Assembly: GCF_018143015.1 (NCBI RefSeq)
Contig: NC_054743.1
Span: forward strand, 35,275,243 to 35,339,242
Length of the DNA stretch: 64,000 nt
Direction: 5' to 3'
DNA from: Lytechinus variegatus
Lineage: Eukaryota
This document shows positions 1 through 64,000 of the stretch, piece by piece. Position 1 is the first letter of the stretch. The number at the start of each line of letters is the position of its first letter. Both the position numbers and the translations under genes were made by a program. The notes below the pieces were generated by a model. That model saw only the letters and a list, made by a program, of their open reading frames with translations, did not search any database and was not told the origin of the DNA.

Positions 1-77
1 AGTTATGGTGTTCTACGGATAAAACTCCTAGTTTGGAATCTCTTTTGACGGTGCTACTCGGTAAATAATGATACCTG

Positions 78-215
78 CTTTCTTCTTCTCCTCCTCCTCC
101 TTCTTCTTCTTCTTCTCCTCCTCCTCCTCCTTCTTCTTCTTCTTCTTCTCCTCCTTTTTTCCTCTTTTTCTTCCTCTTTCTCCTTATTTTCTTTTTCTTC
201 TTCTTTTATTGTTAT
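78..215. repeat. (CTT/CCT)n pyrimidine microsatellite
   Basis: Direct reading shows tcttcttctcctcctcc... units running for about 140 nt. Confidence 0.9.
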
Positions 216-1897
216 CATCATCATTATGATATCGTTCTTGTTGTTTTAGTATTACACTTTCTGTCAAAAATCCTATACATTTAATTTCCATGAATGTTTT
301 GATCTACGTACTGACATCAGCCTCGTTTCTTGTTTTGTCTCAAGATAGTAACCATTGGAGCAAATCTGTATAATTTCATTCGAAAAATAATATATCGCGA
401 TGCAGCTTGACATGAAAATAATTTTTTTTTTATCTGCAAAGTTCATATTCGTATACATTTTAATACTGTATTTTTTTCGTAAGAATGAATCAAAGATCAC
501 GAAGATTGGATTTTTCTGTATCTACGTTGATTATGTGTAGTTTTGTTTGTTCCTTCTCGATTTATTATAAATTCAGTTATTTATGGTAAACTTTATTTTT
601 AGTTTGAATATTCATATCTTACACAATTTCTATGCTCACATTCGATTTTGAAGAAGTTTTCAATGCTACACTTGTTTCATTTTCTTTAATTTCAAAACTA
701 AATTTGAAAATTTTTCCTTCTAATTTTCCTTCTTTTTAACACCGCCTGAATAATAGTTCAGAAATAATCAAATGCCAAATTCGTATTAACAGCACAATAA
801 TTATGAAAAAGGATAAAAACAAATAGATATACACTGTAATATCAGGAAATAATGATGTTGTGCAGAAGGGGGTTTTGTTATTTCAAACATCATGAACATT
901 GGCCTCGATAGCTATTTGGCCCTTGGCAATCCGCTACATCCACTGCATTTTTGTTTTACCCTTTACTTTTGTCATTATATTGATTGATTTCATCATTGTT
1001 TATGTAATTATTGTATGTATTATTGTACCTTTTAATGGATGTAAATAGAGTGAATTTGAATTTGAAACTTTGCTTTAATAGTTTAAAGCAACGGGAACAA
1101 GAAACGTTACCAAATCCGCGAGGTGTATTTCGTCGCGTGAGCGCAGAAAGGCACACAGCTCACATTTGTTATCTGATATTTTTTTAATTTTTTATTTCTT
1201 TATTTATTTTCTTCTTCTTTTTTTTTTTGGGGGGGGTGAAAATTTTTCAGAAATCCGAATCTTTAATACATGATTATTTCAACAATATACCCACTTAAGT
1301 ATATTTTTCTAAATCAAGAAATATTTGTTAAATCATTTCAAAATGTATTATGTCGATATAAATTATGTATATTTTTTTCTGCTATATGGTTCGATGATAA
1401 AAAAAATATCAGGTATAATTATATTTCAATTAGAATATTGCAGTGTACGTATGCACATGTTACTCATTATGTCATTTGCTTCTTATCATGTTATGCTGAG
1501 AAAAATTATTACACTTGTATTTACTTTTGTTATTGGAATTTGGAAATAAATCAATCAAATCAAATCAAATCCGCCGTGCAGTGCGTTTCGCCGAAAGGGT
1601 CTTCCTATGTTGATTTTGTGTACACGGCAATAAGCTCAGATATTACACGGACGTTAAAAAACATCTCTAAAAAGTGGGGCTTTCTTATAAATCGTTTATA
1701 TTGATTATGCAAATCCTGATTTTATTGAATATACAGCGAGATCTATAAACATTTTAGACATCAATGCCTCTAGGAAAAATATATAATTCGTGTTGAATCA
1801 GTGTTGAGCCATATCATATAATGGTGAAGTTTATGATGGTGCAGTATTTCTAGGTTATGAATCTCCTTTGCTTATATTGTTTACATTTTTAACGATC

Positions 1898-1928
1898 CTT
1901 CTTCTTTTCTTTTCTTTTTTCTTTGCAG
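1898..1928 (+). other. Polypyrimidine tract plus AG splice acceptor for the following exon
   Basis: The sequence cttcttcttttcttttcttttttctttgcag lies immediately 5' of the zinc-finger ORF. The AG is at 1927-1928. Confidence 0.7.
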
Positions 1929-3298
1929 CTGAAGATCGTTCTTTCGTGTGTCCAGTGTGCTCCAAGAAGTTTCGCTACCCGAACACTCTCAAAGCCCACC
2001 TGATGAGATGCGGCGCGTCGTCTAAGAGAACCGCATGTCCGCCTCATCGACAGGAACCTTTAGAAGATTCTACAAGGATTGGTAGCGCCTTCAGACGGGT
2101 CACGCCACGGTCGATCCCCTCTTCGTCATCGTTCACGACCACGGTGACACTCAGCGACGTCGTCACCAACGGGTCAAGACGACCAGAGGAGCACCCTCCC
2201 GAGGAAACCAATGGTAACAGCACAAACAACTCTTCATTTAAGTCGAACCCTTCTAGATCAAGTCCAAAGGTGGGCTTTCGCGCATTCCGCAAGAGCAGTT
2301 CCCCATCATCTACGCGTATGCAAGATACCACCATGAGTTCTTCGGATTCGACCCGGAAGGACTCCTCCAACGTCTTGTTTTCAGTAGATAAGATGTTGAA
2401 CCACACCGAACCACCGAGTTCAAGCAGTCAATCTTCAAAGTCACCGATCGGACTTGATAAGAATGCGAATCCGTTCGATCCGCTTGCCATCCGGTCTCAA
2501 CTTTCCATACCAACCGGCATCGGTCAGTACCGCCCGATCGACCCGTATTTACCGATTCGCTGCTTCCAACCTGTCATCCCCACCATCACTAGGTATGGAA
2601 GCATCCTTCCACCTGCCCATCATAGAGGTTTATACAGTGGTGCGCCTAATCCTTATTTCCCTTACAAAGTCCCCATCCCAACACCTCTCAAATTCGTCCA
2701 CCCAACGCATCCAATCCCTTCACCCAACGAAATAGAAATGCCCAAATTTGCAGGACTCGATCGGAACCATTTACCAGGAGCGTCCTCCTCGTTCCAGGTC
2801 GGCGAAACGCAGTATTCCTATCTGCAGGATTCCAGTAGAAAGAACAAGCGAGGACACCTGTGTATCTACTGCGGCAAGCTCTACTCCAGGAAGTACGGTC
2901 TGAAGATCCATCTGAGGACACACACGGGTTACAAGCCACTTAAATGCAAGGTGTGCCTTCGGCCGTTTGGTGATCCTAGCAACCTGAACAAGCACATCCG
3001 TCTCCATGCAGAGGGGGACACACCCTATCGATGTGAGTACTGCGGGAAGGTTCTTGTCAGACGGAGAGACCTTGACCGGCACATCAGATCCAGGCATCCG
3101 GCCGAAGCGAAGAAAAGAGAGAAGGAATCAGAAGAAGCGGAAGATGCTTCCAGTCACACAACCCATGTCACGGATGAAGACGATCACGATGATGAGGAGG
3201 ATGTCGATATGACGTCACCTCATAGCCCGGATGTCAGAAAGCCGACTGTATTCGAAGAAGGCCTCAATCCATGCATTGATGTACAAAGCAAAAGCTGA
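1929..3298 (+). CDS. PRDM13: Terminal coding exon of a PRDM13-like PR-domain zinc-finger protein. It encodes an atypical C2HC finger, a Ser/Pro-rich linker, three tandem C2H2 fingers and an acidic tail. The stop codon is at 3296-3298.
   Basis: The ORF track gives a 476-aa frame at 1868..3298. The translation contains FVCPVCSKKFRYPNTLKAHLMRC, a C-x2-C-x12-H-x4-C finger typical of the PRDM8/PRDM13 subfamily. It also contains HLCIYCGKLYSRKYGLKIHLRTHTGYKPLKCKVCLRPFGDPSNLNKHIRLHAEGDTPYRCEYCGKVLVRRRDLDRHIRSRHP, which from memory is nearly identical to the vertebrate PRDM13 C-terminal finger triplet. The N-terminal MLILFTFLTILLLFFSFFF portion of the ORF is simply the translated polypyrimidine tract. 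Confidence 0.85.
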
Positions 3299-3573
3299 AA
3301 ATCCAACTTTTTTAGGCCTACTTATATCATATCCACAAGATTGTAGAAGATGGATATTGTAGAGGTAACAGTAGAGCCACAATCTTTCCCAACATCAACA
3401 TGATCAACGAAAACGTGATTTTGTGCTATTTATTTCGAGGAGTGTCATGTTGAAAAGTCGGGCATGTAATGCTCAAAATATAATTTCTTACTACTATTCA
3501 CGACGCGTTTGAAAACAATCCTCTCAGTATTCAGTATATATGCGATATTACGAATCATTAATACCGAGTGGGC

Positions 3574-3579
3574 AATAAA
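3574..3579 (+). promoter_or_regulatory. Candidate AATAAA poly(A) signal about 275 nt past the PRDM13-like stop
   Basis: The hexamer gggcAATAAAtatttg is present at this position. Other AATAAA hexamers lie further downstream, so the choice is uncertain. Confidence 0.25.
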
Positions 3580-3660
3580 TATTTGCTGACACACACAAAT
3601 GCCAGGATAAATACAGTGATAATCATCATGGTAAAGTTGGTCATGATCGCAAAACCGTCG

Positions 3661-3885
3661 TGATCATCAACATCATCATCATAATCATCATCATCATCAT
3701 CATCGTCATCATCATCACCATTTTCATCATCGTCATCATCATCATCACAATCATCATCACAATCTTCATCATCACCACTGTCATCATCATCATCACCGTC
3801 ATCACAATCATCATCATCATCGTCATGATCATCATCACCATTTTCATCATCAACATCATCATCATCACCGTCATTAACAACAACG
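3661..3885. repeat. (ATC/ATCATC)n-type trinucleotide microsatellite
   Basis: Direct reading shows the repeat. The Ile-rich and Met-rich ORFs at 3641..3917 on both strands are artefacts of it. Confidence 0.9.
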
Positions 3886-4654
3886 CTGCTAACATTATTG
3901 TCTTTGCCACTGTATAATATGGAATTATGTTCTAATTCATTAAAAAATTAGTAATCGATCATCACCATGACAATTGAAATAAAATGCAAAAAAAAAACTT
4001 AGACCGACATGCATTTTTATTTTAATATTTATTCGAATTTGAACGTTAAATTGCATTGCCCATTAAATAAAGCATCCAATTATGTTATTAAAAATTTATG
4101 CTATTTATTTACATATATACCATCTACTAACCTGAATTTGTATAGTAAAAAATATGCTTAAGGGAATGACATTTAATCAATATCAAATACCTTGGCTCAG
4201 TACCTGTTTTATGTGCAATGAAATATTATAATATTTAAGTCTTTTTATATAATGTTTTGACGACGAATCTAGCTAAGTTTGATGCTTAATTCTATAAATA
4301 TTCGTATGTCTATTGTATATTTCTTGATCAATATCATCTAAATATTATGTTTGTTGTATTAACAAAAAGCAATAAAAGTATTGCGCTTCCATGAAATTAA
4401 TCATTTCGATGCTGTGTTACATTGTTTAATCAAAATTGGATTGTGTGAATTAACGACAGACTGAAATGAAAAGGGGGAAATGAAATCAAAATTATACTGC
4501 CTTGATATAAAGAAATTATAAAAAAAAAGATTAATGGGCGGGGGCAGGTTATGATAAGACTGATAACAAGTGTGTGAAGAAGAGAGAAGCACAGATTCAA
4601 TCAACAGAGTGGTGAACAGACAGGTATATGTATACAGAGATAATAATGAGAGGG

Positions 4655-5043
4655 GCAGAAAGAAGGAAAGAAGGAAGGAAGGAAGGAAGGAAGAAAGAAA
4701 TAAAGAAAGAAAGACAGACAGAAAGAAAGAAAAGGGAGAAAACAAAATAAGGCAGAGAGAGAGAAAGAAAGAAAGAAAGAAAGAAAACGGAGAAAACAAA
4801 ATAAGGCAGAGAGAGAGAAAGAAAAGGGAAAAAACAAAATAAGGGAGAAAACAAAATAAGGCAGAGAGAGAGAGAGAGGAGAGAAAGAAAGAAAGAAAGA
4901 AAAGGGAGAAAACAAAATAAGGCAGAGAGAAAGAAAGAAATAAAGAAAGAAATAAAAAAAGAAAAAGAAAGAAAGAAAGAAAAAGGAAGAAAGAAAAAGG
5001 AGAAAACAAATTAAGGCAGAGAGAGAGAGAGAGAAAGAAAGAG
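4655..5043. repeat. (GAAA/GAAAGAAGG)n purine microsatellite with embedded ggagaaaacaaaataaggcagagagag subrepeats
   Basis: Direct reading shows the repeat. The Lys/Arg/Glu ORF 4570..4842 and the Phe/Leu/Ser ORFs on the - strand are artefacts of it. Confidence 0.9.
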
Positions 5044-5494
5044 GAGTGGGATAGAAGAAAATATAAAGATAGATGGATGTGTATCCCGTCAAAGTTCCGC
5101 CCGTGGCACTTGCCCTTACCCCTATACAGAAACGACAGTGATACTGGCTTTGGATTAATGGTGTTAATTCTACGGACCGTTTGGTTTGATTCTAGTTTTA
5201 TCAATTGCTAATTTGAAAGAATTCCGATTGGTTACTTGGGATTCTTTTAAACAACATTGGTCACGGCAAATTTGTGATTTATCGCTACCATCGTGTTTTG
5301 GAGTGCAAATTTACCAACAAAAAATGAATAGCACAAGACTAGATATAACAAATAACCCATAATAGATACAAGTCTTGAGATTTAAGAGAATTATATTCAT
5401 TTTCAGCAATATTTATATATATATATATATATCCTACTTATATTTATTTTTGTCTACTCGTTCACACACCCACACATCACTCGCCGACACAAAC

Positions 5495-5665
5495 TCCCTC
5501 CCTCCTCTGTCTCTGCTCCCTCTCTCACTCTCTCTATCTGTCCGTCTGTGTGTGTCTCCCCCCTCTCTCTCCCCTCTTTCTATATCATCTTCGCCATCTC
5601 CCCCCTCGTTTTATCCCTCCTCTCACTCTCATTTCCCCCTTCTCTATCTTTCCTCGCATCCCATC
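5495..5665. repeat. CT-rich low-complexity tract, preceded by a (TA)n run at about 5405-5432
   Basis: Direct reading. Confidence 0.8.
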
Positions 5666-6179
5666 ATTATTGGAGGGATGAAAATGAGTCACATGGATTT
5701 TGATTAATCGTTAAATCTCTATCCATGTTGCTGGGATAAAGATATCTCTTTTGCAGAGCAAATAATCTTTGATAATCACAAGAACTATTTCTGATAAAGT
5801 GTAGATTTAGGGTGGCTTATAATGTCATCTCTCTGTTCGCTATCAATGTGGACTTAAGATTAACATAAAGTCAGCATTAGATTACCCTCTAATGCAATTA
5901 CACCTGCCATATTGATAAGAAAAATGACATATAATCCCTCATTTTTTTTCAATGCATCCATGCCTGCTTGTAGTAGGAGAGATAGTCATCTCGATATCAA
6001 GGCTTGTAATTAAGATTTAATAATTTCCTCAAAATACGAGATTAATTGCAGGGACGGGTCGCGATTCATTGATTAAAAAAAGATGATGAATGAATGTGCG
6101 CATGAATGCGTATCAAGGAAGAGCGAATGTATGGTGTCCGAGAAAGAAAGCATATTTTCTAGAATGGGGGTTTATTGAG

Positions 6180-6300
6180 AGGCGTATGTGAAATCGAACA
6201 TCTGATCATCCGGCCAGCCGACAACGCACTATGCGTGAGACGGGCGGGAACGGGTTTCACGCGATTGTCAATGTCGGTTCGCGAGAAGAGAAGCGAGTTT
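6180..6300. other. Small CpG-dense patch (about 12 CpG in 120 nt) in otherwise CpG-poor DNA
   Basis: Read directly as ccggccagccgacaacgcactatgcgtgagacgggcgggaacgggtttcacgcgattgtcaatgtcggttcgcgagaag. It could be an unmethylated regulatory island or a piece of UTR. Confidence 0.3.
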
Positions 6301-7740
6301 GTGAGTTATATATTTCCTCTTAAAAACACCGAAACCACTGTTTCATTCAAAACATTCATCGTCTATTCAATGTTTTGGATCTTCCTGTTTTGGGAGAGAA
6401 TGGCGTAGATATAGGCCTTTTGTTTAGCATTAGCATTGGTCATGTTGGATGGAAAAATAAAATTGATAGCTAAATGCTGGAATTATCAGCAGCAGTTCTT
6501 TTTGAATGAGCATGCGTCATGCCTACTAAGATACGCTGGTTGTTGTTGTATGGGGTGAGGAGAAATCGAGATAATGGAAATAAGAAATAAAGAAAGTAAG
6601 AAATGCAGAGAGAGGGAGGGGGAGGGCGTGGGGGCAAAGACAAGTTTTGTCGCAAAACGGTTTGAAAGTGGGGGGGGGGGGGGGGGCTGACCATGTAGAA
6701 AAGCGTCAAAAGCATCATTCTAAGTTCTTGTTTTTTCTACCGCTATTACAAAAAGTGTTGGGATGGTGCCTGAAACCCACCAAGCACCCCCCCCCTCGTT
6801 AAACGGCCCATGAAATAAAGAGGAAGTGAAAAAGAGAGAGGATCACCCTTGTATTATGAGGGAGAAGGCAACAGAAGATCGAATAGGGCAAATAAACTCT
6901 GCTGCCAGGTATATCTATGGTACAAGATTAGCTCTTGATTTAGTGACGTAAGAAGCGAAGGATAGGTTTTGCCATGTAACGATTTGGCCGAGTGAGAGGA
7001 ACATGACAGGGAAACCCCAGACATACGAAAAATTATAATAGCCAGTTTTTATATTAGCATGATATATGACATGATGTACGGCTCAAAGCGGGACAAAGCG
7101 CTTTACAGCATATTATTACCCCCGTCCATAGGCGGCGGAAGCGGGGGGGGGGGGACGGTGGGACGGTCCCCCCTAAATTTTTTGATAACCTTTTTTTTTT
7201 TTTTTTGCTTGTAATTTTTTTTCCTGCGGTCCCCCTAAATTCACGTGGACCCCCCTGTTGTTTAACTTCTAACAAGTTGTTTAAAAAACACTCAAACAAT
7301 TGCTCCAATCTTTTGATAGCGTTTTTACAGCGCTTAATCTGGAGCTTAAGAATCGCTGAGTCAACTACACGTATCCAATGCCTTGCCTGTCATGTCTCCT
7401 GTGGACGGCGTATAGGGTCGTGCTGCGCAGTATCGCTCAAATCTGCTGAGATAAAGTATCAAAATTATTACCAAACCTATCCTCGCTGAATGTGAGCAAC
7501 TTTGGTTATCATACATGCATGCTATTTCCATTAACTGTTTCCTCATTCCTCTCTCCTCTCGAAGGCACAATATTTGAAGCCTATTAAACTCTGGTTCTTC
7601 CTTCACTCTCTCACGTTCGGGCATGCGCTCTACTCGTGCCTCCTTTTCTGTTCTTCCTCAATATAAGATCTCAACTCCGTACCACTCAGGAACAGAGAAC
7701 GTAAATTTTTGCACCGCGAGGCAGAACGCTTTCAAGAACA

Positions 7741-7912
7741 TTGAAAATACATGTTTATTATCAATTGCCCTTCATGACAAAGAAAAACGAAGAAGTATTT
7801 GCCGAATATTTGTGAAATCAAAACAGTAGTCTTGTCCCTGCAGGATTCACCATCATTCGACAAAGACCTCCCAGCTGTTCATTGTCATTTGGCGGGCACT
7901 TTCAACAAGCTT
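7741..7912. mobile_element. Partial copy of MITE family A (related to 12330-12560 and the 27.7 kb and 42.7 kb copies)
   Basis: It shares the motifs cccttcatgacaa, tttgtgaa.tca and ttcgacaaagacctcccagctgttcattgtcatttg with the copy at 12330-12560. Confidence 0.5.
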
Positions 7913-8016
7913 ACTGTGATTTTAATTCGTTCTGCGTCACGATGCGAGTACTCACTACTTCCCCGATGCCAGCGAGTTTTTAGATATCCATTTTAAAATC
8001 TACACAACTCTATTCA

Positions 8017-8294
8017 GGGGCGGATCCAGGATTTTCCAAAGGGGAGGGGGCACATTTTCCCTGAGGAATAAAATGACAAGAAAAAAAAAGGTTTTCAACA
8101 AAAACAAGGACATTTCGTCCACGAAAAAAACTTGACAAGGAAAAAAAAATAAAAACAAGAAAGGTCTTCACTTTAAAGGGGGGGGGGACACACTTCTGTT
8201 TTGACGGCATTTTCATATTACAAATTTTGATTGTGCCTCTCAAAAGAGAGGGGGGCAAAGACCGGATTCCCCCCCCCCCCAGGCCTGGATCCGC
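8017..8294. mobile_element. Short nonautonomous element with terminal inverted repeats ggggcggatccagg / cctggatccgc and internal G- and C-runs
   Basis: The left terminus is at 8017-8030 and its reverse complement is at 8284-8294. The interior is A-rich. Confidence 0.5.
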
Positions 8295-8541
8295 TAGTGA
8301 CTCGGTTACCTAAGAAGTTTCACACTTACCCCCGTTCCTGAACCAAGTTGCCTCTCGAACCAAGCCTTTTACCAGCAGCTCTATACACTCTCAGCATACA
8401 TGTATCTGGACGTCCTATACAAAGAAATACCAATATAATTATATAATGTAAGTTCGCATCCTAGAAACCATTCATAACACTGCAAAGTGAATCTCATAAA
8501 TACAGTACACTAAAAAAAAAATGGTAAAATATGCTCCATGA

Positions 8542-8716
8542 GGGTAATTATGTGTCCAACCAACATCGGGCATTTCTTTTGGGCATTTCATTTATCCAGA
8601 GTGATGAAAATTTTGCCAATTCTAAAGTAATTGCGCCTTTTTTAACCTTACTGGATAATTACGCTTCCCACATTGAAAATACTTCCCCAAATATTGGTTG
8701 GACACATAATTACCCC
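8542..8716. mobile_element. MITE with 22-nt TIRs gggtaattatgtgtccaaccaa / ttggttggacacataattaccc
   Basis: The terminal inverted repeat is perfect, at 8542-8563 and 8695-8716. The interior shares acccaatattgg motifs with family D at 30.9 kb and 35.5 kb. Confidence 0.65.
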
Positions 8717-8939
8717 CGTGCTGGCTAAAATTTTACCCAATATCTTTTTTACAAGTGTATCTCGAAGGGAATCTATCTTGGTCGTAATAAAATCATTTGA
8801 TTTCTTTATATTACTCTTTGAAGGAATAACCATTTTAGGTTAAACTTTGAATACCTTTAAATTTTAACGAAGATAACACAGTTTCAACTAAACCACTCTT
8901 TTGCCGTTTCTTACTCTTCCCTTGAAAAAAAATTAAGTG

Positions 8940-9450
8940 TAATTCAATCTCACATAAAATATCAATTAAAGAGGTACTCCAGTTTTGATATATGATTTGA
9001 ACAGATCAAATCAAACTATGAAAATACTGAAAAATCATCAAAATCGCACAAGGAATAAAAAAAAAAGTAATTTCGTTGAAACAGCTCAACACATGTCATC
9101 GTTAATATTCAATTAGCAAGCTAATGATAACATATCCCCACTAAATCTTTTGTATTTAATTATATGAAATAACTTTGTTTTCTTCCAATTTTGTCCAAGA
9201 ATGAATAAAAATGGATTTTAATTCATTTTAATGTGCAAGACAAAAGTTGAAGCAACATATTTTGTTACAAGGAACCATAGTGAAAACGCTGAATAATTAT
9301 GTTTTAATGTGATTACATGAGAAAAGGCAAACTGGAGACATTACATCATCAACCCAACTCATGAATACTGTTTCCACAAAATATCGCTAAAAGATTATTA
9401 AAGTTCAGCAACTTCATTATTTGTTATCAGATTTCTATGACATTTTCAGC
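8940..9450. repeat. Diverged copy of interspersed repeat family C (other copies at 16.25, 22.0, 38.6 and 59.9 kb)
   Basis: It shares gaaaaatcatcaaaatcgcacaaggaataa and gacattttcagcattttgc with 22090-22230, 16700-16860 and 60040-60080. Confidence 0.5.
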
Positions 9451-10429
9451 ATTTTGCGTGGTGAATGTTACTACATTTATTTACATATATAATCATTTTC
9501 AACCCGGAGTATCCCCCTTGATGAAGATTTAGATTTTAATTACCTACACAATATACAGGACAACAGTTGAGTGGCGATCACTTATTCAATTTGTTCTCAG
9601 TTATATCTCCATGTGGGCAAAAGAAGGGTGGCAACGTTTGGCTTATTTTCTCTTTTTCTTTGGGGCAAATGCTTGATTTTTTTTACACTGACAGTTTTCG
9701 ATAGACCTGTTATTCATACAGCTTGCACTGTTAAAAAATCCCTGATTTTACAGAAAAATAAAAGAAGATTTTGCAGAAAGCAATACCAGAATCATTCTTT
9801 AAATTCATGAAACAGGAATTTTTCTGCAATTTAACAGAACAGGTCTATTGGAAAAAGGGGAAAAGAGTGTTTTATTTAAGGAAATTTGTAAGATTACACA
9901 CACCAAATACCAATTTCCTGTAAGATTACGCAATCTGGTAAGATTACAGGTGTTCTCGAGACTCTGCTGCAGGAACTTCTTTTAGTTTAAGGATAAATTT
10001 TCTAACATATGGCTCTTATTTAAATTTGATTCTTTATATAATTTTTTTTCTTAATTAAAAATAGAGATCAAAAAATTAAAATTTTCTTGCCATATTACTT
10101 TCCACCAATAGAGGGCGTACAAAAAAATATGCCCAAAATTCAAGTTTTTGAGCTCTCTGGTGAATACAAAAATTATTCCCAAGTTACTAATGGTAAATAA
10201 ATTGCAACTGTATGGAAATAGGTAATTTGGTCACAATAGTGATATTTTAATGATTTTTTTAAAGTGTGTGCTCAATACAGCATGGGCATACCATAGTCCT
10301 ACCTGTAGATTCTCCACAGGCCAGATGGTAGCAGTGAACAAGTGGTGGCGATGTAGTTTTATTTACGACTGTTAGCCGATGGCAGACAGTCTACCTTGTA
10401 TAATCCAAACCCAGCTTATATCATGCATG

Positions 10430-10690
10430 GTCTATGTCGTCGTCAGCTAGGACCGCGTTGTCGAGATGACTCGCATGTAGAACCGAAACGGAGACAATAT
10501 CATTCACAGTCGACCTCGATCATTCAGAACAAAATGGCGGCCTGGTGTCACAGGCCGCCAGTGAGAGTTTATCTCGAGAATGAAGTGTCTAATAAACTGC
10601 AGAGATCCGTTGGCGTGGTCGTAGTGACTTTGCTGTGGGTCCATGGTTTTATTAACGGCCAAAGATGGATAAACATGCAAATTCTGAACG
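10430..10690. other. CpG-rich patch (about 22 CpG in 260 nt) with an internal dyad ggcggcctggtgtcacaggccgcc
   Basis: Read directly. ORFs are open on both strands here (10396..10707 + and 10504..10716 -), which is expected for a GC-rich patch and is not evidence of coding. Confidence 0.3.
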
Positions 10691-11204
10691 AGAAGAAGTC
10701 CCCTTAGCCTGGCCACTTCTTCTAATACATTGTAATAGACCAGTTCGTAGTTACTTCATGGACAATTTTGGTCAAATGACATTTCATTTATTTCATTACC
10801 ATGATTACGATAGGCAGATTTCGAAGCAAGATATTACGTAAGCATGCCTTACATAGCAGGATGAAGAAATTGAATAGACCAGGTGACTAGAATGGCACAC
10901 CAGTGAACACTCAATGAAGGTATTTGTTGTATTCTTACTTTGAATGCATATTATAGCATGCTGTACAATGTACTTGGCAAACTGTGAAATACCAGTCGTT
11001 CGTGGACGCATTGTTGTTTTTTGTGGGTGTGAATGAAAACCACTATTCAAAAGAATAAATGAATAATCAAGACATCGAAGTTGGTGCTTATCTCATTAAA
11101 GTTTAAACCACCATGTCACTTTAGTACAAATGACCTTCTTCTGATCATGCGCAGAATGGAACTACGAACTGGCTTATAAATACACCACGCACCATTCTTA
11201 TCTT

Positions 11205-11372
11205 ATACCTCGATCACATTTGCTCTACGTCGGCCGTACGGCGAGTCGAAAACAGCCGTTTTATTGATTTTTATTCAAACCATGTATATGTAGCTATTAC
11301 CAAAATGTCAAAATGGCTGTTTTCGACTCACCGTACGGACGCCGTAGAGCAAATGTGACCGAGGTATCACAC
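11205..11372. mobile_element. Near-perfect long hairpin (MITE-like) with about 55-nt arms around a 55-nt loop
   Basis: The left arm tatacctcgatcacatttgctctacgtcggccgtacggcgagtcgaaaacagcc is reverse-complemented by ggctgttttcgactcaccgtacggacgccgtagagcaaatgtgaccgaggtat, with only about 4 mismatches. Confidence 0.7.
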
Positions 11373-11516
11373 TCACACATTCTGCTTTCTTATCTTTCTG
11401 CCTATATGACTTGAACAATGCCTGCACCTGACCTAGCAACAATGGACCATTGCACGCTTCATAGAACACATCGCATTCCATTATCTGTTCTCGACCGTGA
11501 ATAGTCGCGGACTAAA

Positions 11517-12297
11517 GGGGCTTTCACAATTATATTTTTCTTGCGATCGTTTACGATCATTAATTTTGGTCACAATATAATGTTGCACACAATCGCAACG
11601 GTTGTAAGCAGTCGCACCATCAATTGTGAAAGGGGCTTTCACACTCGCTCTTGTGATCGTTTGCGATCATTTGGTTACAATATATGTGGTGCACAATCGC
11701 AACGGTTGTAAGCAGTCGCACCATCAATTGTGAAAGGGCTTTCACACTCGCTCTTGTGATCGTTTGCGATCATTTGATCACAATATATGTTGCACAGAAT
11801 CGCAACGATTGTAAGCAGTCGCACCACCAATTGTGAAAGGGGCTTTCACACTCGCTCTTGTGATCGTTTGCGATCATTTGGTTACAATATATGTGGTGCA
11901 CAATCGCAACGGTTGTAAGCAGTCGCACCACCATTATTGTGAAAGGGGCTTTAAGGGGCTTTCACACTCGCTCTTGCGATCGTTTGCGATCATTTGGTTA
12001 CAATATATGTGGTGCACAATCGCAACGATTGTAAGCAGTCGCACCATCAATTGTGAAAGGGGCTTTAGAGGCTTTCACACTCGCTCTTGTGATCGTTTAC
12101 GATCATTCGGTTACAATATATGTGGTGCACAATCGCAACGATTGTAAGCAGTCGCACCATCAATTGTGAAAGGGGCTTTAGGGGCTTTCACACACTCGCT
12201 CTTGTGATCGTTTACGATCATTCGGTTACAATATATGTGGTGCACAATCGCAACGGTTGTAAGCAGTCGCACCACCAATTGTGAACGGGGCTTCAAG
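11517..12297. repeat. Tandem satellite of about 104-116-nt units, about 7 copies, with internal dyad symmetries
   Basis: The unit ggggctttcacactcgctcttgtgatcgtttgcgatcatttggttacaatatatgtggtgcacaatcgcaacggttgtaagcagtcgcaccatcaattgtgaaa repeats head-to-tail, and some copies carry a 10-12-nt ggggctttag insertion. Each unit contains the palindromes gtgaaagg..cctttcac and tgatcgtttgcgatca. Confidence 0.9.
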
Positions 12298-12329
12298 GGA
12301 GTTTTAGCTCTGCGATGTACGGAGGATTC

Positions 12330-12560
12330 AAGAACATAGAAAATATTGTCAAATGCCCTTCATGACAATGAACAACCAATAAGTCTTTGTCGAAAATTTG
12401 TGAATCAAACCTGCAGTTTCGGCCTTGACTCTGCTCAAACCACATAATGTGCAATTTTTTGTCAGCTCCGAAACGTAGGAGGAAATTTGTTCCGATTCTC
12501 AATTTTTCGACAAAGACCCCTCCCCAGCTGTTCTTTGTCATTTGACCGACAATTTCAACA
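12330..12560. mobile_element. MITE family A copy with about 60-nt imperfect terminal inverted repeats
   Basis: The left arm reads aatattgtcaaatgcccttcatgacaatgaacaaccaataagtctttgtcgaaaatttgtgaatcaaacctgcag. The right arm reads tttttcgacaaagacccctccccagctgttctttgtcatttgaccgacaatttcaacaatac and is its reverse-complement partner. Confidence 0.55.
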
Positions 12561-14953
12561 ATACATTCATCATCCGTATGTTGCGGAGTAAAAACTCACT
12601 TGCAAAATCATGTTTATTATACAGTTTGTAAGGCTATTGTATAATACTAAAAAAAAGAAGACAATGACCGTAGCTCGCAAATTGCTTCTATAAACACGTC
12701 GACACAAACAATGAACATCTTTTTAATGTAAACTTGTCATAAAAATGTTTATTATTACGACACAATACAATGACAGAAGCCAATATTTTGGCAATATCAT
12801 AATAACATTAAAAACAGATATATCAACTTTCAAATGACCAACAAAAGATTTACATTCATCAATGAAAATAATGTAATACTACAAAACTGAAAAAAAATCA
12901 AGGTTTCTCTCAAAGAATGCATTTGATTTAAGTAATATCGAACAGAATTTCTATAACTTTACAATTAATTATATTGCACGCATTATAAATTTATACAATG
13001 ACTTATGAAAACACTAAAAACCATTGATGAAAACCATTAAGTGTTTTAATTTAAGTACACGCATTCTCGAATAATTCTATTTTGTGTTCTCCCCTAATCA
13101 CGGTAGAAGTAGTTTTAAGATTTAATTTATTCACAAAAAAAATAATCATAAAACGTGTTTATTGAAACTTTTGAGGGTATTCTTATAGCTTTTTTATAAG
13201 GCATGGATGATTAAAACTTGGGTACATAACTAAGTACTGTATTACGCAAGTACTGTTTTACTTTAAAAATACCAGCATGGACAAGATAGCCATTCAGTAC
13301 ATGAATATGATGTCTCAAATATTCGAATATGTTCAAACCAAATAAAAAGTTGTTTTTAGAAGAAAAAGAAAAACGAGACAAGTATATAAGTGTACAATAT
13401 CAGACAAACAATAAGAAAGTTATGAATGTTTAAAAGTTGTAAAAATTGATAATCACTACACCAATTAAGACTTCAAATTGGCCGCATTGGTGATGTCATT
13501 GTGATGTAAGACAATGACAACTCTTTAATTTACTCCAATACATAATGACTAAAATTCTTCTTCTTCTCGTAATTTTTTTAAAGTTTATTTTGGGGTTTTT
13601 CTTTCATGGGGACATAAAAGAAATATGTTATACTTTGATTACTTTCCCAGGGGAATGAGTACTTATAAGGGAAAAACACAAATCCCTGATAATTACGTTC
13701 ATGACCTGTATGGGAAAGTTGTACTAGCGTTTGTTATGATTTACTTAATCAGTTGCCAATTTTGAATTTAGATAGTCTTAGGGGTCTCAATTTTTAAACA
13801 CCTTTACATTCCTTAATACTTGTCTTGTTCGATTTCTTTTAAACTTTCACAATGTTCCTTTTTCCCCTCTCTGTAACTGAACATTTTATGACCAATGTTG
13901 GCTTCCCCTTTATATAACAGTAATGAATAGTAGCACAAGTATGGTGTAATGTATTCAAACCATATACATTAAAAAACCACATATCAAGTTCTAAAGTAAA
14001 GTAGTATTGGGATTGAAATTGTATTGAAATTTATCATACCGCAGCAGGGGAAAAAATACAAGGCTAGCGTAAATTGTGTATTCATTATATACGGCAAGAA
14101 TCATCCGCTGAATACTCAGAAAGAATGTTGAGTAAATTAACATGGACTAATAAATAAACTGAATGAAATAGTGGAGATTATGATAAAAGTTCACTCGACT
14201 TAAACATTGAAAACAAATATTTTATTGTCACACTGAAAGTCCATATTGAAGTTTTGTAAAAAATACTAAACTATGCAGCTCTATAGAGGGCAGCATATCA
14301 ATTCAAGGAGAAAGGAGGTTGATGAAACTATCCAGTGGACAAGGATCATCTGTTGAGAAATTCAGGAAGAAAGTCTGCCTTCCTTACTCAAACTGTCGAT
14401 CGTCTGATTGATTCTTTAATGAACAATTATTCATGCTTTAATATTTCATTATCATTATTCAATCCTCACATCAGTTTCCACTGAATATGTCCTTATTTAA
14501 TATGTACTAGTATAGTTCGAGTAATAAAACAAAACTCCATATTGCCTTTGTGAATGTAGTGACATTTTTGTGTATTTTGCTGGAACATTGTATTCTGTCA
14601 CCTCCATATGAATAAGAATTGAAAATAAAACTGAAATTCAGCGCGTTAGCATTATGGATTTAACTCTGAAAATGAGTATGTTCAGAACTTTCCAGTTCGC
14701 TAATTATGCATAGCAAGCAAACAGAGAGCTACCATGCTGTATATTACTGACTGTTTCATAATTTTCATCTGTTTGATAAATGCTTTATCATTAAACGAGC
14801 TAGACACTATTGCAACTTGGAACAGTGTCTTAAAACCACAACCACTTCGGAAAGAAGTGCCACACAAATTCTAAGAGTGATGATAGTTCAAAAGTGAAAT
14901 ATAGTGAAAGTCTTGATGGAATGAAGGTGGGGTATAAAAATTTACGCTGTTCA

Positions 14954-15268
14954 TCACCTCCATGCATTGTTAACCCACCCTAGCGTGTAAGTACTACTAA
15001 TATTAGGCATCGTTTGCCCCAAGAAGATAGACGGCTCCGCCTTGTCTTCCAAAGTGTGAAATAATTTATAGTGCGCCCTCTCTAGTTCTTTCAGGACGCT
15101 GTACCAGAAACGGATGACGTCCTGATTGGAGCCTTGCACTTCGAATCCGCTCCAGTTGAGGTGGATGTTGAAGATGAGTTGATGAACACGCGATACCGTC
15201 CCATCAAGAAGAATGTTTTCTAATACTTTCCATTCGGCGCTCTGGAGGTCGGCTCTGATGATATCGAT
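14954..15268 (-). CDS. METTL24: Terminal coding exon of the METTL24-like (FkbM / Methyltransf_21 family) methyltransferase, including the stop codon
   Basis: On the minus strand the acceptor reads tttactttttcag|ATCGATATC. The translation is IDIIRADLQSAEWKVLENILLDGTVSRVHQLIFNIHLNWSGFEVQGSNQDVIRFWYSVLKELERAHYKLFHTLEDKAEPSIFLGQTMPNISSTYTLGWVNNAWR*. The IDI..D.Q.AEW..L motif is the hallmark of the FkbM-type methyltransferase C-terminus. Confidence 0.8.
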   Translation of the reverse strand: MDIIRADLQSAEWKVLENILLDGTVSRVHQLIFNIHLNWSGFEVQGSNQDVIRFWYSVLKELERAHYKLFHTLEDKAEPSIFLGQTMPNISSTYTLGWVNNAWR

Positions 15269-15530
15269 CTGAAAAAGTAAACAGGGAATAATGCAGTTAC
15301 TAAATTATTATGAATGAAACAGTATTACCTAGATGAATTATGAATTATAAACAGATTTTTTTTTATTTGGCAAGGAATTTTAATGGAGGATAAATTGCAA
15401 AGTTGTGACGGTTGGGGGTGGGGGGGGATAAACAACACCAATGATAGAAAAAAATGGGGGAATCTATATAGTTTGCCCCCCCCCATTTAGAAAGTTAATA
15501 TCGTATCAAAATTATTCTTCAAGACTTTAC

Positions 15531-15705
15531 CACCACACCACCATCATCATCAACATCATCATCACCACCACCACCACCTGGTCCACCATATGCACCACCA
15601 ACACCATAAACATCATCGTCATCATCATCATCATCATCATCGTCATCATCATCATCATCATCGTCATCATCATCATCGTTGTCAACACCACCACCACCTT
15701 CATCA
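15531..15705. repeat. (CAT/CACCAT)n microsatellite in the METTL24-like intron
   Basis: Direct reading shows the repeat. The Asp-rich and Met-rich ORFs at 15519..15773 are artefacts of it. Confidence 0.9.
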
Positions 15706-16254
15706 TAACCAATGAACGGTCCCAGACCACAATGATTTGAATTACTTTGTTTAACGTGCAACTGCAGAAACATTTACTCTCGATCTCAGGTCCGAGAGCT
15801 ACTATCCTGAGAGATGGCGCTATACTAATTCACATTCGCAAAGTTATTGACTGCCTTTCTTAGCACTTGACTACGGCAACGGAGATTCATATTATGCTTT
15901 CCACTGAAAGAGAGAGAGAGAGAGAGAAAGGGTGGGGGGGGGGGGGCACGACGAAAGAATTTGTGATAGTTCGACAGGATTTAGCTAGACTGGTAACCCA
16001 AACTATAAAACAATACCATTAGAAGTTGACATTGTAAGCGAACGCAGTGAGATCACTTAAATTGAAGAATCAACAAACACAACATAATGGACAAAAAAAA
16101 ATCACAGCGCAACGACTTGCAGTAAACGAAGTACAACAGTATTCCAGAAGGAATTGTATAAGGTCATCTGGTGTCCGTCCCGGAGACCAAATCTTAAAAA
16201 CATGTATAATGTTTGTGCTGAAGATTGTAAATGAGAAGCTGAAAATTAAGTTAA

Positions 16255-16860
16255 AGGGCAAGTCCACCCCAACCAAAACTTGATTTGAATAAAAAGAGAA
16301 AAATTCAACAAGTATAACACTGAAAATTTCATCAAACTCGGATGTAAAATAAGAAAGTTATGACATTTTAAAATTTTGCTTCATTTCACAAAACAGTTAT
16401 ATGCACATCTCGGTCGGTATATGCAAATGAGGGAACTGATGATATCACACACTATTTCTTTTGTATTTTATTAGATGAAATATGAACTATTTATATTTTC
16501 TCGTCATTGTCATGTGAAATAAGTTTCATTCCTCACTGAACACATGGAATTCCATTATTTTAACATTTTGTGCTTCATGCAAGGAGGTCCTAATCATCAA
16601 ATTCGTAAAAATTGAAACATTGTATAATTCAAACAATAAAAACCAAAAGAATAGTGAATGAGTGAGTGACATCATCGACTCTCCCATTTGGATGTAACTG
16701 GCTCGTTCATATAACTATTTTGTTGAAAATAAGCGAAACTTTGAAATGTCATAACTTTCTTATTTTACATCCGATTTTGATGAAATTTTCAGCATTAAGC
16801 CTGTCTGATTCTCTATTGATTCAAATCAACATTTTTCTGAGGTGGACTTGACCGAAGTCA
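16255..16860. mobile_element. Foldback-type element of repeat family C, with about 150-nt inverted arms (16255-16400 and 16700-16855) around a 300-nt core
   Basis: The sequence cggatgtaaaataagaaagttatgacatt at about 16340 is reverse-complemented as aatgtcataactttcttattttacatccg at about 16745. Both arms end in tggacttg..caagtcca. A diverged one-armed copy lies at 38575-38880. Confidence 0.65.
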
Positions 16861-17062
16861 TCAGATTGGGCCAACTGGTAACAAGGAGGAGCCTAATTGT
16901 GGCACCCACACCAGTTTCGACATCCTCGTCTACAATCTATGCGTCATCATCCATGACTTCGTCGTCATCGAACACAAAGTCATCTTACTCATTTTCGTCA
17001 ACTCATGCCAGCGAGGTGAATTCATATACTTCAGTTGATGAAAGTCATCACAGAGTCATTTG

Positions 17063-17400
17063 CAACTATTTGTATAGCTCAGTCGGTAGTGTGGAGGTTT
17101 CGTATTCCCGTGACCCGGGTTCGATTCACAATTGATGCACAAGTGACCTTTGGTAAGGCATTTAAATCCTCATTACCAGGTCCCTTGGAGAGGACCATAA
17201 GAAGTCGGTCCCCTGGTTGCTTGCTTTCAGTTGATGAACGTCATCTTGTTATGTTATACCGAGGTTTTTTTTTTACCTGACTGCTAAGAAAGCACGAATG
17301 CCTGTAAGCAAGCAACCAGGGGACCAACGGCTTAAGGTCCTCTCCGAGGGACCTGGTAATGAGGATAAATGCCTTAACAAAGGGCACTAGCATCACAGAG
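17063..17400. repeat. Degenerate tRNA-like segment (17063-17135) joined to a 70-nt-arm imperfect palindrome (17155-17225 and 17308-17377)
   Basis: The segment tagctcagtcggtag....ccgggttcgattcac has D-loop and T-loop boxes, but the D-stem partner is tgtg rather than gagc, so it is not a functional tRNA. The arm aaggcatttaaatcctcattaccaggtcccttggagaggaccataagaagtcggtcccctggttgcttgc is reverse-complemented by gcaagcaaccaggggaccaacggcttaaggtcctctccgagggacctggtaatgaggataaatgcctta. Confidence 0.6.
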
Positions 17401-18224
17401 CTATTAGTGTGAAACTTACACCATACCGCACTCATCAAGCTTACTTCATTCTCGACGCAAGCTGATGAATTCAGGAATATCCATATCTAAAGACCTAACA
17501 GCAGCGAATTACGCAATTTCGAAAAAAAACAAGAAAAATCTAAGAAACTACCGCAGCATGGTCAAAATGATGGCCGCATCTTTGTCGCATTACCAACCAC
17601 GAATGACAAGTTTGTCAAGAAGCTCATTAGATCCATGGAAGAAGCAAAGCAGCTTTCAATGTCTTGAGAAATTGAACATCTGACAATTATCATGCTACTA
17701 GAAACAATGAACGCGGAAAAGCAATCTACATAAGTTTATAAATCTTTTAGGATACTTCCATCATACTTTACGTCATGAAGAAGCTTCTTTCTGTTATTAC
17801 TTGACTATTTTACTTGGTAATTGTCTTTTGTTTATTTTTAATTGTTTTTTTTTAATGCAGAAACCATTATTTTGTGGAATATGTAGAAAAGAGGTAAAAG
17901 CTACACATAGAGGTTTGAAATGTACAATGCGTACCTATTAGATTGTTCTTCCGATGTTACTGATAAATAAATACTTCTGAGATTGGAAATGTCGTAAATA
18001 CTGTATGACTGATATACATTTTCCTATGATATGTCATTCCTTTTCCTATGATATTCAGAAGACAGATCTATTCATCACGAATAGCTCACTAGTTTTCTTG
18101 TATATATTGACATAGAAATCGTCATCTTATGCTATTTCTTAAAGACCTATTCCCACGAGGAATTGCAATATATATTTCAGCTTGAAATTTGAACGATTGT
18201 ATAAGCTCATTACAGTAGTAATCA

Positions 18225-18355
18225 TCGCCATTGGCATAGTCATCGCCTTCACAGCCATCATCATCGTCATTATCATCGTCCCTATCATCCTCCTCCTCCT
18301 CCTCCTCATCATCATCATCATTATCACCATCATCATCACCATCACCACCACCACT
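18225..18355. repeat. (ATC/CTC/CAT)n trinucleotide microsatellite
   Basis: Direct reading. Confidence 0.85.
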
Positions 18356-18428
18356 GGTCCAGCATCACAAACGTTCGAGATATTTTTATATTAGGTTCGT
18401 AAACTCAGATTATTTGTTCAATGCTTAC

Positions 18429-18693
18429 CGAGTCGTGTCCCAGTTTGGACATGATAGCAGACAATTTACTTGGTTTCCATGACGATGACCCTTGAAGTCC
18501 AACGTTCGAATCCCGCCAATCAAGGGTAGTTTTGTGTAGTACAATGTTCTCGGGCAATGTTCCTTTGCCCACACCATGTTGTTCACTCTCAGATAGGATG
18601 TGCGCCCTCATGCGACCACTCGGATCAAACACATGCACCTCGCATCCCCTCTCTGCCATCTCAATCTCGAAGCGAATGTTTGATGAACGAGTT
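18429..18693 (-). CDS. METTL24: Internal coding exon of the METTL24-like gene (FkbM-domain core)
   Basis: On the minus strand the acceptor reads ttttttctcttttttag|AACTCG and the donor reads GACTCG|gtaagc. The translation is (G)TRSSNIRFEIEMAERGCEVHVFDPSGRMRAHILSESEQHGVGKGTLPENIVLHKTTLDWRDSNVGLQGSSSWKPSKLSAIMSKLGHDS. GCEVH.FDPS is a signature of the FkbM family. The phase is compatible with both neighbouring exons. Confidence 0.8.
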
Positions 18694-19164
18694 CTAAAAA
18701 AGAGAAAAAAGGAGGGAAAAATTACCAAGACGATGAATAGCGATCGTCTATTTTGATAAAATAAACCTTTAACAACTTTCCACCACAATTATTGTGCATC
18801 CATTGATTTTCATGATTGTCAATAATCATTATTTTCGTTCAATAAGTTGGAGAGCCCACTGAAATGAGATATATCACTTTTTTTGTAAAAGCGACCTCTT
18901 TTATGATACATTTCCCGAGTTATTTCCCCTTGTTAGTTTATCAATTTGCTGTGTATTCCGTATTGGGGAAAACAGGAGGGGATATCATACAACATATTGT
19001 TTCCTCACATAAAGTGTAGCTGCGAAAAACGCAATTTGTGTTTAACACCTAAAAAAATACATGCATGAATTTGCTCTATTTTTTTTATCACCCTGTGAAT
19101 ATGAAACGAATGGAAGAGGGAAATGAATATATCAAAATTGAAATTAAAAATCTGAATAAAATAC

Positions 19165-19310
19165 CCGAATGAGTAGACCACGCATCCGGGTCTTAGAGCG
19201 CCTCTGCCTCCGTAAGATGAACCTTCATCAAAGCAGACCGTCCATGGCCAGTCTGAACCGGTTCCAACCGGACTGCTCCGCCCTACAGCATGTTGCTCCC
19301 GACATTGCAC
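19165..19310 (-). CDS. METTL24: Internal coding exon of the METTL24-like gene
   Basis: On the minus strand the acceptor reads tgtgtattaag|GTGCAATGT and the donor reads TCATTCGG|gtatttt. The translation is VQCREQHAVGRSSPVGTGSDWPWTVCFDEGSSYGGRGALRPGCVVYSFG(G). The motif CVVYSFG parallels the CLVYSLG motif I recall from vertebrate METTL24. An in-frame TGA about 60 nt upstream forces the exon to begin at a splice acceptor. Confidence 0.75.
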
Positions 19311-20606
19311 CTTAATACACAATCGGATAGGATAACACGATATTGAAACTAAGGTTCATATTGTAATGTACAATGATCTAAAACGGGGACTATGACACAT
19401 TGTATTATAACGGCATTGGTTCATAATTGATATGACATAAAACAAAGCAACAAAAAAAGAAACAATAACAAAATGCCCTAAGTTGTAAGGTCTCATTGTT
19501 ACCAATGTATGTAATCATGGTTATGTTGCGAAAATACAGCCACGAAAATCGTAATTAGCCAGCGACATATAACATATTTAGTGCAAGTATCAATTCTCCA
19601 TAATGCAACTGGTCGCATGTCATGAGCTGGTCCAATTTCGTGAACAGAGTAAAAATTGTCATTTTTTATATGTTATAGGTATTACCATTCTGTAAAAAAA
19701 TTTTAAGTCTCAAATACCTTTATTTTTCTTTCAAATGACAAATTAATAGCTAATCATATAGACATCAATATAAATATGAATTTTGAAATGTGTTTTTCTC
19801 AAATTAGACCTGCTGCACATAAAATGGTGTCAAAAGTTAATGCAACATTGGATCACGCTAGTAGTTTGCATTTTTAATCTTGTAACATCAATAATTAAAT
19901 CGGTCACAAAAATCGAATAATTATCTGTTATTGTATGCACATTAATTATACTAATTAATTGACAATATTTAATTTCAAAATTTTGCCCCCAAAATGCCTG
20001 TCATTGTTTGTAATTATGCTTGGCAAAATTACTACATGTGCATCAAGGGTAGACATTTTTATTGCAATGATACACAAAATTTGTACTAAAAATTAAGTTT
20101 ACAAATTACATGTACTAGTAGATAATTAACCCAATTTCTCCAGTTTATTAATTGATTAGGTTGCAGATCAGAGCTGACATACACAATGTATTTCATTCCT
20201 GCATATTTTCAAAATTGTCAAATTTCTATAACATTTAGTTGTTCCCTGCTTTTAAACTGCCTAGAAAAATGAGGCCAACAGTCATATTACATTAAGTTGT
20301 TGATTAAGTTTAATTACATTTTATCATTAACCACATCCACCGTTTCCGCCACCCCTGTTACGTCAAACTTAATGTACTATAGTTTTTGTTCCTGATAATT
20401 TATTGATCTAAAGTAGAGTAATATATTTAGCCTATAGTTTGAGCTTCAAAATGAAATCTTACTCAATAAATTTGGTCAAGATGCTGTGATGGAGCAACAA
20501 TTTATCCATGGCACTATGTGGACTGTTGTTCATCCGCCATGCACCCTTTTTGCATACCCAACTTATGAAATGCGACCAAATGAGAATAGGATATCGGGAA
20601 GAATGG

Positions 20607-20893
20607 GATGGGTGGGAGGGAGGGAGGGAGGGAGGAAAGAAAGAAAGAAAGAAAGAAGATTGACGAAGAGGAGGGTTGGGGAGGGAGAGATGGGTGGATG
20701 GGAGTTGGGGGATGGGAGGGTATAAGGGATGTGTTGATGGAGGGGAGGGGTGACTGAAAGGGGAGTAATGAAAGAGGAGGGAAATTCGATAAAAGGAAGA
20801 GAAGGGGTGAGGAACTTGGGTGGAAATGGAGTGAGATGGAGGTGGGTTGGTAGAAGATTGTGAGAGGGGGGATAGGGAGGGGTGGGGTGAGGG
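20607..20893. repeat. Purine-rich (GGGAGG/GAAA)n low-complexity tract abutting the donor of the exon at 20899
   Basis: Direct reading shows the tract. The Pro/Ser-rich ORFs on the - strand at 20459..21035 are largely artefacts of it. Confidence 0.85.
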
Positions 20894-20898
20894 CATAC

Positions 20899-21006
20899 CT
20901 GTATCTTGGTAATGTATTTGAAGAATCGTCTTGTCTCAGCCTCCATGGAATGATAATTGTCAGCCCAAGGCTGGAGTAGCAGACCCACACTATTCCTCTC
21001 TCCGCT
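20899..21006 (-). CDS. METTL24: Internal coding exon of the METTL24-like gene (36 codons, phase 0 at both ends)
   Basis: On the minus strand the acceptor reads ttttgtttttcag|AGCGGAGAG and the donor reads ATACAG|gtatgccc. The translation is SGERNSVGLLLQPWADNYHSMEAETRRFFKYITKIQ. It joins in frame to VQCREQ..., giving ...YITKIQVQCREQHAVG. Confidence 0.75.
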
Positions 21007-21133
21007 CTGAAAAACAAAATAACATAAAAATTCATTAGTATAACGTAGACTTTAAATTTCTTATAAATAATTCATCCTGAAAGTCATCAATGAGTTTATG
21101 AATTTGAAAATGATAATAGTCTCTGAGAACAGT

Positions 21134-21290
21134 GGGACGTTTCATGAAAGGACTTGTCGGACGTTTTATCCGACAGGTCCCATTTTATCCGACAGTTACC
21201 ATAGGAACATTGCCTCTCAGCCAATCAAAATCATGGAAAGATGTCAGATCTGACAACTTGTCGGATGAAAATAATGATGAAACGCTCCCC
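21134..21290. mobile_element. MITE family B copy with TIR core gggacgtttcatgaaagg ... gatgaaacgctcccc and an internal cagccaatcaaaatca box
   Basis: The termini are reverse complements of each other. Homologous copies lie at 36146-36260 and, inverted, at 49604-49754. Confidence 0.65.
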
Positions 21291-22460
21291 AGGCAATTAA
21301 AGTAGGCATATTTTTTCCTTCAGTGATTGCCTTCAGAAATTCACGACACTGTTGAATGCTGCAAGTAAATAGCCACTGTAATACATTTGAGCGCGAAGCG
21401 CGACGTGAAACATATATGTTATAAACCGACTTGTATTCTCTCTCTCCTTATCTTATTTTTTCTCCATCCATTTTAGGGGGAGGGGCGATAATCTCTACTT
21501 CAGGCACTGCGTTATGCGCTACGTAAGATTCAAGGGTATGTGCCCGTAGACTAACTTTCTACAGACCGATTATAGCCGAGATTCATAGCTCTGAAATTAA
21601 CTTGTCCTTGTCAGCTAAATTAGATCTAGAAGTTGAATGTTATTGATGAGCTCTAGTAATAGCTTACTGATGCTTTTTCCGATCACATCTGTTTTTATCC
21701 TCCGTATACAGAATGATTTGGCGGGGGGGGGGGGGTGGTGATCGCTGACGTTCCGAAATTGAGACAAACATGCTCCCCTTATAGGAAGAAATTGGTAACG
21801 TGATTATCTGAGTGATTTATCCAAACTCGACTTGCGACGACGTCAAATCGTGGTTAGATTTTAGGTTTTACCAATCGAAACTAGAGAATTAGATTAGATT
21901 GTATTTTATTCTCGGTAGGCAAGTTGATATAAAGCGGGCTTTTCGCATTGACAGACATACTGTTTCAAAGGATTCTTTTATCCTGGCTAAATGTACAACA
22001 TGGTTGTGGAGAATAAGCAAGGAGTTTAAAGAGGTATACTCCAGGCTGAAAATAATATGACTTGAAAAGTGTATTTACATCATATGTATAATCAGACAAA
22101 CAAAGCACTGACAATTTCATCAAAATCGGACAAGGAATAACAGAGTTTAGTAGGACATTTTCAAACTCTGATTTATTTCGGTGAAACAGTTCAATATGCA
22201 TGTCTTTATGAATGTCAAATGAGCAAGCTGCATCTCAACATATTCTTTTCTATTCAATTTCATGAAACAGTTTTTTTACAAAATACTGCAAAATTTTAAA
22301 ATCCGATAACTTCGGTATTTTTTGTCGGAATTTGGCGTTTTTTCAGTGTTTTGCTAAATGGACTTTACTCTATTCATTTACATAAATTATTTTCTTTTTC
22401 CGTCCTGAGTCTACCCTTTAAAGTACAGATTCAGTGCCGTTACAGAAGTTGTGACAGTAG

Positions 22461-23345
22461 TGGCGTTGATGATGTTAGCAGTGGTTGTGATGGTGGTAGT
22501 AATGGTGGTAGTAATGGTGTTGATGATGGTAGTAATGGTGGTGATGATGGTAGTAATGGTGTTGATGATGGTAGTAATGGTGTTGATGATGGTAGTAATG
22601 GTGTTGATGATGGTAGTAATGGTGTTGATGATGGTAGTAATGGTGTTGATGATGGTAGTAATGGTGTTGATGATGGTAACAATGTGTTGATGATGGTAGT
22701 AATGGTGTTGATGATGTTAGCAGTGGCGGTGATGATGGTGGTAGTAATGGTGTTGATGACGGTCGTAATGGTGTTGATGATGGTCGTAATGGTGTTGATG
22801 ATGGTCGTAATGGTGTTGCTGATGGTAGTAATGGTGTCGATGATGGTAGTAATGGTGTTGATGTTGGTAGTATAGTGGTGTTGATGATGGTAGTAGTGTT
22901 GTTGATGGTGTTAGAAGTGGTGTTGATGATGGTATTATGGTGTTGATGATGGTCGTAATGGTGATGATGGTAGTAATGGTGTTGATGGTGGTAGTAATGG
23001 TGGTAGTAATGGTGTTTATGATGGTAGTAATGGTGTTGATGATGGTAGTAATGGTGTTGATGATGGTAGTAATGGTGTTGATAATGGTAGTAATGGTGTT
23101 GATGATGGTAGTAATGGTGTTGATGATGGTAGTAATGGTGTTGATGATGGTAGTAATGGTGTTGATGATGGTAGTAATGGTGGTGATGATGGTAGTAATG
23201 GTGTTGATGATGGTAGTAATGGTGTTGATGATGGTAGTAATGGTGGAGGTGGTGGTGGTGGTGGTGATGGTGTTGGTGGTGGTATGGTGGTGGAGTATCG
23301 CAGTGGTAGCAGCCGCAGAGTGGTGGTAATGGTGGCGGTAACGGA
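22461..23345. repeat. 21-nt minisatellite (GTTGATGATGGTAGTAATGGT)n of about 40 units with variant subunits, in the METTL24-like intron
   Basis: Direct reading shows the repeat. The Gly/Asp/Ser-repeat ORF at 22351..22875, the Val/Met-repeat ORFs and the Thr/Ile-repeat ORF on the - strand (22717..23394) are translations of this repeat and are not genes. Confidence 0.9.
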
Positions 23346-23794
23346 AGTTTACTTCACAACCGGTCTTCAGAATACAATAAGGAACAATTTTCATATTTTT
23401 TGTTGTTGTTGTGAGTGAGAGAAAAGAAGAAGCAGTCGGTCTACAATGTATTTATTATTTTTTTAATGCAGACTGAATATGGACACTGTAAAGAGAAGCA
23501 GGTCGAACGTTTTGGAGTAATAATTGGTCTTTCCATTATCTCCGAGTACACCTAGCTGACAACGTACAGTTTTCCATTACAACGTCGATCGCAGTCTCTT
23601 CTCGTGCATAGTTCAAGCATGACGATCAAGTCTGGGACTGTTTACATCGTAAATCTGAAATGCTTTCCAACAGGAATGTAAACAAGTCATATTTCAAGCA
23701 GAGGGACTGCTTGCACGAGATAACCCTTTCTATCGAGAGTTCGGAGGCAAGGAGATGATTCAACCCCACCCCCCCCCCCGTCACAGCAACTGAC

Positions 23795-24075
23795 TCCTTT
23801 CTTTACCATCCGTTTACCCCTCTCCCTCCCTCACCCCACTTTTAAATCTCCACATTTCCCTCTTTCCCCTTGCGTTTTCATACCTCCCTCCTTCTCCACC
23901 TCTGCAATATAACCATAATACATATTTTTCTCTGTTCCTCTCACTTCTCTCCCTCTCGACCCCCTCTTTCCCCTCTGTTTCTCTCCCCTTTCCCCCACTC
24001 TTCATCTGTGTTTCTCCCTCATCTCTCTCTTCTTTTTATTTCGTCCCTTTCTCTCTTTTCACTTCCCCTCTACCA
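23795..24075. repeat. CT-rich low-complexity tract
   Basis: Direct reading. Confidence 0.8.
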
Positions 24076-24467
24076 TGTCTACCACAAATTAACAAGGAAA
24101 AGGTGAAACCCGGAGTGATTAAGAAGAGAGAGACAAATCTTTACTATTATTCTGATATTTTGACCATCTTTAAGATAATGACCTACATGATAAAGACAAC
24201 CTACTTTTAAAATTCCGCTCGAGTTATTTTTATCATTACTCGTATTTACTTTGCTCTCATCACAGATTACCGAGATAATCACACGTTGATAGGGCTTGAT
24301 TGGGCAAAGTAATGTCATTGATTCCGTAAATGGGCTTCATCATCAGAACCATTTCCCGCTAATGTTGTTTATCTTGTAGAATTCACATGCCGACAAAAGA
24401 TTCCGACGCAAATTACTCATCACCTCAACCGGCGTTTTTATGGAGTATCCCATTATTTTGGTAAACA

Positions 24468-24665
24468 TCTCTTCTTCCTCCTTCTCCTCCTCCTCCATCT
24501 CTGTCTGTCTGCCTGTCTGTCTCCCCCTCTCCCTATCTATACCCTCCATCTGCCTCTGTTTTACCGCCTCCCTCCCTCACTTACCCCCCCCCCCTCCCCG
24601 ACCCTCTTTCCATTCTGTCATTCTATTTGTCTGTTCCTCCCTTTGTTTTCTACTTTCTCCAACTT
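24468..24665. repeat. CT-rich low-complexity tract
   Basis: Direct reading. Confidence 0.8.
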
Positions 24666-24955
24666 GCACCAGAGCAAACGCCATTCTCGAGATCTTCATC
24701 ATGTTTATGTATAAATGGCTTTATGTAATGTATAATGTAATGATTATGTGCTCTTATATTGTAATTTAACCTGCCGGCTAACTTAATAGGTTGCCGGGCC
24801 TGGTTCCTTGACACGATCTTTAATAAAGACACGATGTACTACTTCTCCAAGTTCTCTTTCTTTTGTCCAGGTTGTGATTTGGAGGTTTGAGCAACGACTC
24901 ACAATGCGAAAGATAATATTGACACACCCGCCGTTCGTGTATTTCGAATATTTAC

Positions 24956-25045
24956 ACATATTATGCTATTGACACAAGAGAAGAGTAGCAGCGAAGAAAT
25001 TCCAAAGGAGTTGAGAGCACTGAAGAGTCCGAATGCTTCTTTCAT
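24956..25045 (-). CDS. Speculative first coding exon of the METTL24-like gene: an ATG followed by a 30-codon hydrophobic signal or signal-anchor stretch and then a GTAAAT donor
   Basis: The minus strand reads ATGAAAGAAGCATTCGGACTCTTCAGTGCTCTCAACTCCTTTGGAATTTCTTCGCTGCTACTCTTCTCTTGTGTCAATAGCATAATATGT|gtaaat. This translates to MKEAFGLFSALNSFGISSLLLFSCVNSIIC. An in-frame TAG lies 21 nt upstream of the ATG. Phase 0 matches the exon at 21006. About 60 residues would still be missing relative to the vertebrate protein, so another exon may exist or this call is wrong. Confidence 0.25.
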
Positions 25046-25947
25046 ACCAAATGCGCGAAGCGCACTCTACCAAAAAAGAAAAAAAATCATTAATGTAAAC
25101 GTATATACTAACGAAATGTAGCCTTGAAATATAATATATTCGACATGATTTTACGGGACGGGGCTCCCAAATCTCACGAATATGCATGTCGCCTACATGG
25201 TTCCATAATAACCTTCATGGTCATCACCCGTCATGTGCGTAAAGTGCGATGGTGTGACGCATGCATTTCATGGTACATCGAATAATTCAGTCAGGCATGT
25301 TGAAGACTCGTTACGCCGCACTCATCCCGGCGCATCCTGGAGAAAACTCAGGATTTTATTTTTTTTAGAGATGGCAATTAATCGTTCCAGTCTACCGGTC
25401 ATGTGTGTCCAAGGAGTTAAATGGAACCCATTTGGCATGTTTGGTTATTCCATAAAATATGAATGATTAACATTGCCTTTTCCCTTACACAAACGTATAA
25501 TGTTCCATTTTCAAAACAGCACGACACCAAAGATTAGTCTGGATTAACAATGCTAAATGCTGTATAGAATTGTGACATGGAATTGTGTGTATAATTCCCC
25601 AAAGAAAAAAAAAACATGTTATGTATTTCATTTCAAACATCATACAATAATTACAACACGCATTATTGCAAATGTTTGATTTATCATCTTCATTTCCAAC
25701 ATGACATGCTCGAGTGAATAAATTCTCCCCGTCCTTTCCACATCCTCCTAGGGAAATATATAGGCCCTATCTAATAGATTTTTGTTCAAATCCTATCACC
25801 CCTCATTTGAAGTGGCCGATGCTCAATTGTTTTCGAAGTAAAAGAGGGTATATACATATTAATATGTATCAAAATGTGGTAATTAGACCCCCAGAAATAC
25901 ATCCACGACGTCTCATAGATAAATGGCGCTATGAAAATGTTGTTCAT

Positions 25948-26028
25948 CCTCATCATTGTCATCATCATATTTATCATCATCATCATCATCATCATCGTCA
26001 TCATCATCATCATCAGTGTCATTATCAT

Positions 26029-26059
<31 letters not shown>

Positions 26060-26115
26060 ATAGTCGTCGTCATCGTCATCATTAACACCATCATCATGTT
26101 TAACATCATCATCTT
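25948..26115. repeat. (CAT/ATC)n microsatellite
   Basis: Direct reading shows the repeat. The His-rich ORF at 25714..26085 is an artefact of it. Confidence 0.9.
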
Positions 26116-27689
26116 CGAATTTATTTCTAAAGAACAGCCTCCTTTATCTCTCCCAAGACCCCCGTACGCTCGGGAGATATCATACCGAAGCTAACAGAGA
26201 AGGAAGAAAAGAAAAAGATTTAGGTCTCATTTCCAGCTGTTGAAATGAATTTTCATTCTTATCCTTTACTCTTTCTTGACATTTAGCTGTTGAAGATTCA
26301 ACTGGGGAATACAATTGACAATCTCATTTCAACGCACGCTATCGTCAACATCCACCCCCTCATCATTTCTTTCAGAAATTAGTTACTTATCAAAAGGTAT
26401 AGGCGCCATTATGTTGGGCGCTCCGTCACTGCGCCCCTATCCAAACTGAATTCTTGAATTGCATAACTCATTTCAAACAGTAAGCCTCCATGTCTGATGT
26501 ATGTACATGTATACCATGCATACCCCAACTGTCAATCTGTGCTATAAATAAACAATAAAATTATCATATCATATAAACAGGAACGACTGTTACATAATAA
26601 TGATAATGCTACTCATGTCAATCTTCTATAGCGCTCGAACCAGTTACAGGGATCGGTAGATCATATGGTCTACCTTCATTTAGTCTAATGCAATTCCGTC
26701 CATCAACATTTCATTTATTAACCATTTAACCTGTTAACCATTTGGTCCAATCATCACTTCGTCTAATAACCATTTCGTCTATGACCATATTGTTTCATTA
26801 CCAGTTGATCTAATATTCATTAATTTTGCAGAATTTAACACTAACTCCAGTTAGACTAAATGATATATGGACTAAATAGCTATTGGACCAACTGGTTAAC
26901 AGATGGAATGGCATTAGACTAAATTAAAGAAGACCATGTGGTGAGTGGACGAACTGATGGTAGACCAAATGATAGTAGAGACTAGAGTTAGCAATTGGAC
27001 GAATTGGCATGAGACGAATTGGTAATAAACCCAGGGATCTTCACTATTGAGAAAGAGTTGCAATTAATCAACCATAGTGAACAAGTATTTTGACGGGATT
27101 AGCTTTTTTGGTTATAATTGTGGGTTTTTGACACTGTCAATACAAGACAGACACTAGTCAATGTAGTCTGCTGTTCAAATCCTACATTCGAGTATAGACA
27201 TGATAGCGTGATATGAATATGCAGCATACGATGCCCTGAGTACTGACATAACTGAAGTGAAGCTTGTTTTATATGTGCTAGTCTTGTGCGAAAACCAACT
27301 TGTTGATCAAAGTTTCAATCAGGGTCTGTGTCTGAAGACTAGATAGACACCATGCTCGTACACGGACGATATAAACTCTTACCCCCTCCCCTAAAAAAAC
27401 AATGAAATGAAATAAAAATCGACTTTTTAAAATGTTGTGCAACAGCCTATACGGGAGAGAGTCGTCACGCCCCACCCCCTTCTACAGATGGGGGAGGGGG
27501 GGGGAGCATGAATTCGCCGCGTTATGATAAGATGCAGTTGTTATGATATTTTTAGATGAAAACTGGATAGTTGCGATCAACTTTAATAAATCGGACTAGA
27601 CGCTCACGGTCAAACGGTAATGAAATAATAACGAGTTTTCGCAATCGCAACGGGGATGGATTCTACAACTTAGTAAATCTATTGTAACC

Positions 27690-27870
27690 CCGTCACATCA
27701 CAATTAATAAATGAGAGTTCTTTGTCGAAAATCGGTGAATCGGGAGTCATGGGTCCCGTAACACAAAAGTTAGCGATTCATCGTACGCTTGATTTTTACG
27801 ATTGATTACATTGTAATCAATGGAATCAATCGTAGAAAAATGTGTCTTAAGCTTTGTGTTACGGGCCCCA
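27690..27870. mobile_element. MITE family A copy with an internal palindrome gggtcccgtaacacaaa ... tttgtgttacgggccc (27751-27868)
   Basis: The inverted repeat was read directly. It shares the left module tctttgtcgaaaatcggtgaatc with the 12.3 kb copy and its core with 42692-42830. Confidence 0.6.
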
Positions 27871-28130
27871 GATTGTCCTCAGATTTGGAGATCAAAATTT
27901 GAAGATATGTCGTTTTTCCAGAGCCCAGAACGACATTACTGTTTTGACTCACTGATTTTCGACAAAGGCTGCTTTGTCAAAAAGGGCTTTTTTACAATAG
28001 ATTCTCTACGTGATAGAAAGTGTCTGCGTATTGGTTGCGAAAGCTCCATTATCTTTCAAGGGCAAATGCACGCTATACGTGGGATGATACTTGTACACTG
28101 TAGAAACTGTGGTTTTAAAACTGACACCAG

Positions 28131-28318
28131 TTGGTGTTAATAGAGGACCACACCCTGAGGTGTTAAAATTACACCCTAGAGATTGAACATAACACCAAAG
28201 AGTGTAAATATAACAACCAAAGGTGTTGTAATAACACCTATACGTGTTAAACTAACACTGTCACTTTAACACCGGAGTTAAATGACTGGTGTGGTCCTCT
28301 ATGTACACCGGTTAACAC
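28131..28318. repeat. Hairpin element with termini ggtgttaatagaggaccacacc / ggtgtggtcctcta..ggttaacacc, filled with short acacc/gtgtt subrepeats
   Basis: Direct reading. Confidence 0.55.
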
Positions 28319-29796
28319 CACCGTTTTTGTTGTGTATCATGAGCACAGAGAAATACAAGACAATGAATACATGAAGTAAACCCAAGCTGACTTCGGTTAT
28401 TCAGACGAATAAATCTAATAAAAATGTCTAGTTTTTGGTTTCAATTGTTCATTTCGCTTCCGAAAATGATATGTTTTGCGACTGAGACGGTGATCAACAC
28501 TGCTATCGTCTTACAATTGTCTATAGCATTGTCTGTCGTTTTACAAAATAAACTCGGCAAATCTTCCGTTGTTTTTGAACAGGTCAATATTTTATTGACA
28601 CTGTCCTTGACACAAATACAATTCTAGTCAAAATTGACAAACCATGTAAGTCAAGAAGTGAACAAAAAATAAACTCAAACTCAAGACGAACATTATCGTA
28701 TGAGGAAGTAGAATATGAATGGGGCACTAGCTGGGTTCATCCAAAGATAATCATTAACGGTTAAAAGACTGATCTATTTTTACATTATCTATATAATTAT
28801 ATCGCAGGAATTCAGATAAAACTGAAAATAAAAACCACAAAACATCTGGAATTACTCATTTTTTTCATGTGCTAAAATTATCCATACAACGACACATACC
28901 GAGACAAAGATTATAAAGATCGAAGAACAGGAAATATGAGGATGTATTGTGATGAGCATGGCATCTCTAGGATCAAGTATCTACATCCGATTATGAAATA
29001 ACTTTTGACCTTTACCATGGCAACCACAGTATAAGGCTTTACAGCTCTCAAAGCTGTTTGCTGCATCCTATTTGAATCATTCATTTTTGAGCCCCCCACC
29101 TCCAACAAAATCCTTACCCATAACTTTATATCATAATACGATGAAATCAAATTCAAGGTAGTTGCAATGGTTCCACAGTAATCGTGAATCGCGTAAATCT
29201 TTTTTTTGAAACGAGCCCCCGGTGACCGTTCGGACCAGTTTCCACGGACGACATCTGCATGCAGTGGCCCATATTATTCTCTATTACGTAATGATCGGGT
29301 GATGACGGCTAATAAAAACAATCCCCGAGGATAATGTGGATTATGAAGGATGAGCTAGATTTATTACCCAATGGGTGTCCTCATAAGGTCACAGACTAGA
29401 CTCGTTCATAATGCATGGTCTGCCCAAAATGACCATGGCAAGGTTTTCATTCATATGGCCTGGTGCAGTCTGCTGTGCAAACCCTTCACTCGAGTAAAGG
29501 GTCTGAATCGCAGCCTACTCATGCCTTGTGTACTGAAGGCCCTCTCGCTCAGGCAAGATTTGTATGTGGTAGTCTTTGCGTGGAGGCACACTTGTTGATC
29601 AAAGTTTCAATCAGGGTCTGTGCCTGCAGACTAGGCCTGGTGTGTGTGTGTGTCCTCATAAGGTCACAGACGACTAGACTCGTTCATAGTCTGTGGTCCC
29701 GTGGTCTGCTCAAGAGTGACCACGGTGAGGTTCCCAATCCCAGGGCCCGTTCAACATGTTGAAAAAGGGGTTATAATGATAATTAAAAAATAAAAA

Positions 29797-29888
29797 AAGA
29801 AGAAAGAAAGAAAGAAGGAAAGAAGGAAAGAAAGAAGGAAAGAAAGAAGGAAAGAAAGAAAGAAAGATAGAAAGAAAGAAAAAAAAAC
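29797..29888. repeat. (GAAA/GAAGGAAA)n microsatellite
   Basis: Direct reading. Confidence 0.85.
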
Positions 29889-30913
29889 TCCGCAACTTTA
29901 TTTCTAACGAGAACAAATCTTGGCATGTAGGAATCTCGCTTGATTATTAATTTGATAATGCATGTTTTCAACCGTCCCCCTAAATAAATCTTTATAAGTG
30001 TTAATTTTTATATGAAAGCAAATCTCAAGGAAACATTTTGTGAACTGCTAAATGTTATTCGAGAATAACTTAACTTCAAACAATGTCTAACATAGGGGAA
30101 GGGCTTAGTGGGGGGTGGGGGCAGATTTGATAGAGAATAGGCAAATGGTAAAAAAGAATGAAATGATAAAAGTTAGACGAGACCAAGTTCAATTAACCGG
30201 CAGGCAAATTTCCAACCTTTTTATTCATTCTTTGTCGTTTGGTGCAGATGAGGTAATGAAAAATGAGTGATATTATTCTCTTATATTTCTTTCTTCGTTT
30301 ATTATTAACAAGAGAATTGCCACAAGTTGCATTTATCAATTTTTTTTCAATGCATATAACGTCATATCACAAAAACAATCTATTCAACAGTACTATATTT
30401 TTTACACCCGGCCTGTAAACAACATTTTGCTGAGAAAGTGGAGGCAAGCAAGAAAAGGAATAATTCTGTCCGAACGATCTTATTGTGTCTCTATAAAGCC
30501 TACTGTAATATGTTTTTAAATTGGAACCAAAAAAGGAAAAAAAAAACCTTGATCATGACTGCGACTTTGAAGGTTCCAATCATGCAACAATCATCCTCGA
30601 GCCAATATTCTTTCCTTGTATCTGGTATGCCTATAGATCAAAGTCATATAAAGACAAAGCCAGCTACTATATTGGATTTATACCAGATCTGGCATTTCAT
30701 ATTCATCCCCACTGGTGCATGAATATTGCTCACAGTCGTTAGAATGCAATTTAATTTTGGATTCTATATTGCGGTATTGTACCCACAAACCCTGAAAGAA
30801 GAGACAGGGTTATAACCAATCCCTCAAAACGCCAGTCAAGGAAAAGGACAAATGAAAAATGATTTCTTTTTTCGATTTTATCCTTTTTTATTCCTCGTTT
30901 CATAATTTTTCTA

Positions 30914-31090
30914 TACACTCTAAAAGAAAGTTTACCCGATATTGGTTAAAAATAGGAGGTTTGTTTGGTAAAAAGATATTTTGTAAATTATTTTACGCAA
31001 TGTTGCGTTGAAATGTACCCTTCAAACATGCATTTTACCAAATTATGCCAATAGGGGGGGGGTACCCAGCAAACATGCATGTTTGAAGTC
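30914..31090. mobile_element. MITE family D copy
   Basis: It shares tacactctaaaa, tacccgatattggt, acgcaatgttgcgttgaaat and caaacatgcat with the copy at 35541-35730 and partly with 8542-8716. Confidence 0.5.
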
Positions 31091-34000
31091 TATAGGCGAC
31101 CCAGATTGGCTGGCTCCTCCAAAAATGCGCCTTTGAATGTCTTTGACAGATATATGGCGCTATACACAAATGCTGTGCATCATCATTATAAATATTGGGT
31201 AAATTCTTACTCTCTGTTTCTACAGTGTATATCAGGGCCCGGTATCACAAAGGGTAGTAATCGATCGTAAGGCTGAATTTATGATTGATCATGCACAATA
31301 AACAATGCAATCAATTATAAAAGAAATCAGACCCATAAAATCACTCAAGATTAATCATGTTACTATGGTAATGGGGGCTGTTTAGTTTTCAATAAGGAAC
31401 CTCGACTACAGTCCTGCTTACATGTTAACTTACACAATATCTTATATCATGTTGCATCCTATTGTGAGAAATGATGATTACAGTTGTTTTTCTCTCATAA
31501 TCAATGTAAACGCTGACCTTTTTTTTGGGGGGGGGGGTCTGCAAGGCAATGGTTATATAAAGCCATAATAGAAATCTCATGAAATTCACCGACGATGAAG
31601 ATTAAGAACTGACGGAATGACAAGAATCAAAACTATCATGACAGGAAGAGATCAAACATGAAACTATTCTTATTCTCTTCTTTGTGATCATCTTCATAAC
31701 ATCTATCTCGAAATAATTTCATTAAAATATATATGATACAGAGATTTAACATAAAGTTTAAGGTTTCTTTACAATTCGAAATGATTTTGACTGTATTCAA
31801 ACATGACAGGATATAATATGATGTCTCACGAGACATGGGCAAAAAAGTGGTCGGGAAAATGGAGATACAAAAAAAATCAATGTTAAATGTTTTGATGAGT
31901 TCAACTCTCGATAGGTCCTCAATAGCTATTCCCGAAGAATACTAAAATGCAAATGAATTTGAACGTCCAGTACTTCATTAATAGCTTCTTACTCGATTTT
32001 CTCATTCAACAAGTTTTTCATATCAAGCATTTATAATGCAAATTATGTCTTGACCTATATTCCAAATCGAACTACAATCAATTTTATAAGTTTTTAACGT
32101 TTAGTGGAGAGAAAACTCTTTCACAATGCAATATGTTTTTGTAATTACTTCAGGAACAGTTTATATGAACAAAAATACTATTACGAATACTCATCGCAAT
32201 CATCATACTTATACCCACGGGGTCTCTCATCCCGCCATGTCTATCAACATAGAAAATATAATGATTTTTCTGGTATCATCCTTGACAGTTGATTAAATTG
32301 ATTACCCTGCCCCGAATCACATCCACGAACCGACAGACAAAGATGTCGTTTCCTATGTCAAAGGCCAAATGTCAAAGGTCACAATGAAATGATACTGGAT
32401 AAACAGAACATGATCTTGGAGCCCCCCCCCCCCGACCCCCCCCCCCCTCCCAGGGCCCTGTCCGCGGAGGATTATTCTATTGTTACTGGGAGTGCTGAGC
32501 ATTGTCACAGCACCCCGGAGACCATAGATAATCATCCGTGGCCAGGTCCACCCCCGTCCCACCCCGTCCCACCCCTTGTGTAGCGGCGCCCCGGTCAATT
32601 ATCAATTTAATCTGCCTTAATTGACATTTATGCACAATATCTGTCTTTGCCACCGGGTTGAAAAAAATACTGTTATTTGCTATACTAGTCGTATGATATA
32701 GGGGAGTCATTCGCTAGCCAAAAATTATTTATTACCCATTTGGGAAAAACTCCAATTTTGGGAGATGAAACAATTTGATGAGGAGAGTAAGATTCATCCC
32801 AGGTTATCGTCTAAATCTGTCAATCTCTCCAACTCATTTACTAACAAAATATTATTAGATTAAAAAGGAATATTTCCGTATAATGTAAGCAAGATGTCGG
32901 GATGTAACATCAGGGACATCCCTGGTAACATAAACCTATCTTCATCGCAAACAAAAATAATCCACTCCTACTAACTTCAAGTTACGAGCCATTGAAATTT
33001 CAGAGGAAAACCGCCAGACAATACAAGCCAGTTTTCCCACTAAATCATCGGATTTAGTTATTATTTGTGTTGTACTTCAAAGAGCAGAATGCCTTGCTAT
33101 TGTATAAATGAGAGGGAATTTCGGGCATAAATTCACACTATTCTATCCGCATTTCAAAGCTTTCTGTAACTGTTTCATTTCAGGAGGTGTTTAGTGCATG
33201 CGCTTAAAACCCGTAGGTTGTAGTGATATTCCATGTAAATTCTCCCCCAATGTTTATGCTCAGTCCCAGGCAATTACTTCTATGTTGTGTATAAAAACAA
33301 GACTTAAGGCGCAGTAAATTCTGAGTCATCTGCAGTCCATTTGACAGTGTTGTATTTGACTTTGGCCCTAGATGTCTGGTGGTTTACCTCAATCGACACA
33401 GCGGGAGTATGAAGGGTGACAAAAAAGAAGGAAAAGAGAAAGAGAGGTGGGAGAGAAAGATAAGGGATGGAGCATAGTGGGTATAGCAACGGCTATGGGG
33501 AAAATTCCTTAAAAATCTACGAGCGAGCGAAGCGAGAGAACATTTTTCATCGCCTTCTAAAAACAAAACTTTCATTCTGTGAAATGTTTTTAACATAATA
33601 TTCAGGAAATAATATTATCACCAACTTTTCCTTTTCTCATATACTTGGTCAAGAAAATTTTGGGGGTCCATAGCCCAAGCACCCCCCCCCCCCTCCTGTC
33701 TGTACGAAAGTGGGACAGAGAAAGAAAGAGGTTGGTTTTCTTGGGCAGATATTATTTTGAAGAGAAGGAAAAAAAATCCAATTATTTATCATCTCTCAAG
33801 CTCGAAAAAAAAATCATCTTTTTTTTTTTGGGGGGGAGGGGGTAGATTTTCTTCGTATTCTAATGTGAATACTGCAAACAGTGGAAAAAGAAATTTGAGA
33901 AAATAACTAGGCATTACTGTGTCTTCAGTTATATACGATATGGATTTAATTGCATCCGTGATGGAATGAATACTTTCAAGGTCTTTGTTTTCAGTTGATT

Positions 34001-35540
34001 CGAGGAATTTCCTTTTTTTTCCATTATAACGTGGATCCTTCTCAAGTTGATCTAAGTAAGATCCATGATTATAACTTCATCAAGGACAGGATAGCCAATA
34101 TTGTATCAATGATGCCATTGATCCGAACAGGATGTAAAAAATAAAAGGGGGTTTTCTAATGAAATTATACCTAGGTCTAACCCATATACAAATCGATCCA
34201 TACTTTTTATTTATATGAAATTATATGTTTTTAAAGCCAAAATATTTTTGGACAATTTATCGCTGCAGGATATACACAAAATCAGTATTCGTACTCTATT
34301 CGTGAATGAGCCGAGTTGATCTGGAAATCGAAAAACACTGAAAAAGTGGGTGAACTTAAGGTTTGAGCAATATTTTGTGAAAACAATCAGGTGGGCTGAT
34401 GATGCCACGTTCTCGCTTTTATTTGATTTCTTTAGTGTGTTAACATGAAATCATAATTATTTAATATTTTATATTTGTATGTATGATATGTTTTCATTGC
34501 AACAAAATGATTTACAGCATCGATTATCTAACGCATTTGAATAATTATCAATCAAATATATTAATTCTTGGGGACAGAACTTGAATAATTAAATCTACAT
34601 AAACATTATTTTTAGCAAACTAATTATGCGACTGTACTTTCGAAATGGTGATATTTCGTCTAAAAGAAACAAAACAAGTCGATAAGTTCAATTTCGCCGG
34701 TCAATGAACGAAATTGAGAACCATCATTAAACATGTCAAGGAGTGCTCAGATGAGTCACATACCATCCGAATCCATTCTTAATAAGCTCATGCCTCTCTC
34801 TACCCCCAAGGCGTTGGGAATATCAGGTGTCATTATACCATCATATTCTTTCATATTATATGATCTGCTCTCGGATGTTGAGAAGAAAGAACTCGTACCT
34901 CCGAATCCCATCAGGACGGCTTCTCGATATGAAATCAGAAACTACTCGAATGCTTAGGTACTCGTAAAGGTGAAGAATCAGACATTCACTATCTCTGCAC
35001 GCATCGCTTTTCCATAGTGAGCACGGTTATGCTAGGTTTTACAGGCAACATACTGTACAGTCAGAATTGCCTTTGACAATCATAATATAGACCTATTTCA
35101 GTATGTCTACATGTACTTGCATCTTGAGTCCGTCAGTATCATATTGTGTTATCTTCAGTAATATACGATGGTCATTTTGAGCAATTTTACCCCGATCAAC
35201 ATAAATGAGAGCACAGGGGGTGTCACGGGGGGTGGCAGTTTCACTCTTTGAGGGGGTGACCCCCTCCTATGATATCGTCAAGAAGTTTCAGCAACAGAAA
35301 AAAAGGAGGGGGAAACTTCGGGGACAATTAATAAAGAAGGGATAATAGTATACCAAGGAAAGGTCTAGATCGTGTAACTGTATAACATATTTATAATTCA
35401 ACTGCAAAATATGGCGTCACATTTAGGTCATCGTTCCTCCTTTTAAAATATCTTGTCGCCAACCATGTACTAGTACTTCTTAGATTCAGTATCATAAAAG
35501 ATGCTCCTAGCGTATATAATGCATAAATCTCACATCACTA

Positions 35541-35730
35541 TACACTCTAAAACACCGAGTAAAATTTTTCCCAATATTGGGGAAACATGCAAGTTTGCTG
35601 GGTATTTTGTTTACCCCATATTGGGCAATTTCAACGCAACATTACGTAAAATTTACACCATATTTGGTATCTTTTTACCCAACAAACATGCATGTTCCCA
35701 TTTTACCCAATATTGGGTAATCCTTTTTTT
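35541..35730. mobile_element. MITE family D copy with TIRs cactctaaaa / ttttagagtg
   Basis: The termini are acactctaaaacaccgag at the left and ttttagagtgtaaaacc at the right. The internal motifs cccaatattgggg and tacccaatattgggtaa are inverted repeats of each other. Confidence 0.6.
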
Positions 35731-36145
35731 AGAGTGTAAAACCATTAGACTTTTGGCGAGTCGCTCTTTCGGATGTTTTTTTTACTTCAGTTAACAAAAT
35801 TCTAACTACATTCCAGTCAGTCGAACATCATTTCAACAAAATGCATGTGATTCTGAATAAATCATTATCATACAGAACTGGGAATAAATCAGATGAGATT
35901 AAAAAAAAATAACCAAGAGAAGGAAAACCCGAACAGAGCAAACACTATTTATACTTTATTTAGGATTCAGTCAATATTGGGTTAAAAAGGGTTTTGAACT
36001 GAGATACGACTTTGCAAATTAACCATTATGGTAACCATGGTGGCATAACTCAGCAGTGAATCAAAATCAAGGTTTCTTTGGAACATTCGTCATTCGTCGT
36101 ATATACCCGAAATTGGGTCCTGATTAGAATGAGATGTCAATTCTT

Positions 36146-36260
36146 GGGAGTGTTTCATGAAAGGATTTGTCGGATGTTTTCCTTAATTCGACAGTTACCA
36201 TAATAACAATGCTTCTCAGCCAATCAAAATCAAGGAAAGTTATGTTGAAGAAACGCTCCC
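36146..36260. mobile_element. MITE family B copy
   Basis: It reads gggagtgtttcatgaaaggatttgtcggatg...cagccaatcaaaatcaaggaaag...gaagaaacgctccc and is homologous to 21134-21290. Confidence 0.6.
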
Positions 36261-38574
36261 GGACCAAACTTCTATAGTTTTAGTGAAAAAAAGAACAAGT
36301 GACAGAATAAAGCATTTTTATGAAAGGCTTATTGCATTTCAAAGGTTCTAGTGAACACTAAACGCAGCCATACATTTTTTTTCTGGACGTGTAAAATCAT
36401 AAATTACATTTCGGCAATTATCAATACCCGTACATGCAGTGACCTATTGCAGGTGATACGGACTGTCCTAATAAAGGTATTCGAACATTCTCACCCCCTC
36501 CCACCAGCTGTCTCACCCCCATATCCATCTGCCTTGATGATTCTTTCTGATTGACTATGATGCCTTGTATCATGTTTGTGACAGAGTTTATCAATGTTTT
36601 ATTTGCCTGTCACACTGACTGATCGCGCGCGGCAACAAATGCCTGTCGTCTGCTGCGGGCATGGTTTTCGCTTAGTGCATGCACAATCCAGAGTCTGGAG
36701 CGGTGAGACTAGATTCACTCATATACTGTGAATTCTTCTGCATGTTGTTGTTGTTGTTTATGTGGGTTTTAAGGCGCGCGCCATTCAGACGTGAATATTT
36801 ACCATAATTTATATACCTCTATGATAATTACACACAGGGTACGCAGTGTAGGCTTCATTCTGGACATGATATCATTATTTTTTGTCAAAGTTTCAAATTT
36901 GAGTCTGTTTGAAGACTAATATTAATGCTTTAAGCCAATCAAGGGCTGGGCCAAGTTGGTATATATCGGCCTAAGGGGCACAGCAAATTATTGTCACACC
37001 TAATAATCTGACATAGAAAAATTTATATCATTTTAAAAAAACCCAACATGCCCAAAGGACACAATCCGCTCAGCATCCCCCTGTCCAATATCATTTGTGT
37101 AAATGCATGAATGTATGAACTAATTCTATCAGTAACAAAACAATTCTCCAGGTATATCTATAAACCCTCATTCAAGATCAACGCAATGTCTGAATTATAG
37201 CCCAATAACACAACCGTTGCACAGAAAACAAACTAACTAGGCTAAAAATAACGACAGCTTACAAAACACCCCTTGAAACTTGAAAATGAACATAGTATAC
37301 TTTGCTTACAATACTGAATGAAATCAACCGCAATGTCTGTTTACAATGTATGCACTTCACAGTCACAGCGGATCACTTGTTTAAGAATAAATCAAAATTT
37401 ATCCACCCAAGGGGGGCATTTTAAATGACCGATTTCTTCCATATATAGCTCTGCTCCTAGCAAGTTGAGTAACTACATCGGTGGATTGTTATAAAACTTG
37501 ACCTTCTGTGTCTAACATTTAAATGATGCGAACAGATGTATACGCTAAGGAATGAGGGAGGAGGGGGGGGGGGGGCTAAAGCGAAAGCAAATCTTATGAT
37601 TTTTTTTTAAACCGATCAGGGGGTATCCTTGAACCATGGAATTCACGACTCCCTGTTTGATCGTTTAAACTTTAACTATCGTCTGCTTTAGAATAATTCT
37701 TCCATGGTTGATGACATTGGCGTATACAGATGGAGGGTTAAGGCTATGACCCCCCCCACACACACACACACTTAAAAAGTTCCACGACCCTCCCCCAAAA
37801 AAGAGGGAAACATTGAAACAGAAGATAAGGAAAGAAAAAATATTGTAAGATATGATGTTCTTTCTTAAATATTATATGTCAAAGTCAATCACTATAGTCT
37901 CCAAGCACAGACTCATATTTGATATTTTAACCAATAATACCGAAGTCTATAGTGAAGACTAGATGCCAAACTCTCTGTCTGTGTCAAACAAGAGCCAGCC
38001 ACAGAACATGGTGAATCTAGTCTCAATAGTTCAGACTCTGTATTATGCACTATGCGAATGGCGAAACCCTAGTTTGCCTACAGACTATAGCCTATATCAC
38101 AAAGTTAGATTTTCATTTTGAAAAGAAAAATGTTATTCGCTCGCTTCCCTCACTCGGGACTTTAAGGAAATTTTGTCACACACCTCACGTTGCGTTGTGT
38201 CCCCTCATTTTTTTGCACATTACTGCTGGTTGAAGAAATAATCTGAATAGCAGGAAAATCTGAAAGTAACTTTATATGAGCACAATGCTTATGGCGAGAA
38301 GGCGAGAAAATGAGCCTTGAAGACTCAGAAACTTATTTCATATCGATTTCTCGTCCTGGGGATGTAAATATGGTGAGGTCAACTTAAAGAAATGTAATGT
38401 TTGATTTAATCATTTTGAAATGAAAGTGTGAACCGGAAGTCCTAATCACAGGTCTCGCGAACGTGACCTCCAGATCAAAGAAATTAAATATGAAATGTAT
38501 TACACTATCTCTATAGCAATTTGGGCAAATGGTAATCCAAATTCCATACAAACGACGTAGGATGAAAGTTACTT

Positions 38575-38880
38575 AAATGGAAAGTTCACCCCAACAAAAA
38601 AGTTGATTTGAATTAAAAGAGAAAAATGAACCAAACAATGGAAATTTAATCAAATTCAGATGTGAAATAAGAGTGTTATTAGTCACGACATTTTTTAATT
38701 TTAAAATTTCATGTATTGTCACAAAACAGATACGTCCGATAAACAAATGACGGAACTGATGAAGTCTCCCGCTCTTTTTGCGTGTATTTCATTATTATGA
38801 AATCTGAAATATCTTAATATTTTCCTCATGTGAAAAACAAAGTTTGATTCCTCAATGAATAATATTAAAATTGCCATTGC
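38575..38880. repeat. Repeat family C copy, a diverged homologue of the 16255-16560 arm
   Basis: It is collinear with the 16255-16560 arm across the boxes ttcaccccaac..aaaagttgatttgaat.aaaagagaaaaat, ggaactgatga and ctcatgtgaaa. Confidence 0.6.
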
Positions 38881-40360
38881 TGAAACCTATTGTAATTCAA
38901 TGATGATTTCCCTTATCATGCTTATTGTCAAATCTATAAAACTGGATATATTCTAAGGGGCTTTTCACACGTGCATCTTGAATCATCATTATAATAATGA
39001 TTGCTATTGTTATCGTGACTGTGATTAGCGTTCGTGATTCTAATCATGTTCTAGTTTGGTTTCACACGTGCTAAACAGTCGTCATTAGCCTTATTTTCAC
39101 TGGAATCATCATTCAAATTACGATTGTTTTACCGTGTGAAAGGGCGGTATGTTTCATGCAATAACACACAAAACAAAGGGTGAGTGTATGAAACCGTAGA
39201 GTTTCTCATTTGCATAAATTGTCATCTGTGTTGTGAATGCAACTGTTTTGTGTAAATAACAGAAACTTTAAAATGTCATCATTTTTTTGCTTCCAATTTT
39301 TGATGAAACTGATAGATTTATGCTTGTGTATTTATTTTGTTGGGGGTGGACTTGCCCTTTAACATTGATCAAGAATATTATGTGATATTTACTTATGGGG
39401 CTTTTTAATTGATAATATTTTACCAAATCAACACACTTCGAACTCAAACTCATCTCAGGACGAAAATGAACAAAAGTTAACTTTTAAACATGGAAACAAA
39501 ATTAGAAATAAAACCACTTTCATGTTAGGCAAAAAATGATTTTATAAATGTAACCAGCAATGATCATTGATATTGTATCATCATATATATGTTTTTTAAT
39601 GGAAATCGAACTGAAGTCGTTCCCTTTAACTGGCTGGCTGTACCACATATGTAGCCCATGGTGACGTGATTGGCTCCACGCTGTGGTTTTGTGTTTCTCA
39701 TTCTAGCATAGGTCCAAGTTTAACGAGATTTCAGGTAGTATGGCATGCACATGTGGAATAATGAATGATTTATTTACAACACAACCATTCGAAACCACTA
39801 ACAAATCACAAATCACGACCTTCATTACATTCTGCGGTGTTTGTTTTTTTACAATTCTGTTAAAATATCATATTTGTAATATTCACAGGATGGAATTTGA
39901 TGAAGTAAACCGACATCGTGATAATTATGAATAAGCATGAAAACAGAAGTGTGGTCAAATAAAATACAATACATAGGCCTTCTAAATAAAATTAGTGATG
40001 TAACAATTTCTACCGAAAGAACGTTGATTTCTAGTTTGGAATTGTTTCTAGTTTGAATATAGACAATGTTGGATACGTATAGTTGTCTCATGGGCGGAAA
40101 TCTGTCAGCAAAGGTAGGGGGATCAGAGACTGGAAAATTTCGCACCCCCCCCCAAAAAAAAGGTATTCACCAAAACGTGTAAGGTCATTTAGTCAAAAAT
40201 ACCGGTATCATTTCGGTTGTGAATGATTTTTTTTCTCCATCATAAAAGACCCAAAATAGTAGGGGGATATTTGATATTGTGACCCCTACTATTTTTGGTA
40301 GGGGGCACGTCCCCCTGAGATTTCCGCCAATGGTTGGTCTTATCATTATCATCTTTTATT

Positions 40361-40578
40361 TTTGTTTTAAAATCAGAAAAGTAGGAAATTCCCCTCAAGT
40401 GTTAATGATCAAAAGGGGTTCGGGTTTTCTCTTTGTTTTAAAATTATATTTAGTAGGAGATTTCCCCCAGGTTTTGTTGATCACAAGGGGTTCCGGGGGG
40501 TTTTCATTTTGTTTTAAAATTAGATTGAGTACGAAATTCCCGTCAAGTTTCACTGATCACAAGGGGTTCCTGGCGAAA
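40361..40578. repeat. Three tandem copies of an about 72-nt unit (tttgttttaaaat..agtaggaaattcccc.caagt..t.atgatcacaaggggttc)
   Basis: Direct reading shows the repeat. ORF 40279..40644 is an artefact of it. A 13-nt-arm palindrome aaatagtaggggg..cccctactattt lies just upstream at about 40258-40300. Confidence 0.75.
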
Positions 40579-40804
40579 GTGAATGAAAAAATAAATCCGG
40601 ATAACAAAGGAAAGCGCCATAGGATACTGACAAAGTGCAAATGAAATAAAGATTGTGATATCATTTTGTTGACAATTTTATTTTAAACCTTTGTTTTCAG
40701 ACCAGACAAAGACAAACAAAAACCGGAAAGGGTCAGTAATATTCATAATTCATGACGAAATGCGGAGGCCATGCTATACATTCACAGTCATCATCAGTTC
40801 TGCT

Positions 40805-41108
40805 ATAATAATAATAACAATAACGGTATATTTACCCAGGGTAGCCACTTCAGTTCTGAAACTGTTTTCCCAGCGAGCCCTGTTATTATTGTTACCATGG
40901 TTACCCGGCTAAGCTAGGCTACCTACTCAGTGCACACAGTTTTTTGAGGAATTACTTCCTGCCGGTACCCATTTACCTCACCTGGGTCGAGTGCAGCACA
41001 CTGTGGATGCATTCCTTGCTAAAGGAAATTTCGCCATGGCTGGGATTTGAACCCACGACCCTCTGTTTCAAAGTCCGCAAACTAATCCACTGGGCCACTC
41101 TTCACCAT
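40805..41108 (-). mobile_element. tRNA-derived SINE, copy 1, with a (TTA)n tail at its low-coordinate end
   Basis: On the minus strand the head gagtggcccagtggattagtttgcggactttgaaacagagggtcgtgggttcaaatcccagcca is tRNA-like, with a T-arm box GGTTCAAATCC. It is about 85 percent identical to the copy at 62812-63108. ORF 40944..41372 is an artefact of it. Confidence 0.75.
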
Positions 41109-41660
41109 CATCATCAGGTCAAATCATATGATTTTGTACAAGATGATTTTAAGAAAGGGTATATCATATCAATCCAAATTAGAATACAAAGGAATTACGG
41201 TATTGGATGTCAATTCGGGTTAATCTTATTAACCTTTTACAGGATCAAGTACCCTCTAAAAGACTCGAATAGAACTAGATTTAACCAGAAAAAAACTCTT
41301 TTTTTTAAACCCATCTCACCACGGGGGGGGGGGGTCGCCATGCATCACGCACCACGTAATCTACACAACTAGATTTTTTTCTTAAAAAATGTCATATATC
41401 ATTATCGTGCAAATTTATTACTAATTTACTCAATAAAGTACACAAACTGTGAATTTGTTTGCATGCTAGGCCCTTAGTGAGATTTTGATTCAGACTCCCA
41501 TAATCGGTACCAATGATTTTTTTTAATGTGATCTATTAATTTCAAAATTTCGTACGTGTTTCTTGAACAACACGTAATTCTTTTCCAATGAATTTTTGCT
41601 CTATCCAGTTTGCATTGGATTTATATAGGGCGACATGAAATCACGTCCACCCCTTTTTAT

Positions 41661-42175
41661 GGGGTGTGGGGAGGGGGGGGAATCCATGGGGGATTTACTC
41701 CTTATAGGTCGTCTGAATAATTATGGTCTTGAGGGGTGGCCTGGTGGGGGGGGGGGGGGGTGATTAGGGGTAGAGTCACTGTTAGCACATAGCTCCATGA
41801 TTAGCACACCTGCATGTAGAAGACAAACTGCCGCCTTCAGACATGTCTGAGGGATGACGAAAGACAAAGATTGAAAACACAGAGCGAGGGGTTAGAGAAT
41901 AAGATGAAGAATGAGGATGATGGGGGGGGGGGTGACATCCATGGGGAATTCACTCCTCAGGTTGGTGTCTGAATGATTATGGTCTTGAGGAGGGCTCGGC
42001 CGGAGGGGGGGGGGGGGGGTAGGGGTATTATCACTGTTAGCATACCTGCAAGTAGAAGACAAACTAGACAAACTGCCACCCTGAGACAATCATGTTTGAG
42101 GGTGACGAAAGACCAAGATTGAAAACACAACGAAGGGGGTAAAGAATAAAACGAAGGAGAATGAGGATGAGGGGA
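41661..42175. repeat. Tandem duplication of an about 255-nt module, each copy carrying a 12-17-nt G-run
   Basis: The unit ggggg..aatccatggggga(t/a)ttcactcc..ggt.tctgaat.attatggtcttgagg..gg(n)..cactgttagca.acctgca.gtagaagacaaact..cagaca.gt.tgagggtgacgaaagac.aagattgaaaacaca repeats at about 41665 and about 41918. Confidence 0.75.
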
Positions 42176-42424
42176 AGAAACAAAACAGGCAGAAGAAAGG
42201 AAGGAGGAGAGTGAGAAGGAGGGGAGAGAGAGCGAGCGAGAGAGAGAGGGAGATAAATAGAGAGAAAGAGTTGGAAAAGGGGAAGAATTCTGTAAAAGAA
42301 GGGGGATGATGAAAATGGGGGGGGATTCGTTCACTTCAAACAAAAAAAATTATCTATTCGCCTTCAATTCCCCCCTCTCCTCTGCCCCCCCCCTAGGCCC
42401 CCCCTCTCTCTCTCTCACTCACCC

Positions 42425-42565
42425 AATCTCGTATTAGTCTTTATTTCTATTTTATGTCTTTCGTCACTGTCTGACATGTCTGAGGGCGTCAGTTTGTCTT
42501 TCTCATGCAGGTGTGCTAACCCCAACAAAACGCATGAGCCTGTCTAGAGGGGGGGGGGGGGGGGC
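42425..42565. repeat. Inverted partial third copy of the 41.66-42.18 kb module, ending in a 17-nt G-run
   Basis: The reverse complement reads ttagcacacctgcatgagaaagacaaactgacgccctcagacatgtcagacagtgacgaaagaca, which matches the unit. Confidence 0.65.
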
Positions 42566-42691
42566 AAGTCCTTTATGTTAAACAAAATAGTATCCCCCCC
42601 AAAAAAAAAACAATAAGCGAAGGAGATAAAACCTAGCTTATCATGAAGACGTTACTTTTTAAATATTAAACAAATGTTGAAATAAAGAACT

Positions 42692-42830
42692 GGGTCCCGT
42701 CATGCCCGTCACACAAAAGTAAGCGAATAATCGTACGCTTGATTTTCATGATTGATTGTACACTGTAGTCCAATGAATCAATCGTCGAGAAACGTTCTAC
42801 GATCATTGGTAAGCTTTGTGTTACTGGCCT
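42692..42830. mobile_element. MITE family A core copy (gggtcccgtcatgcccgtcacacaaaagtaagcgaataatcgtacgcttgattttcatgattgatt ... gctttgtgttactggcc)
   Basis: It is collinear with 27751-27868. Confidence 0.6.
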
Positions 42831-45800
42831 CAGTGTGCAAACTAAAAGAGCATTTTGGTGAATATTTGCAATAAGAGTGATATCCGCTTACTTTCTCAAG
42901 ACGTATTCTGGATAATTGAAAAGTCTGCTTCAACGTTGGACATACGGATATGGCCTATAGGCCAACGTCCATTTTGGCTCATTATGCCACTGACGTAAAT
43001 CGTTTATGAAAAGCGAATAATACAAAAAATAGATGAGCTGACAAGCATTAAGATTCAAAGGCAATATTATTATACTAATGAAAGAGACGAAAAGAATAGT
43101 TTTTTGATAAGTTTGTTAATAGTTGATATAGCTATACATGTAGGGCAGGGGCGAAAATCAAAAGCTTAAAAGGCCTAATTTCGAGATTCTAGAATTTAGG
43201 CACATCGAAACCTACATTTCTGCTGAGATTTTCTGAATGTTATGACTGACCTTTCGATTTTCTCAACTTGTTATCACGTGTTGTAGATTTTAAGGATGGT
43301 CTCTTGACTTCATGTCATATATATCAAGTTTCCAGTTTTCCACGTTTTCGTGTATGTATAATCTGATCGCTGGAAGCAGAACAGGTCAAGCCATTGTCCA
43401 GTAGAGCCAACTTGACCCTCACAAGGTCTTGACCACTGCTGTACACAAGCCTTAAGGGGTTAAACTCGTTCTACTCCTTCATCCCCCTAGTAGCGTGTCT
43501 TTGTGTAGATTTGACTTTAAGGTCAAGTAATTTCAAGAACACTCAACTCATATTTCTTTCTGCTAAGCACGTACAAACCCGACACGTGTTGAATAAACTT
43601 GGTCTTGTCAAGAGAACTTAAACCCTTCTACTGTATCACCCTTCTTTGTTAACACGAAGCATACAATTCAAGAAATACACTGCAGCCGTTCAAGCCTCGT
43701 AATGCAATCTTATTAAAGATTGGGCAAAGTAATCGATACGTTGGTTAATATTTGTCCAACAGTGAAACTGTCAACCCAAACTCTGGTATCTGTATTCTAA
43801 CCAATAAATGTGTTGATTTTTACTATTTCGACGGTCAGAAACATATTAACCAACTTACATCTTGGTTGTTTCGACCAATCCTTCTGAAGTTCTAGGCCCC
43901 GTAAAAGACCTACGTTTGATCCGATCGACTTCAAATGCATTATGAAAATCCATCAATGTCATAATTCTTTCTACAGGAATTTTACACAATGTCCTATGTA
44001 CACCCTGAATTTTCAGGAAATCGATGCATGTATGAATATACATCACAAGTAGAAAACGATTTGAACATGCATTTAACATTTTGATGTTGATGGCTTTCCA
44101 TAGTTGTGGTGATTGAATCAATCGCAACTCTTTGTTAGATGGGACCCTGAAGAACATGTTGTTCAAGAATATGAGTCCACTCAAAAGAAAAGCTATAAAT
44201 GAATAATAATTCCGTGAACAAAGAGGAGAGAAAGCTCTATAAGGAATTTAAAAAAAGGGGGGCACGACATTGAAGGATACATGTCTAGTGTATATTACCC
44301 TACAATCTTTAAAAAAAATTGTTAAGAAAAGAAAATTTCAATTGAAAGGTTTTCCAACAAGTGGATTCTCATTTCTAATAGGCATCTGACAAGGAAATAT
44401 CGTACGTTGTTTTCTCTTCAACCGTGGTATATCACCCAAATCCCACGACTCTATAGGCCTATATATGCCGATAACGATATTGACAATATTGATGCACAAT
44501 AAGGGGCTACGGATCGCTTTTCAAAGTATATGTGTGTGTGTGTGTGGGAGGGAGGGGTGACCAAATAAAATCACCATCACATATGGATTTGGATTTAGTA
44601 TCGTTTTTGTACACACGTTTTTAAAATGGTGGTGAGCTGAATTGAGCCCCCCCGCGCCCCTGGTTCTAGAGCACTGTATTGGCGGATAGCCCGTTCCAGC
44701 GTCGGCTTTATTATTTTCGCTCATCAGATATTTCCCATACACCCCCCCCCTGCCATCCAATCTGCCAATTTTCTCCCTTCTCTTCACACCATTTCGGCAC
44801 ATCAAATGAGAACGCAGGTGGGTCGGTTTATTCAGTTAATTAAATTGCTTATACCAATCCGTTTCGACACCTTTCGTCACAAACGATAGCTTATAATTAC
44901 TACCACTGGAATGTTTAGTATACCTTTAATAAATAAACCAAACCTCAACAGATCCACAGCACATGGGTGCATGGTGATAGAACCGATGCCTAAATACTAG
45001 ATACAACTGATGGTTCACAATCAAACGAACAAATAGGCCTACACGATAGGCTATCGTCAATATCAGCAAGTGTTTATATTTCGTCTTGATTGTGAGGCTA
45101 TTAGATTCTATAAAACACGGTATTAAAAAAAAAGACGTCCACTATAATACATCTGGTTGTTCAAAGTCAAAGCCTCTCAAGTTTTATCGCTATCAACATG
45201 TTCAATAAACTTATTTAGTCAACTCTGATTGAAAAATAAAACGACTTAAAGTAAACCAGGATTTAGTCGAACCTTGTTTCATAACCTCATCACGTGTGCA
45301 ACTCACGGAGGAAAGAAAGGTGTCAAGAAAAATTCATCACCATTTCGAAAAACGAATGTATTTAATCGCATTTCCAATATTTACATCGTCGTCTAGCTAA
45401 CTTCACACATGACAAATGGAACTGTTTAATCATAGGAGACTAAACAAACACACAATCCAGAACTTCTGCTGCCCGTGACAGAAAGAAATGTTAACACCCA
45501 ACCGAACTCTGATTTTACTCGAATTCAAATCCTTCTTTGTCCTCTTTTTAGTTTTGATCAAAAGAATTGAAAGGAATACAAACAGACATATTCCACTTTG
45601 ACATATTCATCCCTGACAACGGAATATTGTTTGCTTTTCATGGACGAAGCCTACGCGTATACAGGTAGTCAGCGGCTCGTTTTGAATGTCAGGGTTCGAT
45701 GGGATAGCTGGGTCTCTTTCCATGGAAGGGAAAGGTTATCAAGACATGTACTAACATTACAGACGTCTCACCCCCCTACATGGATGCGTGATGTTTTTAA

Positions 45801-46318
45801 TATAGTTCATACTGATAGAAATTCACAGAAGAAAAAAAATGAAATTAATGCAGACACTTTTAAGATATCTGTGACTAAAAACTATCTTACTTTGATTTCT
45901 ATGCTGGGGAGACAAATTTTAAGACACGTGAAAGGGCTACATGGAATGAAAGTAGGATAGTGCTTCTGGGCACTGTATTTTTTAAAATCTTTTGAAACAC
46001 TTATTATTGATTTTTGTTTGCAATTTATTCAGCAGTTCAGAGTTTCATTTTTACAACATATCGCAGACACAGGCAAAATTGGCGCCTTGCAGCTCAGGCT
46101 TTAAGAAACAATTTATGTTAGCCAGTGGCTTAAATTAATGTCACTATGATTTCCGTTTGCCAGGATAATAATAGACAGTTTGCACCAATTAATGTAGAAA
46201 ATAAATGTTGAATATCTTAATCCTGTACAATATGATGTTTTAATGATTATTAAGAATAAAATTAATTTTGAATTTTGAGTATTTTTAATGAAAAAAATAG
46301 AAAAAGAGATAAGCTTAC

Positions 46319-46834
46319 CTCGGCCGTGTACTCGTCTGCAATTGATGAAATCCTCTTTGATAATAACGCCTTCCTACCAAGTTGAAGTTGCACCCCCGAT
46401 GACCCTCCTTGACCACCCCTCTTCTCCACCACACCAGTCCGTTGAATCGGTTCCCCCATTACCCCTCTCGATAAATCCTTATTAATCATATTCCTCTGCT
46501 CGTCATTGATGTCGATATAGAACAACTCGGCATCGCCGTCGTCATCGCCCTCGTCCCTTCGAGTCCTCGCCCTCTCTCGTCTCCCTCCTCCGTCGTTCCA
46601 CGCCAATCTCTCATCGTCGTCATCGATGGGGAACCGTTTCTCGTAGTTCCTCTGGTTCGACGACAACGAATGGCGGTTGAAGCGCGATGACGCTGCCGCC
46701 GCCCTGTTCGAAAATTCATACTGTAAATGAAGACATATCAACATGAAAAGACATCCAATGGAGACCAGTTGCATGACGATCCGACGCCCTAAACTGCGAC
46801 CAAAGGGTCGACTAAACCATAGTAACATTCTCAT
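46319..46834 (-). CDS. Candidate first coding exon of an unidentified gene: ATG, a hydrophobic signal-anchor-like N-terminus, an acidic low-complexity region and a GAG|GTAAGC donor
   Basis: A 190-codon ATG-initiated ORF sits in a locally GC- and CpG-rich island within AT-rich DNA. Its translation is MRMLLWFSRPFGRSLGRRIVMQLVSIGCLFMLICLHLQYEF...DDDDERLAWNDGGGRRERARTRRDEGDDDGDAELFYIDINDEQRNMINKDL...SSIADEYTAE. A strong donor gag|gtaagc follows codon 172. Other frames are also open here, which is a property of GC-rich sequence, so coding status is not proven and the product is not recognised. Confidence 0.35.
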
Positions 46835-49603
46835 ATCGTAATCAGGTGACCACTTCTTTAGTCCAGAACAGGCTTTAACAAAAGCTTCATCAAGTCTTTA
46901 ATAAAATACGAATCATCACGAATCCTGCGCCGCTTGCAGACGTCTCACAGATATTTTCAGCCAGATATGTGTCCATTTCTAATGTATGATTGTATTTAAT
47001 TCGTTAATTTTAAGTTTTGTTTACCAAGAGAGGCTCAGTCGGTGTATGGGTGAAGAAAGTCGAGATGGAAGAAAAATAAAGAAAATGATAAGTGATCTTT
47101 GAGTAGAATGAACGTGGCATTTGAGTAAAGGATAAGTGACATTTGAGCAAAAGATATGTGATCTTTGGGAAGTACAGTCAATACTGAATGGTTATCCAAT
47201 CTCCTTTCAATATTATTCGAGAATGATCAAGATTCGAATAATGAAATTGATCCATGACCAGGAATGTAATTTCCAAATTAATTCCGGGGAAAGTGAAATG
47301 TTTTATTCAACGGACAGTGTCGTTCATTAAATTTAATCATGTTAACGGTTGTTGTTGATTCAGAAGCACGTAGATCATGTAGATTCAATCATGGAGGTAA
47401 AAAGGTGATTTCTATGCTTAGCTATGATTGGTCACATTACCCACGTGATGTCATCAAAATCAATGACGTAATATATCAGCTAATCATACGCAATGGATTG
47501 ATATCATTACTGATTGACTTCTAATTGTGAAAATCATTGATCATGTCGCGATATGATTCCCGATTTAACAATATGGCTTTCCGGAATCTCTTCAAACAAA
47601 ATGGTTTAATAATCAGATTTCGATGAAAGCGTAAAGCGAATTCATTTCTTTGATATGATGACATTCGAGGAGCCCACGGTTGTTATCACGAAATGAGACG
47701 ATATGTTTGTAGAGATGATCGTGTTGCCAGAGGAGTGAAAGAGACAGACGTGTTCCTTGCCGGTTCAGTCTCCTGTAGATTCCAAGACGATGATGCTTCC
47801 TCCGACCATTCCATCAATTTCTCATCATCAATCATCTCTGATAGCGTGGATGTTTTTCAGCTCGAATCATCTCATTTCTTTTATCACACACGCAAAAAAA
47901 AATGCTATAGCTTCTCGATCGGAAGAAGGGGAGAGAATCACTCCGACAGCTGGATTTATTTCTAGGTTTACAGAGATCATCTAAAGTGACGTCTTAAGAT
48001 CGGAGGTAGCCGAAAGGATTTGGGGAGAAGTAGGAAGGAATGGATCGAATGCTGATAACCTACTTGACCCATTCATAAGCATCCCCAATCTCATCTCGAA
48101 CTCTACCCATCTCACGATGAGGATGCGTGCCTCATCCGATTCTCCTGATTTGGGATGTTGGCCAGGTTTCAAGCACTTGCTTCAATCTGAGGGCGAAAGA
48201 GAGAAAGAACACAATTGAGAAACGTGAATGTGTTTCATTTACTTGATTTAAGCCAACGTAGATAGGATGGCTAGAAGGAAATTGTTGCTCCTTCGTAGTG
48301 GCATCCAATCATGAAAATTGAAATCATGACAGATAATCTCTGTCCCAATTTTTCGTGATCATTCGTGTGGTTGTTTTTCTGTATTGAATCCTCCTGAATG
48401 CGACAGTACATATCTTGCAAATTGATTTCTAAGACACGAACCAAATTGTATTTTGTTGGAGGTTTAACAACTGATTAAGTTTCTCTGTGAAGCCTTCAAT
48501 ATCCATTTTAAAAAAATGTATATAAATGCAAAAATTTAAACAACCAATTTGAATTGCTCTTTAAAAAAAATCAAACCAAATTGATTGATTGGTTTCAACG
48601 GTGTAATAAGCCCCCACCCCCCCAAAAAATATAATAATAATACTAATGATGACTCCCACCCCAATGTTATATCTTAAACAATCTTAAACAGCAAAATTCA
48701 ACTTTTCAACTTTATTTCTTAATTAATAAGCATGTTTTTAAACTGTTAAACGATTAAGGAATATTTAGTAAACAGAGTTTTATGAAATTTTAATCAGCGA
48801 TATTACTGAATACTGGGACAAATAAATTCGCTGTGCTCTACAGCTGCTGTAGCTCTCTACTACAGGTATTCAACATACTTCTTCATGAATTCCGGTGTCA
48901 GCAAAATTTAATCCATTCGCCATGAGAGTTAATGAATCTTCGACCTTAAAGTGGAGCAGCGCGCGGCGTGGACTGAACAGCGGTGATATAATAAATTACG
49001 ACGCTAAATGGAGAACGGTGACTGGCTTCATTATCTTGTCGCGTTCCATACATGATATTGATGTCATCAACTTTACTACAGACAAAGAGGGAGTTGGGAA
49101 AGAAGATGGCCGATCTTATAATTAATGAGTGAGAGAGATTGCTCGTGTCTTGCTTCATTTACGACCATGCCTTTACATCGTCTCAAAATAAAATACGTTT
49201 AAAAAAAACCCCAGCATAACCATCTCTACAGAGTATTCGTGACGTCCACAGCATCCCTAAAGTTATATTCGAAGAAAGTTCACTTCCGATTAAATTGCAT
49301 CTCAAGAGCGAAATTAAAAGTTTTGCTTAATATCCTATTGCTAGTCAGTATTAAAACAAATATGTATATAAAATATATAGTAATCGATAATTCAATTGAT
49401 CTCATGAGCATGTGACACACAGATTAGTAACTTATCGTAGGACTGATTTAAACGATTGATTATATACACAAAAATCAATTCAATCGATCGTAGAACTCAG
49501 CCCCACGATCAGTCGCTGTGCTTTATGTTACCGGGCCCAGATAGATAAGGACAATTTGAGGAATTTCGTGTTTCACCTTTTCAAAAGTTTAAACGAGACT
49601 TAT

Positions 49604-49754
49604 GGGGAGCCTTTCATAAACGTTCGTCACCCGCCAAGTTGTTATATTTGACAACTTTCCTTGTTTTTGATTGGCTAAGAGGCACGGGTGTCCGATTATT
49701 ACCATGGTAACTGTCGAATAAAACATCCGATAAGACCTTTCATGAAACGCTCCC
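49604..49754. mobile_element. MITE family B copy, inverted relative to 21134-21290
   Basis: It reads ggggagcctttcataaacg ... ttgattggctaagaggc ... cctttcatgaaacgctccc. Confidence 0.6.
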
Positions 49755-50220
49755 AAGGAGTAAAATGATGCATACGGAGTAAAATGAAAATACTGTATGA
49801 GGTGCTTGTGAGGATGAATCAAGCAATCTTTGAATAATTCACAGAAGTCTGAGAGACATACGGGTTGCTATGGCAACAGCAGGGAAGATGGTTCATAAAA
49901 GTGTAATGAACTAGGTACTATGATTTCCCATCATGTCCATGCATGGTAAACTACAGTGTATGATAAACCACAGCTCTGGAAATTTCTGCTTCCAATGGGA
50001 TGGCACTCATCTTTTATTCCCCTTGATAATAAGCTGGAAAACATAAATTCATAAATATACGCCAACGACAAGCACAACCACTGTAATGTGAGATGATAAA
50101 AGGAGGTATTCGTTCAACGACATAACCAAAATTTGAATATTATGTGGATCAATATATTATGTTGGTTTTTATTTATCAGGAAAATTATATCAGTACTATC
50201 ATTTTGAGACAGCAATTATT

Positions 50221-50486
50221 ATCATCGTCATCATCATCATCACCCCTACCACCACAACCACCACCACCAGGTCCACCACCACATGATCATCGTCGTCGTC
50301 ATCATCATCATCATTATCATCACCATCATTAACATCATCACCACCACCATCACCACCACCACCACCATCATCATCATAACCATTACCACCACCATCGTCG
50401 TCGTCGTCATCATCATCATCACTATCGCCATCATCACCATCACCATCATCATCACCATCATCACCACCATCGTCATCATCATCGTC

Positions 50487-50518
<32 letters not shown>

Positions 50519-50820
50519 CACCATCATCATCATCACCACCATCATCATCATCATATCATCACCACCACCATCATCATCATCACCACCACATCATCATCAT
50601 CACCATCATCATCATCACCACCATCATCATCATCACCACCATCATCATCATCACCACCACCATCATCATCATCACCACCACCATCATCATCATCATCATC
50701 ATCATCACCACCATCATCATCATCATCATCACCACCACCATCATCATCATCACCACCATCATCATCATCATCACCACCACCATCATCATCATCACCACCA
50801 CCACCATCATCATCACCATC

Positions 50821-50852
<32 letters not shown>

Positions 50853-50890
50853 CGTCATCATCACCGCCACTACCATCTTCACCATCACCA
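50221..50890. repeat. Very long (CAT/CACCAT/CATCGT)n microsatellite of about 670 nt
   Basis: Direct reading shows the repeat. The 223-aa poly-His ORF (50283..50954 +) and the poly-Met/Val ORFs on the - strand are artefacts of it. Confidence 0.95.
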
Positions 50891-51269
50891 TTCAGAGTCA
50901 GATCTTCAAGACTATCCGTTCCATGCTCGGGGTGGACAAATCATTCTCCAATAACACCACAAAGTGCTTTAATCCCAAATGAATCGGTGAAAATTCCTGT
51001 TCTGCCGGAGAGATGAAGAGGCGATTGACCATTTTAGGAAAGAAATAGGACATGCTTGAGGTTAAAATCGAATACGAGATTGAATCAGTCACGCGGACGT
51101 AGATCGTGTAGAATATATATGGTTCCGTGCTTACATTATTAGATTTCACGCAAGCAACTCTACATTCGTAAAGGTCTTCGCGTTCGAAAACGACCCGGAG
51201 GGACTGAAAAAAGCAGTTGATGAATTAATCTGTCGGTGATGATAATGGTAGTAATTAAGTCTAGTGGTT

Positions 51270-51412
51270 ATGATGATAGTGACTGTGATGATGATGATGG
51301 TGATGATGATGATGATAATAATGATGATGATGATGATGATGGGGATGATGATGATGACGATGATGACGATTATGATGATGATGATGATTTTGACGATGAT
51401 GACGACGACGAT
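51270..51412. repeat. (GAT)n microsatellite
   Basis: Direct reading shows the repeat. The poly-Asp ORF 51236..51460 is an artefact of it. Confidence 0.9.
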
Positions 51413-52042
51413 ACCACTCTCTTACAAAGAAATATTTTGGATATGTTCGGTAAAGCTTAGAACCATTCTGCATAAATGAAGCCCATAACAAGAACAGAAT
51501 CAGCCAACATCTTTTAAATGTGGGCCTATGACTAAAAGATTCCATACATCAGCCGTTCGAGTCGTAGATTTCTTGAAAGAAAAAGTATGAAGCAAGAAAA
51601 TTCCTTTACAATTACATAAGGGATATTTTTATGAAGCTGCGCTGCTGCAAAGACAGAGTGATCACATTTCCAACAGTTGTTTTGTGCATGGTTTAAGAAC
51701 ATCTTCGTCGATATCTTTTTGTTAAATATGTACTAATGTAAACAAGCCCAAAATCAATATTCCGGTAGGAGCTAAAATGTTTGTCTATATCACGGTGTGA
51801 ATAGAATCGCGACTATCTTGTAACAGGTGGAAAAACATCAAGTGTATATTGGTTTCATTCAGAAATAATATTTTGATAAGTGTCTTTTGAATCTTGGGCA
51901 TCTCGTCGAAAACCTTTTATCCCCAAAACGCATGTGATTTTGGTATGCGTTTCATTATTTTCATTAGAAATGTAGGCCTATATGGACTATGGTATCATCA
52001 TATTTTTCCTTTTATATCGTTGGTTATTTTCAAATTATTATT

Positions 52043-52605
52043 ATCATCATTACCATCGTCACCACAATCGTCATCGTCTCCACCATCATCATCATCATCA
52101 TCATCCATCATCATCATCATCATTACATCATCATCATCATCATCTACACCATCATCAATACATCATCATCATCATCTACACCATCATCATCATCTTCACC
52201 ATCATCATTACATCATCATCATCATCATCTACACCATCATCATTACATCATCATCATCATCATCTACACCATCATCATCATCATCTACACCATCATCATC
52301 ATCACCATCATCATCCATCATCTACATCATCATCATTCATCATCATCACCATCATCATCATTGTCGTCATCATCATCATCATCATCTACACCATCATCAT
52401 CATCACTATCATCATCATCATCATCGTCACCATCATCATCATCATCGTCACCACCATCATCACCACCATGGCATCTTCCTCCTTCTCCTCATCACCATCA
52501 CCACCACCACCACCCTCATCATTATCCACCATCCCTGCACAATCCCTACCACCAACAAGCACAATAACACTATCCTTATCATCATCACCACCATTTTCAT
52601 CATCA
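52043..52605. repeat. (CAT)n microsatellite with an about 42-nt higher-order unit (catcatcatcatctacaccatcatcattacat)
   Basis: Direct reading shows the repeat. The poly-His, poly-Ser and poly-Ile ORFs at 51894..52683 are artefacts of it. Confidence 0.9.
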
Positions 52606-55548
52606 GACAGCGTGAACCGGACAACGACAAGAAAAAACACTAATATTCGTATCCAATACCATGACAAAAATGTTTATAGATAATAACTCTACAATACCAT
52701 GGATACGATGCTTTGGAAATATTATTTTCGAAGACCATTTCTACGCGACATTTCAAATAAACTCCGTTTTCATGTCTGTTTTATCATGGAGCTAGCAGAG
52801 AGCTCTATGGTTTTATCGTACCTGTCTGGAGAATAACACCCTTCGCATGGCTCACAATAAACCTAAAAAAACGAGAGTAATAATTCTACTTCTAATACAA
52901 TCCGACAGCCCTTGCAATTCATAATCCATGTTGATGGGATGCAATATCAAGGTTCGTGCCTTGTCTGGAGTCCAACAGCTTCGGGTTAAAGTTCATGTAC
53001 CAAGGAATATCTCGCAAATGTCATTAACAGCTACAGAAATAGGTAGTAGTCTTACCCCAATTTGTCTTGATTTCCATTTTTTTCCCTCCTCGATTTCTTT
53101 CACGAAATGCGTCATGGACAAAATGAGATACCCCCTCCCCGTTTTTGTTTTAATCTATGTAATATATTCACGTTGGCCTATACAGGTGATATCTCTTCAC
53201 AGACATATTCAAACATAGAGAAAGGTTGAAAGTAGGTTTTGGCGCCCTTAATTTTCAAGCTTTAGAACTACACTGTGAGCGTCCCTTTTTGCTCGGAATT
53301 GGTAATTACAATTATCACAAACCTCATCCGTACCTATCCTGTACAAGGAGTAGTATATAGTCTACTACACAAAAAATATTAATTATTAATCATGATCATG
53401 CTCAGGTTGCGAACGCGTCAAGAATGATGCGGAGTATATGAGTGGTTGCCTTTTTCGCCGAGTCAAGCCCTACCCCCTCCATGCACGCAGAACGCAATCT
53501 CATTATGAATTATACACGGATCAGGGAGCATGATATTCCATTGTAATAGCTTTGTCAACAAAGACCACAGCAAACATAAAAGCTGAGATTGTTAGCTCGA
53601 TGGTTATATTCATAAAATCAACAGTGGTACTGGTGGCATAGTAAAGCGATATACAAAACCGCACCATTGATGCCGGGGTGACGCCGCCGTGTAAAAGCAG
53701 AAACCAAATCAAAGGCCTGCAAGGTGGGCCGACAGCCAAGGCTTTTCATGTAAATTTCAAACAGGGAATAGTATAAATATGGAGATATATAGGCCTATAT
53801 CTCCATGGCATAAACTAAGTATAAACCAAGAGCCGGGACTGAGAGTAATTTATGAAAAACATTTTGAGATAAGACGATCGAGAAGCAACCATATTTGCGT
53901 TACACCCACTCTGGCCTAATCGTTCATGAGCACATATTCATTTTCATCCACCTGAAAGACAAATCAGGTAAAATGGCCTATAGATATAAAAGGGGCGATT
54001 AACTGGGTGGAATTATATATTTAGTTATTATTTCAATATTTTCTAGTTATAATCAACTGGGACACAGTTATTTTTACTAGAATAAGTGTAGGTAAGAATA
54101 CTAGTAACTGATTAGATATTCAATTGCGTCCAGCCATAGGCCCATGGTCCAACTGTCTACTGTCCAATATTATGTAGTGATTTGAACGATTTTATGTTGA
54201 CAAAGTACAATGAAAATAGATATATCGTAACGAATAACGTGATGTCGATCCATGTATGAGAAAAGAGGCAAAATAGGACGAATCTTGGAGGTGCCGAGTT
54301 GATATTAACAGGTGCCTATAATATGTAGAGACACGGATGGACCAATGAGATGAATTTGTTAATTAGCAAAGAAGAAAAATGGCTAAAAGTACTATTACTA
54401 TTAGCTGCAGTGAAGGCTGAGTTTACGGACTCGGAGAGGGAGGGGGGGGGGGGGTGGGGTGATACGGACTGAAGGGCAACATATTGGATACCGATGCATC
54501 TACGATAATCATAAGTCATTAGATATAGGTTAATGACAATGTTCCTGGGAGTTAGCTTAAAATCATTATTTTATATAAAATCGAGTACGCAGTCATTATC
54601 ATTTATCTAGATGAAAACAATTCATGATAATAGAACGTACCTGACATGCCCCTTTCTCAAGTTCAGATTATTCCTCTCTATAATTCCAATGCTGTATAGA
54701 ATTTTCTCTCACTGGTTTAATCGCTTTACGATGGAGAAACGGGGACAGTGTCCCCAAGCACTCACAGCTGGTATACCGATGTCGAGAGCTCACACGTTCA
54801 CTAACGATCAAGTTCAAAGATGATTTTGCCACTTGCCTGGAGGGGCTTCGCTCGCGTGCTCCAATGATTGCATCGCTCGCTTTAGAATCGCTATTTCGCA
54901 ACGGTGCAAAAAAAGAAGAAAAAAAGGAGAGAAAACCGAGAAGTACAGAAAATGGAGCACGCCCTCTTGTGATGATAGTATCCACAATTGTATTCAAGAT
55001 CATTGAATTCAGTAAAATATTGAAAACCATTTAGGCCAATGTTTCTCAACCTTTTTCACAGAGTGTATTTTTACATATAAAAACGATAAGACAGTCATCA
55101 CTATTGATCCCGTGTATCTGATGCGAAGAAGAACAAATACTGCATGTAAATTTGTTTTCAATCCCAAAACTGGTTAAAGCATAAATTCTAGCCAATGATG
55201 ACAATAGTCAATACCTATTCACAAAATCAAATACAATGTTACAAAATTGAATAGAATACCGAGTGTCATTTTGGCGACAGAGCTATCATGCCTAATCGGG
55301 CTTGGCGTGTTCGATGTCGCCATTTCTACTTACAATGTTTATATGTTGACATGATAAGGTATCTGGTCATCTCGCCAAGTATAGGGTGGCGCTTCTTTAA
55401 GCTTCCAAATGTTTGCACTTTGTCTCCACGCGTCTGCTAATATGTGATGCTATATTCTCCAGTGAGCACTGATTGATGAAGGTTTTTTTTTGTCATGTTA
55501 TATGATAAAAAATGCGTTCTCATGTTATTATGTTACGAGATAACTTAT

Positions 55549-55626
55549 ACAAAAATAATGCATCATTTCGATATCGAGTTATAATAACAATTATAACTCG
55601 ATGTCGAAATGATGCATTATTTTTGT
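55549..55626. repeat. Isolated 37-nt-arm palindrome with 1 mismatch and a 4-nt spacer
   Basis: The arm acaaaaataatgcatcatttcgatatcgagttataat, then aaca, then attataactcgatgtcgaaatgatgcattatttttgt. Confidence 0.8.
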
Positions 55627-56086
55627 CGGACAAGACATTGCGCATAGGACACATTTTTCTATGTACAAATTTGCCTTATAAATAAAAAATACATTTTATG
55701 AAAGAGCTTAACATAATATGGAGAAAAAGATATATTTGACCTCTTGTCCCTTTCCTTTTCCATTTTCTCCTTTTTATTTTTTTTTGAAGGGGGGGGGGCA
55801 TGCCCATAATTGATGAATTGATAATTGATCTGTACGCCAGTGATACATATAATAAATAGGATATCATGGTAAATCTCAGACTGCATTTTCTTTCGTCAGC
55901 AGCCGCCACGCACATGCGGACTTATTTTTAATAAACCATTTTGAAGAAAGGATAACAAAAGTGATTTGGCGGAAGTTATATCCAAAAAATAAAATCACCC
56001 TTCTCAGAGGTTACATACCTGCTCTTTCAGACACTGTACTGTCTGTACATGTTCCTCGATCAAAGAAAATAACCAAGGAACTCAGA

Positions 56087-56732
56087 GGCCCGAATTCACA
56101 AAGGTGGTTTTTGCCAAAACCATGATTTCAACAACCGTGGGTTTTACTGATTTTGCGATTCAAAAAGGTGGTTTCAAATGAAACCATGGCTTTCCCGAGG
56201 TTTTTCGGCACGATTTTAAGTCAACTGTTTCAGGTGGTTTCAAACCATGGCTTTTACAAGAAACCATGGTTTATAGACACATTGACCAATCACAGAACAG
56301 TATTTCGGTACATTACTGAGCTATGGAGATAGACGACGATAAATATATTTGCACAAAAAGAAAAGAAGCGAAGCGTTTATTGTTGGTATTAGCAGAGCTG
56401 CATGTGAGAACATCGTGAGTAATTGACCATTTTATAGCGACGATGAATATTTTCAGTACCCGCTAAAAATGGGAAATCCCTGGTTTTGAGGTAAAACCCA
56501 CGGTTTAAACCATGGTTTCATTTGAGACCACTGTTGAAACCATGGTTTCAATAGAGACCACTGTTGAAACCATGGTTTCATTAGAGACCACTGCTGAAAC
56601 CGTGGGTTTTAGAAAGCATCGTTTGTGAATCGCAGGTTTTAGAAAACCATGATTACATGGTTTCTAAAACCCACAGTTTCTAAAAAAAAAAAACCCATAG
56701 TTTGAACGAAACCACCTTTGTGAGTTCGGGCC
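56087..56732. mobile_element. About 646-nt nonautonomous DNA-transposon-like element with 24-nt TIRs ggcccgaattcacaaaggtggttt / aaaccacctttgtgagttcgggcc
   Basis: The TIRs have 1 mismatch. The subterminal regions carry multiple copies of the palindromic box gaaaccatggtttc, including 3 tandem 25-nt units at about 56524-56600. No target-site duplication is obvious. Confidence 0.7.
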
Positions 56733-59700
56733 AAAGTGTTGTGCTTCTTTTGAGGATCCCTGTCCCTGCTTCATTTCCATCATTTCATTTTAAAAATTAT
56801 TTCCACTGATTGTCTAACACAGCACCAATTTTAGCATAGATAAGAAAATCATTTGCGTCTGGATGATCTTCAACAACACGGAATAGAGCTATATCAGTTA
56901 TACAGTACAGAAATGAAAGAGCAAAGAGGAATCAAGCGACAACAACTTGGAGGTATAATAATTCCTACCATAATGTGGAGGTAACAATACATTTCGGATG
57001 GTGACGTTGAACATAAAAGGTAGGTGCCAGAATTAAATTATCATATCTGTCTGATAACACGTTTGTAAAATTCAATCAAAATACACACTCAGTCATCAAT
57101 TGCCCGGTGCCTTGCTTTAAACGCGCTAATTATGAAGGCAACGGTTCGAATCTCGCTCTTCTTTGAAGATTTTTTTTTTTGCTCGAAGATTATGAATTGA
57201 TAACATTAGCAATATTGGATTAGTGGAGTGGGCTGCATACACTTTGAGCAGCACTCGCCAACTTTAAAAAATAACTTCGTGAAATAAAATCAAGGAGAAT
57301 CATATATGGTTCTATTTTGTTTTCTTTAATGTCAGAAGAACTGCAAAATCTATTAATGCTCCAACAGATCTCGTGGTTTCGACTTTTGTTTTTCAAAGGG
57401 TCCTGGATTGGAATCCCATGGCGTGTTTTCCTTCAGCAAGAAGTTTGTCCATAAGGTGCCGCACTCGACCTAGGTGAGGTAAATGGGTATCGGGTAAAGT
57501 GGTACGTGATTGGCGTGATAGCTCGCGCCAAAGTCGGGGTAATAAGAATTGCTCTTGAATCGTCTGGCAAGTGTTACAAATCTAGCTACATGTGCCATCA
57601 TTAGTATAATTTCTCACCTCGTGTATCTGATCCTTGCGAATTAAACACCCCTTGTAGGACGGTTGAGGACTCCACGGCCATTGTTTATAAACTGACCACC
57701 AATCTTGTCATTTCTTGTAGGCCGGGAACGAAGAAAAAAGACTTATCATGTGGATATTGGATGGACCATGCATGGAACCATTGAATGCCCGTAAGTGGAC
57801 ACCAGCTGTATTAATTTAAGAAGTAAATTGCACGAAGACCTCTTGAATAGCGTGCTTGTTTGTCGTGTTTCCAGTTAAGTGGTGGTCTTAAGCTACAGTC
57901 ATATCTGTGAAACCGACTCCAAACCGACTGACGATACGCCATTAAAAATAACGTATTTGCTTTGACCCGACTGGGATTGGTTTCACCATTGTGACTATAG
58001 AATAAAGATGAACTGAAGCGAATCATCCAATGGCTTTTTATCATTGTCATCACCTTAAGTAGGGGAAATCGCATCCAAGCGACGAGAAGTTTGACAATAA
58101 AGTGATGACAGAACTTTAACGCTTCAATATTATTGTATTACGTAACGTAACTGAGGTTTCACTTCAGGACGTCAAAAAGGACCAGTTTAAAGCGTAAATA
58201 GCCAGGACGTGCATGGGATCGGAGGGGTGATGGAAATTGTCTCCATTTGGGAGGATCCCGAAATAGGGGCTAAAAATGATTGTTTCCTCAAAAGTTACGA
58301 GAGTTCCTGATAAAACCGGATAATTTGACTAGTCTCATACACACTCTAAACATTGATGTTACATTGCTTTTATTTGTAATGATCCTAACCCTTTGATATC
58401 TTATAGTTAGACATACATTTATAACTAATAATACAATTAGTAGTATTAAAAATAGTCACTGTTCCCTTTTAATAATTTAAAATATTTTAGTTTGATTCAT
58501 ATTTGTTTATTTATGTTACTAAGTATTGTTATCTTTGATTTAGATTTTGACTTTATTTTCATGTATGATGTGATGATTTTTTTTTGTTCTTTACGTTTTC
58601 ATCAGGTCATTGATGAAAAACATCCCGAAACGCGTGCTATAAATGGTTGTATGCTTAATGTTACGCGGAAAACAAGCCCCCACTTTTACACTGTTTTGGA
58701 AAATGATGTAATTCATTCAAATAACATGAATTAGCAAGGGGTGAGGCAATCAATATTATCACGAAGGACTCTTTCTATTTAAGGGATGGGGGGGGGGGTG
58801 GAGGTTGTGTTTCCAGGTAGAAAGAAATTATTTCATGCACAATTTATGAGCATTTTGAGAATATTTATGAATGATACTTTCCCCCCCCAAAAAAAAAAAG
58901 GTCTAACAAACCGGCCTGTTTTAGATACAGATAAAATAATGCAGCTGTTCCCAAGGTAAAAATTATGTGAATATAGGCTGATAATAATTTTATCTTAACG
59001 GTTACATATGCAATTATCAAATTATGACACACTTAAAAAAAGAGAAGTGAGAACAAAATATATGTATTTGCAAAACTACTTCATTCTTATTTAGTATAGC
59101 AATATTTCTTTACGAAAGGGAAGATGCACATAAAATCTTTCACATTTGTGATACATCATTAAATGTCAATGAATCAATAAAGCTATATCAACAATCCTTC
59201 TTTGCGTATCACAGCCTCTATGTAACACCTAAATAAATCTAAAGAAGTTGTTTTATAATAGACAATTGATTTGATCTTGCTTAAAAATGAATTTAGCCGT
59301 TAATCAAATGGACATTCTGAATTCATAATAGTGCAAGAGGGTTCAAAGTGAAGATGTGTGAATAATAAGGGCATTTTTCTTTCAATGACTTCTCTCTACC
59401 CAGGAGAGTAAAGGTGTGGTATGAATAGACCATTGTTTTCGGGAATATGAAGCATTGAACAAAATGGGTGATATTCTGATCATCAAACCAAGGTTTAACC
59501 CTAGTCTGAACAAGAAATTTAAACCACAATTCTATGGAATGCTGGGCTTCATAATATTTCTTCCATATTCATGGAAATCAGGTATAATGTACCAATTTAA
59601 TTCATTAAAATTTATTCTATTTTTCCTATTCTTCTCATTTCACGACTCAATTATATTTTTTGACATTTTCAGCAGGATCAGAATAATTTTTAATTGGTGA

Positions 59701-62700
59701 ATGAGTTGTCAACTGGCATTCCATTAAAAGTGTTGTCTATATTAGCCGAGTTTTAACTCATGTGACGTAATGAGCCCAAAGTTGTGAGGGGGCTCAATAT
59801 GGCTTATGGCGTACAGCATACAATTAATAAAAAGTTGCGAGCGAGCAAAAGTTTGACATTTTTATTACAAAAATCATAGTTTGTAATAAATTTTGACATG
59901 ATATTCAGAAGATATATTTCACCTTTATCACTTTGGGGATGTGACATCATCAGCCCACCCAATGAATATTCATGACGATTTGCACATAACTGTTTTCACA
60001 CAATATTCATAAACTTCAAAATTCAGAAACCTTATTTGTTATCCGACTTTGATGAAATTACCAGCATTTTGCTCTGTGAATTATACTCTATTTAGTTAGA
60101 TACAGATACTTTCATCCCGGACCATCCCTTTAAGAACCACTGCATGCCTGACCACGCAGCAAGTAAATAATGAATGTACTCTGTCAACAAGGACATTTCT
60201 CTCTCTCTAAAAAACGTATTTGTTTAAAAATGTAACTAACAAATTGCCCAACACTCTTCACTTACTTTTCTTAAATTCATTTTCCAATTTGTACTTAATT
60301 CTGTTGTTTATAGGGACGTGCTTGGCTACGTGTTATGTGCTATAAAAGAACAGAATATTATCATTATCATCACTGTCAAGGAAATATATTATTTCCCTGG
60401 CAGTTTACCATCTAATATCATTCAAATTTCCAACGTTTCAACCATGAGCAAGTTCATTAATGACAAAAACAAACAAATTCACTGTGCTAGCCATTTTGAT
60501 GGTCAGGTTTATTACTAATATAAGTACAAACACTGGATTATTATGTAAAATAGACCTCCAGAATTAACTGCCTCGACAGCAATTATTACCTATCATAATT
60601 TCATTTTTAAAAATGATGACTACACAATTTGGAAATGCATTATACATTTGACAGATAGTAAAAAATAGTTGTAAACTCTTGATTATTATAGAACTAAATA
60701 CACAACAGCATATAATTTCTCTCAGTAATCTTTAAACAAACTTTCTATCATTTGATGCATAATATATTTTACTTACCACATGATGTAAACTAGAATAAGC
60801 AAGAATCTGGTGTAAATAATGTTAGAATTTACTAACAATGACCAACAATTAAGGTTCAAGACCATGAAAAAAATTATTACTGATATATAATTATACCTGA
60901 AAGAACATCGATCTACCACTTTATCATGAAACATGATAACTAGCATAAGCAAGAATCTGGTGTAAATACATGCTACAATTTAATCACAATAACCAACAGT
61001 TAAGATTTAAGAGTAGAAGCAACTGTAACAGGAATAAATGTAACAGAATTCTTAATCCATTATCCATAATGGATGTCAAAGAATAAACATTCCTTGAAAG
61101 GCTAATAATCATAAGAATAACATTCCTCAAATTTGCAGAGAGCAATCATGTTTCTGTAAACCACAAGATGTTATAACTCTGATACAGTAAATTATATTAT
61201 CATCACTTATCAATGTATAGATATTCTATAAAATTTAGTATACAACAAACATATCAGATTAATTTCATTTTCAATAGTCATTCTCTTTGATCATGACATC
61301 TAGACAGCCATGTTATAGGTCTATAAAAAGATTAAATACAAATAAATTTTGTAAATAGAAATGAAAGGCAAAATGAAATGAAGTATAAAAAAATACATGT
61401 ATATGGGCAAATGTTTACATGAAAGACTATTTTTCTTACTACCGGTAAAGAAGTTTATGTATACTGCAAACTGAGAAATATATACATTTGTAGTGAATAT
61501 TGGTTACAGACATGCTACCGAAGTTAATATCTAAGTTGTGGGGTAGGAGGGAGGGGGGGGGGGGCATGAACATAATAGTGGATGGGGTCTATAATATGGC
61601 ATATACTATTCCAATTACTTTCAAAGGTATATTCACACGTGCAATAGAGGTAGCCGAGGTCTGGCATTTTCTTCTTAAAAGGGAGTTCTAAAATGATTAC
61701 ACCTACGCTTTTTCTGATCTACTTTGTTAACAGGCCTTACATGTAACAACACAAAATACACCGACTCTTAACATAGATAATTCCTTAATTTGCAGACCGA
61801 ATGTACTCCTTTATGATAAAAATAACTCAAGTTCATTTATAAATCACTTTTGTTGCCACTGTGCACCATTTTTCCATGTGTAGAAATAAAAAGCTCTGAT
61901 ATTCAAACCTTGAGAAAATATTTTCAAAGCTGTGTGCCCCACACGTATGTATGTGAAGCCATAGGCAGTTGTGTACAGTGAACAAAGTGGATACAATCCC
62001 CCAACATCAATATCAAATAAAAAAGTGCCCCCCCCCACTTCCCTATACACAGATATATGCATACAAACATGAAGATAATAATTTGAATCAATTTAATCAC
62101 ATTAATTAATCATTAATTAACGGTACTGTCTAATTTTCCTGAATTGCTATAATCACTTCCCATTCTTTGGTATGTCCTCTTACCAAGAATAAAACTATAT
62201 TTGGTGTGAGTCTGTGAAATAATATGAAAGACTTCGAAACATTTCAATTATCTGCTATATATGTATGTAGGTTGTCTTTTATATTTGCCAACTGATTATG
62301 CTCTCACTCTTCTATATGACCTATAAAAGCCCAAAAGGCCCCTCTTGTAAAACATTTCTAAGATAAATGATTACATATTTAAATTCACCATGTTTGCATG
62401 CATTCACATGAATGTCAGAACACACAAAAAAGGTTTCAAATCCATTTCTAACATTTCATTAAGAAAGACTGCTTTTTAAGTAGAGTAAACAAGATATATC
62501 ACAATAAATTTCAAAGTATTTGTTAAGTTTTTACCTATGATTAACTGATTTAAATGTTTGACACAATAAAATATTTACATAACGAGTACATGTAGCATTT
62601 CTTGCGTATGAGAAAGTCCAATACATTTTTTGGACCAGCACACTCCCTTCTTCCATTTTCTTTGATTTTATATTTTCTATTTGTATACTAACATCGTTAG

Positions 62701-62811
62701 ATGACATATTTCTCTGTTTCATTATGGACAAAAAAAATTGCCATCAAATCAAGCATCCATTGAATACACACCCTATTATGAACATACATACCAATGTATA
62801 GACAAATTCAG

Positions 62812-63108
62812 ATAATAATAATAATAATAGCGGCATATTTACCCAGGGTAGCCACTTCAGTTCCGAAAACTGTTCTCCCAGCGGGCCCTGCTATTATTAC
62901 CCCGGCTTTAGCATGGCTACCTTGATTGGGCGCTCGAGCATTCGAGGAATTTCTTCCTACCAGGTACCCATTCACCTCACCTGGGTCGAGTGCAGCACAA
63001 TGTGGATAAGTTTCTTGCTGAAGGAAATTATGCCATGGCTGGGATTCGAACCCACGACCCTCTGTTTCAAAGTCCGAAGACTAATCCACTGGGCCACAAC
63101 GCTCCACG
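62812..63108 (-). mobile_element. tRNA-derived SINE, copy 2, same family and orientation as 40805-41108
   Basis: It reads (ata)n cggcatatttacccagggtagccacttcagttccgaaaactgtt ... ggtacccattcacctcacctgggtcgagtgcagcacaatgtgg ... tgggattcgaacccacgaccctctgtttcaaagtccgaagactaatccactgggccac. ORF 62913..63161 is an artefact of it. Confidence 0.75.
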
Positions 63109-64000
63109 TTATATATAATGTAACTGTATTTCTGTTATGTTACTATAAGTATATTCGTTGAAATGCTAATTAACACACTATATACATGTAACTTCTATTT
63201 ATTCATTTCATAGCTATTGAATTGATTTCTTATACATTAAATTGCATAAGAGTAAATGAAAATGAGATTTTTACCAATTAAGAATGATACAGAAAAAATT
63301 TAGAAAATGATTTATATAATTCAATAAAGTATTAGAATAATATCATATATCTTTAATTTGTTAATTACATCATCAAATCATCACTACACTATCATCTATA
63401 GGCAAGTATATTTCTGTTGTAGCATCAATAATCACATCACCATTGCACCATTTAGCTAAACATATTTCCCTCTACTAATACACTACAAACATATCTTCAA
63501 CATAGTTTGCATAAAAGCATGACATTTTTTTCTAAAGACAAAATAACAATTTCAACAACATAACCATTTTTAAATGGACTGCTTATCTAATTTCTTCATG
63601 TATAATTTCCTTAAAATAAAGATATATAATCATATATTTTCTAACACACTTTGGCATGTATTCGCATTAGTTATTCAAATGAAAAGGAGAGGAACTCTTA
63701 TAAATTGGGTATCGATCCCAATTATATGACATTTACTTGTAAGATAAACACAAAAACTATTTTCGCAAAATAATACAACAAAGCCAACTCTAACTGACAG
63801 ACCATACATATTAATATTTACAAGATGAAATATTTCAAAAGTATACATCTCCACTATAAAAATAAAAAGTCAGACAACTGTACATAAAAATGAAACCTTC
63901 AAAGCTGTAAGGGAATTAGCATCATACTGATGAACAATAGATTAATTTGTTATGAAGAAATTGCGTAGTTAATGCCAATTACTAGAAAAGTAAATTAATT

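Follow-up and report, generated by a model that had tools for sequence, protein, structure and literature searches.

Human METTL24, also named C6orf186, belongs to an orthologue group of the Pfam family PF13383 (Methyltransf_22). The literature searched contains no demonstrated substrate or activity for METTL24 in any species. The FkbM family (PF05050, Methyltransf_21; structure 2py6) has the class I SAM-methyltransferase fold, which the sea urchin METTL24 described here is predicted to share.

We analysed a 64-kb stretch of the genome of the green sea urchin Lytechinus variegatus (the window), which holds a gene of five coding exons on its minus strand. This is very probably the single-copy METTL24 orthologue of the species, the likeliest product being a signal-anchored or secreted SAM methyltransferase. 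The 277-aa product of the four 3' exons shows 100% identity to the C-terminal 277 residues of a 449-aa NCBI record (P0001) titled 'methyltransferase-like protein 24 [Lytechinus variegatus]', bearing out the first-pass annotation of the locus as a METTL24-like methyltransferase gene. The best matches of the protein over the whole domain are METTL24 proteins, and the matches listed in the search are all either METTL24 or unnamed/hypothetical (E-values from 1e-188 to 1e-46). Across ∼96% of the query, identity to orthologues ranging from hemichordates to mammals is 39-48%. A tblastn search with the protein recovered no second METTL24 copy in the rest of the 64-kb window. The gene is already known under the same name from the NCBI annotation of the L. 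variegatus genome, and the locus is that of an ordinary gene. To this annotation our analysis adds an independent confirmation of the junctions and the correct position of coding exon 1, on the far side of a 25-kb intron, and it removes several over-readings of the first pass: membership of the FkbM Pfam family, introns made largely of repeats, a G-rich tract at a donor site and an altered substrate specificity. Overall the locus matters little; the gene is named identically in the existing annotation.

The coding span runs from 46834 to 14954 on the minus strand, and all five segments of the NCBI protein map to it at 100% identity (tblastn). Coding exon 1 (46834-46319, 516 nt), located by tblastn of aa 1-172 at 100% identity, starts with the ATG at 46834 and encodes the putative N-terminal hydrophobic anchor and a charged disordered linker; this ATG and the donor at 46319/46318 (GAG/GTAAGC) were both read directly in the sequence. 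Intron 1 (46318-21007, 25,312 nt) separates it from coding exon 2 (21006-20899, 108 nt, phase 0/0), which encodes SGERNSVGLLLQPWADNYHSMEAETRRFFKYITKIQ. Coding exon 3 (19310-19165, 146 nt) carries the WPW segment, the conserved Cys211, Cys234 and Cys251, and motif I (VVYSFG). The invariant GCEVHxFDP segment lies in coding exon 4 (18693-18429, 265 nt), and the coding part of the last exon (15268-14954, 315 nt including the TGA at 14956-14954) contributes IDIIRADLQSAEWKVLE and the C-terminal half of the domain. The four 3' exons total 834 nt (108 + 146 + 265 + 315), with the frame closed by the TGA stop. The first pass had proposed precisely these four exons, and its proposal holds: the coordinates are right, all junctions are AG/GT, the phases are compatible and 277 aa are encoded up to the TGA. 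The accompanying translation matches as a string, apart from a double Gly in 'SFG/GTRSS', which is a single codon split across the junction. The 3' UTR extends to 14901 or beyond.

Support for the junctions comes from the NCBI L. variegatus model and from related species, namely urchin RNA-seq contigs and the L. pictus genome. Three RNA-seq contigs from a related urchin, whose protein is 86% identical, contain an uninterrupted 442-aa open reading frame, and when aligned to the window they are interrupted precisely at the METTL24 coding junctions. The L. pictus locus is collinear, with intact exons at 93-96% nucleotide identity and AG/GT sites identical in position. The proposed boundaries at 21006/20899, 19310/19165, 18693/18429 and 15268 are thus matched by both the contigs and the L. 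pictus locus. An L. pictus model of 257 aa is an example of METTL24 starting at Met192.

Contiguous with coding exon 1, the region 48102-46835 (minus strand) is a probable 5' UTR, as indicated by its collinear similarity to 5' leaders of the related species: the leader segments of two transcripts, L001 and L002, have counterparts, spaced alike, at 48102-47821 and 47507-47178. Further upstream on the same strand, the region 54802-54665, with approximate limits, may be a non-coding 5' exon: the opening 140 nt of the related-species transcripts resemble it, positions 1-140 of L001 and 1-131 of L002 aligning at 77% identity. These similarities suggest that the 5' UTR of METTL24 probably extends as far as 48.1 kb and may go on to 54.8 kb.

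The repeats reported in the introns exist, in part with other dimensions than first described. Intron 1 holds a minisatellite, purine- and pyrimidine-rich tracts, interspersed repeats, a guessed ATG exon and a highly conserved block of 350 nt. Three tandem arrays, recorded without strand, were delineated by TRF. The 21-nt minisatellite of intron 1 spans 22467-23293 with its degenerate flanks, that is 827 nt and not ∼900 nt as first given, and has a core at 22502-23245 with 34.9 copies and 84% matches. A (CAT)n microsatellite, (ATG)n in the sense orientation, occupies 98 nt at 18353-18256, 75 nt downstream of the exon-4 donor, and a (CAT)n-type microsatellite of 149 nt lies at 15677-15529, 260 nt upstream of the last acceptor. 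The tract adjoining a donor is also present: it covers 309 nt (20898-20590, minus strand) directly 3' of the exon-2 donor. The GGGAGG reading of this tract applies to the plus strand, while the transcript strand reads CCUCCC and is 82.5% pyrimidine, with 51% C and 2% G. Tandem and low-complexity sequences account for 10.5% of intron 2, 0% of intron 3 and 10.6% of intron 4, so that the description of the introns as largely repeats was overstated; their share in 24955-21007, originally taken for the first intron, is 29.6%. What remains consists of unique sequence or interspersed repeats. All in all, the introns of the gene carry micro- and minisatellites and interspersed elements of the ordinary urchin kind. 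The minisatellite and the C-rich tract are crossed by long open reading frames (22717-23394, 22351-22875, 20459-20896 and others), which were rejected as coding sequences: they consist of stop-free repeat units and have no homologue. No tRNA was predicted by ARAGORN anywhere in the window, the tRNA-like arm near 17100-17170 included, and the 64 kb gave no Rfam match at gathering thresholds.

At the level of protein families, the product falls into Methyltransf_22. PF13383 scores 29.7 bits on the 277-aa product and 28.2 bits on the 449-aa protein, against a gathering cut-off of 22.4 bits. The assignment to the FkbM type did not stand: PF05050 reaches 12.2 bits on the 277 aa versus a cut-off of 22.7 bits, the sub-threshold match covering the IDIIRADLQSAEW region, and gives no match at E<=0.1 on the full 449-aa protein. 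Primate METTL24 scores 27.1 with PF05050, above the cut-off. In the AlphaFold model of the 449-aa protein, a helix (15-49) is followed by disorder (49-178) and then by a folded domain (180-449); the disordered aa 49-178 hold the mean pLDDT of the model down to 65. According to this model, the C-terminal domain (aa ∼180-449) has a generic class I Rossmann-fold SAM methyltransferase fold of the family Methyltransf_22. The predicted fold is no nearer to the solved FkbM structure than to class I methyltransferases of other families, and when the PDB was searched by sequence, using the protein or a 14-sequence profile, the matches were all at chance level (E 0.04-0.3).

The N-terminus of METTL24 consists of an Arg-rich stretch followed by a hydrophobic segment at aa 19-37 with a Kyte-Doolittle maximum of 2.35. 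A disordered linker of ∼130 aa with many R, G, D and S residues connects this segment to the domain, in which N-x-S/T sequons occur at N383 and N434. From the hydropathy, the four invariant Cys and the two sequons of the domain, we infer that the domain is lumenal or exterior. The urchin METTL24 would most likely be a secretory-pathway enzyme, either signal-anchored (type II) or secreted, whose catalytic domain would face the lumen or the exterior and transfer a methyl group from S-adenosylmethionine to its substrate. Catalysis itself we infer from the family and the modelled fold.

Several readings of intron 1 and its neighbours compete with this plain gene model. The segment 25045-24956 (minus strand), which lies inside intron 1 and outside the gene model, had been guessed to be the first exon; the guess was wrong, as the true first coding exon, 46834-46319, lies 25 kb further upstream. 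A 100-nt sliding identity profile against L. pictus rejected special conservation of this segment. That it is nevertheless a real, possibly alternative first exon, joining a 30-aa signal-like peptide in phase 0 to exon 2 and yielding a short secreted isoform, is barely credible. It does have an ATG, 30 open codons, a GTAAAT donor and a phase that fits exon 2, and the reading frame is kept in L. pictus with an in-frame 12-nt insertion. However, a 30-codon frame is to be expected by chance and an indel stays in frame in one case in three; the segment is missing from the NCBI METTL24 protein, has no similarity in the three related-species transcripts (L001-L003), and at 94% its identity to L. pictus is on a par with that of intron windows nearby (for example 95% at 25300-25201 and 24400-24301). 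The 350-nt block at ∼21940-21590 stands out from this intron: between the two Lytechinus species its identity is ∼97%, against an intron background of ∼85%, and equals or exceeds that of the exons. It is very unlikely, though conceivable, that the block is an internal promoter or enhancer for an N-terminally truncated isoform starting at Met192 in exon 2; if it were, a METTL24 without the putative signal anchor would arise, and one gene would supply cytosolic and secretory-pathway forms. Equally tied to the introns is the proposal that variation in array length modulates METTL24 splicing, which we consider extremely unlikely. The pyrimidine-rich tract begins at +7 of the exon-2 donor and the (AUG)n array follows the exon-4 donor closely, and sites so placed near donors can in principle bind splicing regulators. 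The tract is C-rich and not G-rich on the sense strand, so the known logic of G-triplet intronic enhancers is inapplicable; a C-rich tract also follows the exon-2 donor of L. pictus. The arrays are orthologous in L. pictus and differ 1.6- to 6-fold in length in a comparison between species, with one haplotype represented here, but the splice junctions are unchanged and the annotated L. pictus protein uses the same ones. By collinear alignment and TRF, the minisatellite is 384 nt in L. pictus versus 827 nt here (0.46x), the (ATG)n array on the side of the exon-4 donor is 562 nt versus 98 nt (5.7x), and the (CAT)n array before the last acceptor is 235 nt versus 149 nt (1.6x); the latter array, moreover, lies beyond the branch-point region of exon 5.

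The remaining alternative concerns the protein, which might keep a methyltransferase fold for binding and not for methyl transfer. Columns counted in 106 full-length homologues bear on this reading from both sides. The glycine-rich loop of motif I is degenerate in echinoids (SFGTRSS): the urchin protein has G257-T-R259 where 88 of the 106 homologues read G-L-G, and the position of G257 is itself S or R in 16 of them. The aspartate of FDP, D280, is present in the urchin protein and in 101 of the 106, and is replaced by N, S or V in four; biochemical activity of METTL24 is likewise absent from the reports searched. On the other hand, none of the 106 homologues deviates at G273, C274 or H277 of GCEVH or at E357 or W358 of EWK, and E275, V276, D352 and K359 are near-invariant. 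In class I methyltransferases, the equivalent positions belong to the SAM-ribose and catalytic-loop regions, and a conservation that extends from sea urchin to mammals is in keeping with selection on an active site. A pseudoenzyme is thus unlikely, and an active methyltransferase is the preferred reading. Among the orthologues from hemichordates to mammals, 36 columns are invariant, including GCEVH, EWK and the four Cys, and the motifs GCEVHVFDPS and IDIIRADLQSAEWKVLE that the first-pass annotation had singled out are present and rank with the most conserved columns in the family. Its statement that vertebrates have DGGW was not borne out, A-K-K-P-W being the commonest sequence at the positions of urchin S-D-W-P-W in the 106 homologues, and we found no support for the altered substrate specificity suggested on that basis.

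Compared with vertebrate METTL24, the urchin protein shows 39-44% identity across 96% of the domain. It has in common with the METTL24 group the YS, GCEVHxF-P and EWK motifs and the four invariant Cys, as well as a hydrophobic N-terminal segment and, behind it, a variable linker. In echinoids, however, the charged linker is much longer, giving a protein of 449 aa compared with ∼360 aa in vertebrates. The echinoid proteins also read WPW where most vertebrates have K-P-W, and their motif I reads G-T-R in place of the G-L-G of most homologues.

The minus strand of 14800-25200 was read directly, and the four METTL24-like exons proposed in the first-pass annotation were assembled and translated. 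These exons, numbered here as coding exons 2 to 5, lie at 21006-20899 (108 nt, followed by GTATGC), 19310-19165 (146 nt, followed by GTATTT), 18693-18429 (265 nt, followed by GTAAGC) and 15268-14954 (315 nt, with TGA at its end). All four have a pyrimidine tract and AG upstream, and joined they give 834 nt in one frame with a terminal TGA. The core observation of the annotation is correct; its translation is the same string as ours except for one doubled Gly, whose codon is split over the exon 3/4 junction. In a protein-collection search the 277-aa product was 100% identical over 100% of its length to P0001, the 449-aa L. variegatus protein that NCBI likewise names METTL24. The next-best match was L. 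pictus (96%), and an unnamed urchin transcript product (86%), a Diadema protein (73%) and METTL24 of hemichordates, other echinoderms, amphioxus and vertebrates (39-48%) were also found. The match identifies the window as DNA of L. variegatus and the gene as a known, annotated METTL24 orthologue, to which we add the actual position of the first coding exon and a number of corrections. A tblastn search with the protein detected no second gene copy within the window.

Residues 1-172 of P0001 map by tblastn to 46834-46319 (minus strand) with 100% identity. This coding exon 1 of 516 nt starts with an ATG at 46834, has the donor GAG-GTAAGC at 46319/46318 and ends in phase 0, which is compatible with exon 2. 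Its position makes intron 1 (46318-21007) 25,312 nt long, enclosing both a 21-nt minisatellite and the ATG exon at 25045-24956 that had been guessed to be the first. The guessed sequence is therefore intronic, and we consider it highly improbable that it is a real alternative exon: its ORF is retained in L. pictus, where 12 nt are inserted in frame, but the identity of its 100-nt window to that species (94%) is equalled or exceeded by several neighbouring intron windows, and none of three related-urchin RNA-seq contigs contains a match to it.

These contigs (L001-L003, from Logan runs SRR31798687-9) carry an uninterrupted 1,329-nt ORF encoding the protein P0003 and are collinear with the window. 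The blastn alignments break at 46319, 21008-20897, 19312-19165, 18691-18433 and 15269, the same junctions. Their 5' leaders resemble 48102-47821, 47507-47178 and 54802-54665, a similarity that suggests a long METTL24 5' UTR running directly into exon 1, and perhaps a further non-coding exon upstream, both with approximate boundaries. In the related species the METTL24 mRNA leader is unusually long, at ∼1.7 kb (nt 1-1740 of L001 and L002). Window positions 31100-4900 align collinearly with the genomic locus of L. pictus, whose exons (93-96% identity) keep open frames and the AG/GT sites; in the alignable parts of the introns, identity is mostly 80-90%.

Tandem Repeats Finder (TRF) detects the repeats noted earlier: the minisatellite at 22502-23245 (34.9 copies, 84% matches; 827 nt with degenerate flanks) and (CAT)n arrays at 15529-15677, before exon 5, and 18256-18353, after exon 4. 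The description of the introns as consisting largely of repeats is overstated. Tandem and two-base low-complexity sequence makes up 8.9% of whole intron 1, 10.5% of intron 2, 0% of intron 3 and 10.6% of intron 4, reaching 29.6% in 24955-21007. The tract after the exon-2 donor, reported as GGGAGG, has on the transcribed strand a pyrimidine content of 82.5% and 2% G, so that the pre-mRNA instead reads CCUCCC-like. L. pictus has orthologous arrays of unequal length (827 nt against 384 nt for the minisatellite, 98 nt against 562 nt for the array after exon 4 and 149 nt against 235 nt for that before exon 5, L. variegatus first); the arrays are therefore length-labile over evolutionary time. Since the junctions are nevertheless identical in both species, the suggested influence of array length on splicing is unlikely to be strong.

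Other non-coding elements accompany the gene. A block at ∼21590-21940 in intron 1, 600-900 nt upstream of exon 2, is ∼97% identical to L. pictus (100% at 21800-21701), against ∼85% for the intron background and 93-97% for exons. Its sole indel is a poly-C length change, it includes a TGACGTCG element, and it has no match in Rfam. Possible roles are those of an intronic enhancer or an internal promoter; the 257-aa NCBI model of L. pictus begins at the exon-2 Met. The sequence at 16240-16540 belongs to an interspersed repeat family, judging from diverged copies at 38563-38859 and 39149-39327. An inverted repeat at 17166-17366 in intron 4 (65-nt arms, 91% complementary, 71-nt spacer) is missing at the orthologous L. 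pictus position and has an 86% identical copy elsewhere in that locus, which makes a mobile element of the MITE or SINE type probable; ARAGORN called no tRNA in the tRNA-like stretch flanking it. Stretches at 19400-20700 (intron 2), 16300-16800, 17900-18200 and 26650-27400 align with nothing in the collinear L. pictus locus and are lineage-specific insertions or deletions. Large CAT/ATC-type arrays upstream of coding exon 1 (50200-50900 and 52040-52600), readable as poly-His, poly-Ile or poly-Ser ORFs, are sequence kin of those inside METTL24, and arrays of this kind seem to characterize the region as a whole rather than METTL24 in particular. A 476-aa ORF on the plus strand at 1868-3298 scores 69.5 bits for Pfam zf-C2H2 (four stretches): a single C2H2 zinc finger lies at the N-terminus and three more at the C-terminus, with a long Ser/Pro-rich linker between them. 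The ORF probably represents the terminal exon of a gene for a zinc-finger transcription factor, arranged tail-to-tail with METTL24, and its fingers may resemble the PRDM8/PRDM13 type.

From an alignment of 14 sequences, AlphaFold predicts a helix (residues 15-49), a disordered R, G, D, S-rich linker (49-178) and an alpha/beta domain (180-449, pLDDT mostly 75-94). Hydropathy peaks at 2.35 over residues 19-37, downstream of an Arg-rich N-terminus. The domain contains two N-x-S/T sequons and the cysteines C211, C234, C251 and C274, invariant across the alignment. We infer a signal-anchored or secreted protein with its domain towards the lumen or exterior.

Among 106 full-length homologues, G273, C274, H277, F279, E357, W358 and E362 are invariant, and D280 and D352 are shared by 101 and 104, respectively. 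Motif I reads G257-T-R259 in the urchin and G-L-G in 88 of the 106. That the urchin protein is a pseudoenzyme seems to us unlikely. Where the urchin has S-D-W-P-W, A-K-K-P-W are the most frequent residues in the other homologues, rather than the DGGW ascribed to vertebrates; WPW is common to the urchin and hemichordates, and nothing in the analysis points to the changed substrate specificity that had been suggested. The literature searched names no METTL24 substrate for any species and consists solely of expression and prognosis studies.

The protein exceeds the gathering cut-off of PF13383 (Methyltransf_22; 22.4 bits) with 29.7 bits for the 277 aa and 28.2 bits for the full protein. For PF05050 (FkbM), the family proposed earlier, the 277 aa score 12.2 bits against a cut-off of 22.7, and the full protein gives no match at E<=0.1. 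Taking the lack of a PF05050 hit literally as refutation would reject a correct gene call. By Pfam's criterion the urchin protein lies outside PF05050; the FkbM relationship holds at the family level, because a primate METTL24 passes both PF13383 and PF05050.
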